Shown here piece by piece: positions 1-64,000 of a stretch of 64,000 bases of DNA (its first letter is position 1; each line of letters begins with the position of its first letter). Origin of the DNA: Trypanosoma brucei (Eukaryota). The notes beneath the pieces were generated by a model. That model searched no databases, was not told the origin of the DNA, and saw only the letters and a program-made list of their open reading frames with translations. The stretch is from assembly GCA_000002445.1 (NCBI GenBank), contig CP000067.1, positions 1,504,001 through 1,568,000 of the forward strand. Direction: 5' to 3'. Both the position numbers and the translations under genes were made by a program.

Positions 1-97
1 TTTCCAACTCATACACTCCCATTACATCTTCACCAGTGTTTTAAGTGCTTTTTCGTCTCTGCCCCTTTCGTCCTCAACATCATCCTTATTATAATAT

Positions 98-180
98 TAG
101 TGTATACACACTCACAAAACTCTCTTAGTATCATTATTATTACTGTTATTTTTACTATTATTACTAATACTATCATAAAC
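98..180 (-). repeat. 70-bp-repeat-type VSG upstream repeat (GT-rich core plus TAA/TTA triplet run)
   Basis: The motif gtatacacactcacaaaactctc followed by attattattactgttatttttactattattactaatact is the reverse complement of the GAGAGTTTTGTGAGTGTGTATAC-type 70-bp repeat core with triplet repeats. It belongs to a VSG unit lying left of the window. Confidence 0.6.
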
Positions 181-342
181 CTAACTGAGATTCATGAATT
201 AAACAAAATAAAAAAATTTGTGTAGTACCCATTGAGTATACCATATCACCATAATACTTTGCACTTTTAAGCTACTTTCATATTCCTTTTATCAAAATTT
301 TATGTTTTTGAATTTTTCAACAATTTACAAGTTTTATAAAAA

Positions 343-358
343 GTGTTGAAATATATTA
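343..358 (-). promoter_or_regulatory. VSG 3' UTR 16-mer-like element (degenerate)
   Basis: gtgttgaaatatatta is the reverse complement of a TGATATATTTTAACAC-like element and lies ~150 bp 3' of the VSG C-terminus at 507. Confidence 0.4.
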
Positions 359-506
359 TATTTTTGCGAAATATGACAAATTCTCTGAAAATAATAAGTT
401 TAATTAATATCATAAATTTCATAAAATTGAGCAAAAATTCTTAAATTATAAAATGATAGAATGCTACGAAACTCATTAAAGCAATACTCAAAGCAAATTT
501 TTTATT

Positions 507-1997
507 CACAGGAAACTACCATTTTTGCACTTTAAAGTTTCTTGCTCATCTTCACCATCGTCGCCCTTTCTAAATCAGCAATTTTGTTTGTCGCCTGTTT
601 TGTCAGCCTCACAAGAGCTCTTATCAGTTCCATGTTTTGCACAGCCAGTTGCAGCTTTTCCGTCTTTCTTATCTCCTGTTCCTGTTGCTGTGTTTTCTGT
701 TCCTGCTTTAGGTTGGCATTCGTTCTTTTCAGCGTCAAAATCACATCCGACACTCGCACATCCCTCTGCTGTTTTGTTTGTCGGGTTTGTGCACTGAGTA
801 TGGGTGGCCGCCGGTGTCGGTGGTGCTGTCCGTGGCACTGTTGTCGGCTGCAAGTGTTTGTTGAGCGTATAGGCCGCTTCGAGTTGTTGTCCTAAGGTTT
901 TTAAGGGCGGCTGTAGCTGTTGCCATGCCACTTTCTTCTGCTAGTTCTGCAAGGTTGGCGCCGGCGGTCGTCACATGTTGTAGCCACGGGATGATGTTAG
1001 TTTTGTCGTCCGCAGTCTTGTAGTTGACGCATATTCCGTGGGCCGCGACGGCCGCCGGGTCCACTGAACTGCCGTCGCATTTTGCCGCTGCGGTCGCTTG
1101 CCCATTGGCTCCGCCAAGAATCCAGGCTGTTGAATCTGGCGCCGCGTTGTTTGTTGCGGCTCCCAGTCCGTAAATGTTGTTACCTATAAGGTTGGCAGTT
1201 TTTGCTGCGGCGCTTTGTATTTTTCGGTGTGTGATTGTTTTCCGATTCTGAGTTGGCGGACACTTTGCTAGAATTGTTTTGAGCCGCCTCGCGGCGTTGG
1301 GAGCGCTGTTTAGGTTGCTTTCTCTGCTTAGGTCCATGGTTTCGTGTGCGCATGATTTGTCTGTCCTCGTTCCTGTCGCTTCTCCGCATATGCAGACGAG
1401 AGCCCCGGCGGCGCAGGCGTTGTTGGCTCCTATTGTATTGCAGAGCGCTTCGTAGCTGCTTACGCTAGGAAAGGTTCCACCGTAATCTCCATTGCTCGCT
1501 TGCCGGCTTACTATTGCCGCCGTTTTGGCGGCGTCATCTGTTTTCAGGTAAAATGCCTTGAACGTGTTTTGTCGGCTAGTTTCGAGAGCTGTCTGGCGTG
1601 CCGCTTTCCTCGCTGCGTAGTCGGATTGAATCGTCCCGTTTGTGTTTAGAATCGGTCTCAACAGTGCTTCGAGCTTGCTACGTCGGTTCACATCGTCGGC
1701 CCTAGGGTGGTCTTTCTTCCATTCGGCGTCCTTTATCTCTTTATATCCTGCGTCTGTTCCGTTTATTATGGCAAAAAAACGTTGAACGGTTTCTTGTGCC
1801 GACGCGTGTACGGTCGTTATTTTCGCTAGTCGGCCCGTCGGTTAGTCTGCATTGTAAAGTTTACGCAGCAAACCTTCAGTTTCGCAAAGCGCGTCGAACT
1901 CCTTGCGGTTTAGTGCCGTGATCGTTGCTTGTGCTTGTTCCGCTGGGCCAGGCAGGCTGCTTGCCAATGCTATGAGGAATGCGCACTGCCAAAGCAT
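507..1997 (-). pseudogene. VSG: VSG pseudogene (frameshifted, C-terminus disrupted)
   Basis: The minus-strand ORFs 741-1691 and 575-931, plus an N-terminus from the ATG at 1997-1995 (MLWQCAFLIALASSLPGPAEQAQA, a signal peptide), together form a VSG. The C-terminal Cys-rich domain (GCAKHGTDKSSCEADKTGDKQNC) is followed out of frame by KCKNGSFL and then a stop. Multiple frame breaks are present. Confidence 0.75.
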
Positions 1998-2458
1998 ATT
2001 AGCAGCTTGTGTAGTGTTTTGAAATAGAGAGAAGTACTCTTTATGTTGTTATAAATTTGGATGGGATAAAAAGCATATCGTTCACTGGTTTCTGTGTTTT
2101 TTCTGAAGTTAGTTTTTTTTGCTGCGTGCAGGGTGATCATAGCCAAAGTCATTGTAAAACCTTTAACTCCATTATCAACATTTATAAACTTGCCAACTGC
2201 TGTCGAGTGCAACAAGTTTCGCCGCTTGTTCCTTGCATGACACACAATTTCTTAGCATATTCCACAGAACTGCATAGTCGTCGTCGCTAACGTGGTGGAA
2301 AACAATAAGATTGGGATTACTGCTTACGAATGTATGCAGGGGCCTTTGCACATGCATCACAACGACAATCTTGAATATCCACAGTTAATAAACCCTCAAT
2401 TTTTATTTTATTCCTCAGAACATCTCCCACCATAATATCCTCGTTCAATGCAACATAA

Positions 2459-3271
2459 TCAATATATTTGTCGAAGTTTCGGAAACTGATTCTTTCTGAC
2501 TAACAGTTTGGAAATTTCCGAAAAGCCAACTATTTCTTTTACGACATCCCTTGAAATTGTATTTGCATACCCAACAACATACCATGTCAGCTTGCCAATA
2601 GACTCGTCAAGTTCGCCCAATGCTCTCCCCATGTTCAATTTTAGCCGTGGCAATATTTCAAAGCATTGCAAATACAATGGCACCCTCATAAAAATATCAT
2701 CATCTGCCTTCATTATATAGGGGTTACTTGCTTTAAATATTTCGACCGCAAATTTGAACCACAAGTATGTTTTTCTACTCACCGTGAGCTCCGGTTCCCA
2801 CCCCCAATTTCCTGAATCTCCCACTTTTTTGCTTTTTGTTGGATTCACATCGCAAACAGGTAAAACAATAATGTCCTGATTTAACTCTGCCTCATCTTTA
2901 ATAACATTTCTGAACTCGCAATTGTTATTTGTATGAGGTGAAAGTGCATATACTATAAGCAACTTCCCAGTAAAATTATTTGATTTTCTCGCCACTTCAT
3001 GGTAACTCCAACACGTTTCTCTCTGTAAGTTTCTCCTCAACCTCTCATCATTATCTATCGAAGGTATTCCAGCCACAACAAAATAATCGTCATTTTTCCA
3101 AATATTCCTCACAGCTGTGGACACAAATCTCATATACTCATCCTCAATAATTTCAAGTGAAATGGGATCACCTTCACTAAAGAGGCTGTATAGCGAAACA
3201 AGTAGATTAATCCCCATAACAACAAAAGATAAGCAGCACACTTTTGCATAGATACTTTCTATATACTTCAT
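2459..3271 (-). CDS. beta-1,3-glycosyltransferase-like (UDP-Gal/UDP-GlcNAc-dependent GT, trypanosome GT67-type), possibly C-terminally truncated
   Basis: The 270-aa ORF has an N-terminal signal-anchor (AKVCCLSFVVMGINLLVSLYSLF), the motif FVVAGIPS, the DDD motif MKADDDIFMRV (KxDDD of the beta3GT fold) and a later YVVGYANTISRDV motif. It is shorter than typical ~380-aa family members. A further DDD-containing fragment in another frame (2175-2360) suggests decay at the 3' end. Confidence 0.55.
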   Translation of the reverse strand: MKYIESIYAKVCCLSFVVMGINLLVSLYSLFSEGDPISLEIIEDEYMRFVSTAVRNIWKNDDYFVVAGIPSIDNDERLRRNLQRETCWSYHEVARKSNNFTGKLLIVYALSPHTNNNCEFRNVIKDEAELNQDIIVLPVCDVNPTKSKKVGDSGNWGWEPELTVSRKTYLWFKFAVEIFKASNPYIMKADDDIFMRVPLYLQCFEILPRLKLNMGRALGELDESIGKLTWYVVGYANTISRDVVKEIVGFSEISKLLVRKNQFPKLRQIY

Positions 3272-3799
3272 AGGACTTTATTGTCATACTAAGAAGAGCT
3301 TATTATGAGTTAGAAGATCACATGAAACATGAAGGAAAGAAGCCAGTGGGAGCAACTAAGATGTCTAGTAGGGTAAAAAGTGTTTACATATATAAACAAC
3401 ACCTTGATATCGCTATGATGCAACTGTTAAATTGTTCATGCGCAGTGTGTGTAGGTTATCTTTCAGCATGTATATGTTGCATTTATTTTATAAATTACCT
3501 TCAACCGTCCTTAGTGCTACACACTGCGTGCATTCCGCTATCCCTTTCATTATCCACATTATACAAAATTGAACACTATGCATTGCTATGTAACTTGGAG
3601 TAAATAGTTGACTACAATGTTTCCACATACTAACAATTTAATCACCTTCCTCTGATATATATACCGCCCATCCAGTTTCGCCGCCAGACCCCTATCAGAG
3701 TAGCTTTATGAATCACGTATTCTCATTGCGCACTTACCATTGTTTTAAGTATTTTTATTTTCGTTTTTTAGTTATTATGCTCCCTCACCCTTTATTTAA

Positions 3800-3862
3800 T
3801 ATTAGTACAGACACACACTCACAAAACTCTCCTATCATTATGCTTACTGCTATAAACCTCGC
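3800..3862 (-). repeat. 70-bp-repeat-type element
   Basis: acacactcacaaaactctcctatcattatgcttactgctataaacc. Confidence 0.5.
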
Positions 3863-4039
3863 CAATATGCATCAAAAAGTGAAAATAAGAAAATTAATAT
3901 ATTTTCATAATATCACTCATTTTCCATACCCCATCACTCTATTACTTTACTCGTTAGCCAGTTTCATAAACATTTTTAAAATGCAATTCTTTTATATTCT
4001 CAAAAAATTTTCAACAATTTGCCAAAACTTTGACAAAAA

Positions 4040-4055
4040 GTGTTAAAATTTATCA
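4040..4055 (-). promoter_or_regulatory. VSG 3' UTR 16-mer (1 mismatch)
   Basis: gtgttaaaatttatca is the reverse complement of TGATAAATTTTAACAC and lies ~100 nt 3' of the VSG stop at 4151. Confidence 0.55.
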
Positions 4056-4150
4056 TATTTTTTAAAAAATTAGCAAATTCTCTCAAAGTAGAAAATTTCA
4101 TATATTTATAAAATTGGGCAAAAATCTTCTACCAATAAATCTTAAAAGTG

Positions 4151-5599
4151 TCATTCTAGAAGCAAAACTGCAAGCCAAAGAGGTGCCTTGTTGATGACAA
4201 AAGAATTGCTTCCTGTAATGTTTGTGGTTCCTGTTTTGTTATCTTTCTCTCCTCCCTCTACCTTTGTAGCCTCCTTCTTATCCACTACGCACTTCTTTTG
4301 GCCGTTTTCACTGATTTCTTTGCAGCCATCTTTGCAAGCACCCCCGGTTTTTGCCTTGCAGTCATCATCGCTGAGTTTGGCTTTTGATGTGGCCGCGTTT
4401 CGCTTGATCTTTTCACCTTCGAGGTCGGTTGACAACTGCAATATCTGGTACCGCTGGTTCATGTGCTCCAGAAGAATAGATTGCCTACGCTGCTCCGCTG
4501 TTGGCGTCTCTTTCAGCTGCTTTGAGGTTTGCTTGGTGTTTTCGATTCTCGCTGTTGACGTCTGTTTTATATTTTCCATGACCTTTTTGCCAATTTCGTC
4601 TGCTTTACCATCCGCTGCCGCTTTTAGCATGTGCTGAGCGTCGCTAGTTGCTTGGTTAGCTTGTTCGTAGCTATTTCTTGCTGCTAATGCTTGTGCTAAT
4701 AGGGTTTGTGTCGTCGGATCGGCTGCAGCCAGTTGTAACGCCTCTTCGGTTGTCTTTCCGCAGTTTTGTAGTTCAAAGTTATTTAGCCTGTGTATCGCAT
4801 TAAAAAGCTTCTGCGGGCCTGTGCTTGCTGGGTTGAATTTGCCGTTGGTTGCGCCTGCGTTTAGCGTTTCTAGATTAGCCGTTTCGCTTCCATGGCTGTC
4901 TTGGGCCGTGAGCCCAAGAAAGTCGGCTGCTAATTTGACATTGATCGGTCCTGCTTTGCCCCAAATAGTTGAGGCCCCACTTTTCAGTAAGTAGCACTTC
5001 GTGTACCCAGTGCTAGACTCTACGTTGGCTGCGCCTGCTAGTCCGAAGAAGCCGGTCTGTGTGACTAGGGTGGGGTCGGTGGCTGTTGCCGCCGGCGGCG
5101 TGTCAACGTATATACCCGGGCAGCCCAGCTGCGCTACAGTTGTGTGTGTTGTCTTTGTGCTCGAGGTTCCAAGGCACCACTTGCTGTTGTCTCCGCTAAG
5201 CTTAAGCAGCAAATGTGCTATTTCGGTGATGTGTCCGGCTGTTTTGGGGCCGTTTAGCATTACTTCCTGTGCGTCGTTTATTAGCTTGGTATACTGCGTA
5301 GCCGCGGTTTCTGCACAGTTAGCCGCTTGCAGTGCTGTAGCTTGGAAAACTGTTGACGTGTTGACGTCGCTGGTCGCCGCTGCCGCTGCTTGCGCTAGCT
5401 GACTGGCTTCTTGGGCGGCTTCCTGTGTTTTCTTTATTTGATTTGCCTTGGATACCACTATGGCAGGCGTTAGGGTTAATTGGTTGGCTATTTTGCACAG
5501 CGTTTTTATTTTTTCTTCGTCCAGTGCTGCGTGCGTCGCCTCAGCATGCCGCCAGTGGCCAAGGAAGAGCAACTCTACGACGACCGTGCGTAAAAACAT
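4151..5599 (-). CDS. VSG: variant surface glycoprotein, intact ORF (482 aa)
   Basis: The ORF has an N-terminal signal peptide (MFLRTVVVELLFLGHWRHAEA), an Ala/Thr-rich N-domain and a Cys-rich C-terminal domain. It ends NTTGSNSFVINKAPLWLAVLLLE, a GPI-addition signal of the S-type. Confidence 0.85.
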   Translation of the reverse strand: MFLRTVVVELLFLGHWRHAEATHAALDEEKIKTLCKIANQLTLTPAIVVSKANQIKKTQEAAQEASQLAQAAAAATSDVNTSTVFQATALQAANCAETAATQYTKLINDAQEVMLNGPKTAGHITEIAHLLLKLSGDNSKWCLGTSSTKTTHTTVAQLGCPGIYVDTPPAATATDPTLVTQTGFFGLAGAANVESSTGYTKCYLLKSGASTIWGKAGPINVKLAADFLGLTAQDSHGSETANLETLNAGATNGKFNPASTGPQKLFNAIHRLNNFELQNCGKTTEEALQLAAADPTTQTLLAQALAARNSYEQANQATSDAQHMLKAAADGKADEIGKKVMENIKQTSTARIENTKQTSKQLKETPTAEQRRQSILLEHMNQRYQILQLSTDLEGEKIKRNAATSKAKLSDDDCKAKTGGACKDGCKEISENGQKKCVVDKKEATKVEGGEKDNKTGTTNITGSNSFVINKAPLWLAVLLLE

Positions 5600-7696
5600 T
5601 GCTCTTTCCGAAAAGATGCTGAGATCAAGGTTTAGAGTTGCCAGCTAGTAGAGTTCCCCCCGAATGCTTGCTTACCGTCAAGTAGGAGATGAGAAGCGTT
5701 TCTGCTGGTTTATTCTGTCCTCGTTAATTCCTGTGGTATTTAATGGCGTTTGACTGTGTAAGTGGTATGTTTTATTGACTTTTCTTTTGCTGGTTTCACG
5801 CTTGGCCTGTTATTCACAAACAGCTTGGGTATTCCCTTGATTTGTATAAATTGTGTAAAACCGGTTACTATAGTTATGTTTCTGTGTGCGTAGGCCAGAT
5901 TTGGCTGGTGTTCCAGCTTTTGGAGTCAAATCTCATCATTTATACTGTTTTTTGAGGTTTAAATGCCCAGTGGTCGCTCAACTATTAAGGTTTAATTTTT
6001 ATTCGCACTTTGGCGTAGCTGCTGCAATACTCTGTTTTCCATTTTACGTCGTCCAGTTATAAAGAACTCTGAATTTTTTTCTTTTCTGGCTATATATTTA
6101 TATTGCTTGCCGCAATGTTACAGTATTCAAATTGGAGCGCTTCACAAGTGTGGTATTCCAGATGTGGTATTGTTCCAGAGTCAAAGTAAGGTTGGGGGTG
6201 TGCTTAAGTCCTTCTACGAAACGCTTTCCACCACCTGTATTGGTGACCGCAACCACTTTGGCGTCAAGGTGGTTAACATTAATGGTTAAGATTGGTTCTT
6301 CTTCTTTCTTTTTGTTTGGTTGGCGCTTGTATGCGGGCATTAATCCGTTTTCTACAATTTCTTGCCGCTGCTTTTGGTGGCGTAGATTCTTCCCTGTGCT
6401 ATGGCTGCTTTTTGATCGCCTTCTCTGACTTTCTACTACACATTGTTCTTCTTATTACCGAAATCAAACCCCAAAAAGTTTTGCATTTAGTCCTGTTTAT
6501 TTGGTTCATCTGAGTTAACTCTATCTATTTTTTGCATAGAAAATACCTTCAATTTGGCAGTGTACTGTGTTATATTACAATGGGGATAGTGACCGCCGAC
6601 ACCATATCTCCTTGCAACGTTTTGTCAACTAATTTTGGTATTTCCTTTGACTATCGGTGAATAAATTGAAGTTTCCTACTACTCAGCTCTTTTGGTTGTA
6701 GCATTAATCTTGTAGTTTATGTGCTGTGACTGCTGCTATTTTTGCCGCCAGTTGAGTTCCACAGATTTGCTTTGTTGTGCTTGATCGAGATGCTATTCTG
6801 GTCTTCGTGGCAAAAGTGGTTTCTTTGACGTTTGCTATTCTTGAAATAGGTAAGCTGGGGATCGCGTTCAACATACACGACTGTCGCGGCTTTTCAACTC
6901 TTTTCACTAAATGAAGATCGTCCTTGTTGCTAATACGTAGTACTGGATCATTGAATGCGGCTATTTTTTGTGTTTATGCAAGTATATAATTTGTGGATAG
7001 TGCCTAGGCACTCCTTGTATTTCATAAACGTAATTTTTTGAAATCATATGTGTGCTTTTTAAAATAATTTCTGCGTTCCTCTTCAGTATTTGATCTTCAC
7101 ATCCATCCATTAGTTTTTCTTTTCTTGTAAAATCCCCCCCAGATAATACTATATTGTTTGCGAAATATGCTTCTCATAATTACTATATATATTGAGAAAA
7201 CACTTAAATATTACATCATGCATACGCAAGCCCTTGCTCCTACACCTCCCGCTTCCGCTTGTACTTGTTCACGATGGATAAAAGGATCTGTTTCCAGAAA
7301 AAAAATCACAGCGGTTACAATCATCTCCGAACCAACACCTATCCATTTGTGTGTGAAATCTGGATAAAAATCTTTTCCTCCCCCTATATTATTTTCTTCT
7401 GCGTTGTATTGTCTAATATTCTGTTGTCTTATTAAATATTACCTTGTTATTCTTCTTGTGGCTAAAACGTAGATAGTCCACTTCTTCTATTAACTGGACT
7501 TTTTCCGTGCTTAAGTGTCCTCCCTCATATGCTAGTTTGTGATGGTGACTCACTGTGGTCATGTGTTTCACATTTCGCATATTCTATCACCTCTGCTCTC
7601 CATCATTATGTATTTTCTTCAACAGTATCATCTGTGCTTCCTCACTCACTCCATCACCGTCATTATACCGTTTCCATTTCTTTAAGTGCTTTTATT

Positions 7697-7760
7697 TTAG
7701 ACGCACATTCATTATTATTATCATAACTATAATAACCCTAACTTATATCCATAAAATAAA
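7697..7760 (-). repeat. 70-bp-repeat-type element (triplet-rich, weak core)
   Basis: cattattattatcataactataataaccctaac. The position relative to the VSG at 8040 matches the other units. Confidence 0.35.
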
Positions 7761-8039
7761 CAAAATAAACAAAGTAACACAAATTAGAATAACACTTATT
7801 TTAATTATACTTTATCATTATACTGTTTTGCATCTATAGATAACTATCATACTTATTTCACTAACGTTATATATATTTCATATTCTTTAACTGTTCCCTA
7901 ACTTGCACTATTTTTATTAAAATGTATCAGAATATATAAAATTGTGTAAACCATAGAAAATTATTCCAAAATAGCAAAGTTTTATAAATTTTATAAAGTT
8001 TCGTAAAATTGGACAGAAATCCTTAAAATGCTGCTATAC

Positions 8040-9477
8040 TCATAAAGATAAAAATGCCTTAGGAACAAAAACTCTCAAATTGCTATAAAATGATTTTTTA
8101 TCTTTCTCTTCAGTTTCAACTTTCCGAAAGCATCTTTCGCCCTCCGGTTTTTTCTTATCAAAATCACAACCTTTTCATTCTTGCGTTGTTCCTCTGTTGT
8201 CAGCGTTTTTGCATTCGTCTGCTGACTTGGCTGGCTCTTCTTGTTTGTCTGTTTTGGTTGGGCAAGAGGGGCTTGCTTGGTTCTTTGTTGTTACTTCTAA
8301 AAGAGCCTGTAACAACATCTTGGATGCTTCGTCCATTGTCTTCACTTCCTTTATCGTCTGCGTGCGCTTTTCCCCTAACAATGTCGTTGGAAGTTTGATT
8401 TGCGTCAGTTTATCCCAGTACCTGTTTGAGAAGCTGCTATCATCGCCGTACGTACTGGCAATTAACTGCGTAACTGCTTTGGTTTTTTCTCCAAGTGCTG
8501 CTTCTCGTCTGAGTCCGGTCCAAGTTGCTCCAACTGCCACTCTGAAGTCATCGTCTGAGGCGTAGCTACTGATCTTGCCTGCATCGAAGGTCATTGATGT
8601 TTTTTCCCAGCTTGCGGCCACCTCGAGTAGGTCTATGGCTTTTTTTTGAGCAAACTGTTTGAAGTTCCCACTGTATGTCACAGCCTTTCCTGCTAGTCCG
8701 AAGTCGCCACTGCCTTTGGATAGGGTGATTGCTTCTTCTGCTGTTACAGGGCCGTCTATTATGCATGCGTTGTCTCTGCTTGTCGCGACAGTTCCTGTTA
8801 CACCGCTTTTTGCGCAAGCAGCGCTGTTGGTTTTTTCGACTGCCGCTGCCCGGACTGCCGCAGTGTTGTCTGGCGTTATTGTAACCGTGAAAAGTTTTAA
8901 GCTGTCTAATTTTGTCGTCCGGACCCAGCTCTTGAAGTGGTTGGCCTTGGCTTCCAGTGCTTTGTGACAAATTGTTAAGTCGCTAGACGTTTTGCTTTGG
9001 AAGTTAATGTTCGTTTGGTCATTTCTGGAACTGTTCTGGTCGCCTTTTCCCGTGTTAAGGCCTTTGACTTTAATGTCTGAAAGTGCCGCCACTGCACTTT
9101 GGTGACCGCTCAGATTTGCTAGCTTAGTAATTATATTAAATGTTATTTCCAGGAGATCGTTCCGCTTTGTTTGTATTTGATCGAGCCGCTTCGTGAGTAC
9201 AGTCAATATTGGCCGAACATTTTGGAAATCTGATGTCCTGGTGATGTTGCTCATCCTGCTGTTGTTTGTGCGCTCCTCTGCTTTAATCTGCTATCTTGGT
9301 ATCTCCTTTTGACAGCTCCGTTTTGATTTGTTCTGCTATTGCTGTCAGGACATAGGCTGCTTGGCATGGGCTCGTCATGTGTATTTCGGGCTTACTGTCG
9401 CCCGCCATTAATGGTCGAATAACGGTGAGAAATACGCTCGTGCCTATTGCTGCATGGAGAGTCTTGTAGTTTCCCAT
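8040..9477 (-). pseudogene. VSG: VSG pseudogene (frame breaks at N- and C-terminal junctions)
   Basis: Three segments make up this gene. The N-terminal signal-peptide segment is 9283-9477 (MGNYKTLHAAIGTSVFLTVIRPLMA). The main body is 8175-9254 (359 aa). The C-terminal Cys-rich piece KGCDFDKKKPEGERCFRKVETEEKDKK... is in another frame and ends at 8040. Confidence 0.75.
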
Positions 9478-10314
9478 TTCTTGGGGTAGTGCCTTGGGGT
9501 TAGCTTAGTTTTGAAGACGGTCTACCGCTTGGTTGCCGTTTTTAGTATTGAGCTTTGTTCGCTTTTGTATACTTACGCATTTTAGACGGGATAATGGGGG
9601 TCTTGTGATGTGGCATTTATCCGCTTTCTTGTTGAATACAGTAAGCGCCGGGATGCTCGTGCGCTATGAGCTGCTTGCGCAGTGTATCTCATTTTTATGC
9701 TTCATTTTGGCACTTTTATTTTTTTAGAACAGTTTGCAATATTGTCTTAGTCCTTGTTTTCGTTGTCTTCCATCTGATATCTGGGCTTTCGCTCTGTTCT
9801 CTGACGTTTGCGTCATCTCATTATTTAATAAACCACTTCCACTCGTTTGTTTGTCTGCGCCAATATACATCATTTACTTTTGTACATGCCACCAACATAT
9901 ACAAATATCCGACAACGTTGTGCGCCGCCGCAGACTTATAACCACAATAATTGTGGTTTATCGTGAGAGGTTTGTGCGTCTTCCTCTATACACAAGTTTT
10001 TATATCAGTTTCGCAATAGATCTTAGGTACTTTTGTGCAAACAGAGGCGTTACCTGGTTACTTCGCTGCGTATCCCCACTTTTTGGAAAGATCTTGTGCT
10101 ATAGCGGTTTCCAACCATGCTATCAAAATAAAGGTGAGAATTTCTGCTTGTATTGCAACCCTGTTTTGCTTGGGTGCGGCTTCTTCATACTAAAGATTCT
10201 GCTGGTACAATGCATAAATTTCTCTTTATACCACTATTTATATTTAAGTTGATCCCAAACGTGTCTGAAGACATCATTTGTCTTATGTTCCTAGAAGTTC
10301 ATCACTGTTCTTAC

Positions 10315-10395
10315 AATAATAATAAACACACTCACAACACTCTTCTATCATTGCAATTATTATTATCATCATTATTATTATTACTATTAAAACTC
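10315..10395 (-). repeat. 70-bp repeat
   Basis: cacactcacaacactcttctatcattgcaattattattatcatcattattattattactatt is the reverse complement of ...GATAGAAGAGTGTTGTGAGTGTG plus a TAA/TGA triplet run. Confidence 0.7.
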
Positions 10396-10649
10396 TACCA
10401 ATCTAAACAAATAAAACAATTTTGTAAAAATTTATAGTAGTATTAATTTTTTACACCGTATAAATCTGATACTTCACATATTTGGGACATTTTCACACAA
10501 AATTTTTAAACTTTTACAAATTTCCATATTATCTTTAAAAAATTTTAAAATATATTTATAAATCTCATAAAATAGAAAAGTTCATATATTTATAAAATTA
10601 TGCAAAAAATCTTTTACCAATATTTTTTAGAAACTCAATTATATAAGCA

Positions 10650-10800
10650 AAAATACAAGCAAAATTGGGTTTCTATCACAAAAGAATTGATCCCTCTGGC
10701 GTTTGTTTTCCCTCTTGATTCGGTCCATCTACCTGTTTTGGTTTGTAATTCGGATCTTTTACGCACTTTTTATTTTCGGCTTCACTACCCACTCTGCAGC
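10650..10800 (-). pseudogene. VSG: VSG C-terminal fragment (degenerate)
   Basis: The minus-strand translation gives a Cys/Lys-rich segment ending ...GSILL / DQFFCDRNPILLVFLLI, which resembles a decayed SNSFVINKAPLLL GPI signal. No N-terminal domain is present. Confidence 0.35.
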
Positions 10801-11497
10801 CACCTTCGCTGTCATCTCCTGCTCCTTTTTTTTTTGCAAGTTTCGTCTGTTTCTATTATTTTTGGCGGTTTTGCGTTGCCTTTTTGTTGCCGCTTTGTTG
10901 CATGTGCGTGGTAACGCAAAACCTGAGGTGCACGAAAAAAACTTAGCTCCCGCGTAAAAAAAAAAACCGGCGTATCACTAAAAAAATTAAAAACATGCTT
11001 TGAAAAAAATTTAGACTTAAAAAAACATAATTTCGTAAAAGAGAAAACAAATTAATCAAAAAAAATTAGCGAGATTAAAAAACTGAGCACCTGGCAATTG
11101 AGCGGCTTTGGCTGTCGGGTGCCAGTAACAGATTGTGTAACAGCGATTTTGTTACTGATTTTGACAATCGGCTATCCCTTAAATATTATTATTTTTTTCC
11201 TTAATTTCCCTTTGAAAGCAAATCATTGTGATCAGCGAAACTCCACGTTCAAGCGTTTTTTAAAAAATTTTGAAGCCGCGCGCAGCGAGAAATGCAGAGC
11301 TGAAATTCACCAAAGCAAAAAAAAAAGTCGAATTGACACTGCAGAAAAAAAAATATGCAGACGAAGATTCCTGCTTGATAAATAAGGTTAAGATCCCGCG
11401 TAAAAAAAGAGCCGCTGCATCGCTAATAATTTAAAAAACGGTGAATTATAAAAGAATAAAAAAAAGTAAATTAAAAAACAATCCTCAAAATTAAAAA

Positions 11498-11590
11498 CCC
11501 TAACCCTAACCCTAACCAGATAACCCTAACCCTAACCCTAACCCTAACCCTAACCCTAACCCTAACCCTAACCCTAACCCCCCTAACCTA
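11498..11590 (+). repeat. interstitial telomeric hexamer tract (CCCTAA)~15, i.e. TTAGGG on the minus strand
   Basis: The hexamers are essentially perfect tandem ccctaa units with one interruption (accagataa at 11515-11523). The tract lies ~220 bp 3' of the stop of the VSG at 11810-13360. Confidence 0.9.
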
Positions 11591-11730
11591 CCTGCACAAA
11601 AAAAAAACTCCAAAAAAAACGGGAAAAGAGGAAAAAAAAATTTAAAGTTGCCAGAAATTATTTGTTACAGAATCACAAATTTTTACAAACTTACAAAAAC
11701 ACAGTTCAATTTTTTCGGGGAATTTTTTGG

Positions 11731-11746
11731 GTGTTAAAATATATCA
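11731..11746 (-). promoter_or_regulatory. VSG 3' UTR 16-mer (perfect)
   Basis: gtgttaaaatatatca is the reverse complement of TGATATATTTTAACAC. Confidence 0.8.
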
Positions 11747-11809
11747 GAAAGTTTTTCAAATAGCAAGAATTTTTAGCAAAGTTTTTAAAAAAGGGGGGGA
11801 AAAAATTTT

Positions 11810-13360
11810 TTAAAACAGCAAGGCCACAAAAGCAGCAGAAACCATGCTGAGGGCGAATTTCTTGTTTAAGAGAAAACTGGAAGAGCGGCACTTTTCCTTT
11901 TCTGGTTCTGTTTCCCCATCTTTACCCTTTCTCCATCCACAAACAGGACTAGATTTTCCGGTGTTTTCAGCCTCACATTTAGTTTTCTCAGTATGGCTAG
12001 CACAGTTTGGAGTTGTGGCATCTCCTGTTCCTGCTACCTTGTCTTCTGTTCCTGCTTTAGGTTTGCACTTGTTTTCCTTTTCGTCATGGTCGCAGCCAAG
12101 TTTTTTGCATTCTTCTTTTGTTTGGTTGGTCTTCTGTTTGCAGTGGTGTTGTTTTCCGTCTTCGCCGTCTGTTTTCTTGCTTTGTGTTTCGGTTTGTGCT
12201 GCTGCTGGTTTTCCCATCATGTTGTACCGTGTCGCAGAGTATGCGGTTTGTATTGCGTCTGCTAAAATTTTGATGTGTTTGCTTGATGTCTCTGTGTTTT
12301 TCGCTGCGGCTTCTGCTTTGCGCAGTGCCTTGGCTGCTTTTGCAAGGTGGTTTAGCCAAGGGATGTTTAGGCCGCCTGTGATCGCGCTGTGCTTTCCGCT
12401 GTCGCTGGCGTATATCGCGCATGCTTGGCTGTTCGCCCCGGTGCACGTCCCGAGGTTAACTTTGCCTAAGTAATGTATAACGTCATTTCCTGCGCCTTTG
12501 GCGCTGCGCACCCTGCCTACTATGCGTTGTACTAAGGCTTCTAGGTCGCCTGCCGTGTATTCGGCCGGTTTAAGTGTTTTGCATTTGGCCTTTAATTGTG
12601 ATATGACGCTTTGATCGTTGCCTCCGCTCCACTTTATGGCGATGACTGGGTCTGCGCACTGGTCGCTGGTGTCGGCTGATTGTGTGCCGCAGATACACAT
12701 TACGTCGCCGTAGATAGAAAGGCCCGCGTTCTTTGCGCAGCCGTTTGCGTACGTCGCTGCGTGTTTTATTGTCTTTCCGTCCGTGAACTTTGGTTGCGTT
12801 ACGCCGGTCCCGTAGAGCGCTTGTATCAGCTCGTCTTTGGCTTCGTTTGGGTACGTTTCCGTTGCTTCTGTTGTCGCTGTTTCGAGCGCCGCTTGTTGTT
12901 TTAGTAGCTGTCTTAGGGTTGAGTTTATTTTTTCCGCGGCTGCCTGTAATGCTGGCGCTGAGGCGGGCCGGGGGTTTAGGGTCAGCCACTTACTTTGGCC
13001 AGTGCCGCTGTCAACTGTTTCTTTGTCCTCCACCCATTTATCATAGTCTGCTTCCCAGTGAGATTTGAACGGTTCACCTGTTACTTTTTGCTTTTTTGCT
13101 TCCCAGCTGTTTTTGCTCTTGCCGCCTACGAATATTTCTTGCCAGGTTTCGTCGGCGGCTGACATGTTTAGCGCCCTCGCATGCTTTATTGTCGTTTCGG
13201 CGGAGTCTGCCGTTGTGAGTTTGGTTGGCTCTGCGCCGTCTAGGGCTATTGCGGTGCAAAGCAACTGCAAGTCTGCTGCGTTGTCAGCTTGAAACGACGC
13301 TAGTGCCGGTGAAGTCAACGCTAGTGCGATTAGAAATATCTTGGACCACTGTCCTATCAT
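11810..13360 (-). CDS. VSG: variant surface glycoprotein, intact ORF (516 aa), with telomere-type 3' flank
   Basis: The ORF has a signal peptide (MIGQWSKIFLIALALTSPALA) followed by FQADNAADLQLLC... It has a Cys-rich C-terminal domain ending CRSSSFLLNKKFALSMVSAAFVALLF, the 17-mer-type GPI signal. Confidence 0.85.
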   Translation of the reverse strand: MIGQWSKIFLIALALTSPALASFQADNAADLQLLCTAIALDGAEPTKLTTADSAETTIKHARALNMSAADETWQEIFVGGKSKNSWEAKKQKVTGEPFKSHWEADYDKWVEDKETVDSGTGQSKWLTLNPRPASAPALQAAAEKINSTLRQLLKQQAALETATTEATETYPNEAKDELIQALYGTGVTQPKFTDGKTIKHAATYANGCAKNAGLSIYGDVMCICGTQSADTSDQCADPVIAIKWSGGNDQSVISQLKAKCKTLKPAEYTAGDLEALVQRIVGRVRSAKGAGNDVIHYLGKVNLGTCTGANSQACAIYASDSGKHSAITGGLNIPWLNHLAKAAKALRKAEAAAKNTETSSKHIKILADAIQTAYSATRYNMMGKPAAAQTETQSKKTDGEDGKQHHCKQKTNQTKEECKKLGCDHDEKENKCKPKAGTEDKVAGTGDATTPNCASHTEKTKCEAENTGKSSPVCGWRKGKDGETEPEKEKCRSSSFLLNKKFALSMVSAAFVALLF

Positions 13361-14555
13361 CTGTCAGTTACAAGTCTTATCAGTTTGTAAGTGGGAGAGA
13401 TTGGTGTTGTGGCGTGTCAGTTGTCACAGCTTGACTTGATCAGGGTTCCGATAGATTATAAAACAATTTTTTTATCAATGCGCTTTGCAACTGGGTTGGG
13501 CTTAATCTTTTCTTTGTTTCTGCCTCTTCTTATGGCGTCAGTCGGTTTTGCTTTGCTGTAATATCCTTCCTGTGACTTGGGTTGCTCCTTACTGAATAAC
13601 CACACGTGCCTCCTTCAAATGCAAAATCCTCTGCAAAAACGTCTGCTGTCCTGCTTTTCTGATCGGCAGTACGCTGCATTGCCGTTCTGCATGTCCTCGA
13701 TTCAGCAGTCATTTCGATGGGTTTGTCATGTGTAGTTTTTTCCGACAGATTTTAAGTTTTGCAACGTGTCGGATGAGAAACATAGGAGATTTATTAAAAA
13801 TACACTTGCTTTATATGAAGAATCTTCACTTTAACGTCTAACGGATACCACTTTATATATATCTTAAATCTTTGATATTTATTCTAACTGTGCTCATGTT
13901 TCAAGGTCAATCCTGTTAGTTAGAGTCATGTGCAATCATGTTAAAACGGTGCTGCTTTCCACGTACGCTTCACTCCGACCATGACGCATCGCTATCCTGG
14001 TCTATCGCCGATCTATATCTCCTATTGTTCGAGAATTACAGTCCTTCCTGCATTATTTTGCTTTGATAGTTTCTGATGCGTTACATAAACACCACATCAG
14101 TGTATGTTCTCATATAAATTACTCGTTAGTTGGAAACTGTAGCCGGTTCTCTTCTACACAAATATGGTGGTGGTAGTGCATAATCGTTAACTTTATCTTC
14201 CCTATTAAAATCCTCTGCCGTGGCCCATCTGCAATTTTTTACTCTTCTGGTGCGTACTTTTGGTTTGTCTTTTTTCAGTCGCCTTCCCCTTTGGTATAGC
14301 TGCGTCTGAAAACTGTCCAAAGCTTCTACGATCGGGTCGGTTGCTGCCTCTTTGACAGCAGCCCCATGTTCTTTCGCTTAATGATTGATCGTTCTTTTCT
14401 CCGTTCGAGAGCGCGTATAATTCATTAATTTCTTCCATTACACTTTTTATTGTTATTTATGTTAGCGCTGCCACAGTCTTTCTCGGTCATTTACTATTAT
14501 TGTACATATTCGCTATTTTTTTTGCTTCTACTTTGCAAAGAGATTTGGTTCTTAC

Positions 14556-14700
14556 CATTATTATTAAAATATTCGTATACACACACTCACAACACACTCC
14601 TATTATTATTATCATTATCATTATTATTACTGCTTACATTATAATAGTCGTATACATACACTCACAACATGTTCCCCTACTACTATCTTTATTATAACCA
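14556..14700 (-). repeat. two tandem 70-bp repeats
   Basis: Two copies of tatacacacactcacaacacactcctattattattatcattatcattattattac ... tatacatacactcacaacatgttcc. Confidence 0.7.
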
Positions 14701-14958
14701 TAACAAATAGCTTTGAAAGAACAAAAATTAAAGAATAAATAAAACAAGAATAGTAATCGTTTTTTTATACTATAACGTCCTTTACTACTTTTTATCCGTA
14801 GGTAAAAGCTATTTACATTTTACTGAAATTTAAATGATTCGCTCATTTCCAAAAAAATGTTAAAACTGTATAAATTGAAGTAAATTTTAGAAAATAATCT
14901 CAAAATGATATATTCATAAATTTCAGTAAATAGAGCAAAGATATTTTAAATTTATTTA

Positions 14959-16372
14959 TTATAGAACCAAAAATGCAAGAAAAATAGGAGCCTTGTTAAT
15001 GACAAATGAATTGCTTCCTGTGGTGTTTGTGCTTGTTGTTTTTCCATTTTCCCTATCTTTCTTTTCTGTCTTTTCTTCAGGTTTTGGAAAGCATTTTGGT
15101 GTCTTTGTTTCATCGAATTCACAACCCGTCTCCCCTGTGCAGTCTTTTCTGGTGCTATGTTTGCCACAATTATCTTTGTTTTTGTTGTTTGAGTTGTCGC
15201 CACTTCCTTTGCACGTTTTGTCTGGAGATACTGTTTGCAAGAACTTGCTGTTTCTCAGTTCGGCATAGTGCGCTAAAAGGCCGCAGATGTCTCCAACGTT
15301 GGTTAAACTTTCTATCGTTGTGTCGTCTTCTGCTGCTGTGGTAGGGTTTATTACTTTATCCTCTCTGGCTTTCTCCCAAGCTTGCCATGCCTTTGCATCG
15401 TCGTCACCAAACCAGGTCGTTTTTAGGTTGGCTGTTTGGGGGTCGAGATCTTTTGTTTTTTTACCTTCTCTTGCCGATAAAATTTTCTTTAACGCTTCCA
15501 TTGCGGTAGCGGAAGCGGCTAGTCTTTTTATTGTGACTTCGTCAATTTTTGTTTGCGGCGCGTGCTGGAGATTTATTGCCGCTTGGGTGGCTGTATGAAC
15601 GCGCTGAAAAAAAAGTAGTATCGGTGGTGTGGCCTGGCGGCTTTATGTTGGCTAAGGCTTGCCCTATGGGTTGCTGGGTAGCGGTCGCCCCTATTAGCCC
15701 AAATGCGAGTTGCGCCTTGCCTGTGTTGCCAGTTAAAATGCCGGGGCTGGCTGTTTGACTTACTGTTGTCTCGAAAAATCCACACTGGCTCCGCGTTCCT
15801 TGGCCTGTAGCGGCTGCTGCTCCTGTTATTGTGGGGAACCCATTGGCATTTACTATGCTAGAGCTTATTATCCCGTCGCCTTCGTGTTGTGGAATGTTGA
15901 GCTCCTGGCATTGTGTTGCTGCTACTTCCGCCTTGCCATCGGCGTTGCCGTTATTGTTTGCGAGAAAGTAGTTGGTCGTCCCTGCGGCATGGTATAGCGT
16001 GTCGACTGCTGAGGTAATCGCCCCAGAAAGTTCACTGGTGTATGCTGTTGCGTCTAGAGCTGCTTTGAGATTTTGCTGTGTATAAGTGTTCCTTGTCTTT
16101 TTCTCCGCCGCCGCTGCTGCGGAAATGGCCCTCAGTGTCGCTGCTTCTTTTGTCAGAGCGTTTTTTTCATTGTACAGTGTTATCTTGGCTATTAGTAAAT
16201 CCAGCGTGTCGGATGCAATCATGTGAGTCGCTAGTTTTGTATTAAGTGCTTTGCCGGTTTTCCTCAGCTCCCGAACCAGCTGGCATTGGGGTATCCAGAC
16301 GGTTCCTTTTAGCGCGTAGTTAGTTGCATGTGCAAGTTTAGCTGTTGCACAGATCTGAGTTAGGAGTAGCAA
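14959..16372 (-). pseudogene. VSG: VSG pseudogene (single frameshift near 15501-15542)
   Basis: The N-terminal ORF 15542-16372 begins with a signal peptide (MLLLTQICATAKLAHA). The C-terminal ORF 14959-15501 ends TNTTGSNSFVINKAPIFLAFLVL. The two ORFs are in different frames. Confidence 0.8.
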
Positions 16373-16980
16373 CTATAATAGCATCCCCTTTTTGTGCTGT
16401 TTTCCTGGTGCTGTTGAATCGTGGCCTTTTTTGCTTCCTAGTACACTATTTTTTTTTTAATTACGTGACTAGATGGTAATCAGCTGCTATAAATAAATTA
16501 AGTGACAGGTTTCGATGGGAAGTTGGACGGCGATGCTGATGGCTGATGCTTTGTTTGCACATTGTTGCCATACTGTCGTTGCAGTCACGTTTTTCTCGTT
16601 TGCTTCCGGCGAGTCAGCTTCTGTCAACAGCTTTGTTGGCGCCACTATAACTCCAGTAACAACCACGGTGACTGGATCATCTGCGTTTGTCTTGTTTCTT
16701 ATATTGAAAATACACTACAGTCGGTGAAATTCAAACGTAGCCTGGCATTAATCAAGGTTAGAATTCACTATCGAGTTAAAACCTACAGTCAGCATTATCT
16801 CCTTTTGCATAATTGTGGTAATAATCTAATTTGTTTTTAGATATCCGTATATTCTACCTTCATTTTCTTTCTCCGTTACCTTTAATAGTGCTCATCATGT
16901 TCTCCCCACTCACTCCCTCGATGTCATTGCACCCTTGAAGTTCGATGAAGTGTTTCGACTGTATCTTTCCATTTTTGACC

Positions 16981-17095
16981 ACTATTATTATAATACTAGT
17001 ATATATACACTCACAGCACTCTTCTATTATTATCATTATCATCATTATTATTATTAATAATAATAATAATTATTATTATTATTTATAACATACAT
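16981..17095 (-). repeat. 70-bp repeat with extended TAA/TTA triplet run
   Basis: tatatacactcacagcactcttctattattatcattatcatcattattattattaataataataataattattattattatt. Confidence 0.7.
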
Positions 17096-17319
17096 GAAAA
17101 GCAAAAAAATTATAAGAGAACTCACTTTTTACAGCGTTTCACCATCCTACTTTACACCCACATACCACTATGATACACATATTATTGAAAAATTTTTAAT
17201 TTTTTCTAATTTGCATATTTTCATCAAAAAGTGTTAATATATATTACAATTTTAGATAATTTTTCTCAAATTATCATATTTCACTATTTCTTGAAATTGA
17301 GCAGAAATTTTTAGAAAAT

Positions 17320-18795
17320 TTAATTAAAAAGCAAAAATGCAAGCCAAAGAGGCGAATCTTTGATGACAAAAGAATTTCTTCCTGTGGTGTTCGTTTTACC
17401 ATCTTTATTTGTTTCTTTGCTTTCTGCCGCTTTTACCGCTTCCTTCTTGCCTTCCTTACTCAAGGTGCACTTTTTGTCCCTGTCGCCGTCTTTGTTGAAA
17501 ACACATCCCTGGTCCTTTAGCTTTTCACACCCATCTTGTTTGTCCTTGCCTTTGGTATTGCATTCTTTTTCCTTCTCTTCTGCTGATTTTGTAGCCGTCT
17601 TGGCTTCTGCCTCTCGAGGTTTTTTCGCGGTGTCAGCCAGTTTCTGCTTGTTCAAGTCCGAGTAGTAAAAGTACAAGCGCACCAGCTCGCTTATGTCGGT
17701 TATTTGGCCTAGGCTTTTGGCATCTGTGTTGTCTGTTAGTATGCCTGCGATAGGCATATTGTTTACGTTGGTTGATATTAATTTGTTGATGCTCTCGTCA
17801 CTACCAAAAGCTTTCTTGACCTTTGCTGCCAATGTGGTATCGCTGTCATCGGCTGTTTCCTTTTTACCAAGAATGTGTCTGCGAGCTGCCTTTTTGAAAT
17901 CTGTTGAGGCTAAGGCAGTATCTGCTGTCGTGAGGTCCGCTGCTTTAGGCGTTTGCTTGCTCCGCTTTGCGGCTGTTGCTGCTGCTTTTAGGTAGGGGTG
18001 TTCGTCGTCCCCCATCACGTTCGCCAGGGCTATTGTTCTAATGCCGTTGGCTGCGTCTAGGCTTATTATCCCTGCGGCCATTTTGGGCTTGTTCCCCGAT
18101 GTGTCGACGCTGGTACCGTCGTTGTTCAGTTTAAAACCGCTTGCGGCCGAATTGATGTTGCATTTTCTGTCTCCGCTTGTGAACTTGTTGTGCGCTATGG
18201 CATTTGCAAATTTTCCGCCTAGTCCCGTTTTCGTTATGGCTGTCACTGTGCCGTCGTACGTGGTTACTGTTTCCCAGCTGAGCTGACAGTTTGGGTTTGC
18301 TTCTACGACCGCGCTGAACCCTGCTAATGCGTTGCTTCCAGACTCGTTATCGCCGATGCAGCCGTTTGCTGAGGTTGATCCGTCTGCTTGTACAGACATG
18401 AATTCGTGCGTTGCTCCGTGCAACCTGCCGGCGTCTCGGGCTGTTGTTACGTCTGTTGCTACACTTGTTGATGAGTAGTATTCTAGGTTTTCTGCTGTTT
18501 GGCCGGCTAGGAAAGCTGCTGCTTTTCCCTGCACTTTCGTCGCTGCACTGGTTGAGTTGCCTTCGATGTAGATTAAGGTGCGTAAGAGTGCTTTTATGTC
18601 AGCCGCCACTTGCAATCCAGGCGCTCGAATATTCGTTAGCGCCAATCCTGCTAGGTTGCCTGCGTCAGCGGTTACTTTGCATATTGCTTGCCAGTTTGCT
18701 TTCTTGATGACGTTTCCCGCTGTCGCTTCGCCTGGTCGTGGTGATGTTACTGAAGCGATTAGAAGCGGCAGGGCTAACCCTAACTTTGGTGGCAT
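17320..18795 (-). CDS. VSG: variant surface glycoprotein, intact ORF (491 aa)
   Basis: The ORF has a signal peptide (MPPKLGLALPLLIASVTSPRPGEA). Its C-terminal domain (KEKECNTKGKDKQDGCEKLKDQGCVFNKDGDRDKKCTLSKEGKKEA) ends TNTTGRNSFVIKDSPLWLAFLLFN. Confidence 0.85.
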   Translation of the reverse strand: MPPKLGLALPLLIASVTSPRPGEATAGNVIKKANWQAICKVTADAGNLAGLALTNIRAPGLQVAADIKALLRTLIYIEGNSTSAATKVQGKAAAFLAGQTAENLEYYSSTSVATDVTTARDAGRLHGATHEFMSVQADGSTSANGCIGDNESGSNALAGFSAVVEANPNCQLSWETVTTYDGTVTAITKTGLGGKFANAIAHNKFTSGDRKCNINSAASGFKLNNDGTSVDTSGNKPKMAAGIISLDAANGIRTIALANVMGDDEHPYLKAAATAAKRSKQTPKAADLTTADTALASTDFKKAARRHILGKKETADDSDTTLAAKVKKAFGSDESINKLISTNVNNMPIAGILTDNTDAKSLGQITDISELVRLYFYYSDLNKQKLADTAKKPREAEAKTATKSAEEKEKECNTKGKDKQDGCEKLKDQGCVFNKDGDRDKKCTLSKEGKKEAVKAAESKETNKDGKTNTTGRNSFVIKDSPLWLAFLLFN

Positions 18796-21046
18796 TCGTT
18801 TTATTGCTAAACAAGTGCGCGGCTAAAGGTATATAATCAATTTTCTGAAATTGAAATACTTAAATTGGCGTTACCATTGCAGTGGCTTGGTGTTCCTTGT
18901 TTTACGCAATACGTGCACTAGTTTCTGTTGTCGATTACATCGAAATAGTTTAATCACGCACCGTTTTTCATTGGTAGTTTTAAAGGTCAGAACTCTTTCC
19001 TACTGACTAGTGCCGCCACTGCTGACTACATCTTCGCTGCACTCTCCACTAGAAGATGATTACCTAATAGGGACGTTACTGGTACGTTCTTTTCGATTTT
19101 CTTTTTGTGACGGACGACGTAGGTCCATTTTACGTGCACGACAGGCACGAAGAGATCGTCCACCCATTTGGCTGCACTCCGGGCTGCTCAATCAGCGCCA
19201 GCGTCATCATCAACAGCCGGTGAATGATTAAAATTTATCCTTTGTGCCTTACTTCTCACCTGGAAAGTTAGCTCAAGGATTAAGGGCGGCGCTATAAATA
19301 AACAGCCGGACGCCTGACCGCTCCCACGTAAAAAGAAACAACCTGTGGAAAAATGGAAATATACAAAATTTGGTCGCTTCATTGTTTCGTGTCAAACGAT
19401 TCTATGTTTTTCACCTTTGTTTGTAAGGGCCTAGACGTAATAAAGAACGCCGTTAAGTTCAACAATGTTCACTTTTTACTGTGAAAGAGGTTCATCCAAA
19501 TTTTAAAGATATATCATTTACGCGTTGCAATGGTCTTTATCTGGTTACACTTTACGGCTCTCGTTTTGTTTCAGAATGAAAATTTAACCGCGTTAAAAAT
19601 GATCACAACGCTGGTTCGTCTGATTCTTCCTTCCATTCCTGGTTTATTTGTATCCTCCGGCGTTTAAACGTTGCTACTTTGCCTCCTGAAAGTTCCTTCG
19701 TTTCTGCCATTGTCTTACCTTATGTTCCACTTCAACTTGCGGCTACCGACCACTTTTATATGAATTTCTCGCTCCTTCATAGGTTTTAGTGTCTGACTAG
19801 TATACCAAAAACAAATTGGAGGAATATCACCATTGAATTTCTACACTTTATAGAGATATTCTATGTGTTCATATGCACCATTTCCAGAAGGATTCGTATT
19901 TTTATTCTTTTGCTGCTCGCCAAAGTAATTCATTAGTATTTATAGTTTTAAAAATATTTTCTTACTATAATATTATATTTGTTTCACAAATATTGGCCAT
20001 TATTACTATATTTAATGAGTGGATGACTTAGAAATTACCCCACACTTAACCCAAAGCCTCTTTTCCGTTGCCACTGCTTCTGTTTTTCAGATCTCTTCAC
20101 CACTGGATATTAGGGTCATGTTTAATCTACAGTCGCAACCATCACCTCTTTTGTTGCATCTATACATTTTCGAGTGGAAATGTGGGACATCTGTGGCCTT
20201 TCCAGTATTATTTTATTGTGTAGCCCTCTGGATTTTTGGATATACTTTCATTTAATTTTTTATTTTTCAGATTTTAAAAATTAAATGTCTCTTTAACTGC
20301 GTGTAACGTTGCGACCCATTTGGACTGCACACTAGACTTTCTCTCTTGACATGACGTTCACCTTATTATCTCCTTTAGTAAGGTCATTCCCACAGTCATA
20401 TCGTTACTTGAAACTGCGTATATTCCGTCTCCATTTTTTCCTATTGTCCTTCTGCACTTTCTTTGAAAATGTTCATCTTGCTATTTTTCACACCAACTCA
20501 CTTAAACCAACTTTACCCTTGTCATTGACTCAGGCACTTTTTTTCTCGTCTCTTTGGTAGTAATCACCACTGCTGTTGTTTTAATATTACTACGTACACA
20601 ATTGCAACATACTGCTGCCATTATCCTCATTTTTTATTATTACTGTTACTATTATTGCCATGACTACTATAAATGTAATAAATGCAATAAAATAGGTTGG
20701 TAAATTTCGTCAATAGCAATAATTTTTCAAATCCTACACGCCTTTTAAGTTTCACTTATAGTCAACTTTCTCATACATTTTTTTTAAAATCATATTTTAG
20801 ATATTATATATATATATATTCTATACATTTTATAATTTTCATATTGTCTCGAAAATTCTCAAAATTTCAACAATTTGCACATTTAATTAAAAAAGAGTTA
20901 ACATATATCAAATGTTATAAATTTTAGAAATTTTAGAAAATATTCTTAAAATGCTATAATTATAGAATGCCAAAAAGTTCACAAAAGCAACAGTAACCAA
21001 AGACAATTAGAGTACATTTCTTATTTGAAAGAGTAATGGAATTTTT

Positions 21047-22398
21047 TCAAGGTTTTTCTTTACACTTACAGCCCGGAGATTTACACTCGTATTTTTTCTT
21101 TCCCTTGCATTTTTGTAGAAGTTTGGGTTCCTCAGATATTTTATTGCATTCTGTTTCTGGTGATTTTCCTTTTTGGTCTGCTAGTTCATTTTTGAGTTTA
21201 GTTATTTTCTCCGCTTCCTGTTTTTGTCTTGCTGCCGCTTTGGCTTCGTTATAAGCTAAAAGGCCTTCTAGTACTTCCGACGTTGTTAAAGAGTTCAGCT
21301 CCGTTGTCTAACCGTAATCTTTTTCCGGGTTCACAACCCTGGTTGTTTTGAGTTGCGTCCACAGTTTGTCTGTTTCTTCGTTGTTTTCTCCGATGTTTTG
21401 CTTGTACTCGGCATCGATGTCATCTTTTACCGATTTTGGCGATGTGTTGTTCGCCGCTGCTAAAAAGTTTCTGATGTGTTGTTCGACGGACGTTTTGCTT
21501 CCTAGCGCAATTAGAGTTTTTTGAATACTTCCGTTACCTGGACGACCGGTTTCGTGAAAAAAATCTTTCGTTGCTGTGTGCAAGTCCTTCCAGAATTTAT
21601 TGATTCCTCCACCAACCGCTGTTTCGATGTTGGTTATTGCCGGTGTAGTGGGATCCGAGGCTGCGTTTAATTTGAAAAGCCCATTAATTTTTTGACCTTA
21701 TCGATTTTTGGAGTGCCTGTTGGGAATCCAGTGTTGGTCTCCTGATTGGCGGTTCCAGTGAAAAAACCGAACTTAGTCTTAGTCGCATTGCCGTCTGGTG
21801 TCGAGATCGGGTCCCCATCCTCGAATACGGTTTGAATTAGCTCATTAGAGTGGTGGAAAGTGCCTGCTTCGAAGTCTGCGGCTGCTGCGTGCGCACACCC
21901 TTCGGTCTCTGTAGGGCCTGCGGCGTCGGTACTGTCAGGTGGGCCTGTCACGTAATAGGCTGTTTTTGCGTTGTTTATGCTCTCTAGCATTTCGTAGAAG
22001 TCCGTTATTAAAGCTGATGCAGCGTGGCCGTAGCTTGAAGCCTTGATCGCTTTCTAGGCTTTTGCTAGAGGTTGTTGTTGCAGCGTTGAGGCTTTATGAC
22101 CAGCTGCTGCCACCAGGATCGTTGCTGTTTCTTGCTTAGTCTGGCTTTCATGTAAGGCGTAGATTTTGAGTCTGAGACTAAGGATATGAAGGTTTTGGAT
22201 GTTGGTTGCGCGTGAGGTGAATGATGAAACTGATGCTTTAGACGTCGATCTAACGGTCCTTGCTGGTTTGTAGTATCGTACCAAAAGTGTATGTTTAATA
22301 CCTTTGTTGTTTGCTGTGACTACTGCTGCAGCGGCGAGTATAAATGTTATAGCCCTTGCTGTAGATTGCGTCGTTTTGCGTACATACATTTTTTTCAT
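21047..22398 (-). pseudogene. VSG: VSG pseudogene (multiple frame breaks)
   Basis: Minus-strand ORFs 22054-22398 (signal-like MKKMYVRK...AITFILAAAAVVTA), 21667-21990 and 21308-21583, plus a C-terminal piece ...CKGKKKYECKSPGCKCKEKP, are spread across frames. The 16-mer-like gagttaacatatatca at 20895-20910 is downstream. Confidence 0.65.
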
Positions 22399-23399
22399 GG
22401 GTTTGCCGTTTTATTATGTTTTTAGGTTTACGTATTCGCGTATACTGTGCTTTAATATCCCAGGGAGAATTTTTGTGAATGTTGTGAGGGCTCTGCTACC
22501 GCGTGCGCACTAGAGAGCTTTTGCACGACAACGTTACAGGCTTTAGCTATAGAAACTGGCCGTTCTGTTTAGCTGGTCGGTTCAGAAAGATTTGTGGAGT
22601 TCCGCGTCGACGGAGTAGCTCATTTCAAGTAAAGAGGAAATGAAATTCAGAATGCCACCCGATTTACTTTTGCAGAAGTATATACAAAAAGTCACGTAGT
22701 TAAGTATAAGAATATTCACTCTTAATTGCAGTTACTGTATGCATTTCTTCCGCTCCGACTACTGTACGGATGCATCTTCGACGACGATATAACACCAACA
22801 CTTCTGTGTTGCGCATGCTCTTGAGCATGTCCCGTTTTTATGCTTAGTTAATGCTGCTGTTTTCTTCTATTGTTCTGAAATGGAAGTCCTGCATGCACTA
22901 TTTTTTGAAAGTTTCTTGATGTGCTACATCAATGCTCTGTCCGTATGTGTTCTTATGTGAATTATCGCTCCTCAAAAGGGTTAAATGGTTTGTTTTTGAG
23001 GCAGCAGTACAGAGGCGGTATATCGTCTGAAACTTTCTCTACTTCATAAAACTCATCTGTGACTCTTAGAAGCGCCTATTTCGTCATTTCTATCTGTAAT
23101 TCCCTGCCTTGGTACGAAGCAGCTTCTCCTTCCGTTGCTGCGGGTAATAAAATGAGTCCATTCTTACTGACCGATGAATTCCGTATTCTCACAGTATCCA
23201 TTTCCTTCTTCTTCTTCCGTACGATGATCATATCGGTCTTCCACTCTGCACAGGACACTCCATATAATCTAATTTCCAATCTTAATTATCGTTCATAATA
23301 TTCCCCTTGCTCCTCTCCCGTTAATTTTTACTGATTCTCACGGCTCACTAGCTATTACTTTAAATTCCCTTTATTAAACCGTAAATATACTTTGCGTAA

Positions 23400-23470
23400 T
23401 CACTTTAGTTATACTATTCGTATATACACATTCATAATACACTCCTAATATTATCGCTACTATTGTAAAA
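23400..23470 (-). repeat. 70-bp-repeat-type element
   Basis: tatacacattcataatacactcctaatattatcgctactattg. Confidence 0.45.
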
Positions 23471-23749
23471 CTAACCAAAATACATAAAATAAACAATGTT
23501 AATCGGAATAACATTCATTTTATATAACCTATCACCATACTTCTTTACACTATTATGTCACTGCTATACGCATTTTTCAAAATTTAAACTAATTTGCACA
23601 TTTTCATAAAAACCTCTAAAATATCACAAATGTAGCAATTCTCTCAAAAAGTAAATACTAATAAATATTGAATAAAACATTTTACAAAAATTTATTATAC
23701 AAGCGAAAATGCATGCAAAAGGGGAGCTTTAATCACAACAGAATTTCTT

Positions 23750-25135
23750 CCTGTTGATGTCGTATATTACTTCTCTTCCGGAAAGCATCTTTCTTCCTCC
23801 GTTTTTTTTCATCAAAGTCGCAACCTTTTTCATCTTTGCATGGTGTCTTCGTTGTGTGTATTGTACATTCATCTGCTGGTTTGGGTTGCTCTTCTGGTTT
23901 TCTTTTTTTGAGGGCATGAGGAGCTGGCTAGGTTTTTCCTTGTTTCTCGCTAGTAGACGATTTTTTTGACAGTGTAATTTGTTTCTTCTGCTGCTAGGTC
24001 GTCTATTGAGGTTATCTGTTTCAGATGTTTGTCACCTGCGTTGCATGTTTCTGTTTTGGTTTGGTTTGAATTCCCGCGTCGGCTTCGTGATTGCTTCTTC
24101 GACATTTCTTTGATCTTTGCCATACTCTTGTTCTAGTAGCTTTTCTGCTTCTTCTTTTCACTTGTCTGTAGTGTACGTTGTTGTTACTTTTTTTAAGATC
24201 CTTGTAATGGCTCCTGTAAGTGTTGGTGTTGTAGCTTGTTCTTTTAAGTTCATTCCTTGTCGTGTATAAGTTAGATCGCTCATTGCTATTTCCATTTACT
24301 TGATTTCCTGGCTTAGTTTTGTTAGTTTGTTTCTCGTGGGCAGCTCGTTGTCTGTTATGCTTCAGGTGTCATAGTCACTGCTGCTGCTTCCGGCTTCTCG
24401 TGCCAACGCTTTTGGCGTTGTTGTCAAGAGCGTACCGCTTCTGAAGCCGATGTTGGTCCCCTCTGCGGCGCGCTGACACGTCTCTGATTGGAATGCCTTT
24501 GTTCCCATAGTCTCAAAGATTGTTAGGTCGTCGGTTAGCCTGGTGCCTGCTGGTCTTGGCTTGATGGTGAAGATTGGTAGGCGGTTTCGTTGTCTAGCTG
24601 GGGTTTCTAGTTGTTCCTTCGCCTTCCTAATGCCTTGGTCCGTCGTACACTCTCCTGTTGCCGTTTGCGACAGCGCCGCCACGAGATGCTTACCAGTTTC
24701 TCCCAGAAAAGTGTTTGCTTCCGCGCTGTCTATGTTTGGAAAGTTTAGCTTTTGAAGTTCTGCCAATAGTTCTTGCGTTCCAGTTAGTTCTTTGACGGCA
24801 CCGATTCCTGATACAACCGCGTCGTATTGAGCGGCCGCTTTGTTGAGAGATGTTTTTGTTGCCGCTGTCAGTTTAATTTGCAGCAATGTTGTCCCGAACT
24901 GGGAGTTTGTCGCTTGTGCTGCTATTGCCACTCGCAGCCGAGCCGCTTCGAGAAAGTCTGCTTGGGCGTTGGCTATCTGATTTTTTAGTTTTCGTTCGGT
25001 GGCTTAAGCTAGGGCATTAAGATAGTCCGCTGTGGTGCAGAGGTCTTCCACCTTGTGCATGGCGTTGTTGATGGTAGACGTAGCTGTGAAAAATCCAGCT
25101 GCTAGGGCGGCTGCAAAAATGGTTGCTCGCATCAT
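23750..25135 (-). pseudogene. VSG: VSG pseudogene (degenerate)
   Basis: The N-terminus runs from the ATG at 25135 (MMRATIFAAALAAGFFTATSTINNAMHKVEDLC), then an in-frame stop. The N-domain ORF 24362-24931 is 189 aa. The C-terminal region 23750-24360 is heavily frameshifted, with GPI-signal-like remnants near 23755-23800. Confidence 0.65.
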
Positions 25136-27849
25136 TCTGTGTGTCTTTGGAAATTCTTTGGCCCGTTCTTGAGACTGACGCGTTGCTTCCGCCTTCGGGT
25201 TTTCGCAGTTTTTTGTTGTCTAGTGAAGTCTTTTGTAGTAAGTTTGAGGGAGGGTCTATGTGGCTTCGGTTATACAGTGTGTTTTCTTAAGAAAAAGAGA
25301 TGGCTCTGCGTCGTTTCACATGGCTCTTGTGTCTTTGTGCCGAAGTCGTTGCTATACCTCCATAAATTCCCTCGACGTTTGCATTGGCTGCACTCAATTT
25401 CTGTTTCTAAAATACTGCTCACTTGTATCTGATAGTATGATTTTCTGGTGTTGTGGCCCTTATTAGCCTATCTGTGGCGTTGGTGAAAACGGTTGTGCGC
25501 CCTGTGCCTACTGCAGCTACTTATACTTCGGTATTTGGAGTAAAATTTGTCGGCCTCTAAAAATCGTTTCAAATCCATTGTTGACGCTGCATCGCCGTGC
25601 GCTACTCGTGTGCCATCATTCACTACTTGAGCCGGGTACGGCTCTGATGTGTTCAGTATAACCGAAAACTACGTTATGCACTTGCCCGAGGCGGCACTGA
25701 CTCCGCAGCTGGCTATTGTTGCCACATGTTTGGTTTAAATCTTAGTATCGTTGTTTTTTGTAGCTAGTTTAAGCTAGGAGGTGTCCTTTGCTGGTTGCCG
25801 TAGGCGTTAATTCCGCCCCCAGGGTTTGTATGTTGCTGGTAAGATCAGATTAGTGTTTTCTCATCTGCTGCATTGCCACTGTAAGGGAGAAACTGATGTT
25901 GTCGGCCGTTATTGCTCGGTTTGGCTTAGAATGCCGGTAGCTGATGGTGCCCTGCATTGACGTAAATGGTACGCACAACCTTCTGTACCTGATGCTTGTT
26001 CAGGCGTAATTTCTGAGTACTTTTCTATGAATTGGTTTTTGTGGCTTGCCTAAGTTATAGGTGCCTTGTCGGTTCCTTTCGTGCTGCTTTCAGCGACAGC
26101 TATTGTTAAGACGGCTACTACCGTTGTTACTCTTCTGTTCTCGAGAGTTTTGGAACCTGACATAGTTTTGCAGATTGTGTGCGTCCTATAGCCATTGAAC
26201 AATTCTTTTTTGGGTTGTATAAGCTGTGCTCCATTTTAATTTATCACGGTGTTCCAGCGCCGCCATATTCGCTTAATTTCTGTTTATTGCAGCTGACGGC
26301 GCTTTCCCTGTGTGATGCGTTTACTCTTTTGGCGGAACTCACAGTAAAAGATTTATAAGTATTTGAGGCCATATAGGCATTCTTTGCCTGCTTTTTGCTT
26401 GAAGTGACCACTAGCTCGGTTTTCTATTTGATAGTTTCTTACGGGCTTGATTCCTCTTCTTGATGTTTTATCGCTGCTGCTATGAATTTGCTTGTAGGTA
26501 TTAAGTTTTGTCTGACACCTTTCATATATTTGGAAGGTCTGCGGTTTATTCATTGCTTTATTCGCGGCATTGGTTGCCATGGTCGAGTATTGTTTGTGGA
26601 TGAATTTAGTGCTGTTCAATTTTTTTTACTTTTTTCAGTAATATGCGGCGATTATGAAGTGAGAATACTGCAGAGCCGCGCGTGTTAAATAGTTTTAATA
26701 AAAAAGACAGTTAGTTAAGCCGTAAATATCAAGTCCTTAATTCCAAACCATTCCGTACCATATCAATATCTAACCATTTAACCTTTATTATCCTTAATAT
26801 CTTCTAAAGTCACATACTTTAAATGTTTTGACTTTAGTCAAATTAACAAAGCAATATCTGGCTTTTTCACGAATACGATTTGGCTTTTATTTATGCTTGT
26901 GATTACCTTGGTTTTTCTATATGGCGTTTAGGGTTAATAACTTGTCTATGTAAAGTGCCTTATTCGCTAACTTTTTTAATCAGGTCCGTTATTTTTCTAT
27001 CGGTAACAACTTTTATGTGAATTTTTCTATTTAAATTGTGTCAGCGGCTGTCTGTAACATTGACAGTGCAGTGTAAGGCCTGACCTATAAATTTTCTCTA
27101 CTTTATAAAGATCATAAGGACCTTTATACACGTGCTACTTAGAATCTTTCTGCGCTCTCATTTTCTTCTGTTGGACACAGAAATCCGTCGATACTCCTCG
27201 GTAAAGATTTTTTCCTCATAATATTATATTATTCGAAACAAATGTTGTTTCTTATTACAGTATCTGGAAAAAATACTTTGATATCGCTTCACACTTACCC
27301 ACGCCGTTTAATAATTTTCTCCTTCTCCTCCTTCTTTCTGTTCCTCTTCTTAACCGCACATTACGATACACCATCAGATTAAAAATAATGGTCCCCAACA
27401 TTATCCCCGCCTTAGCATCGATACGTTTTTTATTAAAAGACTGGATAACATTGTTAACTCTTGACGTATCATTTTCTTCTGTGCTGTTTTGTATTATGTT
27501 ATCGCTCATCATATTTTTTCCTTCTCTTTTCGTTGCTACCACTGTCTCCGTGGGTGACATAGTGTCTGCACCTACCCTTTACACCGGACTCTGCTACTCC
27601 CTAATATAACTCCCACTCATCTCCTTGTGCATGATGATAACTTTCATCGTTTTTTTTTGAAGTTGCGTGAACCCCATCTCTTTATCTCTCCATGCCATTC
27701 TGCATTCACTTCAGTAATATTTCTCGTGCTCTTCCACCATCTCTAACTATCCGTCCAACTCACTCTCAGTCACTAGGTCTCATTTTCCCCTTGTATTTGA
27801 TTCATGTGCTTGTATTTTTGGCTTTCACTCGCTTTTTTCCTATATTATT

Positions 27850-27930
27850 CTAAAATTAGTATATACATAACTCACAATGCTATCCTATCATTATCATTAT
27901 TCTTATTATTAATAATACTATTACCCTAAA
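27850..27930 (-). repeat. 70-bp-repeat-type element
   Basis: tatatacataactcacaatgctatcctatcattatcattattcttattattaataatactatt. Confidence 0.55.
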
Positions 27931-28131
27931 TAATATACATAAAATAACCATAGCAAATGTTAGAATAGTACTTATTTTTCATACCCTATAACCTTACTTA
28001 TGTAAACACAGAAAACACTTTCATATAAAAATCTCATTTTTCAAACGCTTTGATAAAAGGTGTCAAAATATAGCAAAACTCTAAAAAATAGAAAATTCAT
28101 AAGAGAAGCAGCAATCAGAGCAATTTTTTAC

Positions 28132-29755
28132 TTACGAGAAAGCTGGAATCCTTACAAGTTTCGCCTTCCTATTTACAACTTTTGTCATCTTCACATTTTG
28201 TCTTATCAGGGATGTGTCTGACACACCCAGTTGTAGTTGCTGCTCCTTCTTGGTTTTCTGTTTCTGGTCTATTCCTGCTTTAGTTTTGAATTCATTTTCA
28301 GTTTTATCATATTCGCAAGAGTCTGTTGGGAAACGGGTTTCATTGTTGTTGAATTTAGCGCATTTATTCTGCTGCTCTACTGTTTGTTGCCTGGGCGTTG
28401 TTGGTTGTGCTGGAGTTGGAAATGATCCTCCTGCTGCTGCCGCTAACCCTCCTCCAAGCAAAGCTGTCTCTATTTGCGTTTCCACAGCTGTTGGTTGAGA
28501 AAGTAGTGCCAGTTGTTCTGAAAAGATGTCTTTGATCGTGTGAAGTTTGGCTCCAGCGCTTCGAGCCTTGCCTATCCATGGAATCCCCGCCTTGTCTTTT
28601 ACTGCGCTGTGTAGTCAATGCAAGCGCCTTTGCTCGCTGTTGAGGCTAGGGCCGTGTCCGTGGCGCATGTCGGGTCGCTGTTGTGGAGCGTGTGGTGACC
28701 AAATAAATTATTTCGCTTTGCTACTAGTGCCGTGTTATCATGGCCGCTTGTTACCGCTATGAAGTTTCGGCCCATGTGTCTGAGGTAAGCGCCGAGCGCG
28801 GCGTTTAGTGCTTCGCTATTTAATGGCACTGTAATTGCCGTTTGCATTTCTTTGCAGTGGCTGACTAGCTTCTGCCATTGTGTTCGCGCTTTTGTTTGGT
28901 CCGCTGCGCTGGCCATCTCGTGTTCTGCTGTGTTAGCTGATTCCCCGCAATGTCGGTCGCCTGCAGCCCGAGCTTTGACTGTGCAGATGCATAGTGCATC
29001 CGTTGCAAGGGCGCCTCCTGCATTTTTACCAGGATTTATTGTTTCTGTGGCACAGTTTGTGTCCGTGTCGCCAGCATTCCACGGGAACGTGCTTGGCTCC
29101 GGGATGGCTGTGTAGGGTGCCGCACTTTCAAGAGCTGCGTCGGCGTCTTTTGGTCTTGCTGCGCTTCCATAAAGTGCTTCGATCATTTCTTGTCTGGCCG
29201 CTTTGACTATGTTTTTGATCCTTGCTTGTTTTTTGCCTATTAGTTGCTTTACATGTAAACCCCTTTTGACTAGCTCGGCCATTACTTTCCGCACCGCCTG
29301 TTTTCTAGCTCCATTTAACGGTAACTCAAACTTTTTGAACTTTGATTTATAAGGTTCCTTGTTGTTTCACAGCTTTGGATACTCGTTGAGCATTATCTGC
29401 CTCACATCCGCCGTTATTGCATCGAACTTTTGTTTCACTGAAGGCTTTGCATCTGTTAGATCTTATGGTTTTTTTATGGATTTTTCTTTACTAGCGCAGC
29501 TGCCATATCGTTGTCAATTGCTGTTAAATTGAGTGCGATAATTGTGTCTACAATTTCTTGTGCTTTGGCTTCTACTGCTTGTCTATCGGTTTCCGACCCC
29601 GCTGTTAGCACGGGGAGCGGCGGTTTCTGTATTAAGATATTGTAAAAGGTGCAGATATCTCTGAACCCTTAGACGTTTTCGTGCGTTGCTTCGGATAATG
29701 CGGTGACGGCAACAAGGCTAATCAAAAACAAAAAACCTCGCCTGCAACAGGGCAT
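28132..29755 (-). pseudogene. VSG: VSG pseudogene (in-frame stops in N-terminal third)
   Basis: A signal peptide follows the ATG at 29755 (MPCCRRGFLFLISLVAVTALSEA), then stops. The body ORF 28599-29294 is 231 aa. The Cys-rich C-terminal ORF 28132-28485 is in a different frame. The 16-mer-like ggtgtcaaaatatagca at 28059-28075 is downstream. Confidence 0.75.
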
Positions 29756-31489
29756 ATCGGGTATCGCTCTTTGACTGAAACAGAAGAAATTAAGAGAAAA
29801 AAGACAAGTTTGCATTCAGTTTGCAACCGATTGTTTGAGTTAGTCGGAGGCTGTTCAATGGCTATCTGTACCGCGCTTACGGTGCATAAAAATAGAGTAG
29901 GCGATCCATTTTCCTAACCGTTGACATTCACTCTATTATAGCAAAAGCACTCCAAAGGCTTGTGGAATAAGTAGAACAAAAAATGATTACCATTTCTATT
30001 TAAGGTTTCAGCCGTTAGTTTTTATGTGTTTCTATCTGGTTTTCTGGATGCCTGTTTTTTCACCTATATTTTAAGTTGAAATTTATCCCGTTGATAAAAT
30101 TCTAATGCATATGCACTGTAAACCTATTAAATTTGTCTATCTCTTGAACATTAAAGACATCCCTGTGCACCAAAAAACATGACTATGCTAGTGATAACTA
30201 TAAATATACTTTTTATATTCGTCTACTTATTCTATTTGATCCAAGATTTCACTTATCGATGGTCACTATCTGAAAAAATCCATACTGGTTCTAAGATGTG
30301 CATGCCAAGGTCGGCGTGTTTGCTATTCAACAGCCTGTCACCATTATGTCTCGGCGAATTAGAGCAGCTGCTAGTTGTGCTGTTGTTTCTACAAAGGTTC
30401 GGGTAAAGTTTGGCCATTGGCGCAGCATCTGTACTGCTTTTTACCTCTTTTTTAATTTGCTTGTGTTAGTGCAGTTGGTAGTTAAGCCGCAAAATTACTC
30501 AAACATTGCTGCTTGGATATCCGATTATTTTACCCTACTTCTGTTAGCTTTTGTAGCTGTTGCAGTTTCAGCAGCTTCAACTTTCCTGCTGCAACAGAGC
30601 GGCTCCAAGTGCTGCATAACCTTTTCTGGCTGCTCCATCACTTCCGTTGTTATTGTTGTTTTCTTTTAAATTTGATCATATAGAAAGCCGTATGGGGATT
30701 AAATTAATATAGGAAATGTCTTTTAGATTTCCTTCTCCTACATTATTAAGTAAAAAGGATTTCAATCTTCTAGCTCTCCCATTTAAAAATACTTGTCGCG
30801 TCTTTGTGTACTGTAATCTAGCGAAACGAATAAATGATTGTTTCTATCTAATGACCACCCTAAATCGCTGTTATTTAGGGCTACAAAGGTCAAGTGTCTC
30901 TAACCTATTTTGTGATTCTATTATGAATTTTTCTTTGATTTTCCTTTTCGTTCTTAATGTGCATTTCCACTTGATTGTAATCTATAAATTTTGTGCTAAT
31001 TTTGGCATCTTGTGCACATTTCAATGCACTCATCAGCTTCTGTTCCCTCTTTTCTCCACCTGTCTTCGTGTGGTTTGTAACAATCGTATTTTAAACGTGA
31101 TTTCCGCCACTTTACGCTTACTCCACTGTGTTTGTTTGCTTTGAATTCATTGTAGTGAATTCATCTAAAAACTTCACTCCTCGAAGAGATATTGATAGCA
31201 TATAAAAGTGTCGATCTTAGTGACCTTTAACTTTAACCCCTTCTTTTCGTCAGTTACAGCGACTCAATTTTTCTCTACACTGAATTATATCTCCCTCATT
31301 TCCTCGTGTATTATGGTGCCCATAGTTGAGTTTGTGTTTGAATATTCTGATTTTTCATCTTTCTATCTTTCTACTTTTGTTATAGTATTTTTTGTGCTGT
31401 CTAATTCATTCACCTCATCCCATAGCGTTCTTTACATTTTTTAACTTCTTTTCGTTCTTGGTATTTTTGTGCCGGTAGTCTTATTATAA

Positions 31490-31545
31490 TTTTAGTATGT
31501 AAACACTAACAAAACTCTAGTATCATTAGTATCGTTCTTTCTAAA
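31490..31545 (-). repeat. 70-bp-repeat-type element (short)
   Basis: agtatgtaaacactaacaaaactctagtatcattagtatc. Confidence 0.4.
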
Positions 31546-31779
31546 CCATTAAGCAGAATTAGAATAACACTCATTTTCATCTCCTCTCACCCGAATATGT
31601 TACACCCACATTATACTTTCATACCAAATTTTGATATTTTTAGATTATTTGAAAATTTCACTGATTTTCTCATTTTGATCAAAAACAGTTAATATATATC
31701 AGATTTTATCATAATTTTTTTAATTATATAAAAATATCAAAAATTTTGTAAGAAAGTAGCAAGTGAGTGTAAATAATCC

Positions 31780-33334
31780 TCAACATGCTACTAAACTTAC
31801 TATAAAAGCAGCTACAGTAGGAGCCAATTTCTTATTTAGGAGAATACTTGACTCTTTCATTTTTTCATTCCATTTTCAACCAGGAAACTTTCCAGAATCA
31901 TTGTCTGCGTTTACTGCACATTTATCCTCTTTCTTTTCTTCCATTTTGGACACGACTGCCACGCAAGTTTCAACTTTATTTCGCACCCATCTTCTGTTTT
32001 GCACTTATTTTTGTCGGTTATCGCTGTGCATTTGTCGCTTTGTTCTTTAGCTACTGTGAGTTTGTTGGTGAGGCTTTTTCTTGGGCTCTCTCTGCCAGAT
32101 CCTTTCCAAGGTAATAAGCTAAAACTTCTGCTCCATCAGCCGTGCCTGCGAGTGCTATTGGTGTTCCTTTTATCGGTTTCTCTCTTATTTTTATCGATAT
32201 TTCTGTTTTCTCTATTTCGTCGGTTATTTTTGTTTTGAAGGTTGCTGGATCCTGTGGGAAGAACTTGTGTATGAGGGCCTTTTTGTCTTCCTCTGTTTTA
32301 GGTGCTTTGGACCCCGGCGAAGCTAGATACGGTAGAATTTTGATTAACTGCTTGTCAGCCTGAAGTTGCTTGGCATTGCCTCTATGCATCTTCAGTGCCG
32401 GACTGTAAGTAGCTTTTTTTTAGCTCGCAAATAGTTTCCGCAAGATTTGCTGCCGAATCTGTTCGCCAGGAGCCGTCTTTAGTTGCTCCCTTGCATTTTC
32501 CTTCTTTGTTTGATTCGAAAAGTTGTGTTTTAGCTGGCGTTGGCTTTATTTTAGTTACTGCTACTGTTGTCCCTAACACATTTGAGGCTGAGTTCGGAGT
32601 TCCTTTGTTGCCGTATTCGGTGCAAATGCCACCTACCGTTGTGGCCCCTGCGGCGATCGAATTTACTGTTTTTCCAGCTGCCGTCACTGTAAAAGAATGC
32701 CACGCGAATTGGTCATCTGTTAGCAAATTCATATGTGTGGCTGCTTTGTAACGACGTTGGCGGCTGTTATCTTTCCCGGGTTTCCTGATTCTAGGGTGCA
32801 GTTGGAGTTTTCACTTAGTTTTAGTTTTAGTGTTGTTTCGCATGTATAGAGTGCGGTGTTGCCCCATGTTGTGGCTCCGCTTCCGCTTTTTGTTGCTGAA
32901 AGCTCTGCTTCAGTGTTTGACAACTGGTGCAACAGCCTTAGTTTGCCTACCCGCTGGTTTAGCAGGGCGATTGCCTCGCTGAGTGCCGCTGTGGTTGCTT
33001 TATTTTTTTTTTCTGTTTCCGCCGCCGCTTGCTTAGCTCGCAAGTGTAGTGCTGTAAATGCTATTTTGAGTTTGGAATCTGAAGCTGCTGCCGCTGCCAG
33101 CCTGTATGCTTCTGTTGTTTTGATTGCTGTTGTTGTTTCGTCCGCTGCCTCGCTGTAGGCGTTACGTAGCTTTTTAGCCAGTTGGAAGTGATACCTTGCT
33201 TCGCTGCATGGATCCGTCACTGCTGGTGTTGCTTCGTCTACGTTTTCTGGTGCGGCCTGGACTATCGTACCGAGTCTTGCGACTGTACACAAAACTATTA
33301 ACAACATTTGCCCTCTGTGCGATTGAAAAGTCAT
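31780..33334 (-). pseudogene. VSG: VSG pseudogene (frameshifted)
   Basis: The signal-peptide ORF 32729-33334 (MTFQSHRGQMLLIVLCTVARLGTIVQA) is followed by ORFs 32382-32732 and 32051-32389 in shifted frames. The C-terminal tail SSILLNKKLAPTVAAFIVSLVAC ends at 31780. The 16-mer-like cagttaatatatatca at 31686-31701 is downstream. Confidence 0.75.
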
Positions 33335-35999
33335 GTTATTATACTTTGCTTGTTTGGGCTTTGGTTAAGTATGAAAAGTGTTAGGCGGTTCGGTTTTAGC
33401 TGTTATGAGACGGTATTTCACTCCTTTGTTATGTGGTATTGCTTTCGTTTGCCGGCGCTTTGTACAGTCTGTCTCTGGGCGACGCATGGGCCGTTTTTAT
33501 TAAAAAGGATTCGTAAATGTCTGGAGATTAAGTCTGGTGGCTGTCAGTGCTTTGGTATCCAGTGAATTCCATCGCTTCTTTCTTTTTCCGAAGCAAAAGC
33601 AAAGTGATACCTTGTATTCTGCATAATGATCTGTATTTACGGTTATTCCATTATTTTGTCATGTTTTATAGTCTTTGGTGTTGTTACATCCTTCACCATA
33701 TTGTCAATTCACCACTAGTTTGGGAATGACAATTTTCGAATCACCTCGACGGTTTACTTGCAGGCTTATCTGGTTTCCGTCTGAATGCCTTTTTTTCTGG
33801 AACGTTCTGTTTTTCTGGCGTCTTTCGATGTTTATTAGCTCTGTAAACGTCTTAAGTCGAATACTTCGACAAACATATCTCATTTTAGTTATTTTTTCTC
33901 GCTTTAGTTCTCTTCCTGACTGCTTTTATAAACTCTGTTTTTGCGGTTTATATTTTATGTTATTTTATTTGAGTGCGGAATATTATGAGTACCTTTGTAA
34001 GTTTCTTCTCGGATATGAGTGGTTTGAAAAACTCGGGTTGTTATTGCAGTGAATTTATTTTTATAATGATAATATATCTTTCTTTTATGCTACTTTAACA
34101 CATTTTGTTCTGCATCTGCTGTATTTAGGTTTCTCTGTGACTGTTTTAGCACAGGTGTGCTTATAGCACGAAAGAACATATTTTTGTATCGGATAATTCG
34201 AATCTTATGCTTTCTATTACGCTTTAATTTCCTTCGTTAGTTTGTACTTATAATTAAAAAAGAGCACTACCTGTCTGGCTCTCTCAACTGTGTGCTTGCG
34301 CCTATTTTTTACTATGATTGGTTTTAGTATGCTTGCGTTTAAGAGTCGGCCATTTGTGGCCAGACCTCATATTTTTGTGGCCTGCTTGTTTACGGTGTCG
34401 TTCCAGTGGCTGAGGATCGGTCTTTATTCCAATGTAAGTCAGTTAGTGCTTCACGAGTTTCAGCGGACTATTCGTGATCCAATAGGGAATCAGAGGTGTA
34501 CCATTGCAAATTCTCTCCACTTTTAAAAGTCCAGCTAAATTGTTAGACCTGTGCAGCCTTTTTGAGCAGTTTCAGCGTTTTTTTGTTTTTTGTGCCTACA
34601 GTAATCTAGCAGGAGTCCAAGCTTTGAAAATTTTCTGTCAAAAGTATTATATTGTTGCCCACAAGTGTTGGACATTATCACTATGTCCAGTGAGAAGAAA
34701 TTAGATATGACATCACAGTTACACAATCCACTCCTCATGCTTTTGCTTCTTTGTATTTTTCTTCAAATCCAAACATTTGTATATGCCATCAGATTAAAAA
34801 AATAGTTTCCATTATAACCATATATGCAGTAGAACATATGCAGTTTTGAGTAAAATACTGGGCATTATTTCGAGTTTACACTGTGATCATCCGTCGAAAC
34901 TTACAATGATACGCAAATAAAGTGCATACATTTGAAGATAGCTCGGCTTCACATTCTATACGTCGAATGCCTCGCTTTGTACAGCGACATTCATAGCACC
35001 AAAAAAAAGTTGGTGTTGTTCTTTTTCAAATGATTCCTTCTATTTTAGACTTAAGTGCTTGCATTCCGTCACTTGTACCATTTCTTTTTAATGTTAATCT
35101 ATTTCTTAGTACTTTTCTTCTATTTTATAGATGCTGAGAGCTGTAAGGGAGATGAAATACCTTTTAAAAATGACGTTTCAAGTTCATTTGGTGCCTGCTA
35201 CGCCGGATGAAATAGTAGTCTCGCAAGCCGCCGCATCTCTGATCTACTATATATGCGATTTGGGGTCAATTTTCTGCTTTGTGTAGTTGAATATAGGAAA
35301 AGACAAAACCCTCGATACCATCTAATAACATCACCAACTTACTACAGCACAAGAGTTACCAAGGCTAAACTTTCCAACAATATGTTATGATGCAATAACA
35401 CTTTATTTTTGTTTCCCTTCTCTTTTATTGTGGTTTCTTTTGCTTGCTGTTATTTTTTAAAAATTGGTGCTTGTTTGACAACACTCCACACGTTACACCC
35501 GCATCATCAACAACTTACATTGTCAGTGCTTTCGATGTTTACTTGTCTCAAGAGGAAGAAGAACTTTTAGACAAAATTTTCGGACGTTACCAGTTGAATA
35601 CACTTCATTACATTGTGGTGTGCAAATAATAGAACATAGAAAAGAAAAATCAAATTGGTAAAACAGTTATTGAGAGCATATCAGTGGCTTTTATTTTACG
35701 TAACTTCTACTTGCGCTGCTTATTTATATTATTTGTGGAAAATCATTTACTCTTTATATTGGACTCTGTCTGATTCTTACTCTCCACTTCATCATCTCCT
35801 TGTGTATAGTGATACCATCATCATTTGTTTGAAATTGCGCATTTTTAATATCCACTCCTTTATTTGTTTTGCTCATTCCGTTTAATAATAATTCTCTTTC
35901 CCTCTCCCACAAAGTGTTGCCTTCACCATCGCACCCCCTGAGGTTGCACCATTGCAATTTTTTAAGAGATATTTTGACGAAATTCGTTCAGCACTACAA

Positions 36000-36070
36000 C
36001 TATTACTATATTATTAGTATATACACACACAAAACGCTTATCTATCATTATTATTGAAACGTTAATTATT
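36000..36070 (-). repeat. 70-bp-repeat-type element
   Basis: tattagtatatacacacacaaaacgcttatctatcattattattgaaacg. Confidence 0.5.
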
Positions 36071-36405
36071 GTCAATAAAATAAAAGGACAGTTAAAATTA
36101 AAATACCGCCTATTTCAAATACCAGATCACTACACTGCTTTAGACTTGTATGAAATTATTATGCATATTTTACTAAATTTTATGTTTTTCAAAAATTTAC
36201 CAATTTTCAAATTTTCATGCAAAAGTATTAAAATATACCAAATTTATAATATTTTGGCAAATTCTGTAAAGAAAGTAAATTTTATGAACTACATAAAATT
36301 GATCTAAAATCATTAAAATAATAAATCCCTACAGAACTAATATAAGAAAAAATTCGAGAAAAATTTTCTATTTGAGAGAATACTACCATTTCGGTATTTC
36401 TTCTT

Positions 36406-36609
36406 TTATGTAACATATTCACCGTGTTTACCCTTTCCAAATGCACAATTCTGTTTGTCATCTACTTTTTCATTTTCCCAACTCGTTTTATCACTATGTT
36501 GCTTACAGTTAGAGTGTGTTGCCCCCTCTGGTTGCTCTTCTGCTCCTGCTGCTGTATTTTCTGCTCCTGGTTTATGTTTGCATTCCCCCTTTCCATCTTT
36601 TTCTTCCAA
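36406..36609 (-). pseudogene. VSG: VSG C-terminal domain fragment
   Basis: The 67-aa Cys-rich ORF (ECKHKPGAENTAAGAEEQPEGATHSNCKQHSDKTSWENEKVDDKQNC) is typical of a VSG C-terminal domain. No N-domain is attached, and a 16-mer-like element lies at 36224-36240. Confidence 0.5.
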
Positions 36610-37072
36610 TTTTCAACCTTTGTTTGTGCAGATCGTGTTTGTTTTGTTGTTATTTCAGCCTGTTGTAGGAAGTTCTGCTGAATCTTCCCGTGTGTTCGTT
36701 GAAGAGAAGCCCCATAAGAAGCGCCGATCTGAAATTCACAAAAGCAGAATTACGGCGCCGTGTGACGATACGGGGCTGAAAACAAATATGAGAAAAATTT
36801 AAGTGAAGATGGACGGCTGTTTAATAAGGGACAGGATGTGCAGAAAAAACGTTGTGTTGCTAAAAAATTTTTTTAAAATATTGTAAAAAACAATAAAAAA
36901 AATTAAAAAGATATCAAAAATTTTAAATAGTTAAAAAACTAAGCACCACTGCAGAACTGGGGTCAAATAAGGGTTAGGTTCCGCATAAAAAAAGAGCTCG
37001 TGCATCAGTTAAAAAAAATCTATAGTCGTGACGTTTCACAACTGGTAAAAAAAAACTTATTAGTAAGAGGAG

Positions 37073-37097
37073 AAATAACCCTAACCTTAACCCGCTC
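37073..37097 (+). repeat. degenerate telomeric hexamers (aaccctaaccttaaccc)
   Basis: A short, decayed CCCTAA tract sits at the position homologous to the perfect tract at 11498-11590. A second remnant, gataaccctaaaaatcctaaaaaa, is at 37291-37314. Confidence 0.55.
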
Positions 37098-37408
37098 AAG
37101 AATTAGTTTATTTTTTATTTGAGCGTAACTTTTGCCCTCTGCGGCGACATTCTCAAAAAACGAAAAAAACGAAGGTAAATAATTTTTAAAAATGCGCGAG
37201 ATTTTATAAAATCCGCCAAAAGACACAAAAAATGGAAAATCGATCTAAAAAATTGAAAAAATTTAACCTTCAAGCATTTTTTCTAAAGAGATAACCCTAA
37301 AAATCCTAAAAAAATTCAACAGGAAAAGAAAAAAATTTTTGGTCGCCAGAAAATATTTTTTTTCAGAATCAGATTTTTTACAAACACACACTTTTTTGGT
37401 GAAATTAG

Positions 37409-37424
37409 GTGTTAAAATATATCA
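37409..37424 (-). promoter_or_regulatory. VSG 3' UTR 16-mer (perfect)
   Basis: gtgttaaaatatatca. Confidence 0.8.
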
Positions 37425-37468
37425 AATAGCAAAATTTTAGCAAAGGAAAAATTTTAAAGGGGAAGAGA

Positions 37469-39310
37469 TTAAAACAGCAAGGCCACAAATGCAGCAGAAA
37501 CCACGCTGAGGGCGAAGTGTTTGTTTACTAGAATAGAAGAATCTTTGCATTTGTCCTCAATCCAACCACAAACTTTTGCCTTTCCTGTTGGAGGAGTGCC
37601 TGGCACTACCTCGCATGTCTCCTTAGTTGTATGGCTAGAGCAATTTACTCCAGGTTTGGCTCCCTCTGTTGGCTTTTCTGCCCCTTTTACCGCTTCCTTC
37701 TTGCCTTCCTCACTCAAGGTGCACTTTTTTCCCTCGTCGCCTTTTGGGTTGAAAACGCAGCCCTGGGGTTTTAGCTTATCACACTCATCTTGTTTGTCCT
37801 CGCCTTTGGTATTGCATTCTTTTTCCGCTTCCTGTTGTTTTAGTTTACTTGTGCTTATCTGCTTGGCCGCTGCTTTCGTTGCGCCTGTTGTGGCTTCCTT
37901 TGGGAGTGTCGTTATGTGTAGAGCCGCTGCCAATGTCTCGTTGAGAGCTTCTATCATTGCCTCGGCTGTGGCTTGTTCTTGTGCTCTTTGTTCGTAATGA
38001 TCTGCTGCTGTTGCAGCCTTTTCGAGTTCGCCGATCCACGCTGGCAAAGCTATCGTGTTTGCTGCGGATGTGAATGTAGCGCAGGCCGTGGCACCTGCCG
38101 CGTGGTTTCCATCGCAATTGCCGGCTGCGCTGCCGCTTGCTGGGTTGCCTATATAACCTATGTTTCCGTTGGTGCCTTTTGGTTCATATATGAGCGCAGT
38201 TAGGGCCCTTGTTAGCTCCTTCAGCGTTTCCGCCGTCGCTGATTTTACTGTGGGTGCTTCGGTCCTGCATTTTGTTTTGATTGCCTCCCAGTCGGCTATG
38301 TCTGTACCCGTGTTCCAGGCTGCCTGCGTCTCTGTGGCCGTTGTATAGCACCCTGTGTTGCTGCCGGCGCTCCCGGAGCCTGAGCTGCAGAGACAAGCTA
38401 TGGTCGCAGCTACTGAAATTGTTGCCGACGCTCCCGCCGAGTTGGCAGTCCCACAGTGTTGCTGGCGGTCGTTGCCTGCGCCGAGGAGTTTTGGGACCCT
38501 GTCTGTGCCCGCGCCTCCGTACGCTGCCTTTTTCAGGGCTGTGGTTATTTTCTCTTTATCTGCAGTGTCTCCGCCATCACGTGCGAGCTTATTTGCTGCC
38601 GCCAGCAATTTCTCCACAGTCTTATTCACGTTTCGGCGGAGGCTACCTTTGTCGCTGGCTAAGCTTCTGAGTGCCGTCTGCGTTTCTTCTGGCAGGGTTT
38701 CTAGGTAGGCGGCGGCATCTATACATTGGAGTCGAGCGCTGCCGCGGCACTTTTAGTCGAGTTCCCCTTCCGCCGGCTTGGTTTGCCGCTCTGCCTTTGC
38801 GGTATCTGCAAGCTGCTGAATTGCTGGGTAATGAACTAGTATTAAATTTATGTGGCCTGCGATCTTTGCCGCTTCCTTGGCGCCCTGCCCTGGTTGCGGC
38901 AGGTCTTTGACATTATCTGAAGAAACAACTGCTCTGCACAGCAAGCCGAACTCTCTCCTGTTTATGCCCTTGTCTGGCCCGTTGGCAGAGCCACGGTTTG
39001 TTGACAGCTGCAAGAGGGCTGCTACCTCTACGGCTAAAGCAAGCATTGTTCTGGCTACATCTCCTGGCGTCATTTTGCCGTGTGGCGTTGTTGTCGTGGA
39101 TGGCCTAAGGCTGCTGCTTGTGTGCTGTTGCTGTGCTTCTCGGTAGTGGCTCCCCTTTGATTCTTTGAGGTTGTGAAGTTTGTGTAATTCCGCCTTCAGT
39201 TTTGTGGCTATCGCTCTGCAGATTACCTTTGCCGTCCTTGTTGCTTGTGCCGTGTCCCTGTCTTCTTTTGTTGTCCTTAGCTTTCCTTCTCCAACAGGTG
39301 TCAGTGGCAA
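37469..39310 (-). pseudogene. VSG: VSG pseudogene (long 3' ORF intact, N-terminal region frame-broken, no signal peptide)
   Basis: ORF 37469-38629 (386 aa) ends CKDSSILVNKHFALSVVSAAFVALLF. Its C-terminal domain ECNTKGEDKQDECDKLKPQGCVFNPKGDEGKKCTLSEEGKKEA is near-identical in type to that of VSG 17320-18795. The upstream ORF 38753-39310 is in another frame and lacks a hydrophobic leader. Confidence 0.75.
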
Positions 39311-40789
39311 ACTCTGTGTATTCGAATCCTGTACTGCTATTTCCTTTTACTGGAGTTAAGAAAAACCAATTCAGGCATATACAATATGATATTTTATTCA
39401 CATTTTCTTAGGTGAGTTTTTAAAATCTAGTATTTATGAACATCCTGACACCATTTTTAAATAAAAAAAATGTGTTTTCGACTTGCAAAGAAAGCCAAAT
39501 GATATTTTAGGTAAATGATTTTGCATAAATGAAGAAAAGTGACTCACACATTAGGAAATGTAAATTATCACTATAATTCGCTGTATTTGGCATGTATTTT
39601 AACTTGTAAAAAGGTTGGCTTCACCATAGAAATCCATGCAAAATATGACATAAATTTTGTTTTCGACAGATTTCCACACTCATTTGAAGTTTATAGGATA
39701 CTATATCTATCACCCGCATATCTTCCAAGGTCTGATTCTGTGATTCTTTAAAATATCACACATATTTTGTGTTTGAAAAATCATGTTGTATGGATTCTAA
39801 TCTGTTATATCTACTACTAACTGCTTTGAGGTACATCCAGCTCTAGCAAAACTGTGAGGTCTGTGCTTAGATCGTATTCGCGGGTTGGTTGGGATTTCTG
39901 CAGGACCTGCTTGCTTTTATGTTGTTCCAGCTTAAGGTTTGATAGCTTAGGACTTATTTTCGACTCCTTTGGCTTCTAGCACATCTTTTTCGCTTACTAT
40001 AAATGAATATGCCCTTGTTTATACTATTAAGCACTCCATCGACGAAAGTCGTTAATGGTTTGCTGCCATACCAGTATAAAATTGGTTAGGTTTAGCTGGA
40101 AATTATGTTTAATTCACAAAACTCTGTAAATGATATATATATATATATGTTATCAGAAGTAGTTTCTGCGTTTTAATTTTTTTATCTTTGTGGAAATCTA
40201 TTAGTAGTGGTAGTTTTCAAACCATTCTTAATAATATTATATTGATTCACACGATTATTAGTCATTATTTATATATCTGATAATAAGACTTCAGCATTAC
40301 ATTACACATATACAAAACCTTTATCCTCACCCATATTCGGTTCATTTAAATATCTGTTTATTAAAATCTGGCATAAGAATACCTATTACAGTTATAACTA
40401 CCTTTTCTGTAGGAGTACGCATTCATTTTTTAATAAAATATGGGTATCATCAGCTTATTACCTTTCTTATAATTCTGATGTATTATGTTTTTCACTTTTA
40501 GGTCGCTCACTGATAATAGCGTGGAGAATACACTTTTCCTCCACACTCAATTCTGTTATTTCCTCAATATCCCCTACGTCATCTGTGGCTGTTCGATATT
40601 GGAAATAGTAATGCACGTTTTTAAAACTGCATATATTCCATCTATTATTTCACTTTGACTTCCTATCGATACGCGTTTCCTCTAAAGTAATATTCTTTGT
40701 CTTCTTCCACTTACTCACTTGCTCTCATCCTACCCCTATAATCGCTTTTAGTTCCACTATTTTAGCTGCAGATTGAGTTTCACCACCAC

Positions 40790-40890
40790 TCTTATTATAA
40801 TATTTGTATATAAACTCTCACAACACTCTCCTATCATTATATATTATTACTATTACTATTTCCATTATCATCATTAGCATTACTGTAATC
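40790..40890 (-). repeat. 70-bp repeat
   Basis: tatataaactctcacaacactctcctatcattatatattattactattactatttccattatcatcattagcattactg. Confidence 0.65.
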
Positions 40891-41163
40891 TTAACTTATG
40901 CCCATAAAACAAACTGAAATATACCAAGTTATAAAATTGGATTAAAGATCATTTTTATACCATATCAAATTATTGCTTTGTATCCATAGACATGTTTCCG
41001 ACACATGTGTATACTTGTATTTTCCAAATTTTACGATTGTAACATATTCATCAAAAATTATTAAAGTGTATCTAAGTTCAGTAAATGTTACCATATTATA
41101 TCAAAATAGCATATTTTAATGATTTCGTAAAATTGGTCAAAAATCCATAAAATTTTAAAGTCC

Positions 41164-42715
41164 TTAAAACGCTACCAAGCAATCAAAAACTACGGCAATC
41201 AGAGCAAATTGTTTGCCTGCTAGAAAACTACCATTGCGACACTTTTCTGTATCCTTGTCATCCTCATTATCTTTACCAGTTTCTAAATGCGCAATTTTGC
41301 TTGTCTCCTGTTTTGTCATTTTCACAGGCCGTCTTGTCATTTCCGTGCCTTGCACACCCAGTTGAAGCTCCTGTATCTGGTCCTCCCGCTTGATCTTGTG
41401 CTCCTTCTGCTGGGTTTTCTGTTGTTGCCTTAGGTTTGCATTCCTTTTTGCTGTTATCATAAACGCAATGCTCGCTTGGGCATTCTGCTGGGGTTTTGTT
41501 TTGTTTTGGGCACCGCTGCCGGTCCTGGCCGCTTAGCGATTTGGGTGTCGAAGCTTCTGCGCTTGCCGTAGCAAAGGTCAGTATGTCCTCCTTTGTATAT
41601 TATAGGTTTGCTTCTTCTTGTAGGGCTTGTAGGTTTGCCTTAATATGTGTCCGCCTTATTGTCTCCTCTTTGTATTTTTGATATTTTTGTGCAGCTATCC
41701 GCAGTTGCTTTACCAATGGCACCTTGTTGAAGCCACCATCATTGCCTTGGTAGTGTGCCGCGTAGTCGACGCAGTTGTCGTTGGCCGAGGCTGTACATGT
41801 TGTGGTCGTGGAATACCCTAGCATTACGGTGGTCGCCTTCGCATTCTGTTTCGCTATGAGCGCCTGCACAGTCGCTAATGCTGTGTTTATCTCTGTGCCC
41901 AGGTCTGTCACATCGGCCTTGCTTGGGCATGCGTCAGTCGTGTCTTTGATGCGGTCATTGTTGTTGCCGGATCCCGTGCCTACTGCTTTGTTGCGAGTGT
42001 CGGTCGGCCCACACGCGTCGTCTGAGTCGTCTGCGCAGATACACACTATATCGTGTCCTAGAGCTAGGCCATTTTGCGCCTTTGCGCATTTTGTCGCTTT
42101 GCCACTCATCTCGCCTACCTTTTTACAGGTAGCAGTCGTCGGGTTGTATTTGAAGTCGGCTCCAGCTCCGCACATGGCCGTGGTCAGTGCCGTATTTATT
42201 TGCTTTATCAGGCTGCCTCAGTCGTCTGCCGGCTCCGCTTTGAGCTCTGCGGCTAGCTGTTCTGCCGCCTCAGCTATTTTTTTTATGGCATGGCGCGAGT
42301 GCGCGACCAAAGGACCTTTTTGTTTTAGCGGATTATTTTCTAGCCACTTTCCACTGCCGGTCTCTTTTGTATGCTTCCTGTGCTGCCGCCATGTTTCCCA
42401 CTTGTCTTTCCAGTATAGCGAGTTTTCTGCCGCTTTTAGCGTATCTTTCATTTTGTCCCACTTGCCTTCGGGTTCAGGCGTGTCTAGCAAGGCTTTCCAT
42501 TTGTCGTCGGCAATGCTCGTGTTATAATAAAGTATTTCGAGATAGTTCGCGTCCTCGGCCGGTGGCTTGAACGGCTCTATTTGGCCCTTGCTGGTCAGCC
42601 TCCAGGCGTTGCATAAGGCAAGGAATTCCACCTGGGCGTCTCCGGCCGTTACCGTCGTCTGTTTTGTAGCTGTCATTAGATCCAGAAGCAGAAGCAGGTT
42701 GTAGCAGCTGTGCAT
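41164..42715 (-). pseudogene. VSG: VSG pseudogene (in-frame TGA near 42215 plus a frameshift near 41460-41600)
   Basis: The N-terminal ORF 42218-42715 (MHSCYNLLLLLDLMTATKQTTVTA...) is followed in the next frame by ORF 41600-42175. The C-terminal ORF 41164-41460 ends EKCRNGSFLAGKQFALIAVVFDCLVAF. Confidence 0.75.
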
Positions 42716-43116
42716 TGCTGATTTTTCAGCTTGGTCGGCTTTATACTTTACCTCTTCGGGATAGTGTCCAGTAGGCTGCCGTAATTCTCTCTGTTGTTGG
42801 TGGCTAACGGTGCTTGGTGTTATTTACGTTCGTTGGTACTATCCTTAAAAGAAAACTCCTGCAAAATCGGATCAGAGAGCATTGGTTCATGGGTTGAAAA
42901 GCAGTGAGGGCCATGCGCTAAACCGCTTCTTTTTTCCTCTCATAGCCGTTTTTCTTACATGCTATGTATGTAGATTATGAGAATCATCCGTTGGCTGGCG
43001 CCGCGCGGTTCCATACTTTTGTAGTCGGTACTTCTTGCAGAAGTTTTTCCGACATCTCGTTTATATTTTCTTAGTCTTAAATAAATCCCCTCCTTAAACG
43101 CATCACCACAAATATT

Positions 43117-44229
43117 TCAATATTTAAAATCCAATTTCTTTCCGGATACTGCATAAGTTTGCAGTTTCCAAATGTTATTTTTTTTAATTCCTTGCTTTTT
43201 TAATTTGCCATACCAACTTAGGTTTACCATAATTCCCCTTGCCCTCTCTCTCCAAGAGAACACGTTTGCTGCAAGATGAATGAATTCAGTTTCTCCAATT
43301 GGACCACTGAATAGGATTAAAAAGAAATGTTCTTTATAATTCAATCCAATCATTATTCTTGGTAAAAGAAGTCTATAACCTATATTTGTCTCTTTGCACA
43401 CACTCAAAGGAAGCAATGGCTTATAAATACTTTGTTCTGACCACCATTCATCCTTCATTTTAAGCATTATATTAAACGCTTTCTCAAACTTTCTGAATGC
43501 CCAAACTCTGGCTATTATACCATCTACATTCAAGTAACCTTTATGATTTGCAGGCCACTTAATTAGGTGCGTTAGGTTTAGCTGCTCCTCTGCCAGATAG
43601 CAGCTTGAAAGAACCAGTAACATCTTTCCACATGCTCTCTGTGTTCTGAGTTCATAAGTAAACCCAACTGGGGTACACAACACTGTGGAGTTGACATGAA
43701 TAGAGTTGGAGATATTTGTCCATATTTTACTATGTCTTCTTCCATAAACTTATCTTGGCTAGCTGCAATATTTTATATAATATACTTTACAGCATTTTCA
43801 TACTTATTTCCATCACTAACAATAACATTAGACCCATCTACGGTTATTACAATATCCTCATTACTTGCATTCTGTCTTTCTAAAAAATTCCATAACCCAT
43901 CTAGGGTTCTTAACATTACTATACAAATCTCTCATCTCAATTGTAATAATTTCAATATTACTTAGTTTGGCACTCAATATGAATCTACACCATCCTTGAG
44001 TTACATGAGATTGAACTACAACAACAAATACTCTAGGATTCTTATGCTCATTATGCGTTATATTTGTTATTTCATTTGTGTTATTATCTTGAATAGTTAT
44101 TAAGCTTAAACACGCCAAAAGTAATACCAGTGACAAGAGTAATAGCAAAGATCTCAAGATAACAAATATCTTTACGCAGAAAACCTTTAAATTTTTAGAA
44201 AATACTATGAGGAAAAAAGAGTTTAACAA
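43117..44229 (-). pseudogene. beta-1,3-glycosyltransferase-like (GT67-type) pseudogene, frameshifted
   Basis: ORF 43861-44229 encodes a signal-anchor (VILRSLLLLLSLVLLLACLSLI) plus RVFVVVVQSH, a motif equivalent to FVVAGIPS in the 2459-3271 copy. ORF 43117-43683 continues the catalytic domain in another frame. It is a paralogue of the 2459-3271 ORF. Confidence 0.5.
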
Positions 44230-45060
44230 GAGAAGTCGGTTGAACCACTAAGACACTTAGCCGATGAATCATTTCCTACACATGTATAAGAAATTATCTG
44301 ATACCTCTATGATACATCTGTTTAAGGGTGTATGCTCAATATCTAAAGCCAACATATGTGTATGCATTTGCGGGTTTTGTTATAAAAGTTAGCTTGAATC
44401 ACAGCTGCTGCAGCGTACTACACGCATTCAGCTGTTTCCTTGTCTTTTATACATTGCTGTTTTTATTAATTGCTATGGTAATTGTAGTATACATGTACAA
44501 CATGTGGTTCAGATGTACTAAGAATATCACTAGTTTACTGTCATGACAGTCCCAACATCATTTTTTATTATAAGACCTTCATAACAATAGTTTCATTAAT
44601 TACTTCTCTTAATGTTCTTGTTACAGTCATCCTTGCAATACCAGCCATCCATTTCTGTGTGAAATAAGGGTAACCACTGACCTCTTCCTGTATACTTTTT
44701 AAAAATTATTATTGTTACTCCGTCTAATAAGCTTTTGTATTCTGTGTTTTTTTAACTTTTTTATATACTTTTCCGCTGTTTCTGTGTATAATCTATCGAC
44801 TCCAATTGGAATGTACACTATACTCTGTTTGTCTATTTCATATCCCCTAGATCATCCTGCGTATGGTGGTGCCCATAATTATATTTTTGTTTGGCGCTGC
44901 GCATATTCTATTTCCTTCACTTTCTGCTCTTCTTTTAATATTCCTCGTGCTCTCCCGCTTCGTCTCACTCATTTCTTCACTCACTCTCTTACTTTAATTT
45001 CACCACTTCTAATGTTTTAAGTGTTTATATTTTACCACTACATTCAAGTTTCAGAATCAC

Positions 45061-45140
45061 CACATTATAATATTATTAAATATAAATTCACAAATCCCCC
45101 ATCATAATAATTATTGTCATTACTATTACTATAGATAATT
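45061..45140 (-). repeat. 70-bp-repeat-type element (triplet-rich)
   Basis: cccccatcataataattattgtcattactattactatag. Confidence 0.4.
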
Positions 45141-45372
45141 CTCACTAATATTCACGTAACTTCTGATATCCATTTAGTAAACAAAATTAAACATCAGTCT
45201 TTATTTTAAACCGTATTACTCTACTACTTCATGCACATAGACAACTTTCATACGAAAATTTCAGATTTTATACGCCTTATAAATTTCATTAATTTACACA
45301 TTTTTATCAGAAAGTGTTAAAATATGTTGAAAATTCTAGAATATTTAATAAATTTTCATGAATTTCATGAAA

Positions 45373-46010
45373 TTAAGTAAAAATCTCTAAAATGACACTA
45401 AACTCACAAAAAGCAGCAGCCATCAGTGAAATTTTGTTATTTAAGAAAAAACTAGTATCTTTGCAAGTTTTGCCCTCCAACGTACAATCCGTGGCTTTGC
45501 GGTCATCTTTGTTGGTATATTTGGAGCACTTGGAGTCAGTTTTCCCATCTTTCCCTGTTTCTTGGTTTGCTGCTGCCTTTTCAGCGGCTTCTTTTGTCAA
45601 GGTGCACTGCTTCCCTTTGTCGTTTTTATCGACAAAATGGCATCCTTCCGTTTCGATGCATTTGGTTTTGTTTTTTCCTACGTCGTTAAAAATTTGCTTT
45701 GGTGTTGTCGCTGCTCCTTTGCTAATTTGCTTTTCTAATTCTGCAAATTTCCCTTTTAAAGCTTTGGTATTGAGGTCCTGGTAGTATGCCAGTGTTGCCG
45801 TTAGGTCCTTCAGTGTTGAAAGTGGTGTCAATGGAACTTTTTCCGTTCCTTTGGCATTGAAGTTGTGGACTTGTGCTGTGCCGAAAGCAGTGTTGTACTC
45901 TTTCCATTGTTGCTTTCAGCCCAAAGGCTGTCTTAATTTCTTTTTTTAGCGGCTATTCTTCAGGTTGCGCTATTGTATCTTTGTTTTTAACTAGCATGGC
46001 GTAGACTGTC
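45373..46010 (-). pseudogene. VSG: VSG 3' fragment truncated by ingi insertion
   Basis: ORF 45373-45831 is a C-terminal domain (CIETEGCHFVDKNDKGKQCTLTKEAAEKAAANQETGKDGKTDSKCSKYTNKDDRKATDCTLEGKTCKDTSFFLNNKISLMAAAFCEF). N-domain-like sequence continues, with stops, up to the ingi 5' end. The 16-mer-like gtgttaaaatatgttg at 45314-45329 is downstream. Confidence 0.6.
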
Positions 46011-46262
46011 TTGAAGTCAGGATCCCTGGCGATGCTGGCCACATCAACGTGGTGCCAGGGTCCAGTACCCCGTATCATCGGGGCAAGCCAAGAGCCAGCA
46101 GCGTTCTTCTCATGGGGAACACTGCTGTGCTCCGGCTACGGCATCATACAGCACAGGGATCAGCAGCGTCTTGCTGGGACACCGTTCTTCATTTGTCGGT
46201 CCCTGGGCACGTGCCAGCGTGCCATCAGCAGTATCATCCGCACTAAGATGCTGCTGTCCGGT

Positions 46263-46286
46263 GATGTGGAAGAGAATCCCGGCCCG
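46263..46286 (+). other. 2A-like self-cleaving (ribosome-skipping) peptide motif DVEENPGP in the ingi ORF
   Basis: gat gtg gaa gag aat ccc ggc ccg encodes D(V/I)ExNPGP at residues 85-92 of the ORF, upstream of the endonuclease domain. Confidence 0.8.
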
Positions 46287-48164
46287 TCGTTGTGCGGGAT
46301 GCAGTGGAACTGCGCCGGGCTAACTCAAGGAAAGAGATTAGCACTCCACAAAACCCTTGTTGATGAGCGGATCGCCTTTTGTCTGTTGAGCGAGACAAGA
46401 ATGACGCCTGGAGAGGCGGCTTGCTTTAGCGTTGCTGGCTACCAACATCACGGAATAGCTCTTAACTGCAAAGGAGGTTGTGTATCAATACTAGTGAGGG
46501 AGGGCCTACCAGTCGAGACCGGTATGGCCGTTGTTGGTCGCATTGAACAAGTGCATGCAGAAATTCACCTTGCACGTGGAACGGCGCTGTATTCTCCTTA
46601 TAGAGATCACCATCACATATTTTTCGACGTTATCGTTGGAGACGACACAGATGCACTGAGCTGCCCGCGGCCTCGAAAGCCCATGTACGCATGGTTAAAA
46701 GCTGACTGGAGGAATTTCCGTCTCAAGGTTGACGAGCTCTGCAGGAAAATTGGTAGAGAGAATAACGTCAACACCCTGAAACAGAAATTGAGCTTCGACA
46801 TCTGCATTGCAACGAAGGTCTCCGTCCCCCGTGGCTGCAGAGCAACGCCACCACATTGGACACTTGAGCTCGCGAAACTCGATGAAGAGATCGCTGGATG
46901 CGGACCCTCCCACCGAAGGGAAAAGTTGGTAGCCACGCGTAAGCAGATCCTGGACCGTACCACAAAGAAGAGATGGAGCACGCTATGCTCCAGACTTGCG
47001 GTGTCAGACCGCTGCAGTTGGCACATTGTCAAGAAGGTATATGCGCCACGACCACTAACAACACCGGCTGTACTTGTTGATAACGCGGCCATAACGGACT
47101 ACCGTCAAGCTGAGAGGTTCAGTAAACTGTACTCGTCCCGCGCAACAAGGCACCCCGACTCACACCCACAAGCACACATAAAGACGATAGCGAGTGAGTT
47201 TAGTCCCATCACGATGGCTGAACTACGGAGATCGATCAAACTGCTACCGAGTGGATCCGAAGCCGGACCTGATTGCTTATACAACGAGACACTGCAACAT
47301 ATCGGTAGAACAGCGCTGAATGTTGTTCTGAGGCTATTCAGTGAGAGCCTACGAACGGAAGTCGTGCCGTCTGCATGGAAGACTGGTGTTATCATCCCCA
47401 TCCTGAAGGCCGGAAAAAAGGCGGAGGACCTCGACTCTTACAGGCCTGTGACGCTCACGAGCTGTCTCTGCAAAGTCATGAAGCGCATAATTGCCGCGAG
47501 ACTTAGAGACACTGTTGAGTCCCAGCTGACGCCGCAGCAATCAGGCTTTCGCCCCGGATGCTCAACGCTCGAACAACTCCTGCACGTCCGCGCTGCCCTC
47601 TGCCGTCCCACGCACCAATCTCATACGGGTGCTGTATTCGTCGACTACGAGAAGGCATTCCATACAGTAGACCACGACAAAATTGTGAGGGAAATGCACA
47701 GAATGAAGGTATCACCCCACATTGTGAAGTGGTGCGTATCATTTCTGAGTAACCGAACTGGCAGAGTGAGATTCAAGGAGAAGCTTTCCAGAAGCAGAAC
47801 ATTTTAGCGAGGAGTGCCACAAGGAACTGTCCTTGGCCCAATCATGTTCATTATTGTCATGAACTCGTTGAGCCAGCGCCTTGCAGAAGTGCCGTTACTG
47901 CAGCACGGATTCTTTGCAGACGACCTGACGCTACTTGCGAGGCACACAGAGAGGGATGTCATCAACCACACACTGCAATGCGGTCTAAACGTGGTGTTAC
48001 AGTGGTCAAAAGAGTACTTCATGTCTGTCAACGTAGCGAAAACAAAGTGCACACTCTTCGGGTGTATAGAGCGCCACCCCCTTACATTATAACTGGACGG
48101 CGAAAGAATAGGAGCTGACAGGACACCGAAGCTTCTAGGAGTAACATTCCAGTGTCTGCAAGGG

Positions 48165-49394
48165 ATGGCAACACATGCGACCGAAACGAGACGCAAGATG
48201 GACTTCAGACTACTGCAGATAGCAGCCATCTCAGCTTCTACATGGGGGCCAAGACGACAAGTACTGAGAGCTTTTTATCTAGCACTCGTACAGGCACACA
48301 CCATGTATGGCGTTGAGGTATGGTACTGGGACGCTTCGGAACGAAGTCGCGACCTCCTTGCATCAGCACAACACAAAGCCAGTCGCATCATAGCCGGCAT
48401 ACCGCATGGGACGCGCAAAGAGGACTCTCTGCTGGAAGCAAACCTCCTGCCACTCAAGACGACCACTCCTGTGCGCAGCATGAAATTCATGCTGATGTGT
48501 GAGTCACGAGGCGGATGTTTGCACCGCAGTGCTGAGGAAGTATACCACAGCAAACATCCAGTCAGAGCCCTACATTCCCGCATCATGCGGTCCTACCCCC
48601 ATCTCCACATTAAGCCACGCGAGCACCCACTAGAGACATCGACGCTCCGCCACAGCTGCCGACCGCTATTTCACACGCAGATAAAGCCTGTGTGCGCTGA
48701 TGACCCTGACGATGTCAAAAGGGAGGTTTCCGAAAAGTGGATTGCACGGCATTTTGCACGGAGGGGGAAGGAGCCACCACGGCGAGAGCACTACGAATTG
48801 TGGACTGATGGATCCGTGTCCCTCGGTGAGAAGTCCGGAGCAGCTGCCCTGCTCTACAGAAACAACACGCTGATTTGCGCACCCAAAACCGGAGCAGGGG
48901 AACTCTCATGCAGTTACAGAGCGGAATGCGTAGCATTAGAGATAGGACTGCAACGGCTGCTGAAATGGCTTCCGGCATACAGAAGCACACCGAGCATGTT
49001 GTCCATCTTCTCTGAGTCGCTGTCAATGTTAACAGCACTGCAGACAGGCCCCCTAGCCGTAACGGACCCAATTCTAAGACGACTATGGAGGCTTCTGCTT
49101 CAAGTTGAGAGAAGGAAGGTGCGTATCCGACTGCAATTTGTATTTGGTCATTGTGGCGTGAAACGGAATGAGGTTTGTGATGACATGGCCAAAAAGGCCG
49201 CTGATTTACCACAGTTGCGAGACACACGGATCCCTGACATCATTTCTTATGCGAAGCGAGTGCTCAGGTCGGAAGAAGTCCATGAGAACACTCATAGGTT
49301 TGGTATCACGGGCAACCACTTTCCAACAAAACATAAGGAAGAACTGACGAGGGAAGAAGAAACGGCACTGGCACGCTTTCGGGTTGGGTCTTAA
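48165..49394 (+). pseudogene. ingi polyprotein segment, RNase H region (frame-broken from the RT segment)
   Basis: The segment contains TDGS ... AELVALEIGLQRL-type RNase H motifs. It is in a different frame from the 46011-47807 RT-containing ORF. Confidence 0.7.
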
Positions 49395-52300
49395 AGACAC
49401 TATGGATGGATGTTGCGAAAGATCAACCCGAGTGTGCCTCCACAGTGCCGATGGTGCAACCCGCAACATGCAGAGATAGGGCCAACAATACAAACGGCCC
49501 CACCTGTTGCGACACGCACTCTTCAGAGAATCTCCGATCCGACCAAATGTACGGAATGTGATGCCACATACCAATGCCGCTCGAGTGCTGTAACGCACAT
49601 GGTAAACAAACATGGCTTTGTGCGAGCTGATGCCCTCCGGAGGATCAAATACGGCGATGCAACACCTGCAGTGGACATCCCCCCGGAGCCCCCTCCAGTG
49701 CTGGCGATCGTTCCTCTACCATCGAGCACACGAGTCCCGATGAGACCGCAGGTGCTTCATTGTACCCTTCTGTGCCTCCAAATTCGCAGTGCCAGGCCGA
49801 CTATTACACCACCTTAGAACAATACATGGCATAGGTAGCGGTAGTTGCCGCGTGAAAAGGGGGCGAGAGAACGAGTACTCATTGCAAGGAGATGGTAGAG
49901 CCCCAGCAGCGCCAGCCCCTCAGGATACACGGAAGCTGCCGTTTCAATGTGACCTGTGCGAGGCGAGCTTCGGTACACGCTCTTCCCTGTCACTACACAA
50001 GAAATTCAAACATAAAAGCATAGTGACTGAGGACGGTACCGTGGTGTTGGTGCAATTCCCTCGTAAGCGTGCCCGTGAGGGAAACGTTGACGTCCCGGGG
50101 AAGGGCGAGGTGCAGTGTGGTGTGTGCCAAAAAGTGCTCAGTTGCAGGGACTCCCTCATCCGACACTGTAAGGCTTTCCATAAAGGTGAGGGAGCCGAGC
50201 TTAAATGCAGCAAAAGCACAAAATTGCGTGCCACTGATTCCCCGCATACAAACACATCCATGTTGGTGTGCCCGACATGCGGAAGGCAGTGTGCTAGCAA
50301 AACTGGCCTCACCCTACATCAAAAGAAGATGCAAGGTATGAAGGTAAAGCACACTGTTATCAACCAACGCGGCGACTGCGAAGAAACGTCGCTGCACTTG
50401 ATGAGCTGTCCCGGTTTGAAGGAGTTACGTGTCAGGTTTGCGGTAGAAGGCGTGTGTGTGCAGGATGTATGTTTCTCTAAAAGGTTGGCACAGTTTCTCA
50501 TTGCGGTTGAACGGAGCCGGCCACAGGTGAAGTCCTCATTTAAGGTAACAGTCATACAACCCACTCTCCCTTCTGCAACTTCCCCCCTTATTACCGAGTG
50601 TGGAGCTAGCAGGAAAAGCACCGGACGCAGGAATAGTCCAGACACCCTTACAGACAGAGGGGGTATGCAATCAACAAGCAACAGAAACAGAAAGAGGGGG
50701 AGAGAATAATAAACGAATAACAAAAATCAAAACAAAAGGATTGCTAATTGACATCTTTTGGAGAGTCCGGGGTGAGGGGGGCTTCTCGCCCCTTCTGCTG
50801 TATTCCGTTCAACTGTAGAGCTACAACAAAAATTATAGAGGGTGTGTTAGGATGAATAAAAAAGGGAGACTCTGCCACAGTCGCCAGACCGATAGCATCT
50901 CAGGGCTCTACGGTGATGGCTGATGGCCGCGCCAGTGGGGGGAAACTCCCACGAAGGCACGAAGAAAATTCCAAAAAAAAAATTAACTTTTCATGTGACA
51001 TCCCGGATTTTTACTCCTCTAAAAGGTTGATAAACCGCTTGAACCGGGGGTTGAAGTTTATTACTCACACTTGTTGGTTATTTTTCTCGAAATTACATTC
51101 AAAATAACATTGGATTGCATTTTCTTCTGTCTCTCTGTCTCTCTCTCTATATATATGTATATCTCTCTTAAAAACCTTAAAATACTTCAATCTCTCACAT
51201 TTGCAGGTCATGGCGTTGTGTGGATAACTTCTTCTGCCACCATGGCTCTAAGCACAACTTTAGCAACTATTGTAGCTGCTTTGGTCAACGACTGATAAGT
51301 AAAGTTCAGCTGGTTTCCAATTAGCTGCATTACTGTCCTCCTTTTTACCTGCAGTTCATGCGTTATGGCTGGTTATAAATCTGAAGGTAGTTTCGCGCCG
51401 TTTATTGTTTATTATTATTTTTCGATATATATGGTCTTGTTGTTGTGTGTGATAATGCAGTTTGAATTCTTTTTATATGGACGACTCTTTAGTGTAAAAC
51501 CAATTTTTCGCAGGTGACAGATTTATTTGTAATTCAAAACTCCAATTTATCTCCATTTCAAGGTTGCAACACATCTTCATCCCTCATCCATTAAATTCCC
51601 ATCTATGTTTCATTATCTCATCTAGTTATCGCTCCAACCATCGAAAACGTTATATATCAAAATTTTAAATTTTATCTTTTTTAGCCGTATCTATTTTCCA
51701 CATTTTCATCTATGCTTGTTATTTTTAGAATAACAAATACCAGCAGGCTTTTTTGTGGAAACAACTCCATGCCTGTTTGTGGTGCGTATCGTGCTGCTGT
51801 GAGGCCAAAAGAGGCTTAATGCCTGGAAAATTGAGGCTACAAAGTGCTTTAAAGCTGATTTTTGTTTTTTGTGCTGCTATATGCTGGTCAAGCAACCACT
51901 TTTTAATTAATTACTCGCTCCTTCAAACGTTTTGATCTTTATCCAGTATACCAATGTTGAATAAAGTAACATACCCATCGATCCTCTATACTTCATAGAC
52001 TTCCTTCATCTCTTCATATGTTTTCTATTTAAAAAATCCTTATTCTTATTTTAATTCTGCTGTCAACGATTATCCATTAGTAGTCCTGGTTTTAAAATTT
52101 TCTCCCACTCGTATTATGTCTGGTCCACAAGCGTTAGCACTTATTACTATATCTGCATAGAAGAAGAATTTAACATTACTTTACACCTACTTAATTTTTC
52201 TTTTTGCTTCCTTTTCTTCACAAATAAATACCAGTATCTGCCTTCAGATTAAAATATATGACTTCCACTATCTCTGTAGTAGCATCTATACTTTCTTGAG

Positions 52301-52689
52301 TAAAGAACAGTGTATTATCTGCTCCTCCCAATGTATTACTTTTTTGCTGTGATCTGGTGTCTGCTGTTCAGTTGGTTTATTACATATTTTCCTTTCGTAT
52401 TTTTCGTAAAATGTTTATATTTCTGCAGGAAACGAAGAAATGACATTTCCTCGTGCACTTGCTCCTGTCTCTCCGTTATCTTACATGTGTAATGAAGATT
52501 ATCGTCGTGCTCTATTTGAAGTTGTGTATGTAAAATCTCCATTCCCTCTTTTGCTGCCTTTCCTTCAATAATATTCATCGCGCTCTATCTCAAACACGCT
52601 CATAAACTTTCTTTGCACCCTTGCAATTGTTTCAAGTGCTTATATCATGGCCATCCTTTTTCTCTCCGCCATCATCTTTTTCATAATAG

Positions 52690-52760
52690 TAATATATGCA
52701 CACTAACCAGACTCTCTTATCATCATTATTTCTATTACCGTATTACTGTTAAGACCCTAA
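52690..52760 (-). repeat. 70-bp-repeat-type element
   Basis: tatatgcacactaaccagactctcttatcatcattatttctattaccgtattactg. Confidence 0.5.
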
Positions 52761-52995
52761 TTAGTATTCATAAAAAACAAAGTAAACCTAATTAAAATAG
52801 CACTCACTTTTTACACCCTATGACCATACTACTTTGCACCCACATGTATGCCACTTTCATTCAAAATTTAAAAAATTTTCTATAATTTTCATATTTCATT
52901 AAAAATTGTTGAAATATATCAAATTTTACCAAATTTAGCAAATTCTACCAAATTTTCATAAATTTCACAGAATTGGGCTGAAATGCTTAAAATTC

Positions 52996-54722
52996 TCAAG
53001 ATGACACCAAACTCATAAAAATAGCAGCGATCAGGGGAATTTTGTTATTCACAATAAAACTACAATTTCGGCGTTTTTCTTTCTCTTTGTCATCCTCGTT
53101 TTATTTTTCATTTATGAGTGCATAATTTTGTTTGTTTCCTTTTTTGTCATTTTCACAAGCGGTCTTATCAGTGCCTTTCTTTGCACAACTAAATGCTCCT
53201 GCTGTTTCTATTTTTCTTTCCGTTCTTGCAGATGCTCTCTACGGTTTTAGCTATGCATTATTTTTTGTGTCACATTCGCAGCCCGCGGCCGTGCATCCTT
53301 CTGCTGTTTTGTTGGTGGCAGCCTTGCATTTATTCTGTTTTTCTGCTGTTGGTTGCTTGTTGACTGCTGCGTCGACTGAACCTTGAGCTCGTTCAACAAA
53401 TTTTCCAGCATCAAAGCTATTATCATTTGTTGCTCCAGATCGTTTGCTGCGCTTACCAACGCCGTTGCTTCCTGTGCTGTATATTTTGTTTCATCTAGCT
53501 TTGCGACTACTTTCCGCGCCGCTTCCACCCAAGGTATGCCAGTCTGGCTTCCCAGAAACTTCTTGTAGTTGACGCAGATGCCTTTGCTCGCCGCTCCTAT
53601 CACATCCCCATTACTTTGAGTATCAACGCAGTCGGGTTCTCCGTTGTGCAGGCCGTGTGCTACCAGAATTGTGTTTGCGCGTTAGGGGCCGTTGCCGAGA
53701 TTATCGCTCCTTTCCCTCGGCTGGCGAAGATTATGCTGATCTGATTTTCCACTGTTTGTGCAGTGAGCGCGGGGTCCTTTTCATTGATGCTTTTGATGCA
53801 TTCGCCGTGTTTTTTTTTTCCAGTCGTTGGCTGCAGCTGTTTGTGTGCCTCCTATTGTTAGGCCGCTTAATGCCGCTGAGAAACAAAAGTTGGTCGTGTG
53901 GCTGTTGCTACCTTCGCATAGGTATGCAATATTCGTTGCAAGGCAGCCGCCGCCTTTGCCCGGTTTGCCGTCCGCTGCTGATCCTGCGCAGATAGATGAA
54001 TGCTATACTGCTGCTGGCCGCAGAAAGTCGCTCTCCGCCGGCTGGTTTGTCCAGGGTTCTGCTGCCTTAAGTTGTTCTGCCGTTGTGAATTTTCTGCGTA
54101 ACCTTCACCGTAGAGTGCTTTGATCGCCGCTTTTCTGCCTCTTTTCTGCCACTTTCTGCCACTTCTGCCGCTGTAATTTCCTTCCTTTTCACGTTTGTCG
54201 CCCTTTTTTTTGTTGCAGCGCTCGGTCCGTGCATTGGCGAAATACTGGCCTCAGCTGCTTGCGTTTATATTCCGGTAAAGGTAATTCGAATTTTGAGTTA
54301 AATCCTTTTCCGTTGTCGTCTGCCTTCGTTAGATCTTCGTAAACGCTGCGCATCTCCTCAACTTCTTTAAAGTCGCCGCTTTCGAAATAACCGTCCTTTT
54401 TAGCGTCTTTAATTTTCGACCATTCGCTGTATTTGTTTTTTTCTTTCAATACTTCTTCCTTGTCAGGTTGCAAAACGGTTAGGTTAAGCTTCTTGATTCT
54501 GGCGATAATGCCGTTCATAGCTTGTCCAATCGGTACGTTATTTTCTGGCTTGTCTGGTGGTTGATCGTTGACTGACACAGTCGGCATCGGTTTGCTTTAA
54601 AGCTTGAAAAGCTCACACAAATCTCTAAATTCTTTTGAATTTTCTTGTGCTGGTGCTGCGTGCTTCATTAGCGATACAATTATAACGAGTGCTGCAAGGC
54701 AAAACCGCGGTTTCTTCATCAT
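52996..54722 (-). pseudogene. VSG: VSG pseudogene (degenerate, multiple stops and frameshifts)
   Basis: The N-terminus from the ATG at 54722 is MMKKPRFCLAALVIIVSLMKHAAPAQENSKEFRDLCELFKL, a signal peptide plus an EFxxLCxL motif, then a stop. ORF 54189-54587 follows. ORF 53247-53603 carries GICVNYKKF...IPW, which resembles ICVNYKTADDKTNIIPW of VSG 507-1997. The C-terminal piece CAKKGTDKTACENDKKGNKQN ... NCSFIVNNKIPLIAAIFMSLVSS ends at 52996. The 16-mer-like attgttgaaatatatca at 52905-52921 is downstream. Confidence 0.6.
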
Positions 54723-57174
54723 AGTTTTTTTTTTGCTATAACAAAATAATAAAGTTTAAAGTGCACTTGCAAAAAGTGTAAAAATATTATTTGTGAAACC
54801 TAGGGGGCTCCTTATGAAAGGATATCAACACCGTGCTTTATAAACAAGAAAGTCAACATCTGCTCCGTTACTCTTATCAAATGAGTCACATGTAACTAAA
54901 TATCGTGGAAAAACAAAGGTTTAACCTTTGAAAATTTCCAGGGAGGACATAAAAAACAACTGGTGTCATTTTTTAATTAATAAAATCCATATAAACATAT
55001 ATTTACAGTGCACGCAAAGATAAGATTCCATTAAATACGTAAATATAAGAAACTTAACATTTCAACAATTAGGGTTGTATGAAGCGTTACTGCTGTGTGC
55101 AACGGCAAAAAGAGAAATATTAAGAGCTTTTAAAAGATCAACGTCTATGTTAAATAAAGGCGGTCTACATCTGCTACAGCTCTCCAAAACAAAAAACTAT
55201 ATGTTTAGTCCTCTTTGCTGCCAACAAGGGTTAACCACATAAGTCAAGATAAATATAGAAAGCCATATTACAGAAGCTCTACCATGACCTAAATCTTGTA
55301 CTTCAACAAGTCTCCGATATAATTTAAAATTATATATCAGTCTACATCTATTGTATCTATTTGTTACTCATTTCTGTCCCGCAGTTTTTTTCAAATATCA
55401 CACATATTTTTTATTTCTTGAAATTAAAACTTTATGTCTTGTAGTCTGTGTTAGTGCAGGCTAATTCCTTCATTGGACACGTTATGTCAGTAACAATAAA
55501 ATATCCGTGTTTAGGCCGTGTCCATGGCATTTTATGAGATTCCTTGGACCACTGGCTCCTTTTATGATGTTTCCATTAACTTTTTTGTAGTTTGATCCCT
55601 TTCTTCAACAGTTTTGTCTCCTTCTACATTTTTATTGCCTTAATTGGTGAGGATCGTTCTTCGTGCTGGTACGGAGCACTTGTACCTTGGGAGATCTTAA
55701 TGTCTGTCCAGTACAAAAATGCAGAATTGGATGAATATCATCATCTATTTTTCCACATTATAAACCTTCTCTAAATACTTATTAATACACTAGGTTAAGC
55801 GGTTACAGTAATTTTATTTTTCTTTCCACCATTGTCTATCATCAATCGAATTTTTATACTTCTAGAATATTACACTGTTGATGACAGGTGTTGACAATTA
55901 TTACTTTATCTTGTGAAAAGAAGAGTCAATATTACTTCATACTTTTCAGTCCATTTCACCTCCAGTTGCTTCTTCTGCGTAGATGGACATTATGGTCAAC
56001 CATCGTTTTTAAAGTCACAATCACTACTATCATCTCTGAAGTACCATCTATCTATTTTGAGAGAAATATGTTTTTTTGAGGCTTGCCGGTTGATCGCACT
56101 GATCATTTTTAATTTCCTTTGTAGTCACACCTTCTAACTGTACAGCCAATTCAGGTCCATACTATATGTGTCTATCATCTTACTTTTTTCGCATGGACAT
56201 TATGAACATTGAATAAGAGTCGCCGCTACTAGTTTCTTTGATACTACTTCCCTTTGGAACTTAAGTACTCCTGTTTCTTCCATTTGAGCTATTTATTTTT
56301 AAACTTGTGTGCTATATTTTGACTCCTTTTAAACATAGCGATACAGAAAGCTTTAGGGGAACAAGAACCTTGTGTAGAACAGCTAGGCTACTGTGGTTTC
56401 TATAAGCTAAGGTGGATTCAATCAACCTCTATTAAATCATTTTGCTTTTAGTCTGCTGCCTCCGTCATTTAGGACGAACTTTCCTCACCTCTACCTGTCT
56501 TCGTTTTAGAAAAACAACAAAATACTTGATTCTATTCAATAACCTTGACAGTTACCGTGAGTGTAAAGGGGTACTAAGTGTCAGTGTGTCTTGGCTACTT
56601 TTGAAGAAATACCACTTTTTTTGTTTTCAACGTTTATACTTCAGTGCATATTTCCGTTTACTGCCAGTCTTTCAAAATCCGGTGTTTTTTCTAGTTTCTG
56701 CAAGTTTTTGTTGAAATAATCAACTGATTCAGTTGGTACAAGATATTATTTGCGCTTTACTTCCAGTGAAGGGCACGCATTTAAACGAATAATATATCCT
56801 TTAGGTAGTAAATTTTCTGAAACAGTGGCGGTCACTGATCCAGATGTTTCGGTGTCTATTTTTGTTTTTACCATTTTGTCTCCTGCCAATGTTTGTTCAG
56901 ATAACGTAATAACGCCATTTGACATTGCAATGAACTCTCTCCCTCTCTATCATTGTCTTCTATATTATTTCTTTGTGTATAATGATGCCCCTATCCAAAT
57001 TTATATTTGCAACTGCGTCTGTTCTATATACCATCTCTCTTTCTGTATTTTAGAGTTTTCTCTAATAATGTAAGTCATGCTATCTCTTTTACTTATTTAC
57101 TCCCATTGCGACCTTACCGTCATTTTAAGTGATCGTATTGTGTTACCTCATCTATTCTCCACCACAAGTCTTAT

Positions 57175-57260
57175 TATAACATTCGTATACACACACTCCC
57201 ACAACATTCTCCTGTGAATATTATTACCATTATTATTATTACTACTTTTATTATAATACG
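57175..57260 (-). repeat. 70-bp repeat
   Basis: tatacacacactcccacaacattctcctgtgaatattattaccattattattattactacttttattataatac. Confidence 0.65.
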
Positions 57261-57550
57261 AGTGCATTCACATTTACATTTTATTCCGCTACAACTATAA
57301 ACCTGTTTGATATGCGTATAGTAACCCCAACTAATAGCCATAAAATAAACAGAATAAACCAAATTAAAACTGCAGTAATTTTTGATACTCTATCACATTA
57401 CTACTTTTCTCCCACAATCCACAGTCATACATATTTTTCAAGTTCTTCAAAAGTTGCACGTTTTGAAAAGTGTATACAAAAGTGTATACAAAAGCGTTGA
57501 AGTATGTAAAATATTTAAAAATGTTAGCAATTTCATAAATTATATAAATC

Positions 57551-59239
57551 TCATAGATTGGTAAAAAATACGTTGAGTTTTCGAACTCTTAAAGCTGAAA
57601 AACTTACAAAAGCAGCAGCCAGCAGAGTCAATTTCGTATTTACAAGAGTGCTGAAGTGCTTGCATTTATCCTCAATCCATCCACATTTAGGTTTTTCTCC
57701 CGGACCTAGTCCTGAATTCTCTGCCTCACACTCCTCTCTTTTCGTGCAATAAGAGGATTTTTTACCTGCTTTGTTTCTTTCTTCTGCTTTTTATGCTTCC
57801 TTCTTGTGTTCCTCACTCAAAGTCCACTTTTTGCCTTTGTCATTTGTAAAAACAAAATGACAGCCCTTTTCCTTCAGTTTTCTGCATGCTGCCGCGTCTA
57901 GAGCCTCATTGCAAACTTTTTCTGCCTTTTCTCCCTTAGTGTTTATTTCTGCTTGTGCCTGTGCTTTGTTGCTGTTGTTCGGGGATGGTGGTGGAAGTGC
58001 GGTTATCATTCTATACAGCTGTCGGGCTTGCCGGACTAGATCTTCAAGGGTCCTAATACCGATTTGTAAGTCGGCTTGCGCTTCGGCCAATTGCTCGAGG
58101 TCGACAGCAGCAGCCGCAAGTTCGTTGTACCAGTATATGCCTGCTGCTCTACCTGCATCCTTAAATGCATTACTGTAGTCGATGCACAGCTTGCCAGCGT
58201 GAGCGCCGCACGCATTGCTGTCGCTTTCTCCCAGGTAAATGGTGGCTTGCGATGCGATGTCTTTGGTTGCGTCCTGCTTGAGCCGGCTGTTGAATGCTGC
58301 TAGGGCCATGCGGATGTTGGATGCCGATAAAGGCTTTTTCGGTCTCTGTTGGCATTTCTGTTGTAATACTTGCCACGCCGCCTTTTTTCCGTTTAGATCG
58401 CAGCTTTCCCAGCTCCCTGTGCTGCACCCGGTTGATGCAAAGCCGCATGGCTGCCTTGATGAGCTTGTCGTATCTGCCATGCAAAGACAGAACATGTCTG
58501 TGACTAGACTTTTGCCTGTGTTAGGTTCCTTGCACCCCGCGGCGCGGTTGGCTCCAGGCGTGTGACCGGTGTCGGCCCCGCCGGTTAGAGCTTTCAGGTT
58601 TTGACCGTACAGGGCATTGGATAGCTTGGTGTTTGCCGGGCATTTGTCCGGGTCGGCTTGTTCAGAAGCCTGTTGGACCAGTCTTGTGTGTTCAATAGCT
58701 GCTTCCTTTGCTAATTTATGTATTGCTGCTTGGAAAGGCCGTGCTAGCGCATTGGTTCTAGCTGCTGACGGTATCTCTGGGTATCTTCTGGGTGTTTGCT
58801 CCTTCACTGCTTCCTTGATTGCTCTCCATTTTAGCCAGTGGTCCTTACATTCGGCTGTGCTCTCTGTTTGAGTTTTACACGAGCCCTCCGCTGCAGCGTT
58901 GTCGTCCTGTAAGTGTCCGTCAGGTACGTTGGTGATATTTTCTGCATCGGTTGTTGCTGCCACAAATTGATTTATTTCGTCGACAGCTGTTGTTGGTATT
59001 GTTATTTTTGAGTACGCCTCCGCTATACTTGCTGAAGCCAGTCGCTCGAGGTCGCACAGCACCGCGAAATCTGCTGCGTTTGCACCGTCTAGTGCCGCAC
59101 CCATCACTTGTGGCGCACTAAGTAGAACGTAACCCATCATTGCTAACAGAAGCGTTGATGCAGCCGTGATACTGTTTGTGTTCCACTTTTCTTTGTTTAG
59201 TTCCTGCTTTTTGAGCATAAAACTTCGTATGGCAGTCAA
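57551..59239 (-). pseudogene. VSG: VSG pseudogene inactivated by a single in-frame TAA (57788-57790); C-terminal GPI signal degenerate
   Basis: The 482-aa ORF 57791-59239 has a signal region (...LLLAMMGYVLLSAPQVMGAALDGANAADFAVLCDL). After the TAA the same frame continues as KAEERNKAGKKSSYCTKREECEAENSGLGPGEKPKCGWIEDKCKHFSTLVNTKLTLLAAAFVSFSAL to the stop at 57551. Confidence 0.75.
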
Positions 59240-60569
59240 AGTACCGCGTCTTTTGTTGATTAAAGTTGATTATTAAGTCATGTACTTTTTCCAGTGTTTC
59301 TCGTGCCGTGTTTTTCTTACGACCGATGTATGTTATTTTGCCCCTGTTTATACGTCAAACGTGCCGTCGTGGCGGCATTAAATATAACATTTTCCCCCGA
59401 AAATTTGTGCTTGGTAGAAAACTCATTATAAATAGTGGTTTGCTATAGTTGGTTTCATTGTCTTGCAATTTGGCACATCGATAATTTTACTTTTGGCCGG
59501 TTGCTTTCGGATATTATCGTTTTTCCTTCCAGCGTCAATGAAAGAATAACACAGACATTAGCAGCCGTTTCCCGCGGGTTCTATACCGCCTGCAATCTTT
59601 TGCAACTTGCTGCTTGTTGCACTTTTTTCACGGTTTGTGTTTATTCTCTGCAGGTTTTGTTGTTTATGTTTTTGATAAGGGGTTTTCTTTCTTTTTTGTG
59701 CCTCTTATCGTGGACATAGGTGTAAATAGATTCTAGCTGTTTTGTATTTTTAATGGGAAAATAAAAAGGGAGCATGTTTTGGGCTACTATTTTGGAAAGT
59801 CAGTGACGTTAAAAGAACTTATTTAGGCCGCGGTTTTCCCTATTGTGTAATACCAATATGCCTTGATCCGTACATCTATCTAATATAATTAAACCTTATG
59901 GCTGCAGCTGCAGGGTTTCAGAAGTTGTTCTGCTGGCTGTCTCGTATGGACTTGTAATAACAAGATATCGTTTTTTTGCACACACTCCCCACCTACCTCC
60001 AGTTTTTTCGACGAACTGTTGGTTTCCACCACAAGCTGTTGATGGTTGCCATCTTCTGCACAGACAGCATTTTGCCCTGCTTCTTCTTTTCAGATTTGCG
60101 CCGCTAATCAACTGTATGCGATTACCTTTATATGGATTAATCGGTCTTTGAACAGCTTTAGTGTCAGGCGTTTGAATCAATGTGGTAGTAGAGGTGCACC
60201 ATTACTGATTGATGCTCCTCTTAAACATACTATTTTACAATGTGTTCGTTGTATTTTCATATTTTGGTGTTTTTTTTTGCCAGAACTTTAAACGTTTTAA
60301 TCTGTTCTTTTTCATCGCTGCGTGCAACATGGTAGTTATATTTTGTCTCTTCAGCGCTTTATGCCTCATTATTATTTCGCATCATTATCCCTTGTTTCTT
60401 TGTTGGTTTCACAGTGAATATAATCTTTCTCCATTGTACATTGTCCTCCATAATAATATCCCTTGTCATTCATGTCCCTTATATGTCATCACATATCCCC
60501 ATTTTACCCCTGATATTGTTTCAAATGCTCCTATATTAGGCGCCAATTTAGTATTCACCACTATGTTTT

Positions 60570-60660
60570 GTAACATTAGTATACACACACTCAGAACATT
60601 TTTTAATTTTTTCCTTTGTGTTGTCATCATAGGTACTATTAATATTATAGCCCTAACAGA
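60570..60660 (-). repeat. 70-bp-repeat-type element
   Basis: cattagtatacacacactcagaacatttttt, with triplet-poor flanks. Confidence 0.4.
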
Positions 60661-60787
60661 CAGAAAAAGCAATATAAACTAAAATATACTAGCGTTTTAT
60701 ATAAGTCTAAAAAATCATTTAAAATATCATATTTTTATAAATTTCATAAAATGGAGCAAAAAAATTTACCAATAATTATTAAAAGTA

Positions 60788-62227
60788 TTATCCTAGAAAC
60801 AAAAACTGCAAGCAAAAAAGGGCCTTGTTAATAATAAATAAATTTCTTCCTGTGGCGTTTTGGGTACCTTGTGTTCCTGCTCCTTCCACTTTCACTTCCT
60901 CTTTTTCTACGCATTTTCCACCTTTTAATTCACATTTTCCACTTTTGCACTCATCTTTGCTTTTGGTTTTGCAATCATTTTCTTCTTGGTCAGAGCCATC
61001 TTGCGCCTGAGTCTTGCTTGGCTGTTTTTTTTCACGTATTAGTTTCGCTGCACTGTAGTACCCCGCTGCTCGAAGGACTTTGATGGTTGGACCTACTTTG
61101 TTTAGAGCTACTGGTTTGTCTTCTCCAATAGAGCTTCCTGAAACCTCAATACTGTCTAGCAGATCTAGTACCCACCTTTGGAAGTCATTGCTTGTTTCGC
61201 CATAAAGTGTTTTTTCTAGGGTATCTACTTGGTTTTTAATTGTGGCTGTCGAGTATTTGGCATCTTCTTTGACTAAAGCTGTTGCCATTCTTTGTCGAAA
61301 TTCCGCAGTTGTTGTCATCGTGAACGCTTTGTCGGCAGTGAATATGTACGGCAGGTCTGCGACGTTGTCCTCTAGCTCTTTAACGTCCTTCAGGAGCTGT
61401 GTTAGCTCAGTTTTTATGGGGATTGCGTTGCTTGCTTCGCCGTCCGTTGCTGCGTATTCACCGCCCTCGGCCACTTTGCGCTTGAAAGTGATGGCTGCTG
61501 TTGTGAGTGGTTTGCCTTGCAAGAGCATCATGTTGCTTGTTCCGCTGGACTTGTCATGGCATTGTTCGGTGGTTGCCGTCGTCCCCGCTGTGTAGCACAG
61601 TCGTGGGCCCTGTGTTAGTGTCGTAGTGTGCGGCGTTACCTTTAACTGTGACATTACAATGTTGTTTGTACCGTCTGCTGCTTGGCCGCCGCCGGGTACT
61701 GGCTGTCTTGTGTTATCGGCACTGAAGCACGCCCGGAATGTCTTGATGTTTAGGTTGAGTGATATTGCGTCGCCGTTATTGGCACTTATGAAACTTGCGA
61801 CAGCTGCTGCCTCTTTTCGTTCGATCGCTGTTAATTCTAGGTCCCCCACAATGTCTTGTTGGGTTGACAAAGCCTGTAGGCTCCGGATCCCGCGAATTAA
61901 TGCCGGTCCTTTGAACTGCAGGTTTTGTAAAGCGTTAGCTGCATCTTCAGCTACTGTCGCAGCTAATAAAACCAGTCCCGCTCCTTGTTGACTCCCGATC
62001 TTGTTTCCCGCTGCCGCCAATTTTGTGGCCATTTGCCATGCGGTGTTTGTTGCTTGCATGCTGTTTGTAAAAGCCGCAGAAGCTTCGCCCGCCATATGGT
62101 CGAGGTACGCCGCCGTGTCGCACGCTGTTGTTATTTTGGCATCGCGCTTGTGCAAGTCTGATGCCGCTGCCGCGATAGTTATTGCGAAAAAAGCTGTGAA
62201 CTGTTGCTTTATTGCCATTTTGCGCAC
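60788..62227 (-). CDS. VSG: variant surface glycoprotein, intact ORF (479 aa)
   Basis: The ORF has a signal peptide (MRKMAIKQQFTAFFAITIAAAASD) and a Cys-rich C-terminal domain (ENDCKTKSKDECKSGKCELKGGKCVEKEE). It ends NATGRNLFIINKALFCLQFLFLG, a GPI-signal-like hydrophobic tail. Confidence 0.8.
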   Translation of the reverse strand: MRKMAIKQQFTAFFAITIAAAASDLHKRDAKITTACDTAAYLDHMAGEASAAFTNSMQATNTAWQMATKLAAAGNKIGSQQGAGLVLLAATVAEDAANALQNLQFKGPALIRGIRSLQALSTQQDIVGDLELTAIERKEAAAVASFISANNGDAISLNLNIKTFRACFSADNTRQPVPGGGQAADGTNNIVMSQLKVTPHTTTLTQGPRLCYTAGTTATTEQCHDKSSGTSNMMLLQGKPLTTAAITFKRKVAEGGEYAATDGEASNAIPIKTELTQLLKDVKELEDNVADLPYIFTADKAFTMTTTAEFRQRMATALVKEDAKYSTATIKNQVDTLEKTLYGETSNDFQRWVLDLLDSIEVSGSSIGEDKPVALNKVGPTIKVLRAAGYYSAAKLIREKKQPSKTQAQDGSDQEENDCKTKSKDECKSGKCELKGGKCVEKEEVKVEGAGTQGTQNATGRNLFIINKALFCLQFLFLG

Positions 62228-64000
62228 CTAACTGATTATTAGATTTTTTGTTGCTTGGCTGCTACAGCTGTGAATAATGATAGGTTGAGTTGTTTTGTTC
62301 ATCTCGAGTGTTAATGTTGATGTTTGTTCGGAAATTAATGCGGTAATGTGACTTTGGTGCCGGATAGATTTTTCAGCGCTCTTTCAGTTTGACATTTTGC
62401 TTTAATGAAATAAGCATTCTTTGGTTTTCACTGGCCATCGCGTAGCGGAGCGTTTGCTTTTTTTCTAGCGGTACGGTGCCTTCCGTTTCCGATGCCGACT
62501 GCAGCACGATTAGTGCCCTTTTTACCACTTTTAGCCGATCTCTGTTTGAAGAAATGCTTTGATAAACGGGTGTTTCGGAAAAATGAAAGAGTAGCGTTAC
62601 GGGTAAATTGTGGTTTCGAGCTAGTGTCGTTGTGTGTCTTTTGTACCCTTGGCCGCTGTTCTGTTCAAGCGTCATGACACGCGGTTTTATGGTATAGTTC
62701 TTTTCTGGAGTTGTTGTCGCGTATCGACAACAGTGGCTGTTGAAATAAATATGAGGGTTACTATGGGAAGTATCAGTGATGTCGATATATATATTTTAAA
62801 TGCTTTAACTCCTCAACTAAGATCCTTGTATTTCACGTTTGGGTCGCCCATGCTCACGGTACGCTCAGTGGCTCGCGAACCCTGATGGTATTGCGAATTT
62901 TGTACAAAAGTATATCTTATTAAGCTAATATATTTCTGTATGTTAATCTGATTTGTATAATAAAGCATCTCTATCTATGACATTTAAAATTCAATGTCAC
63001 TATATACTTTTACTGTATTCCATTTATTGTTTCGTGCGCGCAGCAACAATTACAAAATTACGAGGCCGCTTTTGTTCTACAAACGTCTGTTCTTATTTCG
63101 CACTGTTACTCCTGTTTATTGTCTGTTTTTATGTCATATTCTTCCAAATTGTCGCCAGGACAGCACCATTTTGGTTTTATTTTCCCTTATAATGTCTATC
63201 AGTTCCACCTCAGTGTATATTGTTATGTTAATAAGTTGTTAATTGAATTGGCTTAACGCTTTGTCATTGAGCCAATAGGGGAGTGGAAGAGTATCAACAC
63301 TAATTCTTTCTAATTCTTAGACATCCTTCACCACCTCATATATGAGGTACTTTAAGACGTTTCTGCACTTTTATTGTTCTATTCCTTTCTAAGATAATTT
63401 CTTAGTCTTCATAGTTTTCTAAAAAAAATCATCTGATAATATTAAATTGCTTCCCACCAATGTTGACCATTATCACTATGTCTGATGAGAACATGACTTT
63501 AAAACTATTTTACACATGAAAACCCCGTTTTTCTTTTTTATTTTTCTTTACAGCTGGATACTAGAATTCACAATAATGTTAAAAAGCACAGTCTTTACAG
63601 TCATCTGTGCAGCAAAATATATTCATTTTTGAGTAAATTGTGGATCTGCTTCAGTTATTTATCCTCTGCCATTTCTTCTGTGATATACTGTTGTGCTTTA
63701 ACTTTTTGAAGTCTGAAATTTCTTTCTTATATCCTTTTTTATCTTAGTTTCTGCATATAACGTAGCGATCCACTCTCCTCCTACATTTCCCTCTGTCTCT
63801 ACCTCATTGTTCACTCCATCACCTTCTGAATATAATTATTTACATATTAATATTTGTGTTTGAAGAAATACGTATACCAACTCTTTTTAAATCTTTTTCT
63901 TCTCTATTTTTTAAAAATAATATTAACTTTTATCTCTCCAATTCACCATCACTTTATTAGTCCTCTATCACCTTTGCCATTTTTAACTGCTTTTAGTTTG

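What the first reader, a model, noticed from the sequence alone, without database searches (positions are those of the whole stretch)
10930..11810. About 0.9 kb telomere-type VSG 3' flank block duplicated beside a second VSG (36800-37470), including sequence on both sides of the hexamer tract
Several sequence strings are shared between the two loci in the same order. Examples are agatcccgcgtaaaaaaagagccgctgcatcgct (11390-11425) against ggttccgcataaaaaaagagctcgtgcatcagt (36975-37008). A second is gttgccagaaattatttgttacagaatcacaaatttttacaaac (11648-11690) against ggtcgccagaaaatattttttttcagaatcagattttttacaaac (37340-37385). A third is cagcaaggccacaaaagcagcagaaaccatgctgagggcgaa against cagcaaggccacaaatgcagcagaaaccacgctgagggcgaa. 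Both loci have a perfect 16-mer. In block B the hexamer tract has decayed to aaccctaaccttaaccc (37073-37097). Both blocks are followed, on the VSG strand, by a VSG C-terminal fragment and then a 70-bp repeat. The shared unit spans both sides of the telomeric tract, so the interstitial telomere was present before the duplication. These are paralogous copies of one ancestral telomere-derived cassette.
Basis: seen in the sequence. Interest (0 to 1): 0.55.

Follow-up and report, generated by a model that had tools for sequence, protein, structure and literature searches.

The report
Telomere-type flanks behind two array VSGs
Two silent trypanosome coat-protein (VSG) genes inside a gene array are each followed by a short telomere-repeat tract plus conserved neighbouring sequence, a recurrent module of the kind reported next to chromosome-end VSG genes, so this is a real but modest extension of known biology and not a one-off local duplication.

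Summary
The window is a Trypanosoma brucei TREU927 VSG array, with the VSGs on the minus strand.

A-B homology is collinear on both sides of the hexamers, but it is weak and shorter than 0.9 kb. It covers the GPI signal, the 3'UTR, the hexamers, a ~70-nt spacer, a ~37-nt motif (M) and a 31-nt island. Beyond that island A and B do not align.

Two T. equiperdum contigs with unrelated VSGs carry the same module. A resembles one of them (73% over 502 columns, E=1e-72) and B resembles the other (E=4e-50), each more closely than A resembles B. A profile of M built only from T. equiperdum copies finds just the A and B flanks in the 64 kb. The hexamer-to-distal junction is shared by all four loci.

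So the tract is an integral part of a dispersed, old 3'-flank family. It resembles the T2AG3-like tract reported downstream of VSG221 in an expression site, where it seeds new telomeres. A and B are internal members of this family, probably placed separately. I rate it a new member of a known kind, of moderate interest.

The parts
14561..14631 (-). 70-bp repeat upstream of VSG-A (5' boundary of cassette A)
   Evidence: Matches other 70-bp repeat copies in the window at 76-82% (86-156, 16978-17052, 40780-40870, 57160-57257).
11810..13360 (-). VSG-A, an intact 516-aa B-type VSG with C-terminal domain and GPI signal
   Evidence: Pfam VSG_B E=1.9e-67 and Trypan_glycop_C E=8.8e-23. 100% identical to an NCBI 'VSG, putative, T. 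brucei brucei TREU927' protein on a 1,590,432-bp contig.
11596..11809 (-). VSG-A 3'UTR. It holds the perfect 16-mer (11731-11746) and the pre-tract motif TTTTTGGAGTTTTT (11603-11616).
   Evidence: 61% global identity to the B UTR (z=10.5) and 73% to L002 (z=15.6).
11496..11595 (-). T2AG3 tract with the G-strand on the VSG sense strand. Order: degenerate GCAGGTAGGTTAGGGGGG, then (TTAGGG)9, then TTATCTGG, then (TTAGGG)3.
   Evidence: TTAGGG units lie 223-311 nt after the stop codon. It is the only tandem hexamer tract in the 64 kb.
11384..11495 (-). T-rich spacer (~75 nt) plus motif M1 (core 11384-11421, GATGCAGCGGCTCTTTTTTTACGCGGGATCTTAACCTT)
   Evidence: A profile built only from T. equiperdum M copies hits here at E=8e-8.
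11290..11320 (-). Island I (TTTTGCTTTGGTGAATTTCAGCTCTGCATTT). This is the last element collinear with B.
   Evidence: 27/33 identity to B 36717-36749. One mismatch to L001 4612-4642.
11075..11105 (-). Element Q, shared with L001 but with no collinear counterpart in B
   Evidence: It lies inside the A 11470-11073 vs L001 4452-4863 alignment (62% over 420 columns, E=9e-28).
10932..11003 (-). Second copy of motif M (M2), an internal repeat about 445 bp from M1
   Evidence: A 11380-11472 vs 10935-11032 at 67%. nhmmer E=7.6e-12 with the full profile and E=0.27 with the T. equiperdum-only profile.
10300..10900 (-). Remnant of a resident array cassette: a decayed C-terminal coding fragment, a GPI-signal remnant, a degenerate 3'UTR and a 70-bp repeat (~10310-10390)
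   Evidence: 10303-10720 aligns to 16980-17409 (3' end, UTR and 70-bp repeat of the VSG at 17320; E=2e-16). 10560-10706 aligns to 4076-4225. Translation; 70-bp repeat. The 10720-10900 part is only weakly VSG-like.
40780..40870 (-). 70-bp repeat upstream of VSG-B (5' boundary of cassette B)
37469..39310 (-). VSG-B, a disrupted B-type VSG (ORFs 37469-38629 and 38753-39310) with an intact C-terminal domain and GPI signal
   Evidence: Pfam VSG_B E=1e-26 and Trypan_glycop_C E=8.9e-25; ORF list. 29% protein identity to VSG-A.
37315..37468 (-). VSG-B 3'UTR with the perfect 16-mer (37409-37424)
37293..37314 (-). Decayed proximal hexamer zone (TTTTTTTAGGATTTTTAGGGTT, running into ATCT). It abuts the UTR as the main tract does in A.
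   Evidence: The TTAGGGTTATCT junction is shared with A at 11516-11527.
37077..37097 (-).
   Evidence: It aligns with (TTAGGG)3 of L001 and the distal three units of A.
36957..37076 (-). T-rich spacer (~67 nt) plus motif M (core 36970-37006)
   Evidence: The T. equiperdum-only profile hits here at E=1.9e-8.
36719..36749 (-). Island I, the end of the module in B
   Evidence: The L001 module query aligns to 37095-36720 at E=2e-21.
35995..36700 (-). Remnant of a resident array cassette: a VSG C-terminal fragment (about 36316-36640), a degenerate 3'UTR with a 16-mer carrying 2 mismatches (36225-36240), and a 70-bp repeat (~36000-36060)
   Evidence: tblastn E=3e-14. 36639-35952 is collinear with the ordinary VSG 3' end of L003 (E=3e-22).

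Best explanation
A and B are two diverged, probably separately placed members of a conserved 'telomere-type' VSG 3'-flank module.

In VSG-sense order the module is: end of the C-terminal domain and GPI signal; 3'UTR with the 16-mer; a T2AG3-like tract with the G-strand running away from the gene, degenerate near the gene and regular further out; a ~70-nt T-rich spacer; then one or more T-rich units carrying the motif M (consensus TGATGCAGCGGCTCTTTTTTTATGCGGACCCTAACCCTTATT).

The hexamers are an inherited, integral part of this module. They are not scars made locally.

In both window loci the VSG plus module sits in front of the truncated 3' end of an ordinary array cassette. This fits a recombination event that pasted a VSG and a variable length of its telomere-type flank into a resident cassette. 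The N-terminal part of the VSG has a separate history, because similarity between module relatives starts only about 100-150 nt before the stop codon.

Shown: the family, its collinearity on both sides of the tract, the shared tract-to-distal junction, the internal location, and the two subtypes.

Inferred: a telomeric origin, separate arrival of A and B, and that the copies are mostly passive relics. By analogy with the VSG221 expression site, they could still seed a new telomere or supply 3' homology.
For: - Module found in independent loci. T. equiperdum L001 and L002 carry VSGs only 27-30% identical to VSG-A, yet both show 16-mer, TTAGGG-like repeats, spacer and M in that order.
- Pairwise relations: A-L002 73% over 502 columns, E=1e-72, running from the C-terminal coding end through the tract into the first M copy. 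B-L001 61.6% over 854 columns, E=4e-50. A 11470-11073 vs L001 4452-4863, E=9e-28. The post-hexamer A-B match is only E=2e-8.
- The four-way alignment shows distal hexamers, spacer and M in register.
- Independent validation. An M profile built from T. equiperdum copies alone finds only B (E=1.9e-8) and A (E=8.2e-8) in the 64 kb. Whole-module queries from L001 and L002 hit only A and B.
- With the full profile, all 8 M copies lie in the four hexamer-bearing flanks. None lies elsewhere in the window or in control locus L003.
- Control VSG 3' flanks carry essentially no TTAGGG (0-1 units).
- Against a simple A-B duplication: VSG-A and VSG-B are 29% identical. There is no wider segmental duplication. 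The resident remnants are unrelated (z about 1). The module ends differently, after island I in B and after Q and M2 in A.
- The downstream remnants are ordinary array 3' ends.
- Literature. A T2AG3-like tract (46 bp of T1-2AG1-6 plus 10.5 degenerate repeats, 106 bp, nt 211-322 of AJ271641) lies downstream of VSG221 in its expression site, and all mapped healing events fell within it (PMC1807955). [quoted passage not shown]
- In A the TTAGGG units lie 223-311 nt after the stop codon, and a degenerate-to-regular gradient is seen.
Against: - Only four module copies could be retrieved: two in the window and two in T. equiperdum. The TREU927 genome itself could not be scanned.
- I could not read AJ271641 or Aline & Stuart 1989. 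So it is not shown that the M units lie distal to the T2AG3-like tract at real chromosome ends.
- None of the retrieved copies is demonstrably telomere-adjacent. L001 is internal, being followed by a C-terminal remnant and a 70-bp repeat. L002 is undetermined.
- An ancient duplication followed by long divergence, deletions and gene conversion of the VSG and of the resident remnants could give the same picture.
- The direction of transfer, telomere to array or array to telomere, is not established.
Confidence: 0.6

Rival explanations
1. One reading: A and B are direct paralogues made by duplicating one ancestral array cassette that already held an interstitial telomere. All differences arose by later decay.
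For: The two loci have a parallel architecture: VSG, UTR, hexamers, M, island I, C-terminal remnant, 70-bp repeat. They share collinear homology on both sides of the tract. They lie in the same orientation, 25.6 kb apart, in one array.
Against: Each is closer to a T. equiperdum locus than to the other. They belong to different subtypes: 8 bp versus about 195 bp between the two hexamer zones, with A grouping with L002 and B with L001. The VSGs are 29% identical. No flanking cassette is shared. The resident remnants and module endpoints differ.
Confidence: 0.15
2. The module is native to arrays and has no telomeric history. It would be a conserved 3' homology block, including a T2AG3-like microsatellite. 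Expression-site copies would then be derived from array donors during gene conversion, not the reverse.
For: Three of the four retrieved copies are demonstrably internal, followed by a C-terminal remnant and a 70-bp repeat. Duplicative transposition is known to run from array to expression site.
Against: Only 2 of about 14 cassettes in this window and 2 of 3 T. equiperdum loci carry it. The repeat unit is exactly the telomerase product, with the G-strand pointing away from the gene and degenerate units nearest the gene. Published use of TTAGGG-like repeats as a mark of telomere-proximal VSGs suggests they are enriched at chromosome ends.
Confidence: 0.2
3. Each tract was added locally by telomerase during repair of a double-strand break, as with the short interstitial telomeric sequences described in primates and rodents. 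The surrounding similarity would then be generic A/T-rich sequence.
For: Insertion of interstitial telomeric sequence at break repair is documented in mammals (PMC7215372 abstract). Trypanosomes can seed telomeres on T2AG3-like DNA.
Against: The sequence on both sides of the tract, and the junction itself, are homologous in four loci. Independent insertions would not share junctions. No 'empty-site' paralogue with contiguous flanks was found.
Confidence: 0.03
4. Assembly artefact: a telomeric clone or read was wrongly joined into the array at A.
For: Subtelomeric arrays are difficult to assemble, and A has an unusually pure (TTAGGG)9 run.
Against: The sequence distal to the tract in A is homologous to the sequence distal to the tracts in B, L001 and L002, which come from an independent assembly of another strain.
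Confidence: 0.02

Closest known systems
T2AG3-like tract downstream of VSG221 in the Lister 427 VSG221 expression site (Glover et al. 2007, PMC1807955; accession AJ271641)
   Same: Both are a ~100-bp tract just 3' of a VSG. Both have degenerate T1-2AG1-6 units followed by more regular repeats. Neither is the terminal telomere, since non-telomeric DNA lies beyond. A's tract is ~100 bp, with TTAGGG units 223-311 nt after the stop codon. The published tract is 106 bp at nt 211-322. The published tract seeds de novo telomeres after telomere deletion.
   Different: The published tract is in a telomeric expression site. A and B have at least 11 kb and 37 kb of further VSG cassettes beyond them in the VSG-sense direction. 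The sequence of AJ271641 could not be compared here, so homology is not demonstrated, in particular the presence of M units. Seeding by A or B is untested.
Conserved sequence organisation with 'TTAGGG-like' repeats 3' of telomere-proximal VSGs (Aline & Stuart 1989, as cited by Hall, Wang & Barry 2013, PMC3708902)
   Same: TTAGGG-like repeats lie a few hundred bp downstream of the VSG and form part of a conserved flank.
   Different: That description is for telomeric genes, and Hall et al. used the repeats as evidence of a telomere-proximal location. Here the same kind of flank lies inside an array. The 1989 paper could not be read, so a detailed comparison is from memory only.
VSG gene-conversion cassette (70-bp repeats upstream, conserved 3' end with the 16-mer downstream)
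   Same: Both loci have an upstream 70-bp repeat, a VSG, and a 3'UTR with a perfect 16-mer.
   Different: Ordinary cassettes in this window run from the 3'UTR almost straight into the next 70-bp repeat. One example is the VSG at 17320, where the gap is about 240 bp. A and B carry an extra 0.5-0.9 kb module plus a truncated resident 3' end.
Interstitial telomeric sequences: break-repair insertions in mammals (PMC7215372) and yeast tracts that stop break-induced replication and create ectopic telomeres (PMC7736798)
   Same: Short internal runs of the telomere repeat. The yeast work offers a possible mode of action, namely termination of break-induced replication with telomere formation.
   Different: Here the tract is inherited as part of a larger conserved module. 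It is not inserted at an otherwise contiguous site. There is no head-to-head array as in fusion-type tracts, only a 10-bp CCCTAACCCT inside M.

Membership tests
Telomere-type VSG 3' flank (T2AG3-like tract module known at telomeric VSGs) | The tract lies within a few hundred bp 3' of the VSG stop codon, after the 3'UTR 16-mer | tested here: met
   A: 16-mer 64 nt and TTAGGG units 223-311 nt after the stop codon. B: units at 168 and 384 nt.
Telomere-type VSG 3' flank (T2AG3-like tract module known at telomeric VSGs) | The G-rich strand (TTAGGG) is on the VSG sense strand, running away from the gene | tested here: met
   CCCTAA is on the + strand and the VSGs are on the - strand. The orientation is the same in L001 and L002.
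Telomere-type VSG 3' flank (T2AG3-like tract module known at telomeric VSGs) | Degenerate T1-2AG1-6 units nearest the gene, followed by more regular repeats | tested here: met
   A: GCAGGTAGGTTAGGGGGG then (TTAGGG)9. L002: about 95 bp of degenerate units, then 5 perfect units. B is decayed throughout.
Telomere-type VSG 3' flank (T2AG3-like tract module known at telomeric VSGs) | The VSG is adjacent to a chromosome end | tested here: not met
   Further VSG cassettes follow in the sense direction: VSGs at 8175, 4151 and ~500 beyond A, and at least six cassettes beyond B. A and B are therefore internal copies of the module, not telomere-proximal genes.
Telomere-type VSG 3' flank (T2AG3-like tract module known at telomeric VSGs) | Sequence homology to published telomeric flanks (AJ271641; the Aline & Stuart sequences) | not testable with these tools
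   No trypanosome nucleotide collection is available. The 1989 paper and several others are not held.
Break-repair interstitial telomeric sequence (telomerase insertion at a double-strand break) | The flanks are contiguous in copies that lack the tract, and the junctions are unique to each insertion | tested here: not met
   The junction to distal sequence is shared by four loci. Loci without hexamers lack the whole module.
Telomere-telomere fusion relic | Head-to-head (TTAGGG)n(CCCTAA)n arrays | tested here: not met
   Only one orientation occurs in tandem. CCCTAA on the sense strand is limited to the 10-bp CCCTAACCCT inside M.
Recent segmental duplication within the array | High identity extending through the gene and neighbouring cassettes | tested here: not met
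   VSG proteins are 29% identical. 3'UTR identity is 61%. The distal block scores z=0.3. There are no shared neighbours.
VSG conversion cassette | Upstream 70-bp repeat and a 3'UTR 16-mer | tested here: met
   70-bp repeats at 14561-14631 and 40780-40870. Perfect 16-mers at 11731 and 37409.

The most novel reading that the evidence does not exclude
The internal T2AG3 tracts could work as latent telomeres, making a few array VSGs behave like telomere-adjacent donors. Break-induced replication that starts in the upstream 70-bp repeat would copy the VSG and then stop at the tract, with telomerase extending it. Alternatively, a break distal to the tract would be healed there. Either route would turn VSG-A directly into an expression-competent, telomere-proximal gene. 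The same modules would also be footprints of traffic from telomeres back into the silent archive. Three published pieces make this plausible: seeding at the VSG221 tract (PMC1807955), activation of only telomere-adjacent VSGs by break-induced replication (PMC12137147), and yeast interstitial tracts that abort break-induced replication and form ectopic telomeres (PMC7736798). None of it was tested at internal tracts.
Probability: 0.15. Interest if true: 0.7.

Novelty: new member of a known kind. Interest (0 to 1): 0.4.

Why it matters
- It shows that TTAGGG-like repeats downstream of a VSG are not a reliable sign that the gene is telomere-proximal, although they have been used that way.
- It defines a conserved non-hexamer marker, motif M. 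With it, every copy of this flank could be found in long-read assemblies.
- If internal copies nest among telomeric ones, they would be direct sequence evidence that VSGs move from chromosome ends back into the silent archive. How the archive is replenished with intact genes is an open question.
- VSG-A, which has the purest tract, is intact. VSG-B, which has a decayed tract, is a pseudogene.
- The tracts are also candidate fragile sites or telomere seeds inside subtelomeres.

Tried and rejected
1. Island I as a decayed GPI-signal coding remnant. The translations look suggestive (FALVNFSSAF...), but an nhmmer profile of nine VSG 3' ends gave no hit in any of the four blocks (best E=0.59). Left as unsupported.
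2. Known RNA families in either block: none at E<=1.
3. A third telomere-type flank near the CCCTAA cluster at 7736-8373: only isolated hexamers next to a 70-bp-type repeat.
4. A larger segmental duplication around A and B: none.
5. Retrieving the TREU927 loci or other TREU927 VSG contexts by exact protein look-up: not on record. A short C-terminal query found no candidates. A profile query added only one further contig, L003, a negative control.
6. A metagenome scan for motif M: no match.
7. Literature on interstitial telomere tracts inside T. brucei arrays: nothing found in the searchable library. Marcello & Barry 2007, De Lange 1983 and Aline & Stuart 1989 are not held.
8. Ideas considered but not tested: that M derives from reverse-transcribed telomerase RNA, or from an inverted copy of the degenerate proximal repeats. 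The repetition of M in units about 135-475 bp apart argues against a single telomerase event.
Full report
**Context**

The window is a subtelomeric VSG array of Trypanosoma brucei. Ten long ORFs were scanned against Pfam. Six carry VSG domains (VSG_B or Trypan_glycop, two of them also Trypan_glycop_C) and two belong to an ingi-like retroelement. The 516-aa ORF at 11810-13360 (VSG-A) is 100% identical to a 'VSG, putative' of T. brucei brucei TREU927 on a 1,590,432-bp contig. All VSG-like segments lie on the minus strand, so 'downstream' of a VSG means towards lower coordinates.

**Checking the observation**

- The perfect 16-mer occurs only twice in the 64 kb, at 11731 and 37409.
- The only tandem hexamer tract is at 11496-11580/95. 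Tandem Repeats Finder gives 13.8 copies, and there are exact runs of 3 and 9 units.
- B has aaccctaaccttaaccc at 37077-37093.
- In the VSG-sense direction both loci are followed by a VSG C-terminal remnant and a 70-bp repeat.
 - B's fragment is clear: tblastn E=3e-14, and 36639-35952 is collinear with an ordinary VSG 3' end (E=3e-22).
 - A's is weaker, but 10303-10720 aligns to the 3' end, UTR and 70-bp repeat of the VSG at 17320 (E=2e-16).
 - The 70-bp repeats are visible.

**How much of A and B really aligns**

Sensitive BLASTN gives a collinear chain:
- 11604-11898 vs 37299-37557 (68%, E=8e-34): GPI signal and 3'UTR.
- 11380-11512 vs 36965-37093 (63%, E=5e-8): post-hexamer segment and hexamers.
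- 10304-10666 vs 35999-36365: resident UTR and 70-bp repeat.

Against dinucleotide shuffles, the sequence beyond the hexamers has a significant local match (z=5.1). Its core is 40/51 identities. A second island, 11288-11320 vs 36717-36749, is 27/33.

By compartment, using global alignment:

| Compartment | A-B identity | z vs shuffles |
|---|---|---|
| GPI signal | 61/72 | 13.1 |
| 3'UTR | 61% | 10.5 |
| Tract end to end of motif | 61% | 4.9 |
| Rest of distal block | not above shuffles | 0.3 |
| Resident C-terminal remnants | not above shuffles | 1.1 |

So homology on both sides of the tract is real and ordered. It covers about 0.6 kb of A, not 0.9 kb, and it is old. A 10930-11288 has no partner in B. 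That stretch contains an internal second copy of the post-hexamer motif. B also has a second, decayed hexamer remnant at 37293-37314, directly after its UTR.

**Further copies elsewhere**

TREU927 is not in the contig index, but T. equiperdum OVI is. Two contigs were retrieved through distant VSG homologues, 27-30% identical to VSG-A.

- L001 shows: 16-mer; scattered TTAGGG-like units; (TTAGGG)3; about 74 nt of spacer; the same motif; a second motif copy; the same island; a C-terminal remnant with a GPI-signal trace; a UTR; and a 70-bp repeat at the contig end.
- L002 shows: 16-mer; TTTTTGGAGTTTTT; about 95 bp of degenerate units; 5 perfect units; then three motif copies in T-rich units.

Pairwise results:
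- A vs L002: 73% over 502 columns, E=1e-72, from the end of the coding region through the tract into the first motif.
- B vs L001: 61.6% over 854 columns, E=4e-50.
- A 11470-11073 vs L001 4452-4863: E=9e-28.

Each window locus is therefore closer to a T. equiperdum locus than to the other window locus. A four-way alignment puts the distal hexamers, the T-rich spacer and the motif in register.

**Motif M as a marker**

Eight copies define M, with consensus TGATGCAGCGGCTCTTTTTTTATGCGGACCCTAACCCTTATT. With the full profile, every hit lies in one of the four hexamer-bearing flanks. There is none elsewhere in the window or in L003.

As a test independent of the window, a profile built only from the five T. 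equiperdum copies was run against the 64 kb. It found B (E=1.9e-8) and A (E=8.2e-8) and nothing else significant. Whole-module queries from L001 and L002 hit only A and B.

Control flanks carry 0-1 TTAGGG units and no M. The controls were four other VSGs in the window and L003, which has the same C-terminal class.

**Structure of the family**

There are two subtypes.
- In A and L002 the UTR runs through TTTTTGGAGTTTTT into degenerate units and a long tract. An interruption of about 8-10 bp follows (TTATCTGG in A), and then a short distal zone.
- In B and L001 a decayed proximal zone is separated by about 100-200 bp (≈195 bp in B, ≈100 bp in L001) from a short distal zone.

The distal zone, spacer and M are common to all four. 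Similarity between relatives rises only about 100-150 nt before the stop codon. The N-terminal domain of the VSG therefore has a separate history from the 3' module. This fits known recombination boundaries in the VSG 3' end (established knowledge of VSG gene conversion).

The module ends at different points: after island I in B, after element Q in L001, and after Q plus a second M in A. In each case it then abuts a different resident VSG 3' remnant. There is no wider duplication around A and B, and VSG-A and VSG-B are 29% identical.

**What it is**

The hexamer tract is an inherited component of a conserved 3'-flank module, because the junctions on both sides are shared by four loci. This excludes independent telomerase insertions and an assembly chimera.

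The nearest published description is from Glover et al. 2007. [quoted passage not shown] Non-telomeric DNA lies distal to it. All mapped chromosome-healing events after telomere deletion occurred within it (PMC1807955).

Hall et al. 2013 cite Aline & Stuart 1989 for 'TTAGGG-like' repeats 3' of telomere-proximal VSGs, and they use them as a sign of telomere proximity (PMC3708902).

A's tract matches that description in size, position, polarity and degenerate-to-regular gradient. What differs is location. A and B have at least 11 kb and 37 kb of further cassettes beyond them.

I could not compare sequences with AJ271641 or read the 1989 paper. Membership of that family therefore rests on architecture, not on demonstrated homology.

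**Most likely history and mechanism**

The following is inference. A VSG together with a variable length of its telomere-type flank was pasted into an ordinary array cassette. The copy started in or near the upstream 70-bp repeat (14561-14631; 40780-40870). It ended by a non-homologous or microhomology join inside the resident gene's 3' region, leaving that gene's C-terminal remnant, UTR and 70-bp repeat.

Different endpoints, different subtypes and unrelated remnants favour separate events for A and B. An ancient duplication followed by heavy remodelling cannot be excluded with four copies. The direction of transfer, telomere to array or the reverse, is likewise unproven.

The pure (TTAGGG)9 run in A is hard to reconcile with roughly 27% divergence from its nearest relative in the flanks. 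That suggests renewal by slippage or conversion, or a recent arrival. It parallels gene state: VSG-A is intact, while VSG-B is disrupted and has decayed hexamers.

**Possible function**

This was not tested. By analogy with the VSG221 tract, an internal tract could seed a new telomere after a distal break.

Recent work reports that, without a homologous template, a break in the active VSG is repaired by break-induced replication that activates only telomere-adjacent VSGs (PMC12137147). In yeast, interstitial telomere sequences disrupt break-induced replication and drive ectopic telomere formation (PMC7736798, title and abstract).

Together these suggest that tract-bearing internal VSGs might act as pseudo-telomeric donors. 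I rate this at about 0.15.

**Novelty and verdict**

No paper describing telomere-repeat tracts inside T. brucei arrays was found in the searchable library. Several key older papers are not held.

The finding is best classed as new, internal members of a known kind of element, together with a usable marker motif. 'Two paralogous copies of one cassette' is too narrow. Interest is moderate.

Noticed in passing
window 17421-17572 and 37675-37826: A 153-bp patch in the C-terminal coding region of the A-type VSG at 17320 is 89.5% identical to VSG-B. This is far above the 55-70% seen elsewhere between VSG 3' regions in this window. It looks like a segmental gene-conversion tract between C-terminal domains of otherwise unrelated VSGs.
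   Followed up: no
window 46011-50709 (+), with 45400-45657 (-): An ingi-like retroelement lies on the opposite strand to the VSGs, with ORFs carrying reverse transcriptase (E=1e-22) and RNase H (E=3e-8). It sits directly next to an isolated VSG C-terminal fragment, so it appears to have interrupted a cassette.
   Followed up: no
window 11516-11527 and 37289-37300: The same TTAGGGTTATCT interruption occurs inside A's tract and at the end of B's decayed proximal zone. This suggests the two-zone structure of the tract is ancestral. A/L002 may have lost the intervening 100-200 bp, or B/L001 may have gained it.
   Followed up: partly
L002 4627-4666: The T. equiperdum contig ends in a 40-nt poly-C run directly after a copy of motif M, whose 3' end is C-rich (CCCTAACCCTCCTCCCCC). 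This is probably an assembly breakpoint at a homopolymer or repeat.
   Followed up: no
window 8175-9254 and 60788-62227 (-): Two long ORFs in VSG cassette positions gave no Pfam hit at E<=0.01. The one at 60788 has a VSG-like C-terminus by tblastn and a GPI-signal-like tail. The one at 8175 matched nothing but itself.
   Followed up: no
whole window: There is strong strand asymmetry: on the + strand T is 35.6% and A 23.6%. This fits all VSG cassettes lying on the minus strand with A-rich sense strands.
   Followed up: no
window 36225-36240 and 10542-10558: The resident remnants downstream of both modules keep their own degenerate 16-mers, with 2 mismatches in B and 4 in A. Each locus therefore carries two successive VSG 3' ends in tandem.
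   Followed up: partly
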